Positions 1 to 64,000 of a stretch of 64,000 nucleotides of DNA are shown in pieces. The DNA is from Ruditapes philippinarum. Its lineage: Eukaryota. Where the stretch lies: positions 62,001 to 126,000 of the forward strand of contig NW_026856696.1 of the NCBI RefSeq assembly GCF_026571515.1, in the 5' to 3' direction. A program made the position numbers and the translations under genes. The notes under the pieces were generated by a model, which saw nothing but the letters and a program-made list of their open reading frames with translations, made no database searches and was not told the DNA's origin. Position 1 is the first letter of the stretch; each line of letters starts with the position of its first letter.

Positions 1-1106
1 TATGCGACAGGTATTTCTGAAATAGGTTTTTGGAGTCACCTGAACATATAAACCACAGTGCTAACTTCATATGGTTCCAGTTTAGCTTGTTGTTTTTTTT
101 TATATTTTCGCGAATTGGTAATTTTTTATTGTCAAATTAACTAATCTATTAAATATTACATGTAAAAAATTTCAATACGACAGACGCAGACTGATTTTAA
201 ATGAAATAGAACAGTTTTGTGACAATGACAGTGTGACAATTTATTAATTTTATTTATCTTTATGTTCATATATATGCATAAAAAATATGAAAAAAAAAAC
301 AACAACAACAACAAAAAAAAAAACGATTTAAACAATAAATGTCAAATACTCGTGGAAAATAAACCATATTGAAAGCAGTTTATTATTTATTTTTAAACTT
401 TTAGAAATCATTCGCTTATTTCTTTTTTTCAGTGAAGGTTTTCCCCATTTTAGTTATCCAATATAAATGCATTTATAATTTGAATATATATAATATACAT
501 AATATGAGCATAAATAAATTCATAGCAAGGCAGTAAGATGTTTATAAAAAGGCTATCTCCATTATTCTAGGTTAAAAATAAACAGAAGAAAAACACATTC
601 ATATGAACTATCTCACTATAGTATGCTCTTTAATATGACTATCAGCTATTAAAGATTGCGAATATTCTTGGATTCTAATAAAAATAATCAGACACATCAT
701 TAGCTTTTATGACTAAATGAAGGAAGGACTAATACAACTTGTGGACATATCAAATAAAAAGAGATGTTTCTGTTCGTAGAAAATCATTTTATTTAAGGAT
801 TGGGCTAAAGTAAATAGTACAAAGAATAAAAACGTGGAGTTGGGTCATCAGTATGAAAAAGCTGTAAGAAGGAAGTAATCAAACACAACTCCGGTTAAAT
901 TTTCAGTAAATGACCTTATTTATTTGTAAGCATATAAAATAAATAAATCAAACACAATATTAGGAATAACAAAAGTAAATAAATAAAATAATTGCAAAAA
1001 ATAAATGAACACATAAAAAGCCAATTACACAGTTACTTATACCAAGTTAACATGTGGAGGTTTATTTTAGAAAATGGCGTAATGAAAGGACTTATAAAAG
1101 TCTATA

Positions 1107-1344
1107 TGAGCCGCATCATGACAAAAAACAATATAGTGCGTTTGCGACCAGCATGGATCCAGACTAGCCTGCGCATCCGCGCAGTCTGATCAGGATCCTT
1201 GTTGTTCGCCTACAAACCCTATTACAAGCAGAGAAACTGAAAGCGAACAGCATGGATCCTAATCAGACTACGCGGATGCATAGGCTGGTCTGGATCCATG
1301 CTGGTCGCAAACGCACTATGTTGGTTTTGTCATGACGCGGCTCA
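1107..1344. mobile_element. Palindromic ~238-bp MITE (TGAGCCGC...GCGGCTCA), copy 1 of 6
   Basis: Long (~100 bp) terminal inverted repeats with TA/TATA flanks; near-identical copies elsewhere in the window. Confidence 0.9.
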
Positions 1345-1359
1345 TATATCCCCAGCATT

Positions 1360-3423
1360 TTAAACGTTTTTGTTGACTATTTCTTCGTAGGAAGGAGGAG
1401 GTTCTTCATTCTTATCTCTTCCATCAACATATCTTGATACATGTCCATGGTCGTCAATGGTTCTGTTTAAATTCGGGTTGTTCACTCTGTCGTCATAGGG
1501 TATATCAGGACGAGGCCTCTCATGGGTACGTTGTTCTACTAATTCCCGCTGGACTTCGGCCCTAATCACATTTCTATAATAATCAAATTCTCTCTGCCGT
1601 TCATTCTTAATGCCGAATGCTCCAGTGTTACAACAAAATAAACAAATAATAACAATCGTTAGAATTAGAAGCAAAGCTGACAAAATAAGCGTTAACACAG
1701 AAAATGTTAGATTTGCATTAGTCTTTTGGCTACACGAGTTTATCGACCATTGTCCAGGGCTCTGTGTTTCTTGTATACATTCGATCATTCCCCATATTCC
1801 AGACATCCCCATCGCAACCAAAATACCACATAAGCAAAAGCAAAACCAGATCACCAGACTGATTGTCTGCAATAAAACAAAAATAATGTATTTATAAACT
1901 TGATATAAATATATCAGTAAGGTTTTGAATTATGAAGATCCCATGAAAAACACTGCCAATAAACCAATGAAAACAAGACTTCTTTAAATATCGCTTTCTG
2001 TAAACCGGTTTAAATAATTATATAATACCAAAGACTAGAAATATGAATTGTGCAAATAAAGTCCATCAAAAAGGGGATTTTTTGTATGATAACAAAACTA
2101 CTTTTATATTTAGCATCATTATATATCTTATTTTGCCAGAAAAAAATATGAGTAAGATAATGTTAAGGATTTCCTGCTTAAGGCAAGTAAAACTAAAAAA
2201 AGAAGTTAAACATTTTTTTGATAAAGGAAAATATACATTGTAAATTGATTCGCTATGCATGTACCTACATATTTGCGTTTTGGCGTTACAAAATGAACTT
2301 GCATACAACTTTTTGAAGTATATCATTATCAATTTTTCTTCTTGAGAAAAACTATAACTTACACAACAATTGAACAGTCCACTCATTTTGGTTCCAGTTT
2401 TTGTTTTCTTTCCTTCCATGTACATACAAAATGGACAAATGGTCATTGAGAGTGCCTGTGAAATACACAAAATATTACGCCGTCATATAAGTTAGTAAAA
2501 CACACATTGCGTTATTTACGTATACTTAACTATTGTGTAAAAATGTTATGTTAAAAAATGTATAAATTCTATCATTACCATAGATTGGCAACTTCACTGA
2601 TGTGCCCATGCTATATTAAGAGACCACAGAAATGTTTGATGTGTAAAAATAACCAAGTAAAATCAATAGAAAATAAGTTGAATGATAACAATAATGATTT
2701 TGGTAACGCAAACAATCCAAAAAACACTTTTTGACCGAGTCATAAAATATTGGGATGATTTAATATTACCATTACACCGGCGATAGCACTTCCTCCTAGG
2801 CTGTATGGGAATTTGCCCCCTGAGTACAGAATGGCCAGTATTCCTACAACACTTGCAATCAACGACACTAACGCCGTCAAAATTGAACATTTGCTCATCA
2901 TATTCAATCGTTTTTCTCTAATGATGGCTAAATCATCTGAAAATAACATTTGGAAAAAAATAATAATGAATCAAATCTGCTGTACTTATCGATACTTATT
3001 GAATTAACTTGCAATATATTATTTTAGGAGCCATTATACAACATTTATTGAAAACTATTTATGAAAATTTAAGACCTGTAATTACGCATACAGTCCATCC
3101 ATTCGGATGATAAGTGAACTTGTTAAACTTGATTGATAAGTTTGAATTTTACAGTGCAAATAGAAGAAAAATATGTGTTGATTCTTCAACTTTAATAATC
3201 ACCATTACTTATTAGTTACTAATTTGAATATTGCTCTATTATTGCGCAAAAATTGTTATGTATTCATGCAGAATGTTTTTAATGTTAACAAGTTACACGT
3301 ATCATCACCTCTTTCCACATCGCGTGTATCCATCTGCATATTTTGGTTATCACCTACGCCCGTAGTCTCACTCCGGTAAGCCATTATCCCATCTTTCATA
3401 GTAGCATTGCCCGCAGATGCCAT
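1360..3423 (-). CDS. Four-transmembrane (MS4A/CD20-like topology) protein with C-terminal PPxY motif, ~293 aa
   Basis: Exons 3423-3309, 2936-2770, 2455-2363, 1866-1360, all GT-AG with matching phases (1,0,0), 882 nt. Four hydrophobic segments, Cys pair in the TM3-TM4 loop, tail ends EEPPPSYEEIVNKNV. Family assignment is from topology only. Confidence 0.75.
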
Positions 3424-3840
3424 TGATATTCATTCGATTGCTCTCTTAGAACCAAAGCAAGAGAAAAAAATGTTTAAGAAGTTCGAAATTTCTACATGTA
3501 CGAGGTTATTATAATTATAGTGTTGAGTTCAGTAGTGAAGTCTATTGGACGAGTACATATAGCTGTCACATCTGAATAGGACGAAGCGCTAGTCAAGTCT
3601 AATATAGGTTTCGCAGTTGTGTTGTTCTAGTCCAGTACAATCAGTATTGTTCTCAAAAATGTGTATTGACCTCTTTATTTCACTTTTTTGTCATTTTGAC
3701 AGAATTCAGTTACTTAAAGTACAAAATGAAATTGATATAAATTTCTGACTCTGAAATGTGCCGTATGTAAAGATGAAATATTCCAATTACTATATAACTG
3801 ATAACGAATGAAAACAGGAACGGTTTAATAAATAGCTCTA

Positions 3841-3925
3841 TCAATCAAACTATAAATCATTGATTCATCAATTAATCAATCAATCGATCAATTAATCAAT
3901 CAATTAATCAATCAATCAATCAATT
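3841..3925. repeat. (AATC)n-type microsatellite
   Basis: Imperfect run of aatc/aattaatc units. Confidence 0.85.
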
Positions 3926-6900
3926 AGTTAATGTATTAGATGTTTTATTGACGATATTTTAAAAGTCATCTAAAACTTCATATTATTAAACCGTTGTAAC
4001 AAACAAAACTTAAAGAAAAGTGGTTAATTAAAACAGACCTATGTCAGAAACGGAAAGTGGTTGGGTTCAGAAAACCCTACATATTTTGTCAGTAATCGAT
4101 GGGGAATCTTAATATTTTCAATTATGAGTATTTACATATAATTCTGGACACTTGTTGGACTGTGGGGAAGTTTACTTTCCGGATTTGGAAATATAACATT
4201 TTAAGTGTTTTCTTAATTAAAGTGTTTTCAAACATAAGAAAAAAACTATTAATATTTAACCGGTCAGACAAAAGAAAAGAAAAATACAAAAAAGAAATTA
4301 AAAAAAGTTTGCCCAAAATTGGACTTGAAGCTACGTTCCCTGAAAACCTTTATTGAATACTCTTCGGAAAAGAGGTTAAGCATTAGTCATCTAATTAATA
4401 CATTCAGTCAATCAATAGTACGAAATCGTAATATGAAATCGTTACAGGTTTTATTCGCGTGATGAAAATATAAACAAAAATAACTGTGATAAAAGTATGT
4501 TTGCATAGTAGTTAATTGCAACTTACTTTTTACCTACAGTATATAATATCTAGACCGTATAAATTTCACTACATGTAATATATGTTTTTAATTTATGTTC
4601 AACGTCATGAATCAATGCTTGTATGCAGACTAAAGAGCATTACTTACAAGGCACTCCCCCAAACACATTTTCAATTTAAAGTGGAAAATAATCATATATA
4701 GGTTATATTACTGTATTCATTAGTCTAAAAAATATCATATTCAAGTTTTGTACAAGATGCAGAGCAGATATTGAAAAAGTAAACCCTCAAGAGAATGGAT
4801 ATAGAAATGTATTAAAGAAATAAGTATGATGTAAATCATTTACCTTTTTAATTGGTTGCATAAAATCCTTTTTTACACTATACACAGTGCCGATCGTCAC
4901 GGCCTAGTTATACAAGTGAGCTTCTGATCGATCAATATTATGAATTGTTGCATTGCTAGAAGTTAAAAATAGATCACATGCAGAGTCAAATTTATCATTT
5001 TTGGAAGCGCGTAGCTCTCTGTGTAATAGAAAAAGCATCGAAACACGAGGCTGTTTGATCAGATTGCCGAGTGTTCTTTCTCAAAACACGTTCCGTGTCG
5101 TCACAATATTAGACCCCATCTAGATTAAAGAAGAAGTAACCAATGTACGATCGAGCATCTGAGCATGACTTTTATGTCGTTATCTCTTTCCTTGTCGTCA
5201 AAATAAGTAAACCCCAGAAAAAATGAGCCAATCAACGAGCATGCTCTGTGCATGTATGGTATACGATTTAACTCTGACACGTTTTCAATAGTAAAGTCTC
5301 CAAATTATGATACAACTACTTGTAATCTATAAAGCATCCTCAAAACACATTCGTACTCGTTACGTGTATACACTTCATTTGCGCCCTGTATTTAGTTCTT
5401 TCTTTATTTTTCAAACTTGTATTTCTACAGCCTTGTCATTTTGGTATATTATTATATATACCCACTTTTAAATGAACACACATGTTTCGATTGTTACATT
5501 CATAAGTAATCATGCGACTAAGCCAGATCGTGTACTTTATATGCTTTGCACCTGACACATACAGTCATTCAAAGTAAGTATTTCTTATTATTCTGTTATC
5601 ATCAGCTAATTTTTAAGCATCACAAGTATCTTTGAAAATTAAAGACATGAATAGAAAATATTCAATAGCTACAATTTTTACTTTGGTAAACTGTGTATAA
5701 GTTCCAGTGATCTCTTTATTCAGAAAGTGCTTCTTAAACCATACTGAGGTTGAAAATGTACCTCTACAAACAGGACATAAATTACAAATTTCCACTTTCA
5801 TTTTACCAAGTTGCTGTTCCTCCCTACTCCAATCTCATTAAAATCAGATCATCGTTTTCGCTCACGTTACTCTTTGCCTTCCTAGCGACGGGTAGTGGAT
5901 CGACAGTTCGGATATGATTTTAATAAGATTGTTCCTTCTTTCTGAAACTTTTCATATAATTATTATGCACATTTTCTAGAATGTTGACCGAAATATCATT
6001 TAGCCATCTTGTCTTTTCGTCATCATTCATTAATGAGATCATGTAAAGTTTTGATTTCAAATCATTTTCCGTTTCCACACACATAACTTATCAACTTTTT
6101 AAGCATCAGGTACATCTTCTGTTGGCGAGATCTGAAACACAAAACTTCCATTTTCTATTTCTTTCTTAACGCAGGTATCTTATTTCTTCTCCTTTTTTTT
6201 TCAACATTAAAGCTATAATCCACAAATATCTATTTAATTAAAAGAGATACGTTAGAAGAAAACTTTACTCTTAGCCTTAAATTAACAACAGTACATTTAG
6301 ATTACAAGTTCAAGCATCACTGATGTTGACCTTATTATAATATTTTATCGGAGAGAATTTTATTTAAATGAAATTCTGGCTTTTGATATATAGACATTTT
6401 TGTTTTGTTTATAGGATGACATCGTCTCTGTAATTTGCAATAAAACATATTTATTTACCTAAATTTTTGTGTCACATCTTTATGTCCACTAACATCCCGT
6501 CGACTTATTAATTATTATTTAATTTCTCAGCTGTATTATAGACTGAAAATGTAACCACATATAATATAGACCCTAGAATATCACAGGCATGCATTACTTG
6601 ACCTGAATTCCATATGGGGAAAACAATATTATTGATGTTAAAAAGTTGAATTCAATACCTTATGGTAGTACATGTATATTCCTAATATTGTACTGAAATA
6701 TATGAGGGTACGTATACTTGTATTACATTCAAAACAAAACCACTGGTTCTATTATTGCATTATTGAACCAAACTAGTACTGGCACTGATACTATACCCCT
6801 GGTTCTAATGCATCCCTAATTGTTATATTTCTCCATTGAATATTCTTTATTTATCATTGAGAGAAACAACTTGTTTTCTTTGTATAATTTAAATTGTATA

Positions 6901-8285
6901 GGCATCTATTAGCTACTCGGTTTGATTATAAATCTGGTATCAGCTATGTTCAAATTCTAACATTAATATCAAAATTACACAATTATTATCTGACAAGATC
7001 AGCCAGTATGCCAGTGTGTGGACAATCTTTAAAATAACTATCACAATTTATTAGATTTAATCTATAGTTTAATTAAGACATTCTTAGCAGGAAAATGGTC
7101 AACTCAGTGTCAAAATTGGTGGGATAGAGTAGCATTCCCATGCACTTTTCAAATATTTTGAGTCTAAACAATGAGTTAGTACCATGTATTGTTAGGTAAA
7201 TGTTACTATTATTATCATGTTTCATAGTTATAAAAATGAACCATTATTTTGAAGCAATAAAGGTAATTGGTCAAATTTAATCATATAATTATGTGCATGT
7301 TCAGTTGATACAGTATCTTTATTTAGAGTATATTCCCTCTGTATGCAGAAGATGACAGGTAAAAGATAACTGTAAAACAGTGTGTGTTCTAAAAAGTTAA
7401 AAACAAGCTATGGAAATATTGTAGAAATCCTGAAGGAAAAGTGTGCATACCTGATATAAACCTCTGATAACGCCTTAATATAGTGACACTCTACCTAGAA
7501 ACTAAGGCGTATCTGCTATATGTTTTCCTTCAAGGGTAATGATATAAAACATTTAATTGACAAAAACTTCTTCTGATGTTACTCAGTTACCGATTTATTT
7601 TTCATTTGCCAATGCACACAAACATGTATTACTTACATGTGTAAATTTAACGTCCCCGCGAGGATTTTGATATTATTGGAAGTTTCAATAGGCTTGGACT
7701 GACTTATCACATTTTCTTCTTAAAGGTCAAATTATCGCCAAAATGTTTCTTTAAAAATAAAATAAAAATGACAATACCTGAAGATGTTCTTGATTTGCTT
7801 TGCTAAATGCTGTCTTCTCTTTTGTGCTAGAATATATATTTTGAATTGACCGGAATCCATCCTCGTAAAGTCGTGTTATTTTAGAAATGAATAAATTCTA
7901 GGTGTTATTTACCAGTAAGACACACGTATCCTAGCTAACAAGTTAATATATATGGTTCGTGCGTTTTCACAAGATATCTACATTTTCTTACAAAGAAACC
8001 TTACCAGTATAAAAGTAACAGTTTTTTTAAAGAGAGGCTTTATTCGCAGATTCAAAGACAGTGCACTAATATATGTTTTGAATATTTGGCTATATTTGTT
8101 GTAATAACTATACTTATCTTACTTCACAATCAAACAAATGAACTTTAAACATTACATACAAAACGACTATATGACTTTTTTGTATTAATTTGAAACATAC
8201 TTTTAATTCTGTAATTAATTCATATTAATTTGAATGTGTTTTCATAAACATGTATTATATGTATCATTAAATATTGTAATGCTAT

Positions 8286-10239
8286 TCAATTTACACCAAT
8301 CATGTTGTTACTTTCACATAAAATGAGTCTTTCGGTCAGTAATTTGTATTTAATGTCTTCAGGAAGGTCTTCAAATAAATCATAACATTCTGATTTTTCA
8401 ACATCTTCATCAGCAGCTGTAATGTAGCATGTTCTTGCAGTCCGACTTAAACCCATTAGTCTAACAGACAAATTCATATTAAGTCTAAGTCTTCCACTAA
8501 AAACACCGTAACCAAACTTGCAAACACTTGAGATAGCTTCATCGGTGATCTCTGCGTATCTACATTCAAGAGCTTTATGCAAGATTAAAAGGCAATTAGC
8601 AGCGTATTTCCGAAGATCATTGGCAGTAGTGTACTCGGAATTAGTGCCTTTGACGCTCATGCGTAACCAATCCCACATGACATTTTTACATCTCGTGATA
8701 AAAATTGCCACTTGATATTCTTCCGCTATCAACGCTAAACTTAAAACATTGCTACCTGAAATGAAATTTGCAAATTGAAATATAATCTTAATGTGAATCT
8801 GATAGAGGAGCAAACTGATTTAATATATCATGCTAACTTCAAAACAGCAAAACAAATAATGGCTGGGCGACTCTAGCAAAGGCAATAGAGACAAGAAGAA
8901 AAAATAAATAATCGTATTTTGTCTTGTCTGTTGGCTAGCAACAATATGCCGCTTGACATGCGTGCAGCGGACAATGTCAAAATTTGTTTCGAACAACAAC
9001 TCTTTCTAAATGTTGTTAAAACTAAGTAGGATTGTTTCTGGCATAAAAGGTTTGTAAAATTGTTCGAAGAATTCCATTCCATTAACTCTGGTTGCGATGG
9101 CAACCAAACAACCAAAAGAAAAAACTTCTTCTCCAAACATCAAGGGCTAAAGCTAACATATTTGATATGTAACGTTTTCTAGTCAACCTCTACCAAGTTT
9201 GTTGAATTATAGCTTTAAGATCAAAGTTCAGGTGCATGGTTTTCACTTATATGTATGTAGAGAAATCCTTAAAACCTGCAAGGACTTGAGCTTAGATATT
9301 TGGTATGTAACAATGTCCGGTAGGTATGTATAAAGTTTGTTTAAGAAACAGCCCTGATCTCGACATTTACCCTGCATGCTCCGGGGGTCATAGGGTTTCT
9401 TTATGTGTGTATAGTCAAAACAATTCTTCTCCTGAAACTTCACAAGCTAAAACTTGCCATGAAATATTGTAAAGTTGACCTCTTTCAACTTTCAAGTTTG
9501 CGAAAATTATATCATTTGAAAGATATCAGAAAATCTAGATTTTAATGCTGGGAAATACATATTTGTATTTTCAGCTGCAGACAACATTTAAATACACAGT
9601 TGCAGACGAAGAATTGAATTGATCCAGTGACCTACTTTATTAATTGAGAGGTACAATATTGAAATTTGAACTACAAGCACAGTTTCAAATTTGATTTATT
9701 TTATATCAATTCACCTAGATTTGTATCCAGTACAGCTATGGAATTTGGACCATACCCAGAACTTTAGGGGCTGATTCAAACATTGATATCAATTGAACTA
9801 CTTTATTACCGACTGACGTACTTTTTATCTCACCTGAGAATTATATGTCTTGTTTAGACTGCGTTTCTAAGGTGAGCGATATGGGGCCTTTTGACCCTCG
9901 TGTATATATATATCCATAAGGTCACAAAGGAGCAAATTGATTTAATAGCATAGCAACTTCAACTCACGTGAGATTTCCTTTTGAACCGCCGGATGTAGAC
10001 ACAGCAAAAATTCTTTAAAGTCGTCATATTTCTTTCCAGCTAACTTCACTTCACGTTCTTTCTTCTCTATAAAATTATGATCAAACATAGCTTTGAATAC
10101 TGGAGAAGCATATGTCAGTAGGTTTTCAGAGACGAATAGTATTTTTCCATCATCAAACAATAGTTTTAATCTCGTCTGTGCAATGTCCTGTCTCGGTAAA
10201 GCATTTGGGTATCACATCCTCTCCATTTTCTTCTGCCAT
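8286..10239 (-). pseudogene. BTB/POZ-domain gene, two exons, frameshifted near the N-terminus
   Basis: Exon 10239-9968 (donor c|gtgagt) and exon 8755-8286 (acceptor tttcag|gt) join as ...LTYASPVFKAMF...FKEFLLCLHP...EISR-SNVLSLALIAEEYQV, a typical BTB. The ATG frame (MAEENGEDV...HCTD) and the BTB frame (LKLLFDDGK) are out of register; total 742 nt = 3n+1. Confidence 0.7.
8915..9903 (+). mobile_element. Decayed Helentron-associated (HINE-like) satellite-bearing element in the BTB intron
   Basis: Diverged units resembling 25945-27477 (ctaccaagtttg, agcttagatatttgg) and the family 3' end aggtgagcgat...ggggccttttgaccct at ~9870-9900. Left boundary approximate. Confidence 0.55.
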
Positions 10240-12372
10240 ATTTTCAACGTTTGATCCTCCTAATAATAATATCCGTTCGACAAATAAATTTGATTACATG
10301 TACGACTAGTTTAAATATTTGCAATCATTAAATCAATATATTGGGCGCGTTAAAGCTATCGTCTGTGTAACTTCCTGTTCTGGTTCATTTGAGAGTTGTT
10401 ATATCGTCTCCATTTTCTTTTTCCATAATTCCAACTTTTAATTGATCTTCTATCAATATATTATTTCAACAAATATATATTGATGGTAAATGTAGATCGA
10501 TTATATTACAAATGTAGATTGTTTGATATCAGTTTATCAATATATATTGGGCGGTTGTACATAGGGGACAAATACGAGTTCAATTTACAAACGTCATAAA
10601 AGTGTTATAGAACTAGTAGTAGCAGTTAGTGGTAGCCACTAGTGTTGGTGAAAGTGATGGTGGTATTAGTAGTCCTTTTAAGTATTTGTAATGAAACTAA
10701 AATATGTCAGAGGGATGATACTTTTACCTGTTGTGTGTATATAAAAAAGGGTTATAAGAGTTTATATGTGTATGCACCAGCTTGATCCTACGTGCGGGAT
10801 ATTTTACCAGGGACTAGCTTGTATCAACTATTACCCCAGGTTGATTCTCTGGGTTAATTTCATTTATGACTGGGTTATAATTACCACACCTCAAATACCT
10901 TAGCCTGAACTGTTTTCTTAGAAGCGCATGGTAACAAATCATAAATGCAAATTAAAATGATATTGGTTTGATTCTAAAAACTGATCGTGTGCTTCTCCAA
11001 TGTAGAATTATAGTGAAGTGATTATTTGAAGTCGCCTACGTAACTAGCCTCGTCGAAATTGGAAAAACATCTACTACATGTTAATCTTATTTATCTCGCT
11101 GTCGATACGTTTAATGTGGTTTTTTTAAACAAATGATAATAATCTGAAAAATAAAGAAATGTTTTATAGATTTTAGGACACTATAAGACCATTTTGATAA
11201 CATAGATACACTTTGAACTACTCTATATATCACCTTGGTTCGGGTCATATTCTTCCTGCCCTGTGTAATTCTGATTGCAATAATGACACTATATCAAGCA
11301 CCTAGGCAAGATGGACATAATATGTAAATTAATAACACAAAATTTTAAAGATAAAACATTTACAAGTATTCATATATACATGGAGAAATTAGTATGTAAT
11401 ATATTTTATCTTTCTAGTGGTAGTATATCTACAATGCTTTGTGAAATTTGATGAACAAGATGAACAATATGCGCCTTTTCAAGTTTTAAATTTAAGTGAA
11501 GGAAATATTATTTAACACATTACAAATTTTATGCTTCATTTTATTTTCATTCAATTATCTGACAAGTTTCTGTTGAAGTACAAATGTATATAATATGCCC
11601 TGATTCGGTATCTTTTGTATTTTACCATACCGATCAATAATGAGATTTTAATTATGTCTCTACCTAACAGTCTTGCATGTTATCATTTTGTCGACATTTC
11701 TTTTTAGCACATTGTTATCGCATTTGTCATTTACGTTCCGCATGAAAAGTCAAAACATAATACACGAATATTATGTAGTCTTTGAAATGTTACTTGTTTT
11801 ATATGATACAGCATATTTTTTTAAAGCTCAATAGTTTATAGTGAATATGGACTATGTTTAATTGTATCAAGAAGTGGGCGTTTTTTAAAAATATTTTCAA
11901 GAGAGGGAAATGTTTACTAACAATGTTTTTAGCGTTGCGTTCAGCAACTACAATTAAAATCAGTCAGCCCATCACAAAAATGAAATAATCTGTATGCTAG
12001 TAAAACAAATTCCAAACGTCGTGCGCTGTTTTTTTCTTTGCCATCGATATCCAATGTAAAAAAACGGAGGGTATTTTTTTTTTATTTTTACCCTGTCCAA
12101 AGATGTCGGGTATGACTTTATTTAACGAGATAGCTCATTAAACCAACACTTAAATAGTCAATGAGGTTCTCATTTAAGAACAAAATAATTTACATTCATG
12201 CAAACAATGAAAATACAAAGAAGTGATTTTGTGCTTCTAGCCGTTAGAACTTAATGTGTATGACTTGTCAACAGTTAAATGTTTTATGTATTTGGGTGTT
12301 CTTAGTTTGTTTTCTTGTAGCGCAATTAACATGTGTATCATAATAACACATAGTCACTCACGCATGCACTTG

Positions 12373-13850
12373 TCAAACTTTTCTATGAACAGTTGTGAAG
12401 TTCTTGTGTTCAACTGCTGAAATATCCGCTAAAATCCGCTTTATCCTGCGAAGTTCATTAACAATTTTTTCTATGTCGCCGTGTATTTTTGCGCTTAAAT
12501 AATCGCTCACGACTTTAAGAACATGCGCTAAGGATTCACAATGGCTTTTTGCAAATTCTGGGGACTTTGGGACCGACAAGTATTCACTTGTGAGTATGAG
12601 GTTAGCACTTGAAACAAAGTTCGGCAGGTTTTTGACAATTGAACTTTACAGATAAAAAGTTAAGAACTGCAATAACACATTCGTTAACCGTTGGTTCAAG
12701 GCTTTTGCTGTCGCAAATCTCTAATGTGATGAAAAATGCCAGTTTTAAGGTAAAAAGGAACTAATATGACCTGCAAATGCCCGCCATTTATTTGCTCTAA
12801 AACAAATTTCAAAACCATATAGGCTTGTCTGTGATTTGTGTGTTGTTCTTTGCATGATGCTCAATTCTGTGTCATACGTAGATATCTCCAACCTTTACAT
12901 TCGTCCCTTTTTCCTGGTTTAGGAAACAGAAATACTTTATGAGTGCACTTAAAATTTAGTTCGTTGTTTGGTGAATCTGGCTCAAGTTCCAGAAATCGGA
13001 TGGAAATCTAATTCAATTTCCAGTCCAGGCTCTATTGGAGTTCTATCCGACTTAAAGTGGTTTGTGTTCTGTGTCTGGATTCATGTGACTAAAACATTTT
13101 CTCCAATTCATTTCCCTCTCAGCCAGTGGAATGTGGTAAAGTCGTTTTTGTTTGAGACTTTGTAGTTTAAAATAAACTTGCATTCTTTCAAAGTTGTGTC
13201 TCCCTCTATTAAACACATTCTGATACCATTCAGATTCTTCTGCATCGTTAGGCATCCAAAGAAAATTTAACTTTTTTGTGATGTATGTCTTCCAGTTCGA
13301 GTTCAGAGTTTCCTACATATTTTTGTAACTTAAGCGTTCCAGTACCCTTTTGGATAGAACAGTATTCGCACCCTTTGGAAGGTGAACAAATTCTTTTTTT
13401 GCATTCATTTTTAATATTATCAAATAACTTTTTATTAAAACTGTCTAGCACTGTTTCACTTTTTATCTCTTTGCTTTCTAACTCCTTAGTATTACAAAAT
13501 ACCTGCGCGCATCCCTTCTAAATTGCAAATGTGTGCAGGGTCCGTGCCAAGAAAAGCCGGTTCTCTTGAGGTGAAACTGCAAGGTAATCGAAACTCGATA
13601 CCACTTGTAGTTATTCTCGTTTGTTCCGTCATACTCACCCGCATTGATCAACTCTAGATATCGCGAAATCGTCATTAATTTTCTTGTAGTGGTGTAACAA
13701 AGCGTTTTTATTTAAGCTCTGACAGAGCTACAGAGATATCTTTTACTTGTTCATTTTCATAATTCACACAACATTTAGAAATCAAATTTTTCAACAAAAA
13801 ATGTTCCATTGTGAACAGGTAAAACGCCAATGTTTTCAACGTTTTTATGC
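12373..13850 (-). pseudogene. cGAS-like receptor (cGLR, Mab-21 family nucleotidyltransferase) pseudogene, intronless, many frameshifts and stops
   Basis: Across frameshifts: FAISRVDQC-GSMTEQTRITTSGIEF-DYLAV (GS...EFD catalytic motif, ~13575-13670), LEIELDFHP (third acidic strand), VFLFPKP...GWR-ISTYDTELSIMQ (~12850-12940), HRQAYMVLKFVL...HISSF-YLK, LPNFVSSANLI. These occur in canonical Mab-21 order. Boundaries approximate. Confidence 0.8.
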
Positions 13851-14099
13851 GTGAATTTCACAAACGTTTAAGAAAATCTATCTTCATGCAAACATCACTA
13901 ATAACGTAAACTGATATATCAATAGACCTCTTGTTTGTAAATCTACCGAAATAAACCGAATAAATAATTAAGTTTCGTATTTCCGTCTATATACAATGTA
14001 TCAAGAAATTGTTGTTGTTGTTTTCTAAATAAGTGTGGCAATCGAGTAGTTTTATACACTCATATATTGATAAATGCGAATTATTTACATGTTTAAAGT

Positions 14100-14450
14100 T
14101 TAGGCGATGTCTCTTCATTGTATTCCATATGTATTCATGATTTTTTACTTATCCGGGGTTTTAACACCCTTTTATTGAAAAGTCATCAATCCTGACCAGC
14201 TTTAATTTATAAACAAAACAGAGGTTGATATGCTAGACTTCCTGAAGAATCTTTCAGAATTATAAATAATTGTTCCGTGAGTATTTTGTGGGTTTTAATA
14301 AAATCACCTCTAAAGTGTCTATCTTTCAAACTACACGTGTTCAACTGTTTTAAACGATCTTCATTATCCAAGCTTGATAGTTCAGGAACAATAAACTTCC
14401 GAACTCACTCCAAACATTGATATCTTTGACATAGTATCATCCCTGATTGA
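14100..14450 (-). mobile_element. CR1/L2-clade LINE, decayed 3' end of ORF2
   Basis: Minus strand reads KDI...RKFIVPELSSLDNEDRLKQLNTCSLKDRHFRGDFIKTHKIL and later IWN, matching the CR1 ORF2 C-terminal pattern (LVPELxxLSYEDRLxxLxLxSLxxRRxRGDMIxxYKIL). Confidence 0.65.
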
Positions 14451-15017
14451 AGAGCATGCTATATACTATAATATTAAAAGTCTAACGTATGTAAATCAGT
14501 ATTTTAAAAAAAATCACGCATCAGTAAACACCACAGGTGCTTGAAACAATTTTTTTAAAGTTTTATATGGGCTATATACTATTATATCTTTATATATATA
14601 GACCGGTTATGTAAAATAATTGATTATGTGACTAGCGCCTGTGGTAAACACTACTGGCTATACCTACTTTTATGAAACGGATTTCATTTTTGTTTATATC
14701 TTCGATCACAATATGCTGATCTTTGCAAAAAATATCTTACACGCTATTATCACGCATGGCGTACATTGCAGAAATTTACAAATTTATTCTTGTCTGAATC
14801 CCAAATAGTTATTAGAAATATTTCTAAATATTTGTATTCTGTAAATATAATTAGAAAGTAGTTTTTACAAAATTTCAAACAAGTTCTATTATGAACTCAG
14901 TTGTATTTTTTACAATGGTTTGTACTTTAATTTATGTATGCTCATTGAAAAAGCCATGTTTATTATTTCGATAGATAAGTCGTACATATGCTTTAAACAT
15001 AATAGTACAATTCTGCC

Positions 15018-15122
15018 CATCCGAAATGTCCAATATATGGTCCGAAATGTTCAAAAATCTGGTTCGAAATGTCCCTAAATATGGTCCGAAGTGTCCCAAA
15101 ATCTGGTCCGAAATGTCCTATC
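15018..15122 (+). repeat. Five short ggtccgaaatgtcc subrepeats, probable end of a non-autonomous DNA transposon
   Basis: Core (t)ccgaaatgtcc recurs at ~21-bp spacing and abuts the left end of the pogo element. Confidence 0.6.
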
Positions 15123-15126
15123 GTCA

Positions 15127-17775
15127 TTCCCCCTAACTTCGTGACTACCGGAAGTTCGTGACTTTTTTGTAAACGAATCCAGTGAAATCACGCGCGCACC
15201 TGCGAGATGTAAACAACTGTACGTAACTAGGTCATGTCGTCACAAATGTCATCGTGATATTTTATATGCCAAAATGCGCTTTAAACAGGTAAAAACCAAC
15301 CTTTATACACATACCAGTAGTAAAAAATGTATTTTCTGTTATTCCCAAAAATGTCCTCTCTTAAAAAGTATTTTTTCCATGAAAAATAACATTTTAAGTT
15401 GTAAAAAGTTATCCGTCTGCTGTATTTACATTTAGATTTGACAGCCTCGTTTTGAAAAAATGTTTACTCTAAGGCTAACTAAAAAAATATTGATCAATTG
15501 TACCCCATGTCTCTTATCAACAAGCAGAAAAATTAAGTGTTTTTTCTTGTTGTTGTAGCAAAGCCTGTGCATTTGAAGGCCAAGTACAGATCATATTCAC
15601 CCACAGCCTTGCAAAATGCATACAAGTCTGTTGTTTGAAAGTGGAACACCTGTTCTCAGGGCTAGTAAATTATTTGGTGTGCCTCAACAAACTTTAAGAG
15701 ACAGAGTGTTAGGAAAGATAGACCCTGAATGTATCACTACTGGAAGAGAACCTGTTTTGAATATGTTTGAAGAGGCCAAAATTGTACAGCATATTAAAAC
15801 TATGGCTAATTATGGTTATGGTTACACCATGCAAGAGTGTGTAGACATTGCAACTGAGTATGCAGTTAGTGTTTGGTAAAAGAACCAGAGACAATCCATT
15901 GACATTAAGGTGGATGGATGGATTTCGTAAACGTTGGCCGGAAGTGAAAGTTTCAAATCCCAGAAGTATTGAACATGTTAGAGCTAAAATGACAAGTGAA
16001 GCAACAGTCAATGCTTACTTCAGTAATTTACTTACTACTCTCACAAAGAATGATTTACTTGATAAACCACATAGAATATTTAATGTGGATGAGAAGGGAA
16101 TTTCACTTAATCATATAAGCCCCTCACATTGTTTCATGTTTCTACTGGTCCACCTGCTGTGACTACTGGAAAAAGTAAAAACTATAACTATTTTAGGTTG
16201 TGGTAGTGCTGGTGGTATTGCTATTCCACCGTATTTTGTTTTTTCCGGGTAAGCGTATGCTCCCAGAGTTACTAGAAGGTTCTTCTCCAGGTGCAAGTGG
16301 GACAGTAAGTGATTCAGGTTGGTCTAACAGTGCAATATTTAGGACTTACCTTGAGGAGCATTTTTATTAAATACTTACCTGGTGGTACTGCAGAGCCTGT
16401 TTTACTTCTCCTTGATGGCCACAAGTCTCATGTCTCTGTAGACTTGGTAGAATGGGCTAAGAGTCAAAATATTTATAATATTTGTTCTTCCAGCCCACAC
16501 CTCACATATCTTACAGCCCCTAGATGTAGCTGTTTTTGGTCCATTCCAGAAGATATATAACAATGAGTGTCATAAGTTCATGCGCATGAATTCTACCAAT
16601 ATCACAAGGTACAATGTCTGTCAACTGGCATGTAGGGCTTATACAAAAATCACTTTCCAGTGAAAATCTTCAGTCAGCTTTTCAAGAAGACTGGAATATG
16701 TCCATTTGACAAATTTGCTGTACCTCAGGAGAGTCTTGTTCCAGCAGTAGTATTTCAAGATATTGATATGGCTGAATGTACTGATACAGATAGTCAGGCT
16801 ACTGTTGAAGGGGTATTGTAGTGGATAAGGATGCATCTGGGGATTTTTTATTGGAAAGGGAGATGACTTTGAGGAAGGTGAAGAGTGAGAAACCAAAGCA
16901 AAAGGTTAGGAATACCATAAGTAGAATTGTCTCAGGGAAGGATCTTAAATTTCAGCTCAGTCTGTTCTTGATTCTATGAAGCAACATGAAATAAATCAGA
17001 AAGGTCATAAAAAGTGTCAAAAAAAGGGTAGTAAATCATTCAAAATAAAAAAAGGATAATATGGATAAACCTCAGCCTGGCCCGTCCCATATCACAGTAA
17101 ATGCTAGTCTATACTGTATTCTGACTCTGATACAGAAACAATTATTGACAGTGAAGTCGGAAGTCTGCTGTGTTTGTAATAAATTAGAGCCTGTTGACCT
17201 GGCTTAAAAGCAATCTGTAACATTTGTTCAGAGGGCACAGCGTGATGGTATAGATCGAAAACCATATCCCATGTAAGAGCCAGCTGGACTCATCTGGGAT
17301 TCTGTACAGTACTGTACAGTACTAATAAAAAAGTGTTGATAAAACAGAAAAATTCTTCTGTCCTCACTGCTCTTCTTAGACACGAAGAGTAAATGACTGA
17401 AACACACAATAAAATAAATATAGTTAACAAAAGTTTTGACAGTTACTGTTATTTAGTTAAATTTATTAACTGTTGTAATTTTTTAACAAACTCACTGAAA
17501 ACACTGAATTAGTGTACTGTCACCTATCAAGGGAGACTACTCTACATGTCACGAAGTTAGGGGGAAAATTTGAATTCAATATGGCGGATGATGACCTAGT
17601 TTAAAATGAAATTGAATATGTTTTGAAAAATGCTGCTTGTTAATAATTGGACTTAATGGAAGAAAATACATTATTTTAACAGGTTAGTGTACAAGTTTGA
17701 TTATATATCTGTTATTTATTTATTTATTTATTTATCATTATGCGCTTATGGTCACGAACTTCCGGTGGGCTAGGA
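15127..17775 (+). mobile_element. pogo/Fot1-like (Tc1-mariner superfamily) DNA transposon, decayed
   Basis: Inverted motifs ttccccctaacttcgtgac (15127-15145 vs 17548-17566) and accggaagttcgtgac (15147-15162 vs 17751-17766) bracket a transposase pseudogene. Confidence 0.8.
15559..17379 (+). pseudogene. pogo-family DDD transposase pseudogene (HTH_psq, CENP-B-type HTH, DDE_1, C-terminal PHD finger)
   Basis: KYRSYSPTALQNAY...ASKLFGVPQQTLRDR; WMDGFRKRW; RIFNVDEKG; LLLLDGHKSH; PAHTSHILQPLDVAVFGPF; VCCVC...WTHLGFC...FFCPHC. Multiple frameshifts and stops. Confidence 0.9.
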
Positions 17776-17917
17776 TATTACTTAAAAATTACCCCCCTTG
17801 TTAACAAAGCTCTCTTTAAAGGAGGATATGTGAAAAGAGCGAATACGGGTAACCAAATTTAACTTCAATTCTTAAATTATCGTATATTTGGCTTTCTGAA
17901 AGCAGGTTACTGGTATA

Positions 17918-19329
17918 CTGGTCGGGGACCATCAACCGGACACTTTTTGAACATTTTACCGCACATAATATTCATTATTTTTTAACCTAGAGACCAACAA
18001 ATTTGACACATCTTCTCCTAACTAACAAACTAGTAGTTTGTTTATTTCTGATTGTATAGACACTTATATCCGAGGCTCGACAAGGAGGGTATCAAAATTA
18101 CCTACTGGTCGGGGACCATCAACCGGACAACATTTTTCTGTACAGATTTCATAATCACTGATAATTTTTAACCTAGAGAGTAGAGACCAAAAAAATTGAC
18201 AAGGTTCATCTAGGTTCTTCTCCTAACTAACAAACTTGTTTGTTTATTTCTGATTGTATTGACACTTATATCTGAGGCTCGACAAGAAGGGTATCAAAAT
18301 TACCTCAATTGTCTACACTACAGTATACTGTGCTCCTCTTAGTTCACGGTACTTAACACTTTAAAACAGTAAAGAACACAAACAATAAACTTACACTACA
18401 AAAACTGTCATAAACTGTATCATTTAGTCATTTTTCTGCTATATGACACAAGGAAACAACAATATATTCAATCAAAATTAGTTTTAATTTGTCAGATGTA
18501 GACCGTGTGTTGGCCATTTTGAAAACAATATGTCATCATTTAACTCGCGGTAATGGTGTTTTATTTCAGTTTTTTCATGTTTCAGTTAAAATTTCTTTAA
18601 GTTATTTTGCATAATTTTAAATATTAAAAGTATCTTTACATTGTAACTCAAAATTTATTTTTTCAACAAACAAGAACATTTAGAAAATGATGATTGTTTC
18701 AGACGTATGCACAAATTTAATGGACTATTGTTGTTTTTTGCAGAAGTTTGTAAAATGTTGTTCAGTTTTACATAAAAATCTATAGATTTAAATTATTTTG
18801 CACAAAAACTTTGTTGTTAAGGTGTTTGAATAAAATATGTCAATTCTGACCAATTTTAACACTGGTAACATGAAAATATGCCATTACCGTGAGATAAGTG
18901 ATGACGCGGAATTAGTGATGTTGAGTATACCATGTGTCCAGACATTTATGTACATGACGTGATTTAATTCAGATAAAAGCTTGGGTGTTTTGATTTTTAT
19001 TTTTTAACATGATCAACAATATTTCAGCAACAAATGCTGAAGTTTTGGAAATTTTATTGTTTACTCTGCAAATGATTATAGCTGGTATATGAGGTCAGGC
19101 ATTCTTTTCTTGACCCCCAAATTTCAACGTCAACATTCTTGAAAGAGCCATTAAAATATTACCATTTACGATGGTTGAAATAAATTTATTTATTTATTTT
19201 TAGAAGAAACATGCATTTATTTTTGATAAAAAAGTGACTGACAACCACTGAACAAAGAAAATACTAAATTAAAGATTTTCAGGGCAGTCCGGGTTTGGTT
19301 GTTGTCCGGTTTTGGTGGTCCCCAACCAG
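17918..19329. mobile_element. TA-flanked non-autonomous DNA element with duplicated left end and an internal insertion
   Basis: ta|CTGGTCGGGGACCATCAACCGGACA at 17918 and again at 18105; imperfect inverse TGTCCGGTTTTGGTGGTCCCCAACCAG|ta ending 19329; second IR pair ~18532-18556 / ~18881-18905 inside. Confidence 0.55.
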
Positions 19330-19624
19330 TAAATTGTCTACACTACAGTACCATGTGTCAGGACAGATATGTACATGACGTGATTTAATTCAGATAAATA
19401 GGCACAACTTCAAAACATATAAATCGATGTACTATGTTAACTGCCGTGTTGCATAGAAAACAACTGTCTCTCTGATTTGATGAAGTAACATAGATCTATG
19501 TCCTTTTGCCCCTACTGATAAAAGTACAGACAACACGGAAAAGGTTGGGAAGTTCTATTTCTATTTGTGTTATAATATTATTATATTTAAATCATATACT
19601 TCAGGTTTATTATAAAAGGTAATC

Positions 19625-22454
19625 ATGAATGTAGAGGAACTCAAAGATTTGCCAGGATATAAAGCCATACTGAAGGCAGTCCTACAGCAACAGATTCAAG
19701 TGCTGGTAAATATAGGCTTAGTTAGACTTTAAAGGGACTCGACTGAGGTTTTTTTTGACATGATGGAACTGGAAATAATTTTTCGAGATATATGTTTCAT
19801 TTTATGTATAGACTAATAACTTGTGTATATTGTCTCATTCTGTTTTTCCATTGTGAAAAATGACCCAAAAATTGAAAAGCGTTTCGATGCTGATCACTTA
19901 AATTGGGCTAAGAATAGCACAAAAATACAATTTCAGTTTACTTCTAATTTTATTTCTTAATACATGTATTTCTTTTACACATCTTTCTGGTTAAAGTGCC
20001 CAGCTGATCTATGTAAGAATCTCAAATTTTATTTTTTTATGGTTTTGTACCTCAGTGGAGTTCCTTTAACTTCGAGATGATGTTTTCTGTGAGATTTTTT
20101 TCACAAACTAAGATGATAAGATCTATGTTATTTTGTTTTTAATTTTATATATAGAGGCAACTGGTACTGTTTTTTTTAAATATGAAGAAATCCATGTACT
20201 AAAAGGCTGTTGGTTTCTATGCAGTAACTTATCATTGTTCAATGTTGCAACAACTCACTGTATTATCTGTATTTACATGTATACACAAGTTCAAGTTCAA
20301 CCCTTTATCAGTTTTCTCTTAGTAAGAAACTATCTGTATTTCATTGAAAAAAAAATTGCGTAACATAGTATGATATAATGCAAGCTTTTGGTACCTTACT
20401 AATTTCTAATCTTTGCAAAAGTTATTATATTTAATTTCAGGTTGAGCAACTAAGTGAACAGACGGGTGAGGAGACAGTGGTGTTGTCTGCCAACATAACT
20501 GAAGGCACATTATCTCACCTTGGTTCAGAATATGGGAAAACTTTCTTGGAGAAAGAACAGTCTATCAAATCAAAGTTCCTGGGATTCTGCTTGAGAAGTA
20601 TATAGTTTCTACTTCTTATTTTTGTTTCTATATAAAAAATATACTTGTTTTTTGTTATCTTTTTCTTTCTTTAAGGGGTTTGGAGGGGTTTACATGGTAT
20701 AGAATCCTGATTTTCTAGAAAAACTTAACAAAAACTTGATTTACATGTATGTTTCAATAAAACAATTGTATGCTGTTAATTTTAACTTTGATTGGCCATT
20801 GATATAAATTTTTTGCAAGCATTAATTTTTTAGACCACAAAAACTATAACTAGCTTGCAATATTTCCTTAATCATGTATGACCAAACCTATTACAGTTTC
20901 AGTTTATCTTTGGTCTGAAATGTAAATAAAACTTTGTCTATAATGTATGTGAAACATGGATTATAAATTAATGTTTATAAAACATGATGGTATAATATAG
21001 TATGTATAAATTAATGAATTATCTTCTATAAATGTATTTGAAACATAGTCTATGATGTTTACGAAACATGGTCTATAATGTTAATCAAACATGGTTAACA
21101 ATGTATATGAAACAGGATCTATGATACATGTACATGTATATACAGAACATGATCTATGTTGTATCTATGTGTTTGTATGAAACATGGCTTGTGACTTCAT
21201 TTTTAAATACTTGTAGAAGTAAATTTGATTTCATACCATTACATATTTTATTAATCTTCAGAGAACATGACACCCACCAATGATGAAAACATTTTAAAGG
21301 AGGCTGTAGTTACTAAACAGAAGAGAAAGTTGAGTATTTCAAGTGACAGCAGCTGTAAAGGTTCTAAATCAAAATCAGCTAAACTATCACTTGAGGATCG
21401 AACATATAGTCCTGTAATGCAACAGCATGCTATAGGGATGTTCCCGGACCTTAGTCGTGCCACATCTGACTACCTGCACAAACTGAACGAAACTGTTGGT
21501 CAGGATGTTATGAGAAGTGATGCTTCAGACAATTTATTGCAAGAAAAAGATAGCAAAATAGGTCAGTTTGCATTAAATGACCATTCTTTGTCTGACCTTA
21601 ATCCGTATAAAAATAACGTAAATTACGGTAAAAGTGGGACTGGTCTGGATATGTCTATTGTAAAGATGGAACCAAGTAATGATGGTATGTACTCTAATGA
21701 CTCTACTTACTCTGAAAATGACAATGCACACAAGGTTACCTCTCATTTATCAGATTTTAACATTATTGATGCAAACAACAGGAACGCCAAACAATTAGAG
21801 TTGGACTGGAATCAAAGCTTTGCCAAAGGTTTCAATGAAAATGACAGCGCTTTTAATAATAGTCTTAGTTCTAGTAATGGAGAATTTTCCACCGGAGCTG
21901 GTCAGATGTTGGCACGTCCACATAGAACGTACAAATGTGATTTCTGCGACAAGTCATTCCGTGAAAAGACAAATTTGCGTGTCCATGTACGCACTCATAC
22001 TGGAGAAAAACCTTTCAAGTGTTTTCTTTGTGGAAAAGAATTTGCGCATAGTTCAAACTTGAAACAGCACGAGAGGGGTGTCCATAAGTTACCTCCTACA
22101 GTACCTCAATATAAACAACAGTTTTACACAGGTTTAACAAAAATTCAGGAATTAAGCCAAAGTCAGTCAGAAGCCTCTTTCTTTGATAGTTATAATCAAC
22201 CAATGTTTCCAGGCCCGCAAGGGATGGTTTCAGGTGAAAGGAACGGGACTGAAGGACATCTGGTAAAGGCTGACGTTAAGACTGAAAAAAATGTAGATGG
22301 TGAAAATTCAGGGCATCCTCAAGAAGGAGATGACATTCAAACAGAAAACACTCTGGAGGATGAAAATTCAAGCCAAAATATTCTGAATAATGAAACATGT
22401 GCAAGCTCGGATAATGTTGTCGGGGAATCTTCCGATGAAATTGATAGACTATAA
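19625..22454 (+). CDS. C2H2 zinc-finger protein (two fingers) with an unnamed ~80-aa N-terminal domain, ~476 aa
   Basis: Exons 19625-19705, 20441-20597, 21262-22454 (GT-AG, phases 0,1). [52 protein letters not shown]; NLS-like KQKRK. Confidence 0.88.
20935..21190. repeat. Degenerate ~22-bp minisatellite (tgaaacatggtctataatgta) in the ZnF intron
   Basis: Recurrent aaacatg core at short spacing. Confidence 0.55.
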
Positions 22455-23021
22455 TAATATACAATAACAGCAAATAATTTCTAGGTTTTTGAAACAGTCT
22501 CTGAATATGCTTCATTTAATTAAATAACAGAAGTAAGTAAGAATGGTCAAGGAAAAGTACTTTTCGGAGTATTGTAACTGCATATTAAACAACATATAAA
22601 ATTGTGCTCTTCAAGGGGACATTACCCTTATTGCAGTCAAACTTGATCTTAAGACCAGCATCAAGGAAGTATATATTAAAACATTCATCATGAAAGTGAA
22701 AACAACTGTTTAAGAGACCATATACATGTACTAATTTTTTTTAAATATTTCATTTCAAGAAAAAAAACATTAAATAAGCAATGGCAAATAAGCATGACGT
22801 ATTGATTTAGAGATGTTTTAATATTTCTTCACATTTAAAAGATATTTGTATTTACCATTTGAATGGTTGATAGTAAAATCTGAATACTAGGTTTTTGCCA
22901 ACCTTCGCAAGTAAACATTTTGCAGTGATGATTATAATAAGTTTATTTGTGTTCAAATTAGATTAAAGGGTATAATTCTATATCTTATAAAATATTTTAA
23001 TACAATTTATCAACAGTAAAG

Positions 23022-23179
23022 CTAGCTTACGGGACGTCGGTGGTTCTACTCAGGTACCCGTTCGTGCCTGAAATAATGCACGGAAGGGCACCTGAGATCT
23101 TCCTCCACCAGTAAAGCTGGAACGTCGCGATATGACCTATACTGTGTCGATGTGACGTAAAACCCAAAACAAAACAAAA
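23022..23179 (+). mobile_element. 5'-truncated SINE, same family as 39342-39625
   Basis: Near-identical to the 3' half of the full copy; (caaaa)n tail; 13-bp TSD atcaacagtaaag at 23009-23021 and 23180-23192. Confidence 0.9.
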
Positions 23180-24287
23180 ATCAACAGTAAAGTTATATTG
23201 CTTCCATTATTATATGGTTTATTCCTGAAAAAGTTGTAACATAGAATGTCTCTGATATTTAATGCACATGAATAATGTACGTAAACAGAATAAAATGTTC
23301 CAGGACAAAATATTATTTTGCTATTTTAAGTAGGGTTTTATCCGTTTATAATGATTTTGTGCATGCACCATTGGCTTTTAAGGCAATAAATTACCATATT
23401 TATTTCATACAAGCATTTTGGAAGCATACAGTTTTAAAATTCAAACAATAATTTTGCATCAGATATTATAGCTTTATACACTTTAAGATAAATCTTTTAC
23501 AAGTCTGTTTATGTATAAATGTGCATGTTAAGAAGATTAAGATTGAGAATTAACTTATTAGCTACAAATTCACTTACTTGTAAATAAAACTGCATGTATA
23601 ATTGAATAAAATTGATTTATTGATAAATGAAATTATTTTTGTTTGTTAGACATTTAAAGATATACTATAAGAAAATATTGATAATTGCTACACAGTCTAT
23701 TTGTGAATATGAAAATAAGCATGTTTTGACTTCTTACAAAGTGCATTTTTGCATATGTCATGTTTAAAATTCTACACACTATAGGACTGTGGTCACAATA
23801 TGAATATGTCAACAAAAAAAACTGGCAGTTTTTTTTAAAGACCAGCATTACTTAAGCTGTTAGATGGGAACCCAGCATCCTAGATATAGTTTACTCATTA
23901 TTTTATTAAAATTAGACATATTCAGCAAGAATTTCATAGATTTCAATAAATTTCTACGATTAGAATATTTTACTTAAGAGCATAGTATATCTTTAATTGT
24001 GTTTATGTGTTCATTGATGCATGTGTGTATATAAACTATGTTTATTTATGATACCTCAAGACCTTATTTGATAACTGTTCACATAATCTTCATTTGTATA
24101 TTTTTAAAATCAGCTTCAGTGGTAATTTGTCATAATGGTTAATTTTGTCTAATTAGGATTGAACTTTTCATGTAACATAATAATTATCAAATTAGTTTGT
24201 CTAGAGTTTCTGCATTTACCCAACACAGCTTTACATGTTTTTTTCTTGAATTGGATTTTATACTAGGTGCTTTTAATGATATACATA

Positions 24288-24391
24288 TGAGCCGCGTCAC
24301 GACAAAACCAACATATGTGTTCGGACCAGCATGGATCCAGACCAGCCTGCGTTGCAAACCCATTATGTCAGTTTTGTCATGGCGCGGCTCA
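24288..24391. mobile_element. Palindromic MITE, internally deleted copy 2
   Basis: Same termini tgagccgcgtcacgacaaaacc / gttttgtcatggcgcggctca with the centre missing. Confidence 0.85.
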
Positions 24392-25944
24392 TATGTATTC
24401 ACCATACCTAGGTACTTGAAATGATATATACACCATACTTGGATGCAGCTGCTTAAAGTGATGTGTAGAAACTCATGTGTCTGAAAATTAATGATTATGT
24501 GAAATTTCTTTCAAATATTTTTCTTTTGTGTTGCAACTTTTACAACTTATGTTAACTGTCAGTTGTACAGAAACAGCAAATGTTGCTAAAAGTCCAGCTG
24601 AAATACTTGCAAATTTGTAAGGCTACTTCCAGCCTAGAAGAATTATTTGAAGCCAAATTTTGTACCACTTAACTCAAATGATACTACTGTCTCGAGCTGT
24701 ATGCTGGTTTTGACATTATATTAGATAGATTTCGAATCCTGACAGTCTCCAGTTTGGATTCTTTAATGAAAGGAAACAAGGAAATTTGATAGTTTTACTA
24801 AGGTCCTGGCTTGTGCCTGAAATAATGCACAAAGTTGCACCTTCATCCAACTCACCATATGACTTAAAAATATCAATGTTACTTAAAACACAACCCAAAC
24901 AATATATTTTTAATAAGTATATTTTCTGTTAATATATTTTTTATATTTTTTTTTCTTAAATAGGTTTTAATGAAATTATTTAAAGGCCTGTTGCTATACA
25001 TGTTAACCTTATAAATTTTTAATCCATTTTGAGATACATGTATATTTCTTATTAATAATCTATTCATTCTTAATTACATCAAGGTTCAGTGATAAGCTTT
25101 TGCAACAATTATAGAGCCAGGCCAGCCTGCATATCTGTAGTCTGACCAATTTTTAGATGCCAGTTTGAAAGAGCATATCTCCTACACACATGAAGGAATT
25201 TTAATGAAACTTCATAGAAATGTTCACCACTATGAGAAGCTGTGTCATCTGCATGAACCAGTTCTCTAGGTTAAAGGTTAATGTCACACTTAGAGTTCAT
25301 TGAAAAATGCTTCTTGAGAGCCGAACTTCTACATTCATTGGGGGATTTTAATGTAACTTGGCACAAATGTTCACCATTGTAAGGCTTATTGCGCACATAA
25401 TTCAGGTCTCTGCTACCAAAGTCAAGGTCACATAGATAGGTCAAAGTTTGTGTATGGGGACCATTTAGTCATCATTTTTTAATGGATTGTAACACAAATG
25501 ATAACTATCATGACTACAAGTGTGACTCATGTAATTTAGGTTAATATTTGCAAGGTCAAGGTCACTAGCCATGATAAAATATCCAGATATTTTCCAGATA
25601 TTGCTCAGCATATCTCCTATATGCATATCTATAATGCCCACATCTCTGCCAAAAGCTTTTGTGACAAGGTGTATTTTGCGATAATTTTGCCCCTGTTTTT
25701 ATATTTAAATCCCTCATACTTTGAATGGACTGCTCCAAATTGAAAGCAGGGTAAATTCTGCAGGTTAATGGTTAAGTTATGAAATAATAAAGTCAGCAGT
25801 CCAAGATGAAATATAGTGACTACCTGTGCATGCACAATATCCGTCTGCTTTAATTCACCTATGCACAGCCTCTTAGCAAACTTGATAAAGTCCTCATACA
25901 ATTTGTTTAATTGTCCAAACTTATTGTTAATTCTGAAAGTTTTT

Positions 25945-27477
25945 AGCTCACCTGTCACAAAGTGACAGGGTGAGCTTTTGTGATCGCTTTTCGTCCGGCG
26001 TCCGTCCGTAAACTTTTACTTTAAATGACATCTCCTCATAAACCACTAACCAAATTTCATCCAAACTTCACAGGAATATTTCTTTGGTGGTCACCTTTGA
26101 AAATTGTTCAAAGAATTTAATTCTATGCAGAACTCTGGTTGCCATGGCAACCAAAAGAAAAAACTTTAAATATCTTCTTCTAAAAAACCCAAAGAGCTAG
26201 AGCTTAGATATTTGGCATGAAACATCTTCTAGTGAGTGTCTACCAAGTTTGTTCAAATAAAAGCCCTGGGGTCAAAATTGGCCCCACCCCAGGGGGTCAT
26301 TGATTTTCCCTATAGGCATATAGTAAAAACTTAAAAAATATTCTTTTAAAGAACCCAAAGAGCTAGAGCTAAGATATTTAGCATGAAACATCCTCTAAAT
26401 GGTGTCTACCAAGTTTGTTCAAATAAAAGCCCTGGGGTCAAAATTGGTCCCGCCCCAGGGGGTCATTGATTTTCCCTATATGCATATAGTAAAAACTTAA
26501 AAAATCTTCTTTTAAAAAACCCAAAGAGCTAGAGCTAAGATATTTAGCATGAAACATCTTCTAGTGAGTGTCTACCAAGTTTGTTCAAATAAAAGCCCTG
26601 GGGTCAAAATTGGCCCCGTCCCAGGGGGTCATTGATTTTCCCTTTATGCATATAGTAAAAACTTAAAAAATATTCTTTTAAAGAACCCAAAGAGCTAGAG
26701 CTAAGGTATTTAGCATGAAACATGTTCTAATGGATGTCTACCAAGTTTGTTCAAATAAGAGCCCTGGGGTCAAAATTGGCCCGCCCCGGGGGTCATTGAA
26801 TTTCCTTATATGTGTATAACAAAAACTTAAAAAATCTTCTTTGAAAAAAACCAAATAGCTAGAGTTTAGATACTAAGCATGAAACATCTTCTAGTGAGTG
26901 TCTACCAAGTTTGTTGTAATAAAAGCCCTGGGGTCAAAATTGGCCCCGCCCCGGGGATCATTCATTTTCCTTATATGTGTATATTAAAAACTTAAAAAAA
27001 TCTTCTTTGAAAAAACTCAAATAGCTAGAGTTTAGATATTAAACACGAAGCATCTTCTAGTGAGTGTCTACAAAGTTTGTTCAAATAATAGCACTGGGGT
27101 CAAAATTGGCCCCGCCCCAGGGGACATTGATTTTTCTTATATGTGTATAGCAAAAACTTATAAAATCTTCTTTGAAAAAACCCGAATAGCTAGAGTTTAG
27201 ATATTAAGCATGAAACATTTTCTAGTAATTGTCTACAAAGATTGTTCAAATAAAAGCCCTTGGGTCAAAACTGGCCCTGCCCCAGGTGTGTCATTGTTTT
27301 TAACTATATGTGTAAAGAAAAAACTTGACCAGCTGGACCTTAGATGTTTAGCATGAAACATCTTCTAATGGGTGTCTACCACGTTTGTTCAAATAAAAGC
27401 CCTGGGGTTTAAAATGGCCCCGCTCCGGGGGCCTATATACAGGTGAGCGACTTCAGGGCCATCATGGCCCTCTTGTT
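25945..27477 (+). mobile_element. Helentron-associated non-autonomous element (HINE-like) carrying ~8 copies of a ~166-bp satellite
   Basis: T-run insertion site; subTIRs agctcacctg (25945) / caggtgagc (27440); 5' hairpin cctgtcac-aaa-gtgacagg; gtcc microsatellite; tandem units at ~166-bp spacing; 3' hairpin agggccat-c-atggccct then cttgtt. Confidence 0.85.
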
Positions 27478-28162
27478 TGTATTTTTAATTTGAAATATTT
27501 TTATTAAAGCAAAATAAGACTTTTCCATCCATCCATGTTGTAGGTGTGGGGTAATAATATTAGAAATAGAACACATCTCTTCAAGTTGTCAACTGTCGTC
27601 TTGTTTTATTGCCACTGTCTTGTTTTATTATGTTCAATGAATGGTCTTAAATCAAAGTCATCAATATGTTAACTGTGTGTGGGCTTAATTCTTATGTAAT
27701 TTTGTTGTGATTAATGCTTCCGAGGGATCACTTTGTTTCCAGATTTTAAAGGTCTGTCCCTAAAATGCTAGGAAGACATATGATATGTATACTTTAATTT
27801 TCTGTGTGTACAGTACACTGGTTATGATAAGTGTTGAAGATGGTTGACTTATCCACATACGTATGTCTCTAAATAACCAAAGATTTGACTCATTTTTGTA
27901 AAGCATGATGAAACCTTGATTTAAAAAACCCCCCAGATTTTTCATTTCCTTTTTTATATAAAATTGATTGTTTTAGTAATACATTCTACATGTATGTTTT
28001 ATAAATATTTACTTTCTAGTCATTTACATGTACCATTCATTCATTTTATGTCCTATTTTTCTAATAAGGTACATATAACATGTATAATCAAAATGAAATG
28101 AAATTACAAATAAAATTTTCAAGGAGCAAAACTGTCGTTCTTGTTTGTTAAGTTTAATATTG

Positions 28163-29130
28163 TTAGCTCACCTTATCACAAAGTGTCTGATGGCTGCGTG
28201 TTTGTGGACCTTGTTGTCGGACATCCTTAATTGTTTTCAAATGACATCTCTGTATGTATAGAGCAATCTGTATAATATGAAAATTGCTTTCTGAAGCCCG
28301 CTGGTATATCTTGATCTAGAAACCTAAAATATAGTTTTGAATGCCAAGGATTGAGATACATGTATTTGTGTAGAATTGTCCAGTAGATATCTACATGTAG
28401 TTCCTTCTTATCATTATCCTCGGTAAAATTAGGCTCTTGGATAACTTTCACATAGGTTCGTAAATGGAAAGCTTTAAGAATAATCTTGTTAGAAACATTT
28501 AGGCCAAGTGATCCACTATCATATTTTTACAAAGTAAGACACGGGTTGTGAGCGTTCATTTGGCTTGCTTCAACCGATAAATTTTTCATATAGGCCTTTA
28601 TAATTATATAGTAGTACTGATTGAAATTTAAAACGAATATGCACTTTTTCTGGATCCAGGATCCATTGGGTCAATGCCAACAACGATTAATATAAAACGA
28701 AAGTTTCCACTGTTCTTCATAAAGGCTTCTTCTGTTTGACCAACGTCATATATATTTGTCGAGGACGCTTGCGGAGATCTCAACATAGTTGTCGAAACGG
28801 CGGTGCGGTGTATGTCCTTCCGTCCGTATTAAGCTTGTCCGGGTCATAAGTTTGTAATTAGTAGGCATAATTTCAAATAACTTAGCACAATTGTTCCAAA
28901 TAATGAGACGGTGTGTCGTGCGCAAGAACTATGTGGCTAGGTCAAGGTCATGCTTTAGAATTAAATGTTAAAAAAATGGTATCAAACAGCTTGTCCGCAC
29001 CATAACTCTATCATTACCAGGTGGAATTTCAAATGAACTTGCATCATGAGACGGCATGTTCGCGCCCTAGGTCAAAGCTCAAGGTTACATGTGTGTATTA
29101 AGATATCACTTTGGTCAAGGCCAGGTCACA
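28163..29130 (+). mobile_element. Decayed HINE-like element fragments (probably two)
   Basis: ttagctcaccttatcacaaagtg start matches 25945; later gtccgt microsatellite and aggtcaaggtca-type units. Boundaries approximate. Confidence 0.45.
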
Positions 29131-32057
29131 GCAAGAGGCTGAACGATTTCAAAAAAACGTTTTGTCAAAGAATTGTGATGGCTTTTTTCATGAATCAAAA
29201 CTATCTGAAATTTTTTATCTTAGTATGACGTCTTATCTAACGTAGTAATCAACACATCTGTCCTTGACGTCAAAAAAATTATTGCATCAAAGCTTAAACC
29301 ATCGTTGACTTAATTGCCTTTTTTGTGTAAAATGGAAATAGAATTACTATTTAACTTACTTTATAGTTGTCATTTGTGGTACAAGGGGATATCTGTTAAT
29401 ATGAGACGATATTTGTAGGAAAGAAGTGGCATTGCTGAAACCGTTAAATTATTTATATATGTATATGTATTGGTCTACCTTAAAACAATCTCAAACTAAA
29501 CACATATAGGCCTGGATAAAGGGGTCATTTTTAAAGGTCAGTCCTCACATTGATAACAGAGATAAATGTTGTGGTCATCTAAGACGTTGGGAATTTTAAC
29601 GAGTTATCTATGAACATTAATGATAATACGTTACTATATATAATATATAAGAAGAAATACACGTGTATGCAAGAATAGGACGATTGCAACATTGGAATTT
29701 GTCTGTCAATAAATACCAGTTTTGTTGAATGCATTATGGAAGGAAGTAAGGAAATGACAGAAAAGGTATGGGGTTAAGGTTAATCCGGATATATTTATAA
29801 TTATAACTGACATATAGTATTTGTTTGTACATTACGTGTCTTATATATATGTACATGTAATATACCGTCACATAAACAGCCGAATTCTCAACATAACGTC
29901 ATAGAAAACATCAAACGGGAAAAATTATCAATGTGAAACATTATTACACGGAGTATTGTTACATTTATATGAACTTCGAGTTTAACATTTTACAGTAAAT
30001 TTACTATCTACAGTGATCTCGAGCATGTAACGGGGAAACGGTGGCCTAACTGGTTAAGGGGCCTACCTTCTCAATACCAGGAATGCTTGGTTGCAATCAT
30101 ATGGTCACACACACCAGTACTGATTAAGATTTGTTTTATCTGCATTATGACAAAAATTGACCGCGTGTAGATATGCAGAGTTAAAGGATAACCCTTATTG
30201 CTTTTCGCGAAGACTTTTAATTAGATTGTCTCCCGTGCACGTGAACATTTATTTAGAACGTGGGTCATACGTGTGCCGTATATACAATTTTCATAGAAAT
30301 TGATGGATCATATTTAAATAGCATTATCTTTCTTTAAACATAATCACAAAAAGAAAATATAAAGAGTTAATTTTGTAAGGTACTAGTATATAATATGTGA
30401 ACTATACGGACAGATGCTTTTATGCAAATCAAACCGATTGGAAGAAGTAGGCTATAGGCAAACCTCTGGTCAGAGGCCATTAAAAGTAGAAGTAATCTTT
30501 ATTTTGCTGTTGCTGTATTTTTTTCTTATCCGCGAAAGGTTGTCAGAGAACAACTTAAAATTAAGAATGATCTTTTCTTGGCAGTGTTCTTTACCTCAGG
30601 TTTTTCTATGCATCTAATATGATCTCGATTTGAAGACAGGGGAGGCAACACCGAAAACATAAGGTTGGTTTGATTTGGGTTTATTGAGATCTATGTCTTA
30701 TGTATACAGATAATTAAATCTGGGGTAAATGTCCTGGCGATACCCTTTGACATAGATATAGAAGTGCTATTTTAAATAAATTTTACTTTGCTCATGAAAA
30801 CGTTGACACAAAGCGTTTTCTCATGTGATTATAGTGTTTGAAGATTATTTGGAGCGTCTTCTTTAAATTTTTAGCGGTTAAAACCAGCCTTTGTTAATAT
30901 CTGAAAGCGTTATTGTATGCATAACTTAAACATTACGTATACTAGCTTCTTACCTAAAATGACAATCGTTTCACTTTTTTATATGCTCCGATTTGAAGTG
31001 TGGCTTGTTATAATTAATTGAATGATTTGCATCAAACAAAATATATATTATACTACATTGTGCATTGCTAATAGCAAAATAATCAATTATAATACACAAT
31101 TACAATTGCTAAACATTTTCTGAAGTATTGCAATCAAAATAGGAACAAATACATATGTGTAACTTATTAAAGATGAAAATGGTATTCATTCTGGAAGTGA
31201 GCTGTTCATCATTATTAGATGTACATTGTGCGAAAAGCGTTGTCAAAGAGCATTCAACACCGACAGAGCATGACGTATTGTAGCGTCTGTTATACAATGG
31301 CTGACCAGACGACAGTTACGTCATAGTGTACATTACAATAGGTTATAGACCCTTTCTCTCAGCTGTCATTTCACATTGACCATTTGTATGTCAAATGTTC
31401 ACCTGAACACCTTTAAACCACTTTCATATACATCTAAAATCAAACACGAGGTTTAATTATATGCAAATTATATTTATTTATGTGCTTTAAACATGAGGAT
31501 GTTATTTACAGTGTAGAATTTAGATTATAATATATAAATATTTACATGTTGAGAAAAACTTGACCACCGTTATAAACACTCATTATTACAAGTTCTTGAT
31601 TCAAGTCAAGTAACTCGGAGTTTACACGCAGAACAAAAAAGTAATCGATCGTCGTTCAGATATCCTGAAGTAAGTCAACTTTAACAAAATATATATAACA
31701 TTTTATATGTTTTGCATCTGATAAAATAATGTTCTTAGATCGAACATCGATTACATACAAAATTTTGACTCCTAAATAGTAGACGTCGAACGTTATTTAG
31801 ATCTACATCATGTACTGTAAACTTTGTTAACTTTAATTGTCTAAACGTAAAAAAACAACAGCACTAAAATATCTTACATTTATTGCTTGTAAGCACTCAG
31901 ATTCATTTCATATTTATTTGAACATAGATTATATGTTAGTGATGACATTGATGATATGTAAATCGAACATTTATTGCATGTTAACATTAATTTACAGTGT
32001 AAGTTTTGTATGTTACAGGCACCATTTCTCGAGGGTTTTCCTGGTCCTGAAGTTAAG

Positions 32058-32607
32058 ATGAAAGAAAAGGAACCAAATTTAGAGGAAAATGAAGCAGACG
32101 AGAAATATGGGTGTTTGACCTTCAAGCCGGGGTAAGTCGTGATAAATATGACGAGAAATATAAATTATTTGATCCCAATAAATCTAAAAAAAATTAACAA
32201 CTATGTTGTATGGACATTGAAAGAACAAACTTATTTCAGCAGAAATAGTCGGACAAAAATTTTGCACATATTTCGTAAATGGCCGAAAACTGAAAAATAA
32301 ATTAAGGAATTAATGAGGTGTACTTTAAATATAATTGTATAAATTGTAGCGAATTTGAACACAGACACTTTGCGTGTAGAGCTCCAAAGGCCTTAAAATT
32401 CAAATTAATTGTTTATTTGTCAATTATCTATCATTTTGTCGTATATAATTATAATAATTATTATTTAGACGTTGAAATATGATTTTTTTTTCAAATAAGC
32501 GGATATTAAGTTTTATTGATATATATGATAAGAGTATATAATAGGATTGACAAATATACAATTTATTTGGATTTTAGGGGCTTTAAACTCCACATCCCAT
32601 GTGTGTG

Positions 32608-32690
<83 letters not shown>

Positions 32691-35600
32691 TTGAAAAGAC
32701 TTGCCACTTCTCTTTACTTATCTACAAGCTAATATAAACAGTTACTCTGCTTCGAAAATGTATAATGCCTAATTCTACGTATGCATGTATGAAAACTGTT
32801 TTTATTAAACTAGCATTTTGTTTTATTTTCTGATCTTTTTTAGCTGCCTTCAGCGCATGAACAACATCAGATGTCACGTGTTATGGCAATGTGTCTTCTG
32901 CTTCTTTGAAGGTTTTATTGTTAATGGTGTTATAAATGTGGTACTCGTTGCCCTCGAGAAACGTTACTCACTACCAAGCTCAAAATCAGGCCTTATAGGT
33001 TAGTGTCATTTTTTACAGAAAAATCAGGCCTTTTATGTTAGTTTCATTTTTACAGCAAAATCAGGCCTTACAAGTTAGTTTCATTTATACAGCAAAATCA
33101 GGCCTTATAAGTTAGTTTCATTTAAACTGCAAAATCAGGCCTTATAAGTTAGTTTCATTTAAACTGCAAAATCAGGCCTTATAAGTTAGTTTCATTTATA
33201 CAGCAAAATCAGGCTTTATTTGTTAGTTTCATTTATACAGCAAAATCAGGCTTTATTTGTTAGTTTCATTTATACTGCAAAATCAGGCCTTATATGTTAG
33301 TTTCATTTCTACAGCAAAATCAGGGCTTATATGTTAGTTTCATTTATACAGCAAAATCAGGCCTTATAAGTTAGTTTCATTTATACAGCAAAATCAGGTT
33401 AGTTTCATTTATACAGCAAAATCAGGCCAGTCACATCATTCAGAACATAGAACATTAGAATATTTGACTAATTTTGATTATGCTGTGATTATAGCAAAAG
33501 CGGGTTTAAAAAATACAATATCTTTATAAGAACTTAGAAGGTTATATCAAGGATGTATAATTATTAAAAACATAAATTGTAATATTTTTTTGTTGAAATA
33601 TTGTTGATCTCTGCTTAACATTAAAATTTTGTGAAAGTCTTAACAAAATGTTTTCCAATGTTGATTTGGTTAGTAGAACGTTTTTTTTTAAATATTCCAG
33701 CCAGCGCCAATGACTTTGGGTCAATTATATGCAGTGTTCTGGTCGGATATTTCGGGGAACAGCGGCACAAACCAAAACTCATGGGTACAGGGGTTCTCAT
33801 AATGGCGGCCGGCTGTTTTGTTTTCTCTTTGCCACATTTGATAGGCGAAAATTATCGTTACACTTTGTCTGCAGGTAAATATGTTACACATAATAACTTA
33901 CTGCTGCTTCATTCTTAAAATTTCATTTTAAGATTTTTATTAATCAAGAAGTACCATGAACTTACTTCACAAGAATTTGCTTAAATTTGAACGTGTTGGA
34001 AGCTATAAGCTTATCAAACCATTCCCAGAACCAACCAGTTCCGAGTTAAGTTTTTTTTGCTCATGGAAACAACGGCTTGCCTTTGACAGGGTTTGCACTC
34101 ACGCGGTCAGCAATCATTAGATAACTAGTCTGACGCGTTGACCACTTGGCCATGCCGCCACAAATTGCACTTCTTGAGTGTAAAATACTAGTATTTGGAT
34201 TGCAAGGACTACTGTATGTTATTTATAGATCTACTTCATAGCTGTATACTTAAGGAGTTTTTATTTAGTTATTTATTTCATGTACACATATTTCTGCTTC
34301 GAACAGGTGCAGACAATGTCACGCAAAACATGTGCGCTGTAAGTGGTAATGAAACAGGTAACTGCGGTAGCACGGAGTCGGATTACGTACCGGAAAGTTA
34401 TACCGCGTCGTACGCTTTACTAATGCTTGGTAATGTTTTACTGGGTATAGGGGCGTCACCAATGTTCACTATTGGACTTTCATATATTGATGAAAACTGC
34501 AAGGCGAAACTTACAGCTTTCTATATCAGTAAGTTTATATACGAACTTCGTATGATAACAATTCCACAAAAAGAGAACATCCTCTTTAAAAAAACGACAC
34601 GTTATAAATTATACACCGTATTGATATTTTTTCTCACTAAGTTAGAAAAGAATTTCAAATCTCATTATCTTTATTTCAAATCAGGTTATCTTTATACATA
34701 TCGCTAAATGATTTGAAATTTTTGTATTGCTCAGTATAGAAAATGATTCAGGCTTTTCTTAATAATAAATTTTATAAATGCCAGGGATCGTCCAAAATCT
34801 AATTTTATTTATTTATCTTTTTTATTTTAAAATAAAAATGGTATACCGTTAAACTACATGTATATGCAAGCATTAAAATGAGTTATGGTTACTTTTTAAA
34901 AATTGTCTAAATATCTTTAATATTCAGGTTGGACATTTTGCGCTGCTGCAGTTGGAGTTGCTATTGGATATGTCGTTGGTGGTCAAACATTAAGCATTTT
35001 CGTTGATATTAATAACGTTGATCCTGCAAGGTAAATTGATTATACTTGATATATTGCACCTTGTATTTGTACCTTTATCTTGCCGGAACCGAAAGAGAAA
35101 AGAAACTACCACAAGTATAGAACAGAACAGAACTTTTATTTTCTAGACTTACAAATGAGTCGTGTCACGACAAAACTAACATAATGCGTTTGCGACCAGC
35201 ATGGATCCAGACCAGCCTGCGCATCCGCGCAGTCTGATCAGGATCCATGGCATGCTGTTCGCTATCAGTTTGTCTACTTGTTATAGGGTTTGTAAGCGAA
35301 CAGGATGGATCCTGATCAGACTGCGCGGATGCGCAGGCTGGTCTGGATCCATGCTGGTCGCAAACCCATTAAGTTGGTTTTGTCATGACGCGGCTCAAAT
35401 GTACATTGTCTTGCTAACATGCAACGAATGCATATATAATCTCATTAATATATGTATGGTTAGTGTCTATAATGAAGATAAAGTGTACAATTAAAAGGCA
35501 AAAACTTCCTAAAAGGATAAACCACAATTGAGAGTTCAAAATTGAATTCCTGAGTTTCAAAGCTTCTTTGATATACCAATGTAACATCTATTAATACATT

Positions 35601-38600
35601 TCTATTACTTATATACAAAGTAACTCAATAATTTTAAACATAGATGGTCTGTTATAATACCAAATAAATATTACAGCACTGACAATATCTCTGTTCACAA
35701 GGAATGTTATTAGTGACATACCTTCCTGTTTGTATTGAGGGAGGATGAACAGATAATCTTAATCGGCAAAAATACATTCTAAATGTACGTGGTAAAATGT
35801 TAAGATAATATTTGAAACAAACACACGACTTAAACTGTTACATAAAACAAACAAAATAAACAGACAGGCCACACAAACACGAACATTCAGTAATAATAAT
35901 TATTATTATTATTTTAATTACATAAAACAGAACTTCGAAATAGAATACTACGTATCGGAAGAATATATGAGTATCAGTATCTTTGGGTAGAAGTCCTCCA
36001 CGCTTTCGGAAAAACATTACTATTTACCTTGAGACCCCAAGTTTTACAATATGAATATAAAAGACCTAAATTATTTTGAAGTTCTATTGGTGACTTGCCC
36101 AGAACAGGTCGGCTTTAAAAATTACGAGATTAGCAGCTCTTTTCTTATTAATATGTTAAAGAGATTTATATGTTAATGGTACATAATGTTAACATTCAAG
36201 AAAAAATAAGACTTGAGATTTGTTTTATTTCTGTATTAGATGAGAAATACCTTGTTGTGTATGTTTAATGAATTTATGATTCTAAACGTTATAGTAAGTA
36301 TAGTCACCAGAATTGCAAACATCTAGAATTTCAATCTATTATTTCAGTGTTCCGTTGACCCCTGCAGATCCCCAGTGGGTCGGTGCATGGTGGATATCTC
36401 CTCTTATAGCTCTAATAGGCTTCTTTGTTGTAATCCTACCTCTATACGGATACCCACGAAGACTTCCGAGTAAGTTGTTAAAATTGTTTTAACTCGTTAA
36501 GCTACAATAAACCACGTGCACGTGGTCGTGAATTGTCAATAATGATACAAATATCGTTAAATATTCACATGTTTGATATTTAATATCCCTTAAATACCGT
36601 AAGCATTGGTAACTTATCATTTTAACGGTTACTAGTATTGTAAAATATAATTATTGTAACAAGAGAATGATATTATGGTAAACCGTACTTTAAAAAATTT
36701 TAAAAGATAAATAGTGACTGCATTAGGAAATACGAAATAAGGTCAAGTACTGTTTCGTTCAAATATCAATTAAAGCCATTCATTAATAACCAAGTTATGG
36801 CAAAATTTAGCAAAATTCAACAAATTGACTTTGCAGTTCAAGATTAAACTTGAGTTGCTCAACATGGCCATTTCATTTCTAAATCTTTGTTCAAGTATGA
36901 AACAAATCCGTCCATAAAAAATAATGCCAAATTTTGCAAAATTTAATGGTTTGATATTAAATGTGAAGGTCATTGAAATGTCAAGGTTAAACTCATTTTG
37001 ACCTACACGAAAGTATTGTTTTAAGGATTTTTTATGTTTTAGTATGAATACAATTCGACCATTTATTAGTTATAACCAAATATAGTCAATTGCAGCAAAG
37101 TAAACAATAAGCGTTGAAAATCAAGGTTATTTATGGGTTGAGGTCAAATTCCTAATTGCGATAAATGCAAGTAGACAACTTACAATTATCCCTTTCAAGT
37201 TTCATTAAAGTTGGTTTAGCGGGTTTTAAGAGAAGAAGTGCAAACAGACGACGGTCAGACGGCAAAAACTGACGGACAGCCTCAAACTCGTATAAACAGG
37301 GGTATGATAAAAATTGGATAACTGCATTTACATTATGAAATAATTACAGGTTATAAAGAAGTACAGAAACAACGTGCCGTGGAAGCACATGCGGGTGGGG
37401 ATGAAATCACGGCCCAGGCGAACTTTGGAAAGAGTTGGAGAGACTTTCCTAAATCTGTCTGGTTGCTTGTAAGAATTTACAATTTTACTTGTTGACACGA
37501 ACAATACTTTAATTAAGCAAATTGACTTAATATGCAGCAAAGCTAGTTACATACGAAGCAAGGAAAAGAGAATCAGGTTCGTGTAGAATAGTCAACGAAC
37601 TCTACCGTGGAAGATAATTGTTCTTTATATTTTTATTCACAACATCCTATCTTATATATATGCTTAGTTGTGTTACTTTTTAAACGAAAAGCTAATGTCT
37701 TAAAAGTGTACAATTATCTTAAAGTGTAAGAAACATAATATAAATCAAATTTGATTATTTCCCTTGTTCTTCCGTTTCTAAGGAAAACTCGTAATGTACA
37801 AAGGTCTATAAAATAAATTGTGATTTCCGTTTTTAAAAAATATTAGCCAATTTATTTTTACGAATAAAGTACATTTTATGCAGATTACAAATCCCACGTA
37901 TGTTTTAATATGTTGCGGGGCAGCAGTCGAGGCGTTGATAATTGGTGGAATGGCAACATTTGGCGCCAAACTTATACAAGAAAAGTTTAATGTCGACATT
38001 ACATGGGCAGGCACAGTTATGGGTTAGTTTTATAAGTTTTTAACTTACTGTAAAGAAGTAAATATATCGTTTATTTGTTTAACTGGCATAAAACAGACGG
38101 CAGCATAATTTAGATATAATTCTTATACCTGATTTTTTGGCAAGTCATAATGTAACCCAATGCTTAACTATGCTTGATAATATGAGACAATGAAATCAAT
38201 TATATATCAAGTGCCCACCTATGTTGTTATTAACATGTTTTATCATATTAATTAACATATGGTGTCAAGAGAATGATTTTACTTGTTGTTGAAGGAAATC
38301 ATAGAAATTCATCATACTTTGCGAAAAACTAGAATCTACTATGATGATCAAATTTATGACACGCATCTGCTTAACAAATAGACATCACATTACATTTCGT
38401 TCTCTAGCATCAATGCGTCTTTGTTGCTAAACTGCATATGGAGTAATGCACAAATGGAGTAATGCATATATGGAGTAATGCAAATATGGAGTAAATGCAT
38501 ATATGGAGTAATATATGGAGAAATGCTATTTATGAAGAAATGCATAATTATATGGAGTAAAGCACATATGGAATAATGCACATGTTTTAATTTCCAAGTT

Positions 38601-41600
38601 TGAATGTTCTATTGTAGGTATTATTACAATACCTGGATCCGGTGGTGGTATGTTACTTGGCGGGTATCTTGTGAAAAAGTTTAAGCTCAAATGTCGCGGC
38701 ATCATCCGGGTGTGTGCTGGTTTTATGTTGGCAGCGTTCTGCTTTGGTCCATTCATGTTAGCACACTGTCCTAGTGACCCACTGGCTGGTCTGGACCACC
38801 CTTACACCGTAGAGTAGGTACTGGTATAAATAACATTTGTCAGGTACATTTTGTATTTATACAGATTGTTAGAATAACAACACTCGAATTGTACTGGCTG
38901 ATAAATAATGTTGCAATGTTCATATTGCTACTATCATTTTGAATGATTTAAATCTGATTTTTTTATTATCTTTTGATAAAAGTAACATGAAGAAAGATTT
39001 TTTTCAGCGATTTTCATGGCGTCAGATTTGATGTTCGGCAACATCTGGCAACCTTCTGCTACTTCATTGCGGTTTAAAACTAAAATCTAGTTGTTATTGC
39101 GTTTAAATTGTGTATTTCTTAAAACAGGAAGTCAACTTCCGGACTGGTGTCAAGTTGCAATACAGACTGTGGCTGTACAACTGAAGGTTTCGAACCAGTC
39201 TGTGTCGAAGATATTGTCTACTTTTCTCCGTGTCATGCCGGATGTTTGTCGTCGGATACACAGAATGGTGTCAAAGTAAGAAATGTATAAATATACAATT
39301 TAAAACTGCTTGTATGAGTTTCAAGTACTTATGTATGAAGTGGGGCGTCCGTGGCCGAGTGGTTAAGGTTGTTGACTTCAAACCACTTGCCCCTCACCGC
39401 TGTGGGTTCAAATCCCGACAGGGACTTTGGATTCTTTCATGTGAGGAAGCTATCCAGCTAGCTTACGGAACGTCGGTGGTTCTACTCAGGTGCCCGTTCG
39501 TGCCTGAAATAATGCACGGAAGGGCACCTGAGGTCTTCCTCCACCAGTAAAGCTGGAACGTCGCGATATGACCTATACTGTGTCGATGTGACGTAAACCC
39601 CCCCCCCCCCCCCAAAAAAAAAAAAATGTATGAAGTCTTAATACCATTCATTTTGATAAACGTTTTATTATGTTTGAAAAGTTGTATATACACATTACCG
39701 TCACATACGAGCAATGTAGCCCGCAAATTCAACACTGGAGATGTGAAAAAATAACAACCTCCGTTTGGCATTTCCACTACTTCGTGGCAATAGTGTCTAT
39801 GTAGTGTGTATTTTCATATTTCTTGTATTCATGTAATATGTATCATTATTAGAATAATTTATTGTTTTATTTGCTATTCACGTCCTCAACAAAATGTGAA
39901 CAATCTCTGCTTCATGAGCTTTATGAACAGGCTTTCCAGTTATAAGGCTGATGGTAGTCTGGCGGGGGTTCTGTAACAATATCTTCCGTGTGCACCACCT
40001 ACATTTCTTTAGAGATTTTACTCAAACTTTCATAGGATGGTATTTATAATGTACACTGGGTCTTATACCAGGAATTTAAGATCTGGTCATATTTGGGAGA
40101 ATAATTGCACTTCAATTTATAACAGTTTATAAGTTGGAAGAAAAAACTTTGTTCTGAGTCAATTTCCTATCACGTCCTTCATGTGTGCTATATATAATAA
40201 ATATCTTTAACGGTATTGTAATAAACGTTAGATGATCACATGAGGGCATATAATTCCCTATTATTTATTTGTATAATAAGTTTAATAACCTAAGGAAAAC
40301 ACAAAATTGCATGTTTAGAGTAACAGATATCTAACCACTTCCCGTTGCAGAGCTATTTTAACTGTTCGTGTGTGTATAGTGCTACAGCCAATATGACCAA
40401 CGAGTACAGTGACCTAAGTATGATTCCAGGATTGTGCACTGGCAAGTGTGACTGGGTATGGGTTTTCTGTGTTCTATTCCTCGTCGTCATGATTCTAACT
40501 TTCGCCACGATGTCACCCGGGGTAACTGCTCTATTTAGGTATACATTTTTTCTTCTAATTCTTATATGTATAAAAAGGTTTAGGGAAATGATATATGTCT
40601 AAACGCAGCCGGTAAATGTAGTTTTGTTATATTTCCTTCGTAGATTTATTAGTATTTAAACTTTAATATTGTACAGAGCTAAGAATGGAGGATGAAACGA
40701 CTTTAAATCACTTTAAAGTATAAAAGCAAAGCTAACATGTTGTTATTAGTTTTCTTGATCTTAAAAATCATTGATGTTTAATGAAGCAACCTGTATTTTA
40801 TTTTGAAGATCAGAAGGTAGAGTGTACTGTCATTTTAAAACGTGATTTATTTGTTTCAGGTGTGTACCAGATAAGCAGCGATCTGTGGGTATTGGTGTTA
40901 ATCTACTGTTTGTTAGGCTTGTAGGTATGTATATATATATGAGCCGCGTCACGACAAAACCAACATAATGGGTTTGCGACCAGCAAGGATCCAGACCAGC
41001 CTGCGCATCCGCGCAGTGTGATCAGGATCCATGCTGTTCGCTTACAGACCCTTAAACAAGTAGAGAAACTGATAGCGAACAGCATGGATCCTGATCAGAC
41101 TGCGCGGATGAGCAGGCTGGTCTGGATCCATGCTGGCCGCAAACCCATTATGTTGGTTTTGTCGTGACGTGGCTCATATATACTTTAGTACTTACTGTTC
41201 GTGAGACTGGTTGCTGTATAATCAGATGTTATCAATTGTCCTTACGGCAAAATTTGTAGGTTCGATAATTTGAGGTACCATTGCGTCTAAGAAGCGGATC
41301 CATGACCGAGTGGTAACGCGATGATATAGTTATCAATGGATCGCAGGTTCAAACCCCACAAAACCACTAACAATATGAATGGTCTTCTGATGTGACTTAC
41401 AAAAGGAAGACGCGTGTATCGGTGATCTTCACCGGACATGTCAAAGAACCAGGATAGTCTCTGGAATGGGACATCTGCAGATTCCGTGCACTTTTCCGAA
41501 AAATAAAAAAATAAAAATTCTTCAGGGTTTTTTTGTCACAAACGAAATACGATAGTTAATAAACCGAAAGAATATCATAACCTCAATTGAAATGAATACA

Positions 41601-42106
41601 TACCCACCTCACTCAGCTCTAAAACATAATAAGGTAGAGTACTAGCTTATCTCTAAGAAAATTAGCAGCATTAAGGCGATACATTTCTAGTGACTTCTAC
41701 ACTAATGAACTATGTATCTTGTTACATGTATTACTTATTTATTTACGCATACATTCAACAGTAATATACCTCTCAAAAAACATACATCTTTAAGACTTTC
41801 AATTTAATTATTACAGGAACCACCCCGGGTCCAATATTGCTAGGAGCTATTATAGACAGCACGTGCACGATATGGCAGGACACGTGTGGAACACAAGGCT
41901 CGTGTTGGTTGTATGATAAAGGCACGATGGGAGTCCGAATAATGCTCTGGTTTATGATACTAAAGATGTGCGGATTTCTTCTGTTCGTGTTGGCCTCAGT
42001 TGTGTATAAACCACCAGCCGAGGAGAGTGTCGACCACACTGTGACAGTAGCTCATGTCAATATCTCAAACACAGCAAACGACAAGACAGAGTTTACAAGA
42101 TTATAA
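32058..42106 (+). CDS. Organic anion transporting polypeptide (SLCO/OATP family, SLCO4-like), 13 coding exons, ~664 aa
   Basis: Exons 32058-32131, 32844-32998, 33701-33874, 34307-34528, 34928-35030, 36348-36469, 37350-37468, 37884-38022, 38618-38813, 39128-39275, 40351-40538, 40860-40924, 41817-42106; all GT-AG, 1995 nt open. Motifs LEKRYSLPSSKSGLIAS, SYIDEN, DPQWVGAWW, Kazal-like CNTDCGC...EPVC...YFSPCHAGC, PGPILLGAIIDSTC...CGTQGSCWLYD. Confidence 0.95.
32600..32687. repeat. (GT)n/(GCGT)n microsatellite
   Basis: Direct reading. Confidence 0.95.
32981..33428 (+). repeat. 37-bp minisatellite (~12 units) beginning inside SLCO coding exon 2
   Basis: Unit caaaatcaggccttataagttagtttcatttatacag; the first unit spans the exon end (32998) and the donor. 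Confidence 0.9.
34015..34160 (-). mobile_element. tRNA-derived SINE, CORE-like, decayed
   Basis: Minus strand ggcggcatggccaagtggtc (A box) ... gagtgcaaaccc (degenerate B box) ... gttgtttccatgagcaa...acttaac (CORE-like). Confidence 0.55.
35156..35397. mobile_element. Palindromic MITE copy 3 (SLCO intron)
   Basis: Same TIRs and internal ggatcc palindromes as copy 1. Confidence 0.9.
38434..38583. repeat. Short minisatellite (catatatggagtaatg) near an SLCO acceptor
   Basis: About 8 imperfect atggagtaatgca units. Confidence 0.75.
39342..39625 (+). mobile_element. Full-length tRNA-derived SINE (possibly V-SINE/RUDI-related)
   Basis: A box tggccgagtgg, B box ggttcaaatcc, conserved body, C/A tail, 11-bp TSD atgtatgaagt (39331-39341, 39626-39636). 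Family name is from memory, not a search. Confidence 0.9.
40940..41176. mobile_element. Palindromic MITE copy 4, in a (TA)n run just after an SLCO donor site
   Basis: Same TIRs; donor gtatgt at 40925. Confidence 0.9.
41294..41460 (+). mobile_element. tRNA-derived SINE of a different family (Meta-like body), decayed
   Basis: A box tgaccgagtgg, B box ggttcaaaccc, body gacgcgtgtatcggtg...catgtcaaagaacc. Confidence 0.55.
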
Positions 42107-42257
42107 TAAAAACGTTGATAACTTCTATATTGGAGTTCACATTCAACTGTTGGAAGTTTTCATAGTGTTTGATAGTTTTTGTAGAAAATTGTCATAGACA
42201 ACCTTACTTTATTAATACATTTTAACGACCTTATTGTAATATAGGCCATTCTTCGTG

Positions 42258-44140
42258 AACTACCATACTTGAGTGATATTCGTAACTACCTCATTTACAG
42301 ACAATTCGTAACTACCTCATTTATTGACGATTCATAACTATCTCATTTGTTGGTGATTCGTAATTACCTTGTTTAGTGACTAGTCTTAACTACCTCTTTA
42401 ATTATAAATCAAGTCAAAACTACCTCTTTATGTAACAAGTCTAAACTATCTCATTATGTTACAAGTATTAACTACTTCTTTATGTAACAAGTTTTATCTC
42501 ATTATGTAACGAGTCCTAACTACTTCATTATGTCACAAGTCTTAACTGCCTCATTTTGTAACAAGTCTTAACTACCTCATTGTGTAACAAGTCTAAACTA
42601 CCTCATTGTGTAACACGTCTTAACTACCTCATTATGTAACAAGTCTAAACTACCTCATAATGTGACAAGTCTAAACTATCTCATTATCTAACAGGTCTAA
42701 ACTACCTCATTAAATGACAAGTATAAACTATCTCATTATGTAACAAGTCTAAACTACCTCATTAAATGACAAGTCTAAACTATCTCAATTTGTAACAAGT
42801 CTAAACTACCTCATAATGTGACAAGTCTAAACTATCTCATTATCTAACAGGTCTAAACTACCTCATTTTGTAACAAGTCTAAACTACCTCATTGTGTAAC
42901 AAGTCTAAACCATGTCATTATGTAACACGTCTTAACTACCTCATAATGTAACAAGTCTAAACTATCTCATTACGTAACAAGTCTAAATTATCTCATTATG
43001 TAACAAGTTTAAACTACCGCATTATGTATCAAGTCTTAACTACCTTATAATGTAACAAGTCTTAACTATCTCATTATGTAACAAGTATAAACTACCTTTA
43101 TATGTAACAAGTCTAAACTATCTTATAATTTATTAGGACGTAACTTCCTTATTATGTATCAAGTCATAACTACCTCAGTATGTAACAAGTCGTTACTACC
43201 TCATTGTGTATCAAGTCTTAACTATCTCATTACGTAACAAGCCTTAACTACCTCATTATGTTACAAGTCTAGACTACCTCAGTATGTCACAAGTCTTAAC
43301 TATCTCATTATGTTACAAGTCTAGACTACCTCAGTATGTAACAAGTCTTAACTATCTCATTATGTTACAAGTCTAGACTACCTCAGTATGTAACAAGCCT
43401 TAACTACCTCATTATGTTACAAGTCTAGACTACCTCAGTATGTAACAAGTCTTAACTATCTCATTATGTTACAAGTCTAGACTACCTCAGTATGTCACAA
43501 GTCTTAACTATCTCATTATGTTACAAGTCTAGACTACCTCATTATGTAACAAGTCTTAACTATCTCATTATGTTACAAGTCTAGACTACCTCAGTATGTA
43601 ACAAGCCTTAACTACCTCAGTATGTTACAAGTCTAGACTACCTCAGTATGTAACAAGTCTTAACTATCTCATTATGTTACAAGTCTAGACTACCTCAGTA
43701 TGTAACAAGTCTTAACTATCTCATTATGTTACAAGTCTAGACTACCTCAGTATGTAACAAGCCTTAACTACCTCATTATGTTACAAGTCTAGACTACCTC
43801 AGTATTTAACAATTCTTAACTATCTCATTATGTTACAAGTCTTAACTATCTCATTATGTTACAAGTCTTAACTATCTCATTATGTTACAAGTCTTAACTA
43901 TCTCATTATGTTACAAGTCTAGACTACCTCAGTATGTAACAAGTCTTAACTATCTCATTATGTAACAAGTCTACCTACTCTATTATGTGACAAGTTTTAA
44001 CTACCTCACTTATTGACAAATTTTAACTACCTTATTTATTGCCAATTTTTTTAAATACTTTTTTATTGGGAATTCGTTATCTACCTTATTGTGCGACAGC
44101 TCTTAACTATCTTATTATTTTGACAATTCTAAACTATCGC
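42258..44140. repeat. ~1.9-kb 26-bp minisatellite with a 52-bp dimer core, downstream of the SLCO stop
   Basis: Unit taactacctcattatgtaacaagtct; agactacctc recurs at 43271, 43323, 43375 (period 52). Confidence 0.92.
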
Positions 44141-45078
44141 ATTTTTAATTTTTCGTGACATACGCATGCACGTATATAGTTTGTGCTTCATACAAGGAAA
44201 AAAAAGCTTGCTGATATGGAAACATTATCATTGCATCCAATATCAATTTGAACTTGAATGATCATTTATCAGGAAGTATTTCATTCAGATATTTGATAAA
44301 TTAAAAAAAAAAAAAACAATAGAAAAAAAAAATATACGCACCATTGTGATCTTTAATCACGTAAATATCTTATGACGTAAATATCATATCATTGAATACC
44401 TGATCACGTGAATATCGTATCACGCAAATATCATATCACGTCAATATCTTACCAGTTCCCCAAAATACATAACAAAACACGAGTGGCTGATACATCATCA
44501 ACATGGATTAGTTCTAATTCGTTGTTTGTAACATTTATATATGAGAACCATAATTTACAAAATTGCAATATTTTTGCTCAACGACGAACACATTAGCAAC
44601 GCAAACGCGCAGAAGATATTAGAAAATCTGCATATCTTTTAAGATAATGAAATCAACGCATACACATTCAAGCCAAGCCAAGTCAATGTTTTTATTTTTT
44701 TATTTTCGATAAATCATAAAGGATAATAAACGTAATATATTGTTCTAATTAAAAACCGAAATTTCGTTTACTTGTATTTACCAGTATAACAAATAATCAG
44801 AATATAACCTAGCAATGTACATTTATACTGATTAATGATGTTTAAAACATTATTTAATATTAAAACATTTATACATCATAAAATGGTATTTAAAATAATA
44901 ATAAAAATAAAGCAATTGTGTATAATTCGATTTTCAAATGGGGGTTTCAACTGTAATATGATTTAAAAGATATTTACTGTTTTATGTATGTTTTACTTAT
45001 TAATACATATTAACTGAGGGTATTCATGAATGATTAAATGCAATTTGAATGCATGCATTAAAACGTGGTATAATCATA

Positions 45079-45314
45079 TAACCGTGTCATGACAAAACCA
45101 ACATAATGCGTTTGCGACCAGCATGGATCGAGACCAGCCTGCGCATCCGCGCAGTCTGATCAGGATCCATGCTGTTCGCTATCAGTTTCTCTACTTGTAA
45201 TAGACTTGGTAAGCGAACAGCATGGATCCTGATCAGACTGCGCGGATGCGCAGGCTGGTCTGGATCCATGCTGGTCGCAAAGCCATTATGTTGGTTTTGT
45301 CGTGGCACGGCTCA
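45079..45314. mobile_element. Palindromic MITE copy 5
   Basis: Same TIRs, left tip slightly degenerate. Confidence 0.88.
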
Positions 45315-45664
45315 TATAAAGTTCTATCATTGAAATGAAATCCAAACAAGGAAGTATTTGCTGACATGTATAACAAATGTTTGAATAACAAAATGCATTT
45401 AATATACAAAATGTATATCAAATTTTCAATTCGATACGTACGTCTGTTTAAGTCACGTATTCCTTCCTATACAAATTATAAACATTACTGGTCGTGTCCG
45501 TTTATTATCGTTATTATTATTATTATTATTATTATTATAATTAGAAGCATATTATATTACAGTAGATAAGCTGATATACTTTATATAGTCGGTTCATAGA
45601 CAAACAACGCAATAATTCTGGAATACAATATGGATCAAACAAGTGATATATTCTTCCTTATTAG

Positions 45665-45828
45665 TTTTTTTTTGTTTGTTTTGTTTTTCTTTGATCGGGT
45701 TTTACGTCTTATCAACACAGAATATGTCATATGGCGACTGTCTAGCTGGAGGTCGTCCTCAGATGCCTCTTTGTTCGTTATTTCAGGCACAAACGGGCGG
45801 TTAAGTAGAACCATCGACGTTCCGTAAG
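45665..45828 (-). mobile_element. SINE 3' fragment, same family as 39342-39625
   Basis: Reverse complement of cttacggaacgtcgatggttctact...gtgcctgaaataa... followed by an A-rich tail. Confidence 0.75.
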
Positions 45829-46292
45829 AATTCCAAGACACTTGCGCGGCTCCATCCCTTAGCGAAGAGAGGAAAATGGTTTGAAAATGGTTACTTTTCC
45901 GCGTCCTAATAATGTACAGGATCCACTGTGGATCATCAACGTTATATATCTGATGTTAATTAAAATATTAACATCGACTACTACCATAAACAAATGCATA
46001 TTTTTTTAAAACTATAACAAAATGATTGTTGATCATTATATATAGTGCACATACCACAAAAAAAATGTATGGAAATTGATCACACGAAAGTAAGCTTCTA
46101 GTATTAAGTGACTATCCTACCATTTTTGCAGGATAAAGATCGTTCGATTTTATAGGTACACGGTTTGATTGCTAAACATAATTTTAGTAAAATTAACTTT
46201 AAATTGGTCTTCTAGCAATTTGATTAACCACGATTTGAATATCCACCCAAACAAATGACGGAAAGCCCGTGCACACCAAGATGCATCCATTG

Positions 46293-49200
46293 TTACGAGT
46301 CTGCACTATTACTTAAATGTGGCAACCGTTTCTTAATTTCCTCAGCAGCGTCTTCCCTATGTATATCTATCATTATCTGTTCTAACTCTTTAAATGTTTT
46401 TCCTTCTTCTAACCATTTATCTATAAGTATCCGTGTTGGACTCGACTGAGTTCCTAGCCAACGTATTCTGGCTAGGCTGCATTGCATTTTTTCTGCTAAG
46501 TTTCTGTAATCACCCGCGTCCGAACCAGCCTCGTTATGAGGGTCCAATAGAATTATAAGCTCGTTTATCAGCTCCTCGCGCGGATCCTCTTCTGGTGATG
46601 AAAGAGGCGAACTAAACTGGAATAAAAAATAGAAATGCGTTTTAAAAAAAGAAGAATTTTTTTGATAAGATGAATTCCAACAATACAGTTTTTCTCTGAA
46701 TAAAAATGCATACTTCACTTCTTTTATTTTATAAACCTAGCCCTGAATGATATTTTTATATTCAGATGAAAATGAATGCAGTATCCTGTTAGAAAAACAA
46801 ACCTTTTTTACCATTACATTATACATGTTTATTAATTAGAGTCTATTTAAAATATCTGTGAACAAATATAATTCACTGGATGATACATACCAATGACACT
46901 TGCTCGGCAATTTTTAGTTTAGCAGAGTTATTTTCATCATTGTTCTGGTATGCTTTAATTTCACAAACGATGTCAGTCATGGATGACCTGCTAGGTCTCA
47001 TGATAAAAGTGCAATGAGGATGGAATGCGTGCCAGATCTGTTCAAAAGGTAACACCTGGAAAGTAAATAAACATACAGCAATGTACAAAAAAAACCCCAA
47101 AAACAACAGCAACATACAAACCTGTCCGGTTTCGGCTGACAAGGCATATATTAAAAAAAAACATCATTGGCCTGGCACTCTTGCATATGACCCTGTAGTC
47201 GGTATATTCCGTAAACGTGATAATTATACTTGTAAATCGGTATGAATGTAAATATCAATTTCGTTAAAATGGTGTTTGTTTAAAATCTTTCTTAGCGTAG
47301 TCTGTAAAGGAGCTTTACTTGAAGAATGTATACGTCATCTGGTAGGTTCGAATCCTTTTTCAGGGATTTCTTTTTTCTTTTGTATTCTAATTTTAGAATT
47401 GCCATTCTCTTTAAACTATTGCAAACCTTTTGTTGTATATGAGTGTGTATGTGCGTGCGTGATATCTGTGTAGTATTTTCAATTAATAACTACCTTTATA
47501 TGTGCTAAAGGATATAGGACTGCATAATTACACAAAGAGAACCATTGAAAGATACTGTATTTAAATTAAAATATAAGTGTGTGTGTAGTAAAACGATTTC
47601 AAATTAATTCTTGCAAGCTGAGTTGAAAAAAAATCATACCATGGTGTTGGTAAGGAATCGAACCAGAGACATTCAGACCGGTAGTCCGACATCTATACCA
47701 ATACACCACGCATCACTGACAAGTTAAGTTAGCAAATTTATCGATATATTCGATAGATACTGGTCAGTGTTTATTCAAATGACCAATACGGAAGTTAATG
47801 AAGTGCCAGGTCAATTTTGTTGGACAATACCAAGATCCACTTTTATATCAATACTCACAATGCACAGTACATTACAATGCGCTACACTACTGGTAGAGAT
47901 CTATGCTGTTTTAAAAAATAAAGCACTGTGGAGGATGGACCAATATTTATCAAAATAAGCGAAAACATTGTCACTTGTAAATCCTTTACACTTCATAATA
48001 TAGACTGTAATTTACCTCGGTCCTATCTCCATCGAGATTCCACCCGTCGGACAATTTGGCCATTTCGACCACAACGTCCTGTTCATTGTCTCGTATAATT
48101 AGATCGGTTGTATCGGAAATCCTGGAACGTCCGTCTGTTCTGTTGACAAAGTTCTCAACCTCCTAAATCAATGAAAAAGAATACGTTTTAGCCTGCTGAA
48201 TAATAACCAAGTGATGTTTTGCCCAGCTTCAGGCCTGACTTTCACATAAACTGAACGGGTGCTTAGCTCGTAAATAGACTGCCCGGAGGAACATTCTGGC
48301 TAGACTATACACATATATACATATTTAAATAGCGCACAAAAATGATATAATTATTCCCGTAACCCTGCTGAACCTGTCTTGCTTTAGTCTACAGCAGTTC
48401 ATCGTGAGTATTATTGAAGAAAGAAAGAANNNNNNNNNNNNNNNNNNNNNNNNNNNNNNNNNNNNNNNNNNNNNNNNNNNNNNNNNNNNNNNNNNNNNNN
48501 NNNNNNNNNNNNNNNNNNNNNNNNNNNNNNNNNNNNNNNNNNNNNNNNNNNNNNNNNNNNNNNNNNNNNNNNNNNAAAATACACGAGAAAATAAGTTAAG
48601 ACCAGGAAGTGTGAATTTAATAATTTATACCTATCCCTTACCAAAACTTTATCTTATGTAAATAATTCAAATATTTATTACGTGCTAATATTGATCCAAA
48701 TACATGTATCTATTACGAGCAGATCTATATTGATTCTAGCTTACTTAATACGTACAATGACTTTCTATCTCATGAAAATGTACGTATTTTATTTCACATC
48801 TTATAAAATATAACCACTGAACTTTCAGCGTTTGGACCACGTGATGTCCCATTAGAAATCATTATCGGACCCAATCTTATCAATTTAGCCTCGTTTCCAT
48901 CTTAGATTACAAAACATCTCAACAATGTATAATAACCTCGCAACAAGGTTAGCTTTTAAAAAAGCTAGTAGCGGCTCGCTTCGTAATTTTTTTCCAAGGG
49001 TGCGTTTAAATGTAAAAATGACAATTCTGTTAGCTGAAGAGACTTCAGTGAACATAAAAATTAAAGTGACATAAAGTAATGGAATCAAGTTCTCTCAGTT
49101 TAACAAAGAGGAAAATGAGTATATATGAAGATGCATGTAAACAGATAAAATGAAGTCCCTATGTCTATGCACATTTACTGTATGGCCTGTTGACCTTGAC

Positions 49201-52200
49201 CAAGTAAATGTTAGATAGGTAGAATTCATAAAGATGTCTCTTTATACGAAGTTAAGTTGTAATATGTTATTTAGTATTGGAATGAGTGACAGATACAAGT
49301 TCTAAAGTATACACAAGTTGTCAATCAATTCAGCCAGAAAAGCCGGGGTCCTATGAAAAATATAGGGATCCCGGGAATTGACCAGTTCAAGAATATAGTT
49401 TTCAGAAAAGCCGGGATCGTATTAAAATATAAAGAGATCCAAGGAATTGGCCAGTTCAAGAATATAGTTTTCAGAAAAGCTGGGATCGCATTAAAACATA
49501 AAGGGATCCCGGGATTTGACCAACTCAAGAATGTAGTCTTTGATTTTTCCAATAAATTAGGCAAATAATTAAAAGTATTGGGATTTCCGCATTTTAAGTT
49601 TGTTAATAAATAGCTCTAATTATATTTATATCCTAAGTTTAATTTATTTAACGTTCATTACATACAATAAAAAAATTAACGTTTAATGTCCTTTCATTAC
49701 GACAATAATCAACACAAATATAGTTTATTAGTTTTTCCTCTATATCTTATACGATCCCGGATCCTGGCCAGTCCGGGCCTCCCGGACCCCGGTCAGTTAA
49801 TATATACACTAAATACCGGAAAGGATAAAATGACCGGAAAAAGGGAAAAGAAAAAAATGCACAGAACCAGATTTACACTTATGTTAATTAACCAAACGAA
49901 AACTTACTACAGACGAACAGGTGAGATCGCTAAATCAAGTCAGTGTAAATATGAATTTTTGAAAAGAATTCATGAAAACAAACATTTTAATCATAATTAC
50001 ATCTTTGCGCAAAAAATAATAATTGCTGCTTTTTAAAAAATGGCGTGAAAAAGGTTTTTTGACGCTATGTAAGACTAAATTTGATTGGCTAAATAATTTT
50101 GGATCCTAGCCCTGATAGATAAATTTTGTAGAAAACTGGAAGCCAAGCTTCGATTAAATTTTTGGATGGATTCGGAGTTTTAGGTTGTTTTTTAGTAAAA
50201 TCCTAACGTAATACCGGCTCGCCGTGGCGAGCTGGCATAAGCCATGTCAATCTTTTGATATGGTATTTTATCATTGGAAACATAACATAATGGTTGAAGT
50301 CCTTGGACAAGATGTAAAAAAATCACAGAGTAATAATTCTAAAATTTACAAGTAGACTTCTCAATGTATTAATATTAATTACAGCTTTGTAAGTCCGCAT
50401 CTTTGCATTTTTTTCTTAATACCGGTATTGTCAAAACTTTCTCCTTAATGTTTGTATAGATCTACAGTCTATAAACATGTATCAATATTAGGTACAAAAA
50501 TAATATCACTCCACGTGATTTTACTTTATCCCATGGCGTCATTTGTTTTCATGCAATAGATCTATAATTATCGTTAATTACGTGATGGGTTTAAGCTACA
50601 AACGTCATATAACGCCAACGTCAATGAGTGACGTCATTTTCAATATGGTGCGACATGTGGTAATTTTTATTAAGTTTCAATTACAGAATGTAATGATAAG
50701 AGTTTTACATATACGTTACCATTTCCAAAAATAATGATTAGCTCATCCCATGTTCGGTTACCATTACCTTGATATTATAAGTCTATATGACATGTAAACG
50801 GAAGACCTTTACTGTATACCTTGAACTTAATTTTAAGCATTTCCCTCCCATTGATAATCAAAAGTTATAAATAATTTTAGAAAAAGAGAAATAAAAAAAA
50901 AGAAAAGAAAACGTACCTCTAGTTCCTCCGCGTATTTATTCAGACAGTAGATTTTCGGTTTGAAGAAAGCTCCTCTCTGCAACTTCCCAGCAAATGCCAC
51001 TATATGCACGAGTTTAGCAGCCATCTTGCCAGGTTTGGACTCTCCAATGCACGTGTAAAGTGTAAAATGATTCAGTTTTAAACTTATATGATGAGCATTC
51101 ACGTCCCTTTCTTCATAATCTGCTAAAGTTATTGGTACCCAATCATTTGGTTGGTTTAATGAGCCTTCACGTTTCATGATTTTCGGAATCCAGTCTGACG
51201 TGACATTGATAGCTGCATGAGAAAATGTCAAGGTCACAGGAAGTCTAAATTTAAGACCGCTCGGTTGACATAATATTACTGGACTTAACAAGCTTTGTTT
51301 TCTCGACATGGTTGGCATTAACTTTTCGTCCCACAATACACCGACAGAAATGAACCTATCTTCTTCTAAAGCATCTGGTGGAATCACTAATGATACACCC
51401 GAAATGTTAATGGTCCCACCTTGAACACCAATTGTTTTATGAACAAATACACCTTTATTTTGACTGAATACGTCTTCAAAGTTTGTCGCAGCACCGTGAA
51501 ACAGAATTGAGGTAGGTATACCTTCCCTCCAGTCTTCAGTAAGAACTTTGCTTACAGCAGATCGTGTATTTGTTTCTCTATCTACTATCTTTACACTTTC
51601 TATAGGAACGTCGTCATTTGTGTTTGTTTTGCTCTTGTAGTAATTCTGTGCAGTCATAAGAACCTGTCCTAAGGGAGGTGTACGGCCGTATATATTAGCC
51701 TCTTCCTTCTGAATCGCTATCGTCATCCTTGCTCGAACACCACTTCGATTTGATATCGCTGACGCCTGGCTCAAAGGACGTCGTCTTCCATCACCAATGT
51801 CAGGATTGACGTCATTAAGTTCGATAGCACTGTCCGTCAAACGTGTGTTGCCTGACGTTATATGTTCACGCCTTCCGTTTTCTATATCTTGTAGACGAGT
51901 GATGTCTTTTTCGTGCTGACGAAGTTTTCCCAATATCCAGAATATGATGATAGCACCCAAGATTGAAAAGGCAAGAAATAAGATTCCAAGAACAGCAAGT
52001 CCAACCACCTAAAATATAACATCAGGTATTTTATACCAGTTGTATTGTAAGACACGTGAACGAATGATAAAAACAGTCATAATTATGTTGACAACAACAA
52101 TGTTAACAACCAGATCAATCTTAATTACAGAAAATTGCAATTCGTACACATTGCACGAAATTGATATAACATATACATGTATAGGAATGATAATAATATA

Positions 52201-52297
52201 CAATTGGCTCAGAAGAGAATATTTTCACCAAACATGTAAAACTGAGGTAACTCGAAATGACATAATTCATACTCACCAATGATGTTTCACTCGCCAT
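46293..52297 (-). CDS. UNC5CL-like single-pass membrane protein: TM, ZU5, UPA-like region, death domain, ~582 aa
   Basis: Exons 52297-52277, 52008-50917, 48162-48016, 47055-46891, 46616-46293 (all phase 0, GT-AG). TM VVGLAVLGILFLAFSILGAIIIFWIL; ZU5 GVQGGTINISGVSLVIPPDAL...LLSPVILCQPSGLKFRLPVTLTFSHAA; death domain LLDP...DYRNLAEKM...SPTRILIDKW...IHREDA. One intron contains an N gap, so an extra exon cannot be excluded. Confidence 0.85.
48430..48575. other. Assembly gap (146 N)
   Basis: Run of n bases next to an (aaag)n edge. Confidence 0.99.
49330..49795. repeat. MITE-like element with ~71-bp internal direct repeats
   Basis: cagaaaagccgggatc...ccagttcaagaatatagttttc repeated ~3 times; inverted ccggggtcc (49343) / ggaccccgg (~49784). 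Confidence 0.5.
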
Positions 52298-55200
52298 TCT
52301 TTGTGTTCACTGAAAAAAGGGTACAAAAATGAGCAAAATTATTGAGCAAGTATTGTAATGTATATGTCAACTTTTGCATATTGAAACATTTCATGATATC
52401 CCAAGCATTACGCAGTTGTTACGAAGTGAAATATCAACCCAGCACAAATTAAAAAAAATTGTCTTCTCTTTTGATTTTGCTTTCTTAACCTCATTGCGGT
52501 TAAGCAGAAAATAAATAGACGTGTCTCCCTTGAATAAATTTTTCATTTTGATAAAGAACTTGTAATATTTAACCTCAAAACAAATCCTTTCATGATGAAA
52601 ACGTATCAAAAAATCGCCTGATTCTCGCCTGCGTCTTAGCAAACAAAGAATTCTAAAATAAGCAGAACATTTGCTGACGAATCTAAAACATATGTTTAAG
52701 AAATCACCGAGGCAGTAATAAAGAAATCATCTTGATGTAAAACTCTACATCTTGTGTACAAATCAACGACACCATGGTCGGGTCATCCTAACCGACCCTG
52801 ACCGAGTCAATGCACTCGCGGCATTATGTTAGTAACTCGCCTACAAACAATATCTAAACCACTCACCTGTCTAGTTATAAACTAAATAAAGCATACTACA
52901 AAATATCTATGTTATCAAAATACAAATAAAGTTTTAACACAATATCTTTTGTTAACAGTTTTACATTGATCTGTAATATTACATGTCCCTTATATAAATA
53001 GCATATTAAATGCATAGTCATTTGAATACTACAAATAGTCAACTGTTAAACTAAGTTATTTTTATGCCAAGCTGAAAAAGGGTGCTTAAAACGACATATT
53101 TTTGTGCTGCTAGCAAAATAAAAAATGTTTTGTCACGATTTATTTAGAATGGCTTATGAAAAGTATATATGAGTAAGATATCTTACAAAAGTTAATAATA
53201 TTAATTTGGAAAAAAAACTTACCTTATTTGTAGGTTTAAAACTCATTTAAACTTATTCCTCGACCTCTGTACAGTATACGTATGCCTTTACTAGCATTAA
53301 AATTACAACATAAAAGCCGTTTAATCAAAAATGAATTGACGACCCGATTTCGATACGGAACAATTCATGAATGTGTAATACCCTCATCTAAACTTCCTGG
53401 TTTAAAATCGTTTTTATTAAATAGGTATAGAAGTTTGATTTACGTATAACTGATACTTATCCAACCTTCTTCCTGAATGAATGCGTGGGATTTTGAAATA
53501 TAGTTGATTTTAAACAAATCCCTTTTCAACGCTGTATTGCACTCGCACGTTAATTAATTCATGGTATTGCGTATTATATTTCTATATACGCCTTGTACCC
53601 TTTAAGGTAACAAGACGTAATACGTTAATGAATAATTGTTAGTCATGATACAAAAGTCAAATTTCTTTATAACAGGGAGTAAATCTATGAATGTCGAAAT
53701 AATTTATAAATAAGAAAACTTACAATCACGTTATTTTCATATTTTAAACGAACCACGTCCCTTATCGACGTATGTTCGAATCCAACTAGAAGCTCGCCGA
53801 GCTCTTTGCCTGCTTATAATAATGCTTAAAAGCTAAAATACAGATTACAAGCCTTATCTATACGTTCAAGGTACAAATGGAAATTAAAATCTCAACTTTC
53901 TCAATAATGAAAAAAAACAACTAACGGCTATTTTCTTTTCCGAATCGAGCACTGTTTGTCTTGGAAATCATGCCGAAAATGACGTCCTGGTAACGTGGTT
54001 TTGCTACGCTGTTTAAGTTATGATAGTTTTACTCATTGTTCCCCATCTATATATTATAACCATTCTTCTGAAGTCTACTCAGAAATTTTTAGACGATGAC
54101 TAAAGAAGTGTTTTAATGAACAGAACAGAAAAAACAGTTACACGATGAGATCCGCACGAGGTCTAAGAGACCCGACGTTCGCAGCTGGACGGCTTTTTCC
54201 TCCATAACTTTAGGTATTATCAGCAGATGTACCGGATACACCCCTACTAAACGGTGGCACTTTTACATTTTGGTGATCTGGATGAATGAGAGACTTCGAC
54301 ACTTCCATTGTAGAGCCATTGACCAAAACAGAACTGAAAAAAGGTAACCACAATATCAAAAGATATCCGTTTTAAAAGAATATGCTTGTTTGTTTTCTTG
54401 TTTGCTCTTTCTTTTCAAAAATCGAAGAATGCTATGCCACGTTGTATATTTTTTCATTATTTCGAATATAATTTCGGAAATACGAAATACACAAATATGA
54501 CGCTGCTGGAGCTTTTATCAAATGTAAACCTGTTTGTTTTCTTTTACATGCAGACATATTTGTTTTTGTGATTTTTTTATTTTAATTTGAACCACTTTAT
54601 CGAGTCTGGAACAAGATCATAACCACCCTTTTGGCTGAACTCACATAATAGTTCAAAAGATTTGGTTAAAAATAGAATACTTCCATTTATTAAAATGTGA
54701 TTGAGCCATTGGCAAGGTAATGCCGATGGCGCCATAACCTTGTCTATGGCTAGATCAAATTTGAATAAATGTTAGTATTTTGTTTTTGACAAAGCTCTTT
54801 GATCTATTTTTTGTTGAACCAAAAGGGAGGTTGGAAATATGTTACATGCACGATTAAGTTAATAAACAATAACTTTGTGGAAGATGTGTCTTTCTTGTGA
54901 ACGATAACACATAATTTGATATTTGGGATAGCCGACGGTCTGATTCCATGTTCATAGAACATATACATATACGCAACGGAAGTGCGTTGACTGGTGTGCT
55001 ATTTTCAATTAAAAACACTAGTTCCCTATTCGATGAATAGAGACTATTGGCTAATACGGGTACCACAATTATTGACTATTTCGCCGTGGTACCCGCATCG
55101 ACAATATGATTTAAATGGTGACTCGGGAGCCAGTTTTTTTTTAAATTGTAAACCAGTCAATGCACTTCCGTTGCGTTAAAACATGGCGGCTGCGAAACCT

Positions 55201-56379
55201 TGTAGTATTTTATATACAAACTTTAATATTTTTTAAAGAAATTTTAGAAGGTTGTTGAACCGAGTGCCTATGATTTATACCATATCACACGGCGTGTAAT
55301 AAGGGACTACACAATCGTCAATTTTTTTAATTTTATCATCTTTCTACTAACCAAAGAGACAGAAACTTTGTTGTGTGTATGCGAGAAAAGCTAAAACATT
55401 TTATTGTAATATTTGTAGTTAAATACTTTACATTTCATATAAAATGGCAAAAGTTAGGTCATTAATTTGAAGGAACCATAAAGAATACACATAATATTGT
55501 TATATCTCCTCCCAATTAATGAGGAGGTGCCAGATGAGTGGCGTGCCTTAAAATGTGTCATTCAAGCGCATTTTATGAATGTTTATGAATATAACATCAT
55601 TTCGGCGCATTTAAGAAAAGAATGAAACATGACATCATTTCGCCGTTGTTAGCTTCACTTACCCTGTAAAATTTGCAAATAGTTATCAATTCATTCGCTA
55701 TTGTAATAAAATAGTTGACATTATTTATTTCATGAAAAATTAATTTATTGACGTAAACGATTTAAAATACGGTAGATTCTAGAATATGGTACCTAGAATA
55801 TGCAAGGAAAAATATCTGATATGCATTTGCGATTCAGATCGTTACGGGCATTGTCCCTTGGGTACTCGCCCGTGGGCGGTAACTTGTCAATTATTTACAT
55901 TAACATTAAATTGAAATTAAATTAACATCCTACATGCAGTGAAACAAGACTTCGGAAAAATGATAAGGTAGTGGTTGGACAACTCGGCTAAGAAATATAG
56001 CGGATAATAAGAATTTCAACCAAGTTTATTTAGAAATTGTAACAAACTCCAAGTGGAATGTAATTCAGATTTAAGTTCAACTAAATTATCCCAAGATCAC
56101 TATTAAAGATTTACAAGTTACACACTAAATACAATATATACAAGTATAGCAAAAAAAATTTTCATTTCTAAGTGCTGTCTCTCTAAGTCAAAATGTAAAT
56201 GCATGTTTAGTATCATAACTAATTTACGGAAATTCACAATGACAAACAAATCTGTTATCGTTACATTTATTGATTTTAGATGCAACAGTATCTGTCCCCC
56301 AAGTGCGCGCGCGTCATGGCGATGTTCAGGAGTGGAATCGATATCGGGTTTTACCATGGTGATTTTATCGCCTTTTCTG

Positions 56380-56476
56380 CCAGTGACGTACTCTGTCGCA
56401 GACATCTTGGATAAATTAGGAACTGGCAGGGAAATAAACAGACATCTCTTTCGCAAAGCAAAAAAAATTGGTAAGT
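56380..56476 (+). promoter_or_regulatory. Putative 7B2 promoter and non-coding exon 1
   Basis: Locally CpG-richer patch, CRE-like tgacgta at 56384, strong donor g|gtaagt at 56471; an acceptor lies 5 nt before the 7B2 ATG, so an upstream exon is required. Assignment is inferred. Confidence 0.45.
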
Positions 56477-57739
56477 CTTTTTTTTATTGAATTTAATATT
56501 AAAATGATAGTATGTATTAAGGTTACAGTCTTCGAAGACAGAAAAATCCGATATATTTTGTGCTATTAAATTCGTATTACTTTGAATAATAGAACTGAAG
56601 GAAGCAGGTGGAAATCAGCAGTATGGTCTCAAATAAACAGCTGAGTTTTGTTTGTTTTGTCAAAACTTATATCACACTGAACAATTTTAAGCATTCTTAT
56701 GCACGTGAATAACGTGCAGTATATGAAAAGAAGAAAATGATATTCCACATATGCAAATTACTTTGACTATTAAGCATGGTAATTTTAGATTAATCTTACT
56801 TGAGCAAATATATACGTGGTAAAATGAATTTGTTTCATATTTATTACAAATTACATTAAATGTCGTTTATCATGGTGGTTTCGTTTAATACCATGTCCTA
56901 ACCCCTTTTCTTTTACTGAAACTATAATGTTGTTAACATTAATTAATGCAAATGAAATGTTGTTGTTCTTGTACTGGAACTATGAATGAAAAATGTAAGG
57001 AACAACAACAAAACAATAACAACAGACTATAATTTAACAAGGTAAAAAAATGTATATTCATTTGTGTATTTCACTTTCCTTGACAGTGAACTTGACGTCG
57101 TGATTATATTTTCTTTGAGTTTATTAACACTAAAATATCACATAACTTTGTAGGAAGCAGCTTAACTTAAATTCAGTGTCGCATCATTATTAATTTTCTA
57201 AATTTCTCTTAATATTTATTATTTATCAGTCTAATATACAGGACTGAATAAACCGTTTAAAAGTAGTGGGTATGTGACTAGAATATGTAATATTAATATC
57301 TTAACACTTAAACATAGATGTAAATTAAATATTCACGCATTTATCTACCCGACTCAAGTGATACATTCAACATATTTATTGAAACTAGACTGTTTTTTTT
57401 TTTTCAAAATTTTTATTATCAAATTCGCTTCCTGTTTTATCACTTTATTAAAATCACATCCCTTTCCTGAAGATGAAAACAAAACACTCCGCCTGCCACC
57501 CTCACCCTGCGCCCCCATAAAACAACAACAACAACAACAACAACAAAACAACAACAACAACAACAACAGAAAAACACGAAAAAAAACTAACAGGAAAAAA
57601 GAAAAAGAACAAAAAAATACAACAATAAAATAAACCACCAACAAGCAAACAAAAACAAAAACAAGAACAAAAAGAAAAGACGACAGTATACAAAATAGGG
57701 ATATACAATTTGTCATAATTTATACAACATAATCACATA

Positions 57740-58824
57740 TGAGCCGCGTCTCGACAAAACCAACATAATGGGTTTGCGACCAGCATGGATCCATACCAGC
57801 CTGCGCATCCGCGCAGTCTGATCAGGATCCATGCTGTTCGCTTACAAACCCTATAATTACGGAATGCCGTTAGGGCCATCGCCTATGAATGTGTTGATCT
57901 AAAACGCGATAGTCGATAGTACGATGGTGAAAACGCGAAATCACGAAACTACGATGGTGAAAACGCGAAAGCACGATGATGAAAACGCGATAGTACGATG
58001 ATGAAAACGCGACAGTACGATACTACGATGATGAAAACGCGATAAACTATCGTGTTTTCACCATCGTACTGTCGCGATTTCACCATCGTAGTTTCGTGAT
58101 TTCGCGTTTTCACCATCGTACTATCGACTATCGCGTTTCAGATCAAACCATTCATACGCGATGGCCCAAACGGCATTCCGGAATGCCGTTAGGGCCATTG
58201 CCTATGAAAATGTTTATCTGAAACGCGAAAGTCGATAGTACGATGGTGAAAACACGAAATCACGAAACTACGATGGTGAAAACGCGATAGTACGATGATG
58301 AAAATGCGATAGTACGATGATGAAAACACGACAGTACGATGGTGAAAACGCGATAGTACGATGATGAAAGTACGATGATGAAAACGCGATAGTACGATGG
58401 TGAAAACGCGATGGTACGATGATGAAAACACGACAGTACGATGATGAAAACACGAAATCACGAAACTACGATGGTGAAAACGCGACAGTACGATGGTGAA
58501 AACACGATAGTTTATCGCGTTTTCATCATCGTAGTATCGTACTGTCGCGTTTTCATCATCGTACTTTCGCGTTTTCATCATCGTGCTTTCGCGTTTTCAC
58601 CATCGTAGTTTCGTGATTTCGCGTTTTCACCATCGTACTATCGACTATCGCGTTTCAGATCAACACATTCATAGGCAATGGCCCTAACGGCATTCCGTAT
58701 ATAATAAGTAGAGAAACTGATAGCGAACAGTATGGATCCTGGTCAGACTGCGCGGATGCGCAGGCTAGTCTGGATCCATGCTGGTCGCAAACCCATTATG
58801 TTGGTTTTGTCGTGACGCGGCTCA
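57740..58824. mobile_element. Palindromic MITE copy 6, interrupted at its centre by a nested element
   Basis: Left half 57740-57857 and right half 58706-58824 rejoin as cttacaaaccc-tataat-aagtagagaaactg, like the other copies. Confidence 0.92.
57858..58699. mobile_element. Nested fold-back element: inverted dimer, TACGGAATGCCGTTAGGGCCAT termini, ~21-bp subrepeats, 6-bp TSD
   Basis: TSD tataat at 57852-57857 and 58700-58705; subrepeat gatagtacgatgatgaaaacgc; internal junction cggcattcc|ggaatgccg at 58179/58180. Confidence 0.88.
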
Positions 58825-59586
58825 TATGTATATTTATTGTCTGACTTGCTTATACATATTAAATTCTTAACAGATTATTATAATAATGTATATTATACAG
58901 TAAAGATAGTTTTGCGATACAAATTAAGTCAGGTATAATAGCTTAATGATTTCAAATACATTCAGGGTCGCACGTGAACTTTATCAAAATCTTCAGTTTT
59001 GTCGATTTATTTTCTGTAAGGGTGGTGAAAGTTATTCTGTTATAACAAGATTATTTGATTGGCCACATCATATTTAAAAGGAATACTGGATAAAGTACAC
59101 TTTATCCTGATTTTTCTTTAATCTTTAATACAAAGGAGGAATTAGAACACAGGATAAGATTATGCGTCTTTAAAAAATCTCATATAAAATCATCATGGAA
59201 AATCTTCTTACAAGGCCGCCATCGATTTTTTCTGTAATTCAGAAATTTGTCGCTTCTGTAAGAATCGATCACGCAATCTCAATGTTCACACTAAAAGTTT
59301 CCCCAACGTAGTCGTGATGCTTTTATGAAACAGAGAAGATAAACACCGCTCACTATTTACAAAATAGCGTGTTGTATTTCTCTTGCTCTGTTTAGATACC
59401 AGGGACCGGCCATATATTACACGTATTCCAAGATATTAATACAAGTACTTAAAACATATTTATAGGATGGTTATTGTCGAGATTATTCACCAAATTTTAC
59501 AATTTACAAGGATTACTTGCAGGAGTGCTGCCACTATATTAACTAACTAAATATAAACTATTTTCACATCTTGAATTTCAGACATA

Positions 59587-61630
59587 ATGAACAGTTTTCA
59601 CGTCCTCGGATTCGCGACATTGATCTATGCAGTCCAAGCTTCTGGCTATGCAGATCTTCTTGCAGATCTATACATGTACAATCTAGACAACCCTTACAAT
59701 GACAAAATGGCGACCGACTGGGATGTTGTATATCCGGACACTCTCTCTGACCCAAAGGAACCACGTGACTACGGAGAGACTGCGCTCAGAGATCAAGAAT
59801 ATATGAAACAGCTCCCAATTTCCGGTTATCAATTTATTTCAGGCAAGTTTATTGCACTTTCTATCGTCTTTTTGCGTTTAAACACTTACTTCCTAATTAA
59901 TTGATCATGATCAGTCATATTTAAAAAGTAGGAAGTATTGAGCCCCTTTTGTTATTTTAGTCGGTAAATATAAATAAACTAGGTAAACAAACAACAGAAT
60001 TAAATATGATAATTAATTTTTTATGTCCGTTTTTTAGGATATTATATAATGTAATATAACATTATAATTATTTGTATTAAAATTGATGCCGGTTTTCTTG
60101 TTTTGTTTATTTCTTTTTTCTTCACAATAATATTTAAAAAAATATGTTAGTCTGATACTGAACATAGAAAATAAAATGTTTTACCGCACATTGACTAACC
60201 TATCGCAAACACTGCCGTCCAATACTCATTCGCTCAGTGTTCCAGTGTCCATAGATTTATAATAAATCAGGTATCACGATGTTCCTAAATGTTCTTTGTG
60301 GATTACAAACCAACCAAGGAAACAAAACAAAATAACAAACAAACAAAAAATCATCAAAACGTCCATCCTTAAATTTTGACCGGAACCTGACCGCTTATTT
60401 AAATAGGCATGTACAAATAACAAATTTTGTTTACTTCCACACGGACTTATATAACTATTTTATATGTGCTGTTACATACACTTAGTTTTATTTATATTAT
60501 CATTTATAAAATGTGTATATGTATGTTTCTACAGGCGGTACTGGAAGACAGGAAGATCCGTCTGAAGTGAAGACAGACAAAGTACTACCAGCGTATTGTA
60601 CCCCTCCAAACCCCTGCCCATTTGGCTACACAGGTAACGTACAATGTACTCGTATTTGGGTCAAATGTGACTCAAGTTAGAGCTTCTGTCTGTTCGTTAT
60701 AACGTGTAATTAAATGAAAGGAATAAATGACAACCGTAGAGCTTGGACTTCCAGTAGTTATAGCTCTTTGTCTTAATATTGTCCTATCTATAATTGCAAA
60801 TATATGTAATATAGTACATTTTAAATATTGTAAAACCTTATAGTTTCATGAAACTTCAGGTCATCTTTGCTGTGGTAATAGGGGACTTTATAACTCGTGA
60901 CAGCAAGACTTTAGTTAACATTTTATGCACCATATTCTATCAAGATATCTGAATACTACTGAAATAAACAGAGTTATAAAACTCTTTTGGAAAAAAATGC
61001 CAATATTCGAGAATCATTTTTGCAGGAGAAGATAACTGCGTAAAAGACTTTGAAAACACACCTGAAAAGAATCGCAAAATTCTTGAAGAACAAGACTGCC
61101 CTTGTGATGCTGAACACATGCTAAGCTGTCCACCTGGCAAGAAAACTATCGACCCGAAATCCGGATTTGTAAGTGACGGTTTGGGAACGGGAGATAACAC
61201 CGATCTTGACGCTCTTGACTCGCTTGGATCAATGGAAAATATCGACCTGGTATGTTCAGTTCAGTTCAATTCATTTCAAACGCAGTTGGATTTTCTTTAT
61301 CGTTTTTGCTTAGTAATGCTAATTAAAAACGAAAATATGTAATTTGATCGAACAGCAAAGCAAAAGGCTACTAAATGAAATTAATTGATTTCATATATAT
61401 TTTATAAATATACTGTTGAAGTTGAAATTTTATTTTGTTTTAAACCGTCATCAAGTCGTAATTGAATGACCTTGAAATTCACAAATTCCATGCATTAAGC
61501 TTAAATTTACTCTTGACACTGACCTTTGACCTTGCTGTATATTTCACAGTCTGAAAACCCATACTTCAGTATGGACACAAAGCGACAAAAACTTGTTGCC
61601 AAGAAATCTCCCCATTTCATAAAGAAAAGG
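59587..61630 (+). CDS. SCG5: Neuroendocrine protein 7B2 (secretogranin V homologue; PC2 chaperone/inhibitor), terminal exon not fixed
   Basis: Exons 59587-59842 (GC donor), 60535-60633, 61026-61249, 61550-61630 = 220 codons. Signal peptide, LRDQEY, SGGTG, VKTDKVLPAYCTPPNPCPFGYT, FENT, CPCDAEHM, NPYF...LVAKKSP. Confidence 0.93.
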
Positions 61631-63099
61631 GTGAGTGTCTCATATTTGTGTGCACTGTTTATATTAATATTATTTTCACCTTTTTTCTGTTCATACAGCA
61701 CGGAATATTATGATTATTGTATGCTTATGTGCCACCTATCTAGTTTTATTTTTTAGAATTAGTTAATTGCTTTGGTTAACTTTCATTGTTTTACTATAAA
61801 TAAATTTGTAATTTGATACAATGTAATGGCAATGAACAGTTCTCTGTTTTATTAACATACGACTCTATGTTAATTAAATCGACAATGACAGTTTATCTTT
61901 CGACTTCACCGTGAGGCTGAATTATAGATTTGCGTCAATCTTAAAGGGACTCCACTGTTTTTATCACTTAAAGGGACTGGACATATTACTTTGAGACCCG
62001 TGTACAATTTCATGTAGGTCTCGACTATAAACTTCCTAAATGAGTATTTTTTGCACAAAATGACCAGAAAAGAATTGAAAAGGATTGGAACGCTTTTCAC
62101 TCAAACCAGGCTAGAAATCTTTATTATCTGTAGCAAAATTTTCTCTTTTTTGTTGTTGTTATTTTTTTTATTTCAGTGAAGGTCATCATTTTCCTGTTTA
62201 TTATTCTGATTAACAATTCAAATATATTTTGTCTTGCTATTAATGACGAATGTATCTCACTGTCACATGTTTTCATTTTTTTAATCTAAAATATTACTCT
62301 TTAGTTAGACTATAATACAAAGTTTCAGTATTTCATGATGATATAGGCTTTTTATACTTCTTTATTAATAGGAATGATTAATAGTAAATACGAAAAGAAG
62401 TATAAGAATAAGTTTTCCGTCTTTTTTCTCATTTCTGTAAAGAAGATTCTATTGTTATTGTTTGACGTGTGTCTTCTTTTCATTTGCCTCTTAGCGTTAT
62501 CAATGTCACCTATGTATAGACGTGGTCACGTTACAGAATTCTTTATACTTGACGTAAATCCTGTACACAATGACTTTTTGTTTCATTTTGATCACACTTA
62601 TTGTTAATAGGCAGTCATTGATTTGAAGGAAACGTTTAATTGGCATATATGAAGTTTTTCTTTTTCATGTTAAAAGTATAAAAAAATTTAATACTTTAGA
62701 TAGATACAGTACGCAAGCGTAAAATTCCAATTTTACAAACTCCCTGATAATTCTTTTATACTATAACCATAAAAGTGTTTTAATAATTACTGAAAGGAAA
62801 TTCATTCGACTGCTAATAGCAAAGCTTTGGAGAAAGTTTAGGAAACTAGATACTTTTCAAACAAACAGATATGCATACATGAACTCGCTTATTGACAACT
62901 GATCACAAAAAAGTTGAAACGAACAAACGCCAGAACTCTTATATTCTTTAACTGTTGAACATTTTTTGTGAATGTTGATTCGAAGTTTTGTGCATCTTTA
63001 CGCATGTTATACCAATTAAGATTCAGCTGTAATATATTATCCTGATACTATATTTGAATATAGTTTTATCAAAAAAATAGTTATGTATGTAACTTTTTT

Positions 63100-63560
63100 T
63101 CAAAGAAGCCTTGACATTCTGGTCTTACATTCTCAAATTGTTACTAACTTAATAAAGGTAAAACCATTCAGTAGTTCCTTGGCTAAAACCACCACGAATA
63201 ATTCTTTGGCTGGAACTCAGAAAAGTATCTTTGCTTAATCCCTAAGAAGAGCCTTGGCATAATTCTCGTAAAGGTCTTTGACTACATTCTCAAGTAATGC
63301 ACATGCTACCCTAACGTAGTTCCTTGGGTAACACCTTATAAAATTCCATACCTTGGCTATAACCATTACTAGAACCTTGGTTAAACTCTCAAAGCAATAC
63401 CACGATTAAAACATCAAGGTCTTCCTAGGCTTTACCCTTAAGTACGAGTATGTCCATGGTTGAATCCTCAAGGTGTGCCATGTCCACCCTGGCTTTACCC
63501 TATAGAAATTCCTTGGCCTAACCCTCGAGCAGTTCTTTTGCCATTACCAGTTCAATTGCT
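63100..63560. repeat. Degenerate ~30-bp tandem repeat (ttccttggctaaacc core)
   Basis: ccttgg core recurs more than 10 times at roughly regular spacing. Confidence 0.55.
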
Positions 63561-64000
63561 TTTAATTCAAGTGTCCCTTGCTTGTTGCTTCTTTTGTCTT
63601 TAGTTTCGTCTTTTAATCATATGTTTGTACATCTGTTTTATGGATTGATGTTGGCTTTCATTTATGTGTACATTTTCTGCATTAAATGGTTTTGAATGTA
63701 GTGTTCTATTCTAAGTTTTGTTCCTTAAGGACCTTTACAATTACGTCATTGTTTACATTTATGTTAAACTATTTGGTTAAAAGGAGATAAAAACTTATGT
63801 CATTTAATTAAATTCATAGAACGTGTATACATATTAAAACTTTTAAGTGATTTTCACAAATCAAATTAAATAGATAAGTTTTAATAACAAATGAATATAA
63901 TTTGCAAGAACTTGTTTCGCAATCAAGCTAAATTAAATATGTTTAAACTAAAATATTCATAAAATTTTCTCTGCGGGCGCTATATATAGCTTTATAAACT

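Follow-up and report, generated by a model that had tools for sequence, protein, structure and literature searches.

The cGAS-like receptors (cGLRs) of the Mab-21 family are expanded in bivalves, and Table S1 of PMC9980059, in its available part, lists 247 cGLRs and 9 STING genes for Mercenaria. According to the accessible sections of the same source, cGLRs that sense nucleic acids have an isoelectric point (pI) above 8.5, and other ligands have been suggested for the acidic ones (section 6). As far as the sources at hand extend, a GS loop, an acidic pair and a Mab-21_C lobe are common to Tc-cGLR (7LT2), Sp-cGLR1 (8GJY), the oyster proteins cGLR-07 and cGLR-08 and the clam gene described here, and they also have in common the FPK and W-x-IS strands, the S-Y-Y-L-K helix and the LPN motif. 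The clam gene differs from these proteins in about 85–120 extra core residues, which include conserved Cys groups, and, in contrast to the nucleic-acid sensors, its orthologue is acidic, with a pI of 5.8. It is one more cGLR in a known and very large family.

The gene lies in a window of 64,000 nucleotides from Ruditapes philippinarum, the whole stretch of DNA that was analysed, which has a GC content of 30–38% and a single gap of 146 N. The preliminary description, made from the letters alone, had recognised a fossil of a cGLR/Mab-21 gene behind short and apparently meaningless reading frames. Translation places all of its motifs on the minus strand in the order that it gave, spread over three frames, and its family identification holds by way of an intact orthologue, a Mab-21_C match, an ESM Atlas score and a structural model, which are presented below. 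A phmmer search with one frame of the region, stops written as X, against 1.84 billion representative proteins returned only two matches. One is P0001 (E 5.7e-25), the intact 456-residue product of Mercenaria mercenaria LOC123544576 (XP_045186586.2 and XP_045186585.2; P0001 and P0003), and the other is P0002, a metagenome protein of 152 residues encoded on a 1033-nt JGI/IMG contig. The frameshift-aware alignment that the preliminary description had proposed bears it out: 229 of 433 in-frame codons of the minus strand are identical to P0001 (53%), across 18 breaks, with no intron and no in-frame internal stop. Colinearity with P0001 extends from 13809 down to 12365, and that with P0002 begins at 12818 and reaches the stop; in this 3' third of the gene 144 of 147 residues are identical to P0002. 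The K>T and S>G differences of P0002 correspond to base differences that recur in sequencing runs X2, X7 and X12; therefore P0002 is taken as an allele of the clam gene. A tblastn search with P0001 gives four colinear pieces in the window, three of which sum to E 1e-50 while the fourth has 0.001, and the best piece reaches 130 bits, whereas 50 shuffles of the region gave no score above 25 bits. The homology to P0001 is far beyond chance. The likeness to LOC123544576, which is annotated as an intact "uncharacterized protein" whereas the window copy carries stray letters, is colinear over the full length and comprises the active-site segment, 15 of 22 aligned Cys and the C-terminal lobe.

The features of the gene and its surroundings are as follows.

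12354..13809, minus strand: cGLR/Mab-21-family coding sequence, a single coding exon, 1456 nt within the window
13584..13643, minus strand: GS activation loop and E-x-D acidic pair, cut by +2 and +1 breaks
13509..13537, minus strand: first conserved Cys group (P0001 C82, C85, C90), among three breaks, its placement leaning on the alignment
13359..13403, minus strand: second conserved Cys group (P0001 C124, C129, C132, C135), four Cys aligned
13030..13358, minus strand: long insert in the NTase core (about P0001 136–236) with two further conserved Cys, from the alignment to P0001
13006..13008, minus strand: likely third catalytic acid, Asp (P0001 D243, DFHP motif), from likeness to an x-D-h-h-P strand
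12610..12830, minus strand: Mab-21_C helical lobe (HRQAYMVLK, YLKT, LPNFV), from Pfam on P0001 and the P0002 model
11926..13865, no strand: tract with extra letters relative to other samples, coding sequence plus 3' flank, edges approximate
14024..14035, minus strand: possible, weak splice acceptor of a 5' UTR intron, from the departure of an X2 contig at a T-rich AG

The ATG equivalent to the P0001 start is at 13809, and the stop codon is 12356–12354, in the frame of P0002. A TGA ending at 12373 was rejected as the stop of the gene, being in a shifted frame. With the stray letters discounted, the length is estimated at 471 codons, from a net 43 extra letters in the sum of X2 and X12 contigs and on the assumption that 2 of the 43 lie in the 5' UTR. 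The true excess within the gene would be some 43–45 letters and the protein therefore about 470 residues, and the gene probably encodes an intact cGLR of that size in a single coding exon. Upstream, an X2 contig departs from the window at 14026 beside the T-rich AG, where its depth falls from 23.7 to 0.5, and the loose end has no match in the window beyond one at 40732 that is at chance level (reached in 22 of 100 shuffles). Weak hints of expression come from this departure and from runs X2 and X12, guessed to be RNA, which cover the gene; none of the runs that share words with the window is registered as RNA.

The assignment to the cGLR/Mab-21 family is made with high confidence. In P0001, residues 301–369 pass the Mab-21_C model (PF20266) narrowly, with 25.1 bits against a cut-off of 24.1 (E 1.9e-5); the same model stays under its cut-off in P0002 (E 0.014), and the Pfam search did not find the NTase lobe (PF03281) in P0001, so that the Pfam check on the orthologue supports the C-terminal part of the assignment. 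Pfam searches of single frames, with stops as X, gave a Mab-21 match in none of eight readings, as is expected because breaks come every 25 codons. In the ESM Atlas the best cluster for P0001 scores 0.97, a value that shuffled proteins attain about once in 100; its members, mostly molluscan and 451 residues long, carry Mab-21_C in 51% and Mab-21 in 41% of cases. For the whole of P0001, 28 of 30 matches are Mab-21 plus Mab-21_C, and residues 72–236 taken separately score 0.83, which is a lead only. A model of P0002 (pLDDT 58.5) has Tc-cGLR 7LT2 at the top of 48161 chains (Z 7.0, rmsd 3.2, 98 aligned residues), a place that it shares with other pol-beta-type nucleotidyltransferases (TUT1, PAPD1, NF45 and CdnD) and with a prenyltransferase; this predicted likeness, below Z 8, is consistent with the family. 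Foldseek gave no match with that model, and the full-length model of P0001 (pLDDT 34) gave no useful structural match, its Foldseek and VIA lists being helical noise. PADLOC and NCBIfam returned nothing, and a sequence search of the PDB matched nothing but chance MurF rows. A word-based search with the frame read-through found no homologue, and those with P0001 and with alignment A2 returned P0001 alone; the method is insensitive, and the size of the lineage is not implied by it. A pattern search for related loci in metagenome contigs gave 104 pattern matches, none of which was confirmed. A search of the open literature, with subscription journals outside its scope, found no paper naming the P0001 accessions.

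The segment with the GS loop and the E-x-D pair is the best conserved part of the gene, where 16 of 19 in-frame codons match P0001 50–70 exactly, and X1 and X7 contigs over 13576–13790 are 7 letters shorter than the window, consistently with the frame. Both P0001 (G51-S52, E65-Y-D67) and the window, which has F in place of Y, contain a G[S/G] loop with [DE]h[DE] at 8–20 residues. The strict [QT]GS pattern is absent, as the residue before GS is C (CGS); a KCGS loop occurs in a catalogued cGLR in the part of Table S1 at hand (PMC9980059). D243 is the likely third acid because the order of D-h-h-P, PK, W-x-x-S, S-Y-Y-L-K-T and N-L-P-N matches, by eye, that of cGLRs. It stands 173 residues after the acidic pair, compared with 50–90 in the published motif. 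An alternative, D153, lies 83 residues after the pair, is Glu in the window and comes without family context. Of the full catalytic triad that the preliminary description had ascribed to an ancestor, two acids are clear, and the third follows from the family pattern only. By the alignment to P0001, the FPK motif, the lysine of YLK and D243 are retained in the window.

The second Cys group, to which the preliminary description had drawn attention as part of a long insert, stands in a single unbroken frame with 40% identity to P0001 89–146. Across P0001 71–236, 9 of 10 Cys are kept against an overall identity of 75/159. The cysteines are thus conserved in one other species, Mercenaria, and their spacing suggests a possible zinc site. 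The distinct subfamily that had been proposed is unproven, because just two species have been found and catalogued cGLRs also have long inserts: by our own count in the available part of Table S1 (PMC9980059), the corresponding spacing is about 180 residues in Nematostella XP_001633988.2 and about 300 in Mercenaria XP_045176892.1. No zinc-insert invertebrate cGLR was reported in the open literature searched, from which subscription journals were left aside. A bolder version of this idea is considered improbable: in a conserved clam lineage of cGLRs that the published catalogue overlooked, the sensor would be an insert of some 100 residues, rich in Cys and binding zinc, in place of the basic groove for nucleic acids, and the protein would respond to a danger signal other than nucleic acid by making a cyclic dinucleotide of its own for one of several clam STING paralogues.

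The frame breaks are very likely artefacts. The 2-nt and 1-nt insertions that had been postulated around the active site were recovered independently by realignment, at about 13640 (+2) and 13596 (+1), although the breaks number at least 18, not two. Relative to P0001, 17 of the 18 are extra letters and one is a missing letter, and all five relative to P0002 are extra letters. Such a one-sided result has p 7e-5 under even odds; the alignment penalties favour this bias, and the lengths of contigs from other samples confirm it. Among the 24 runs listed, 20 contain 0.23–0.37 of the window's words (11 studies), and contigs of four runs (X1, X2, X7 and X12) were aligned to the window. Of 583 contig pieces 32 were listed and 30 used, two in the repeat at 14532–14838 being left out, and X1 has no cover over 12599–13153, where its depth is low. 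All 15 listed pieces that overlap the gene, from the four runs, are shorter than the window; against them the window has 155 extra, 8 missing and 107 substituted letters, counts that are not independent, as the pieces overlap one another. An X12 piece at 12314–12907 shows 7 extra and 1 missing letter and an X7 piece at 13244–13528 shows 2 extra letters, in both cases exactly as the protein alignment predicts. Under a fixed rule, five of the seven pieces wholly within the gene fit modulo 3, and the remaining two (X12, 13114–13261) do so only when the break near 13262 is assigned to the adjoining T run outside them, which the sequence permits. The contigs also expose hidden breaks that cancel each other, with 12 extra letters in 148 at 13114–13261. 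A read-through pI of 8.0 was set aside as unreliable, because such compensating breaks leave wrong residues, and a count of amino-acid changes among 16 listed base differences was dropped as a test of selection, several of them adjoining indels.

At least five sites of extra letters (11926, 12029, 12253, 12295–6 and 12993) are lacking in all covering runs, and each of the five listed shared sites lengthens a run of one base. In three pieces of X1 there are 1, 3 and 0 substitutions against 5, 7 and 2 gap letters, and X1 contigs at 14049–14213 and 14715–14900 show no difference from the window. Relative to X2 and X7 the window has extra letters upstream too, 16 in 14138–14325 and 11 in 14689–14900, which may be natural. 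The density of extra letters is about 3% locally, in a patch of 2 kb. Elsewhere the window has unbroken open reading frames of 399 and 391 codons, for which the chance at this break rate is 4e-7; the damage is therefore local. The one-sided stray letters, together with the few substitutions, point to insertion errors in a poorly polished patch of probable long-read origin rather than to decay. Raw PacBio errors are described as mainly insertions of cognate bases in the consulted part of PMC5408847, whereas a table of raw PacBio errors in PMC5964698, as far as available, lists more deletions than insertions with the orientation unstated; the portions at hand of PMC8672642 and PMC5382505 do not settle the direction. 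The likeness to known gene-fragmenting indels of long-read assemblies lies in run-extending insertions that split genes of low-GC genomes (PMC8574707 and PMC5408847, in their accessible parts), and the difference is that the clam patch, unlike scattered homopolymer errors, is nearer to a barely corrected read.

Two observations on the contigs stand apart. In those of the DNA runs X1 and X7 a joint leads from 13185 back to 12186 across 12 intervening letters; to judge from X1 depth, the 13185 side seems to extend over only about 20 letters, and the joint may be a partial duplication or chance. Over 12909–13542, X2, X7 and X12 each show two sequence types, with 0 versus 6 substitutions in 112 letters, 1 versus 6 in 136 and 6 versus 27 in about 290. 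The types, which differ most over the Cys insert, represent a divergent allele or a close copy.

It could be argued that the sequenced individual carries a genuine pseudogene or null allele and that other animals have intact alleles of the gene, as the preliminary description had held. The breaks do stand in the window, dead copies are to be expected in a family so hugely expanded as that of Mercenaria in the available Table S1, and no run exceeds 0.37 of the words, so that an identical haplotype was not seen; there is also a small chance that the gene is allele-variable in the one sequenced individual. Natural decay, however, yields far more substitutions than indels. Here about 45 extra letters stand beside substitutions of roughly 1%, stop codons are absent, the breaks run almost wholly in one direction, the 3' flank has the same excess, and X1 is nearly free of substitutions and yet lacks the extra letters. 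P0002 is open over all five of its breaks, and contigs of all four runs are without the extra letters wherever they cover. An open frame in accurate sequence, named in the preliminary description as the finding that would overturn the pseudogene status, is thus direct for the 3' third and for most of the 5' two thirds is deduced from length arithmetic alone. The pseudogene is accordingly held to be very unlikely, and hardly credible is a damaged paralogue in the window with contigs drawn from a second, intact and near-identical copy. The two sequence types mid-gene (in X7, 27 versus 6 substitutions over 13244–13542) and the short 13185–12186 joint would suit such a copy, but heterozygous animals give two types as well, an X2 contig (11600–12938) spans part of the gene together with the same 3' flank, the depth of X7 is level over gene and flanks, and a second copy is absent from the 64-kb window.

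The other doubt concerns function. An intact protein of the Mab-21 fold could lack synthesis of a STING ligand, as an adaptor or pseudo-enzyme of the Mab21L1, MB21D2 or TMEM102 type, or could sense something other than nucleic acid. The spacing of the strict motif departs from the published one, the orthologue is acidic, neither its accessions nor the two of its motifs that were looked up occur in the part of the curated cGLR Table S1 available (PMC9980059), a single close relative was found with no radiation, and a TMEM102 cluster also scores 0.93 in the ESM Atlas. Against this, conservation peaks in the GS/E-x-D segment, far above the 53% overall, neither D243 nor FPK nor the YLK lysine has been lost, and a KCGS loop and long inserts occur among catalogued cGLRs in the portion of the table consulted. 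This alternative is regarded as rather doubtful, and it is thought somewhat probable, by analogy, that the protein is an active cyclic-dinucleotide synthase. The favoured explanation as a whole, which is considered likely, is an intact Mab-21/cGAS-like orthologue of the hard-clam gene, whose breaks are likely errors of the patch and which likely acts as a ligand-activated synthase upstream of STING. In a mechanism modelled on cGLR behaviour as set out in the available part of PMC9980059, the intact cytosolic protein would bind its ligand in the groove behind the NTase core, would then cyclise two NTPs into a cyclic dinucleotide, and this product would bind a STING paralogue.

The window contains other coding-like sequences and repeats. 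An exon for a ZU5 domain that follows a probable transmembrane stretch (50833–52008, minus strand, Pfam E 2.6e-16) and, downstream of it, a Death-domain exon (46293–46736, minus strand, E 8.4e-8) probably belong to one UNC5-like ZU5/Death receptor gene. On the plus strand there are an exon (21255–22454) that stays open for 399 codons and encodes two C2H2 zinc fingers, an OATP/SLCO transporter exon (34192–34707, E 1.4e-12) and a 7B2/secretogranin V exon (60980–61342, E 3.5e-9). Two protein-like frames of the minus strand have no Pfam match, one of 121 codons (56118–56483) and one of 177 codons (8286–8819), the latter being the nearest coding-like neighbour of the cGLR gene, 3.5 kb downstream on the same strand. 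A self-complementary, MITE-like family of about 250 nt, 81–95% alike, is present at 1094–1349, 24279–24410, 35150–35407 and 40929–41186, with further copies at 45068–45327, 57735–57856 and 58700–58834. Tandem arrays lie at 26159–27326, 32981–33398 and 42278–44068, with units of 166, 37 and 26 nt, and a very high-copy repeat, with contig depth in the thousands, lies just upstream of the cGLR gene (14486–14818).

By itself the gene is one among hundreds of clam cGLRs. It would carry greater weight only if the conserved Cys insert were truly a new ligand-sensing module, the ligands of cGLRs other than nucleic acids being an open question in the accessible text of PMC9980059 (section 6). For bivalve genomes more generally, the numbers of dead immune receptors that enter the birth-and-death argument can be inflated by local error patches in assemblies, and real sensors can vanish from annotations through them.
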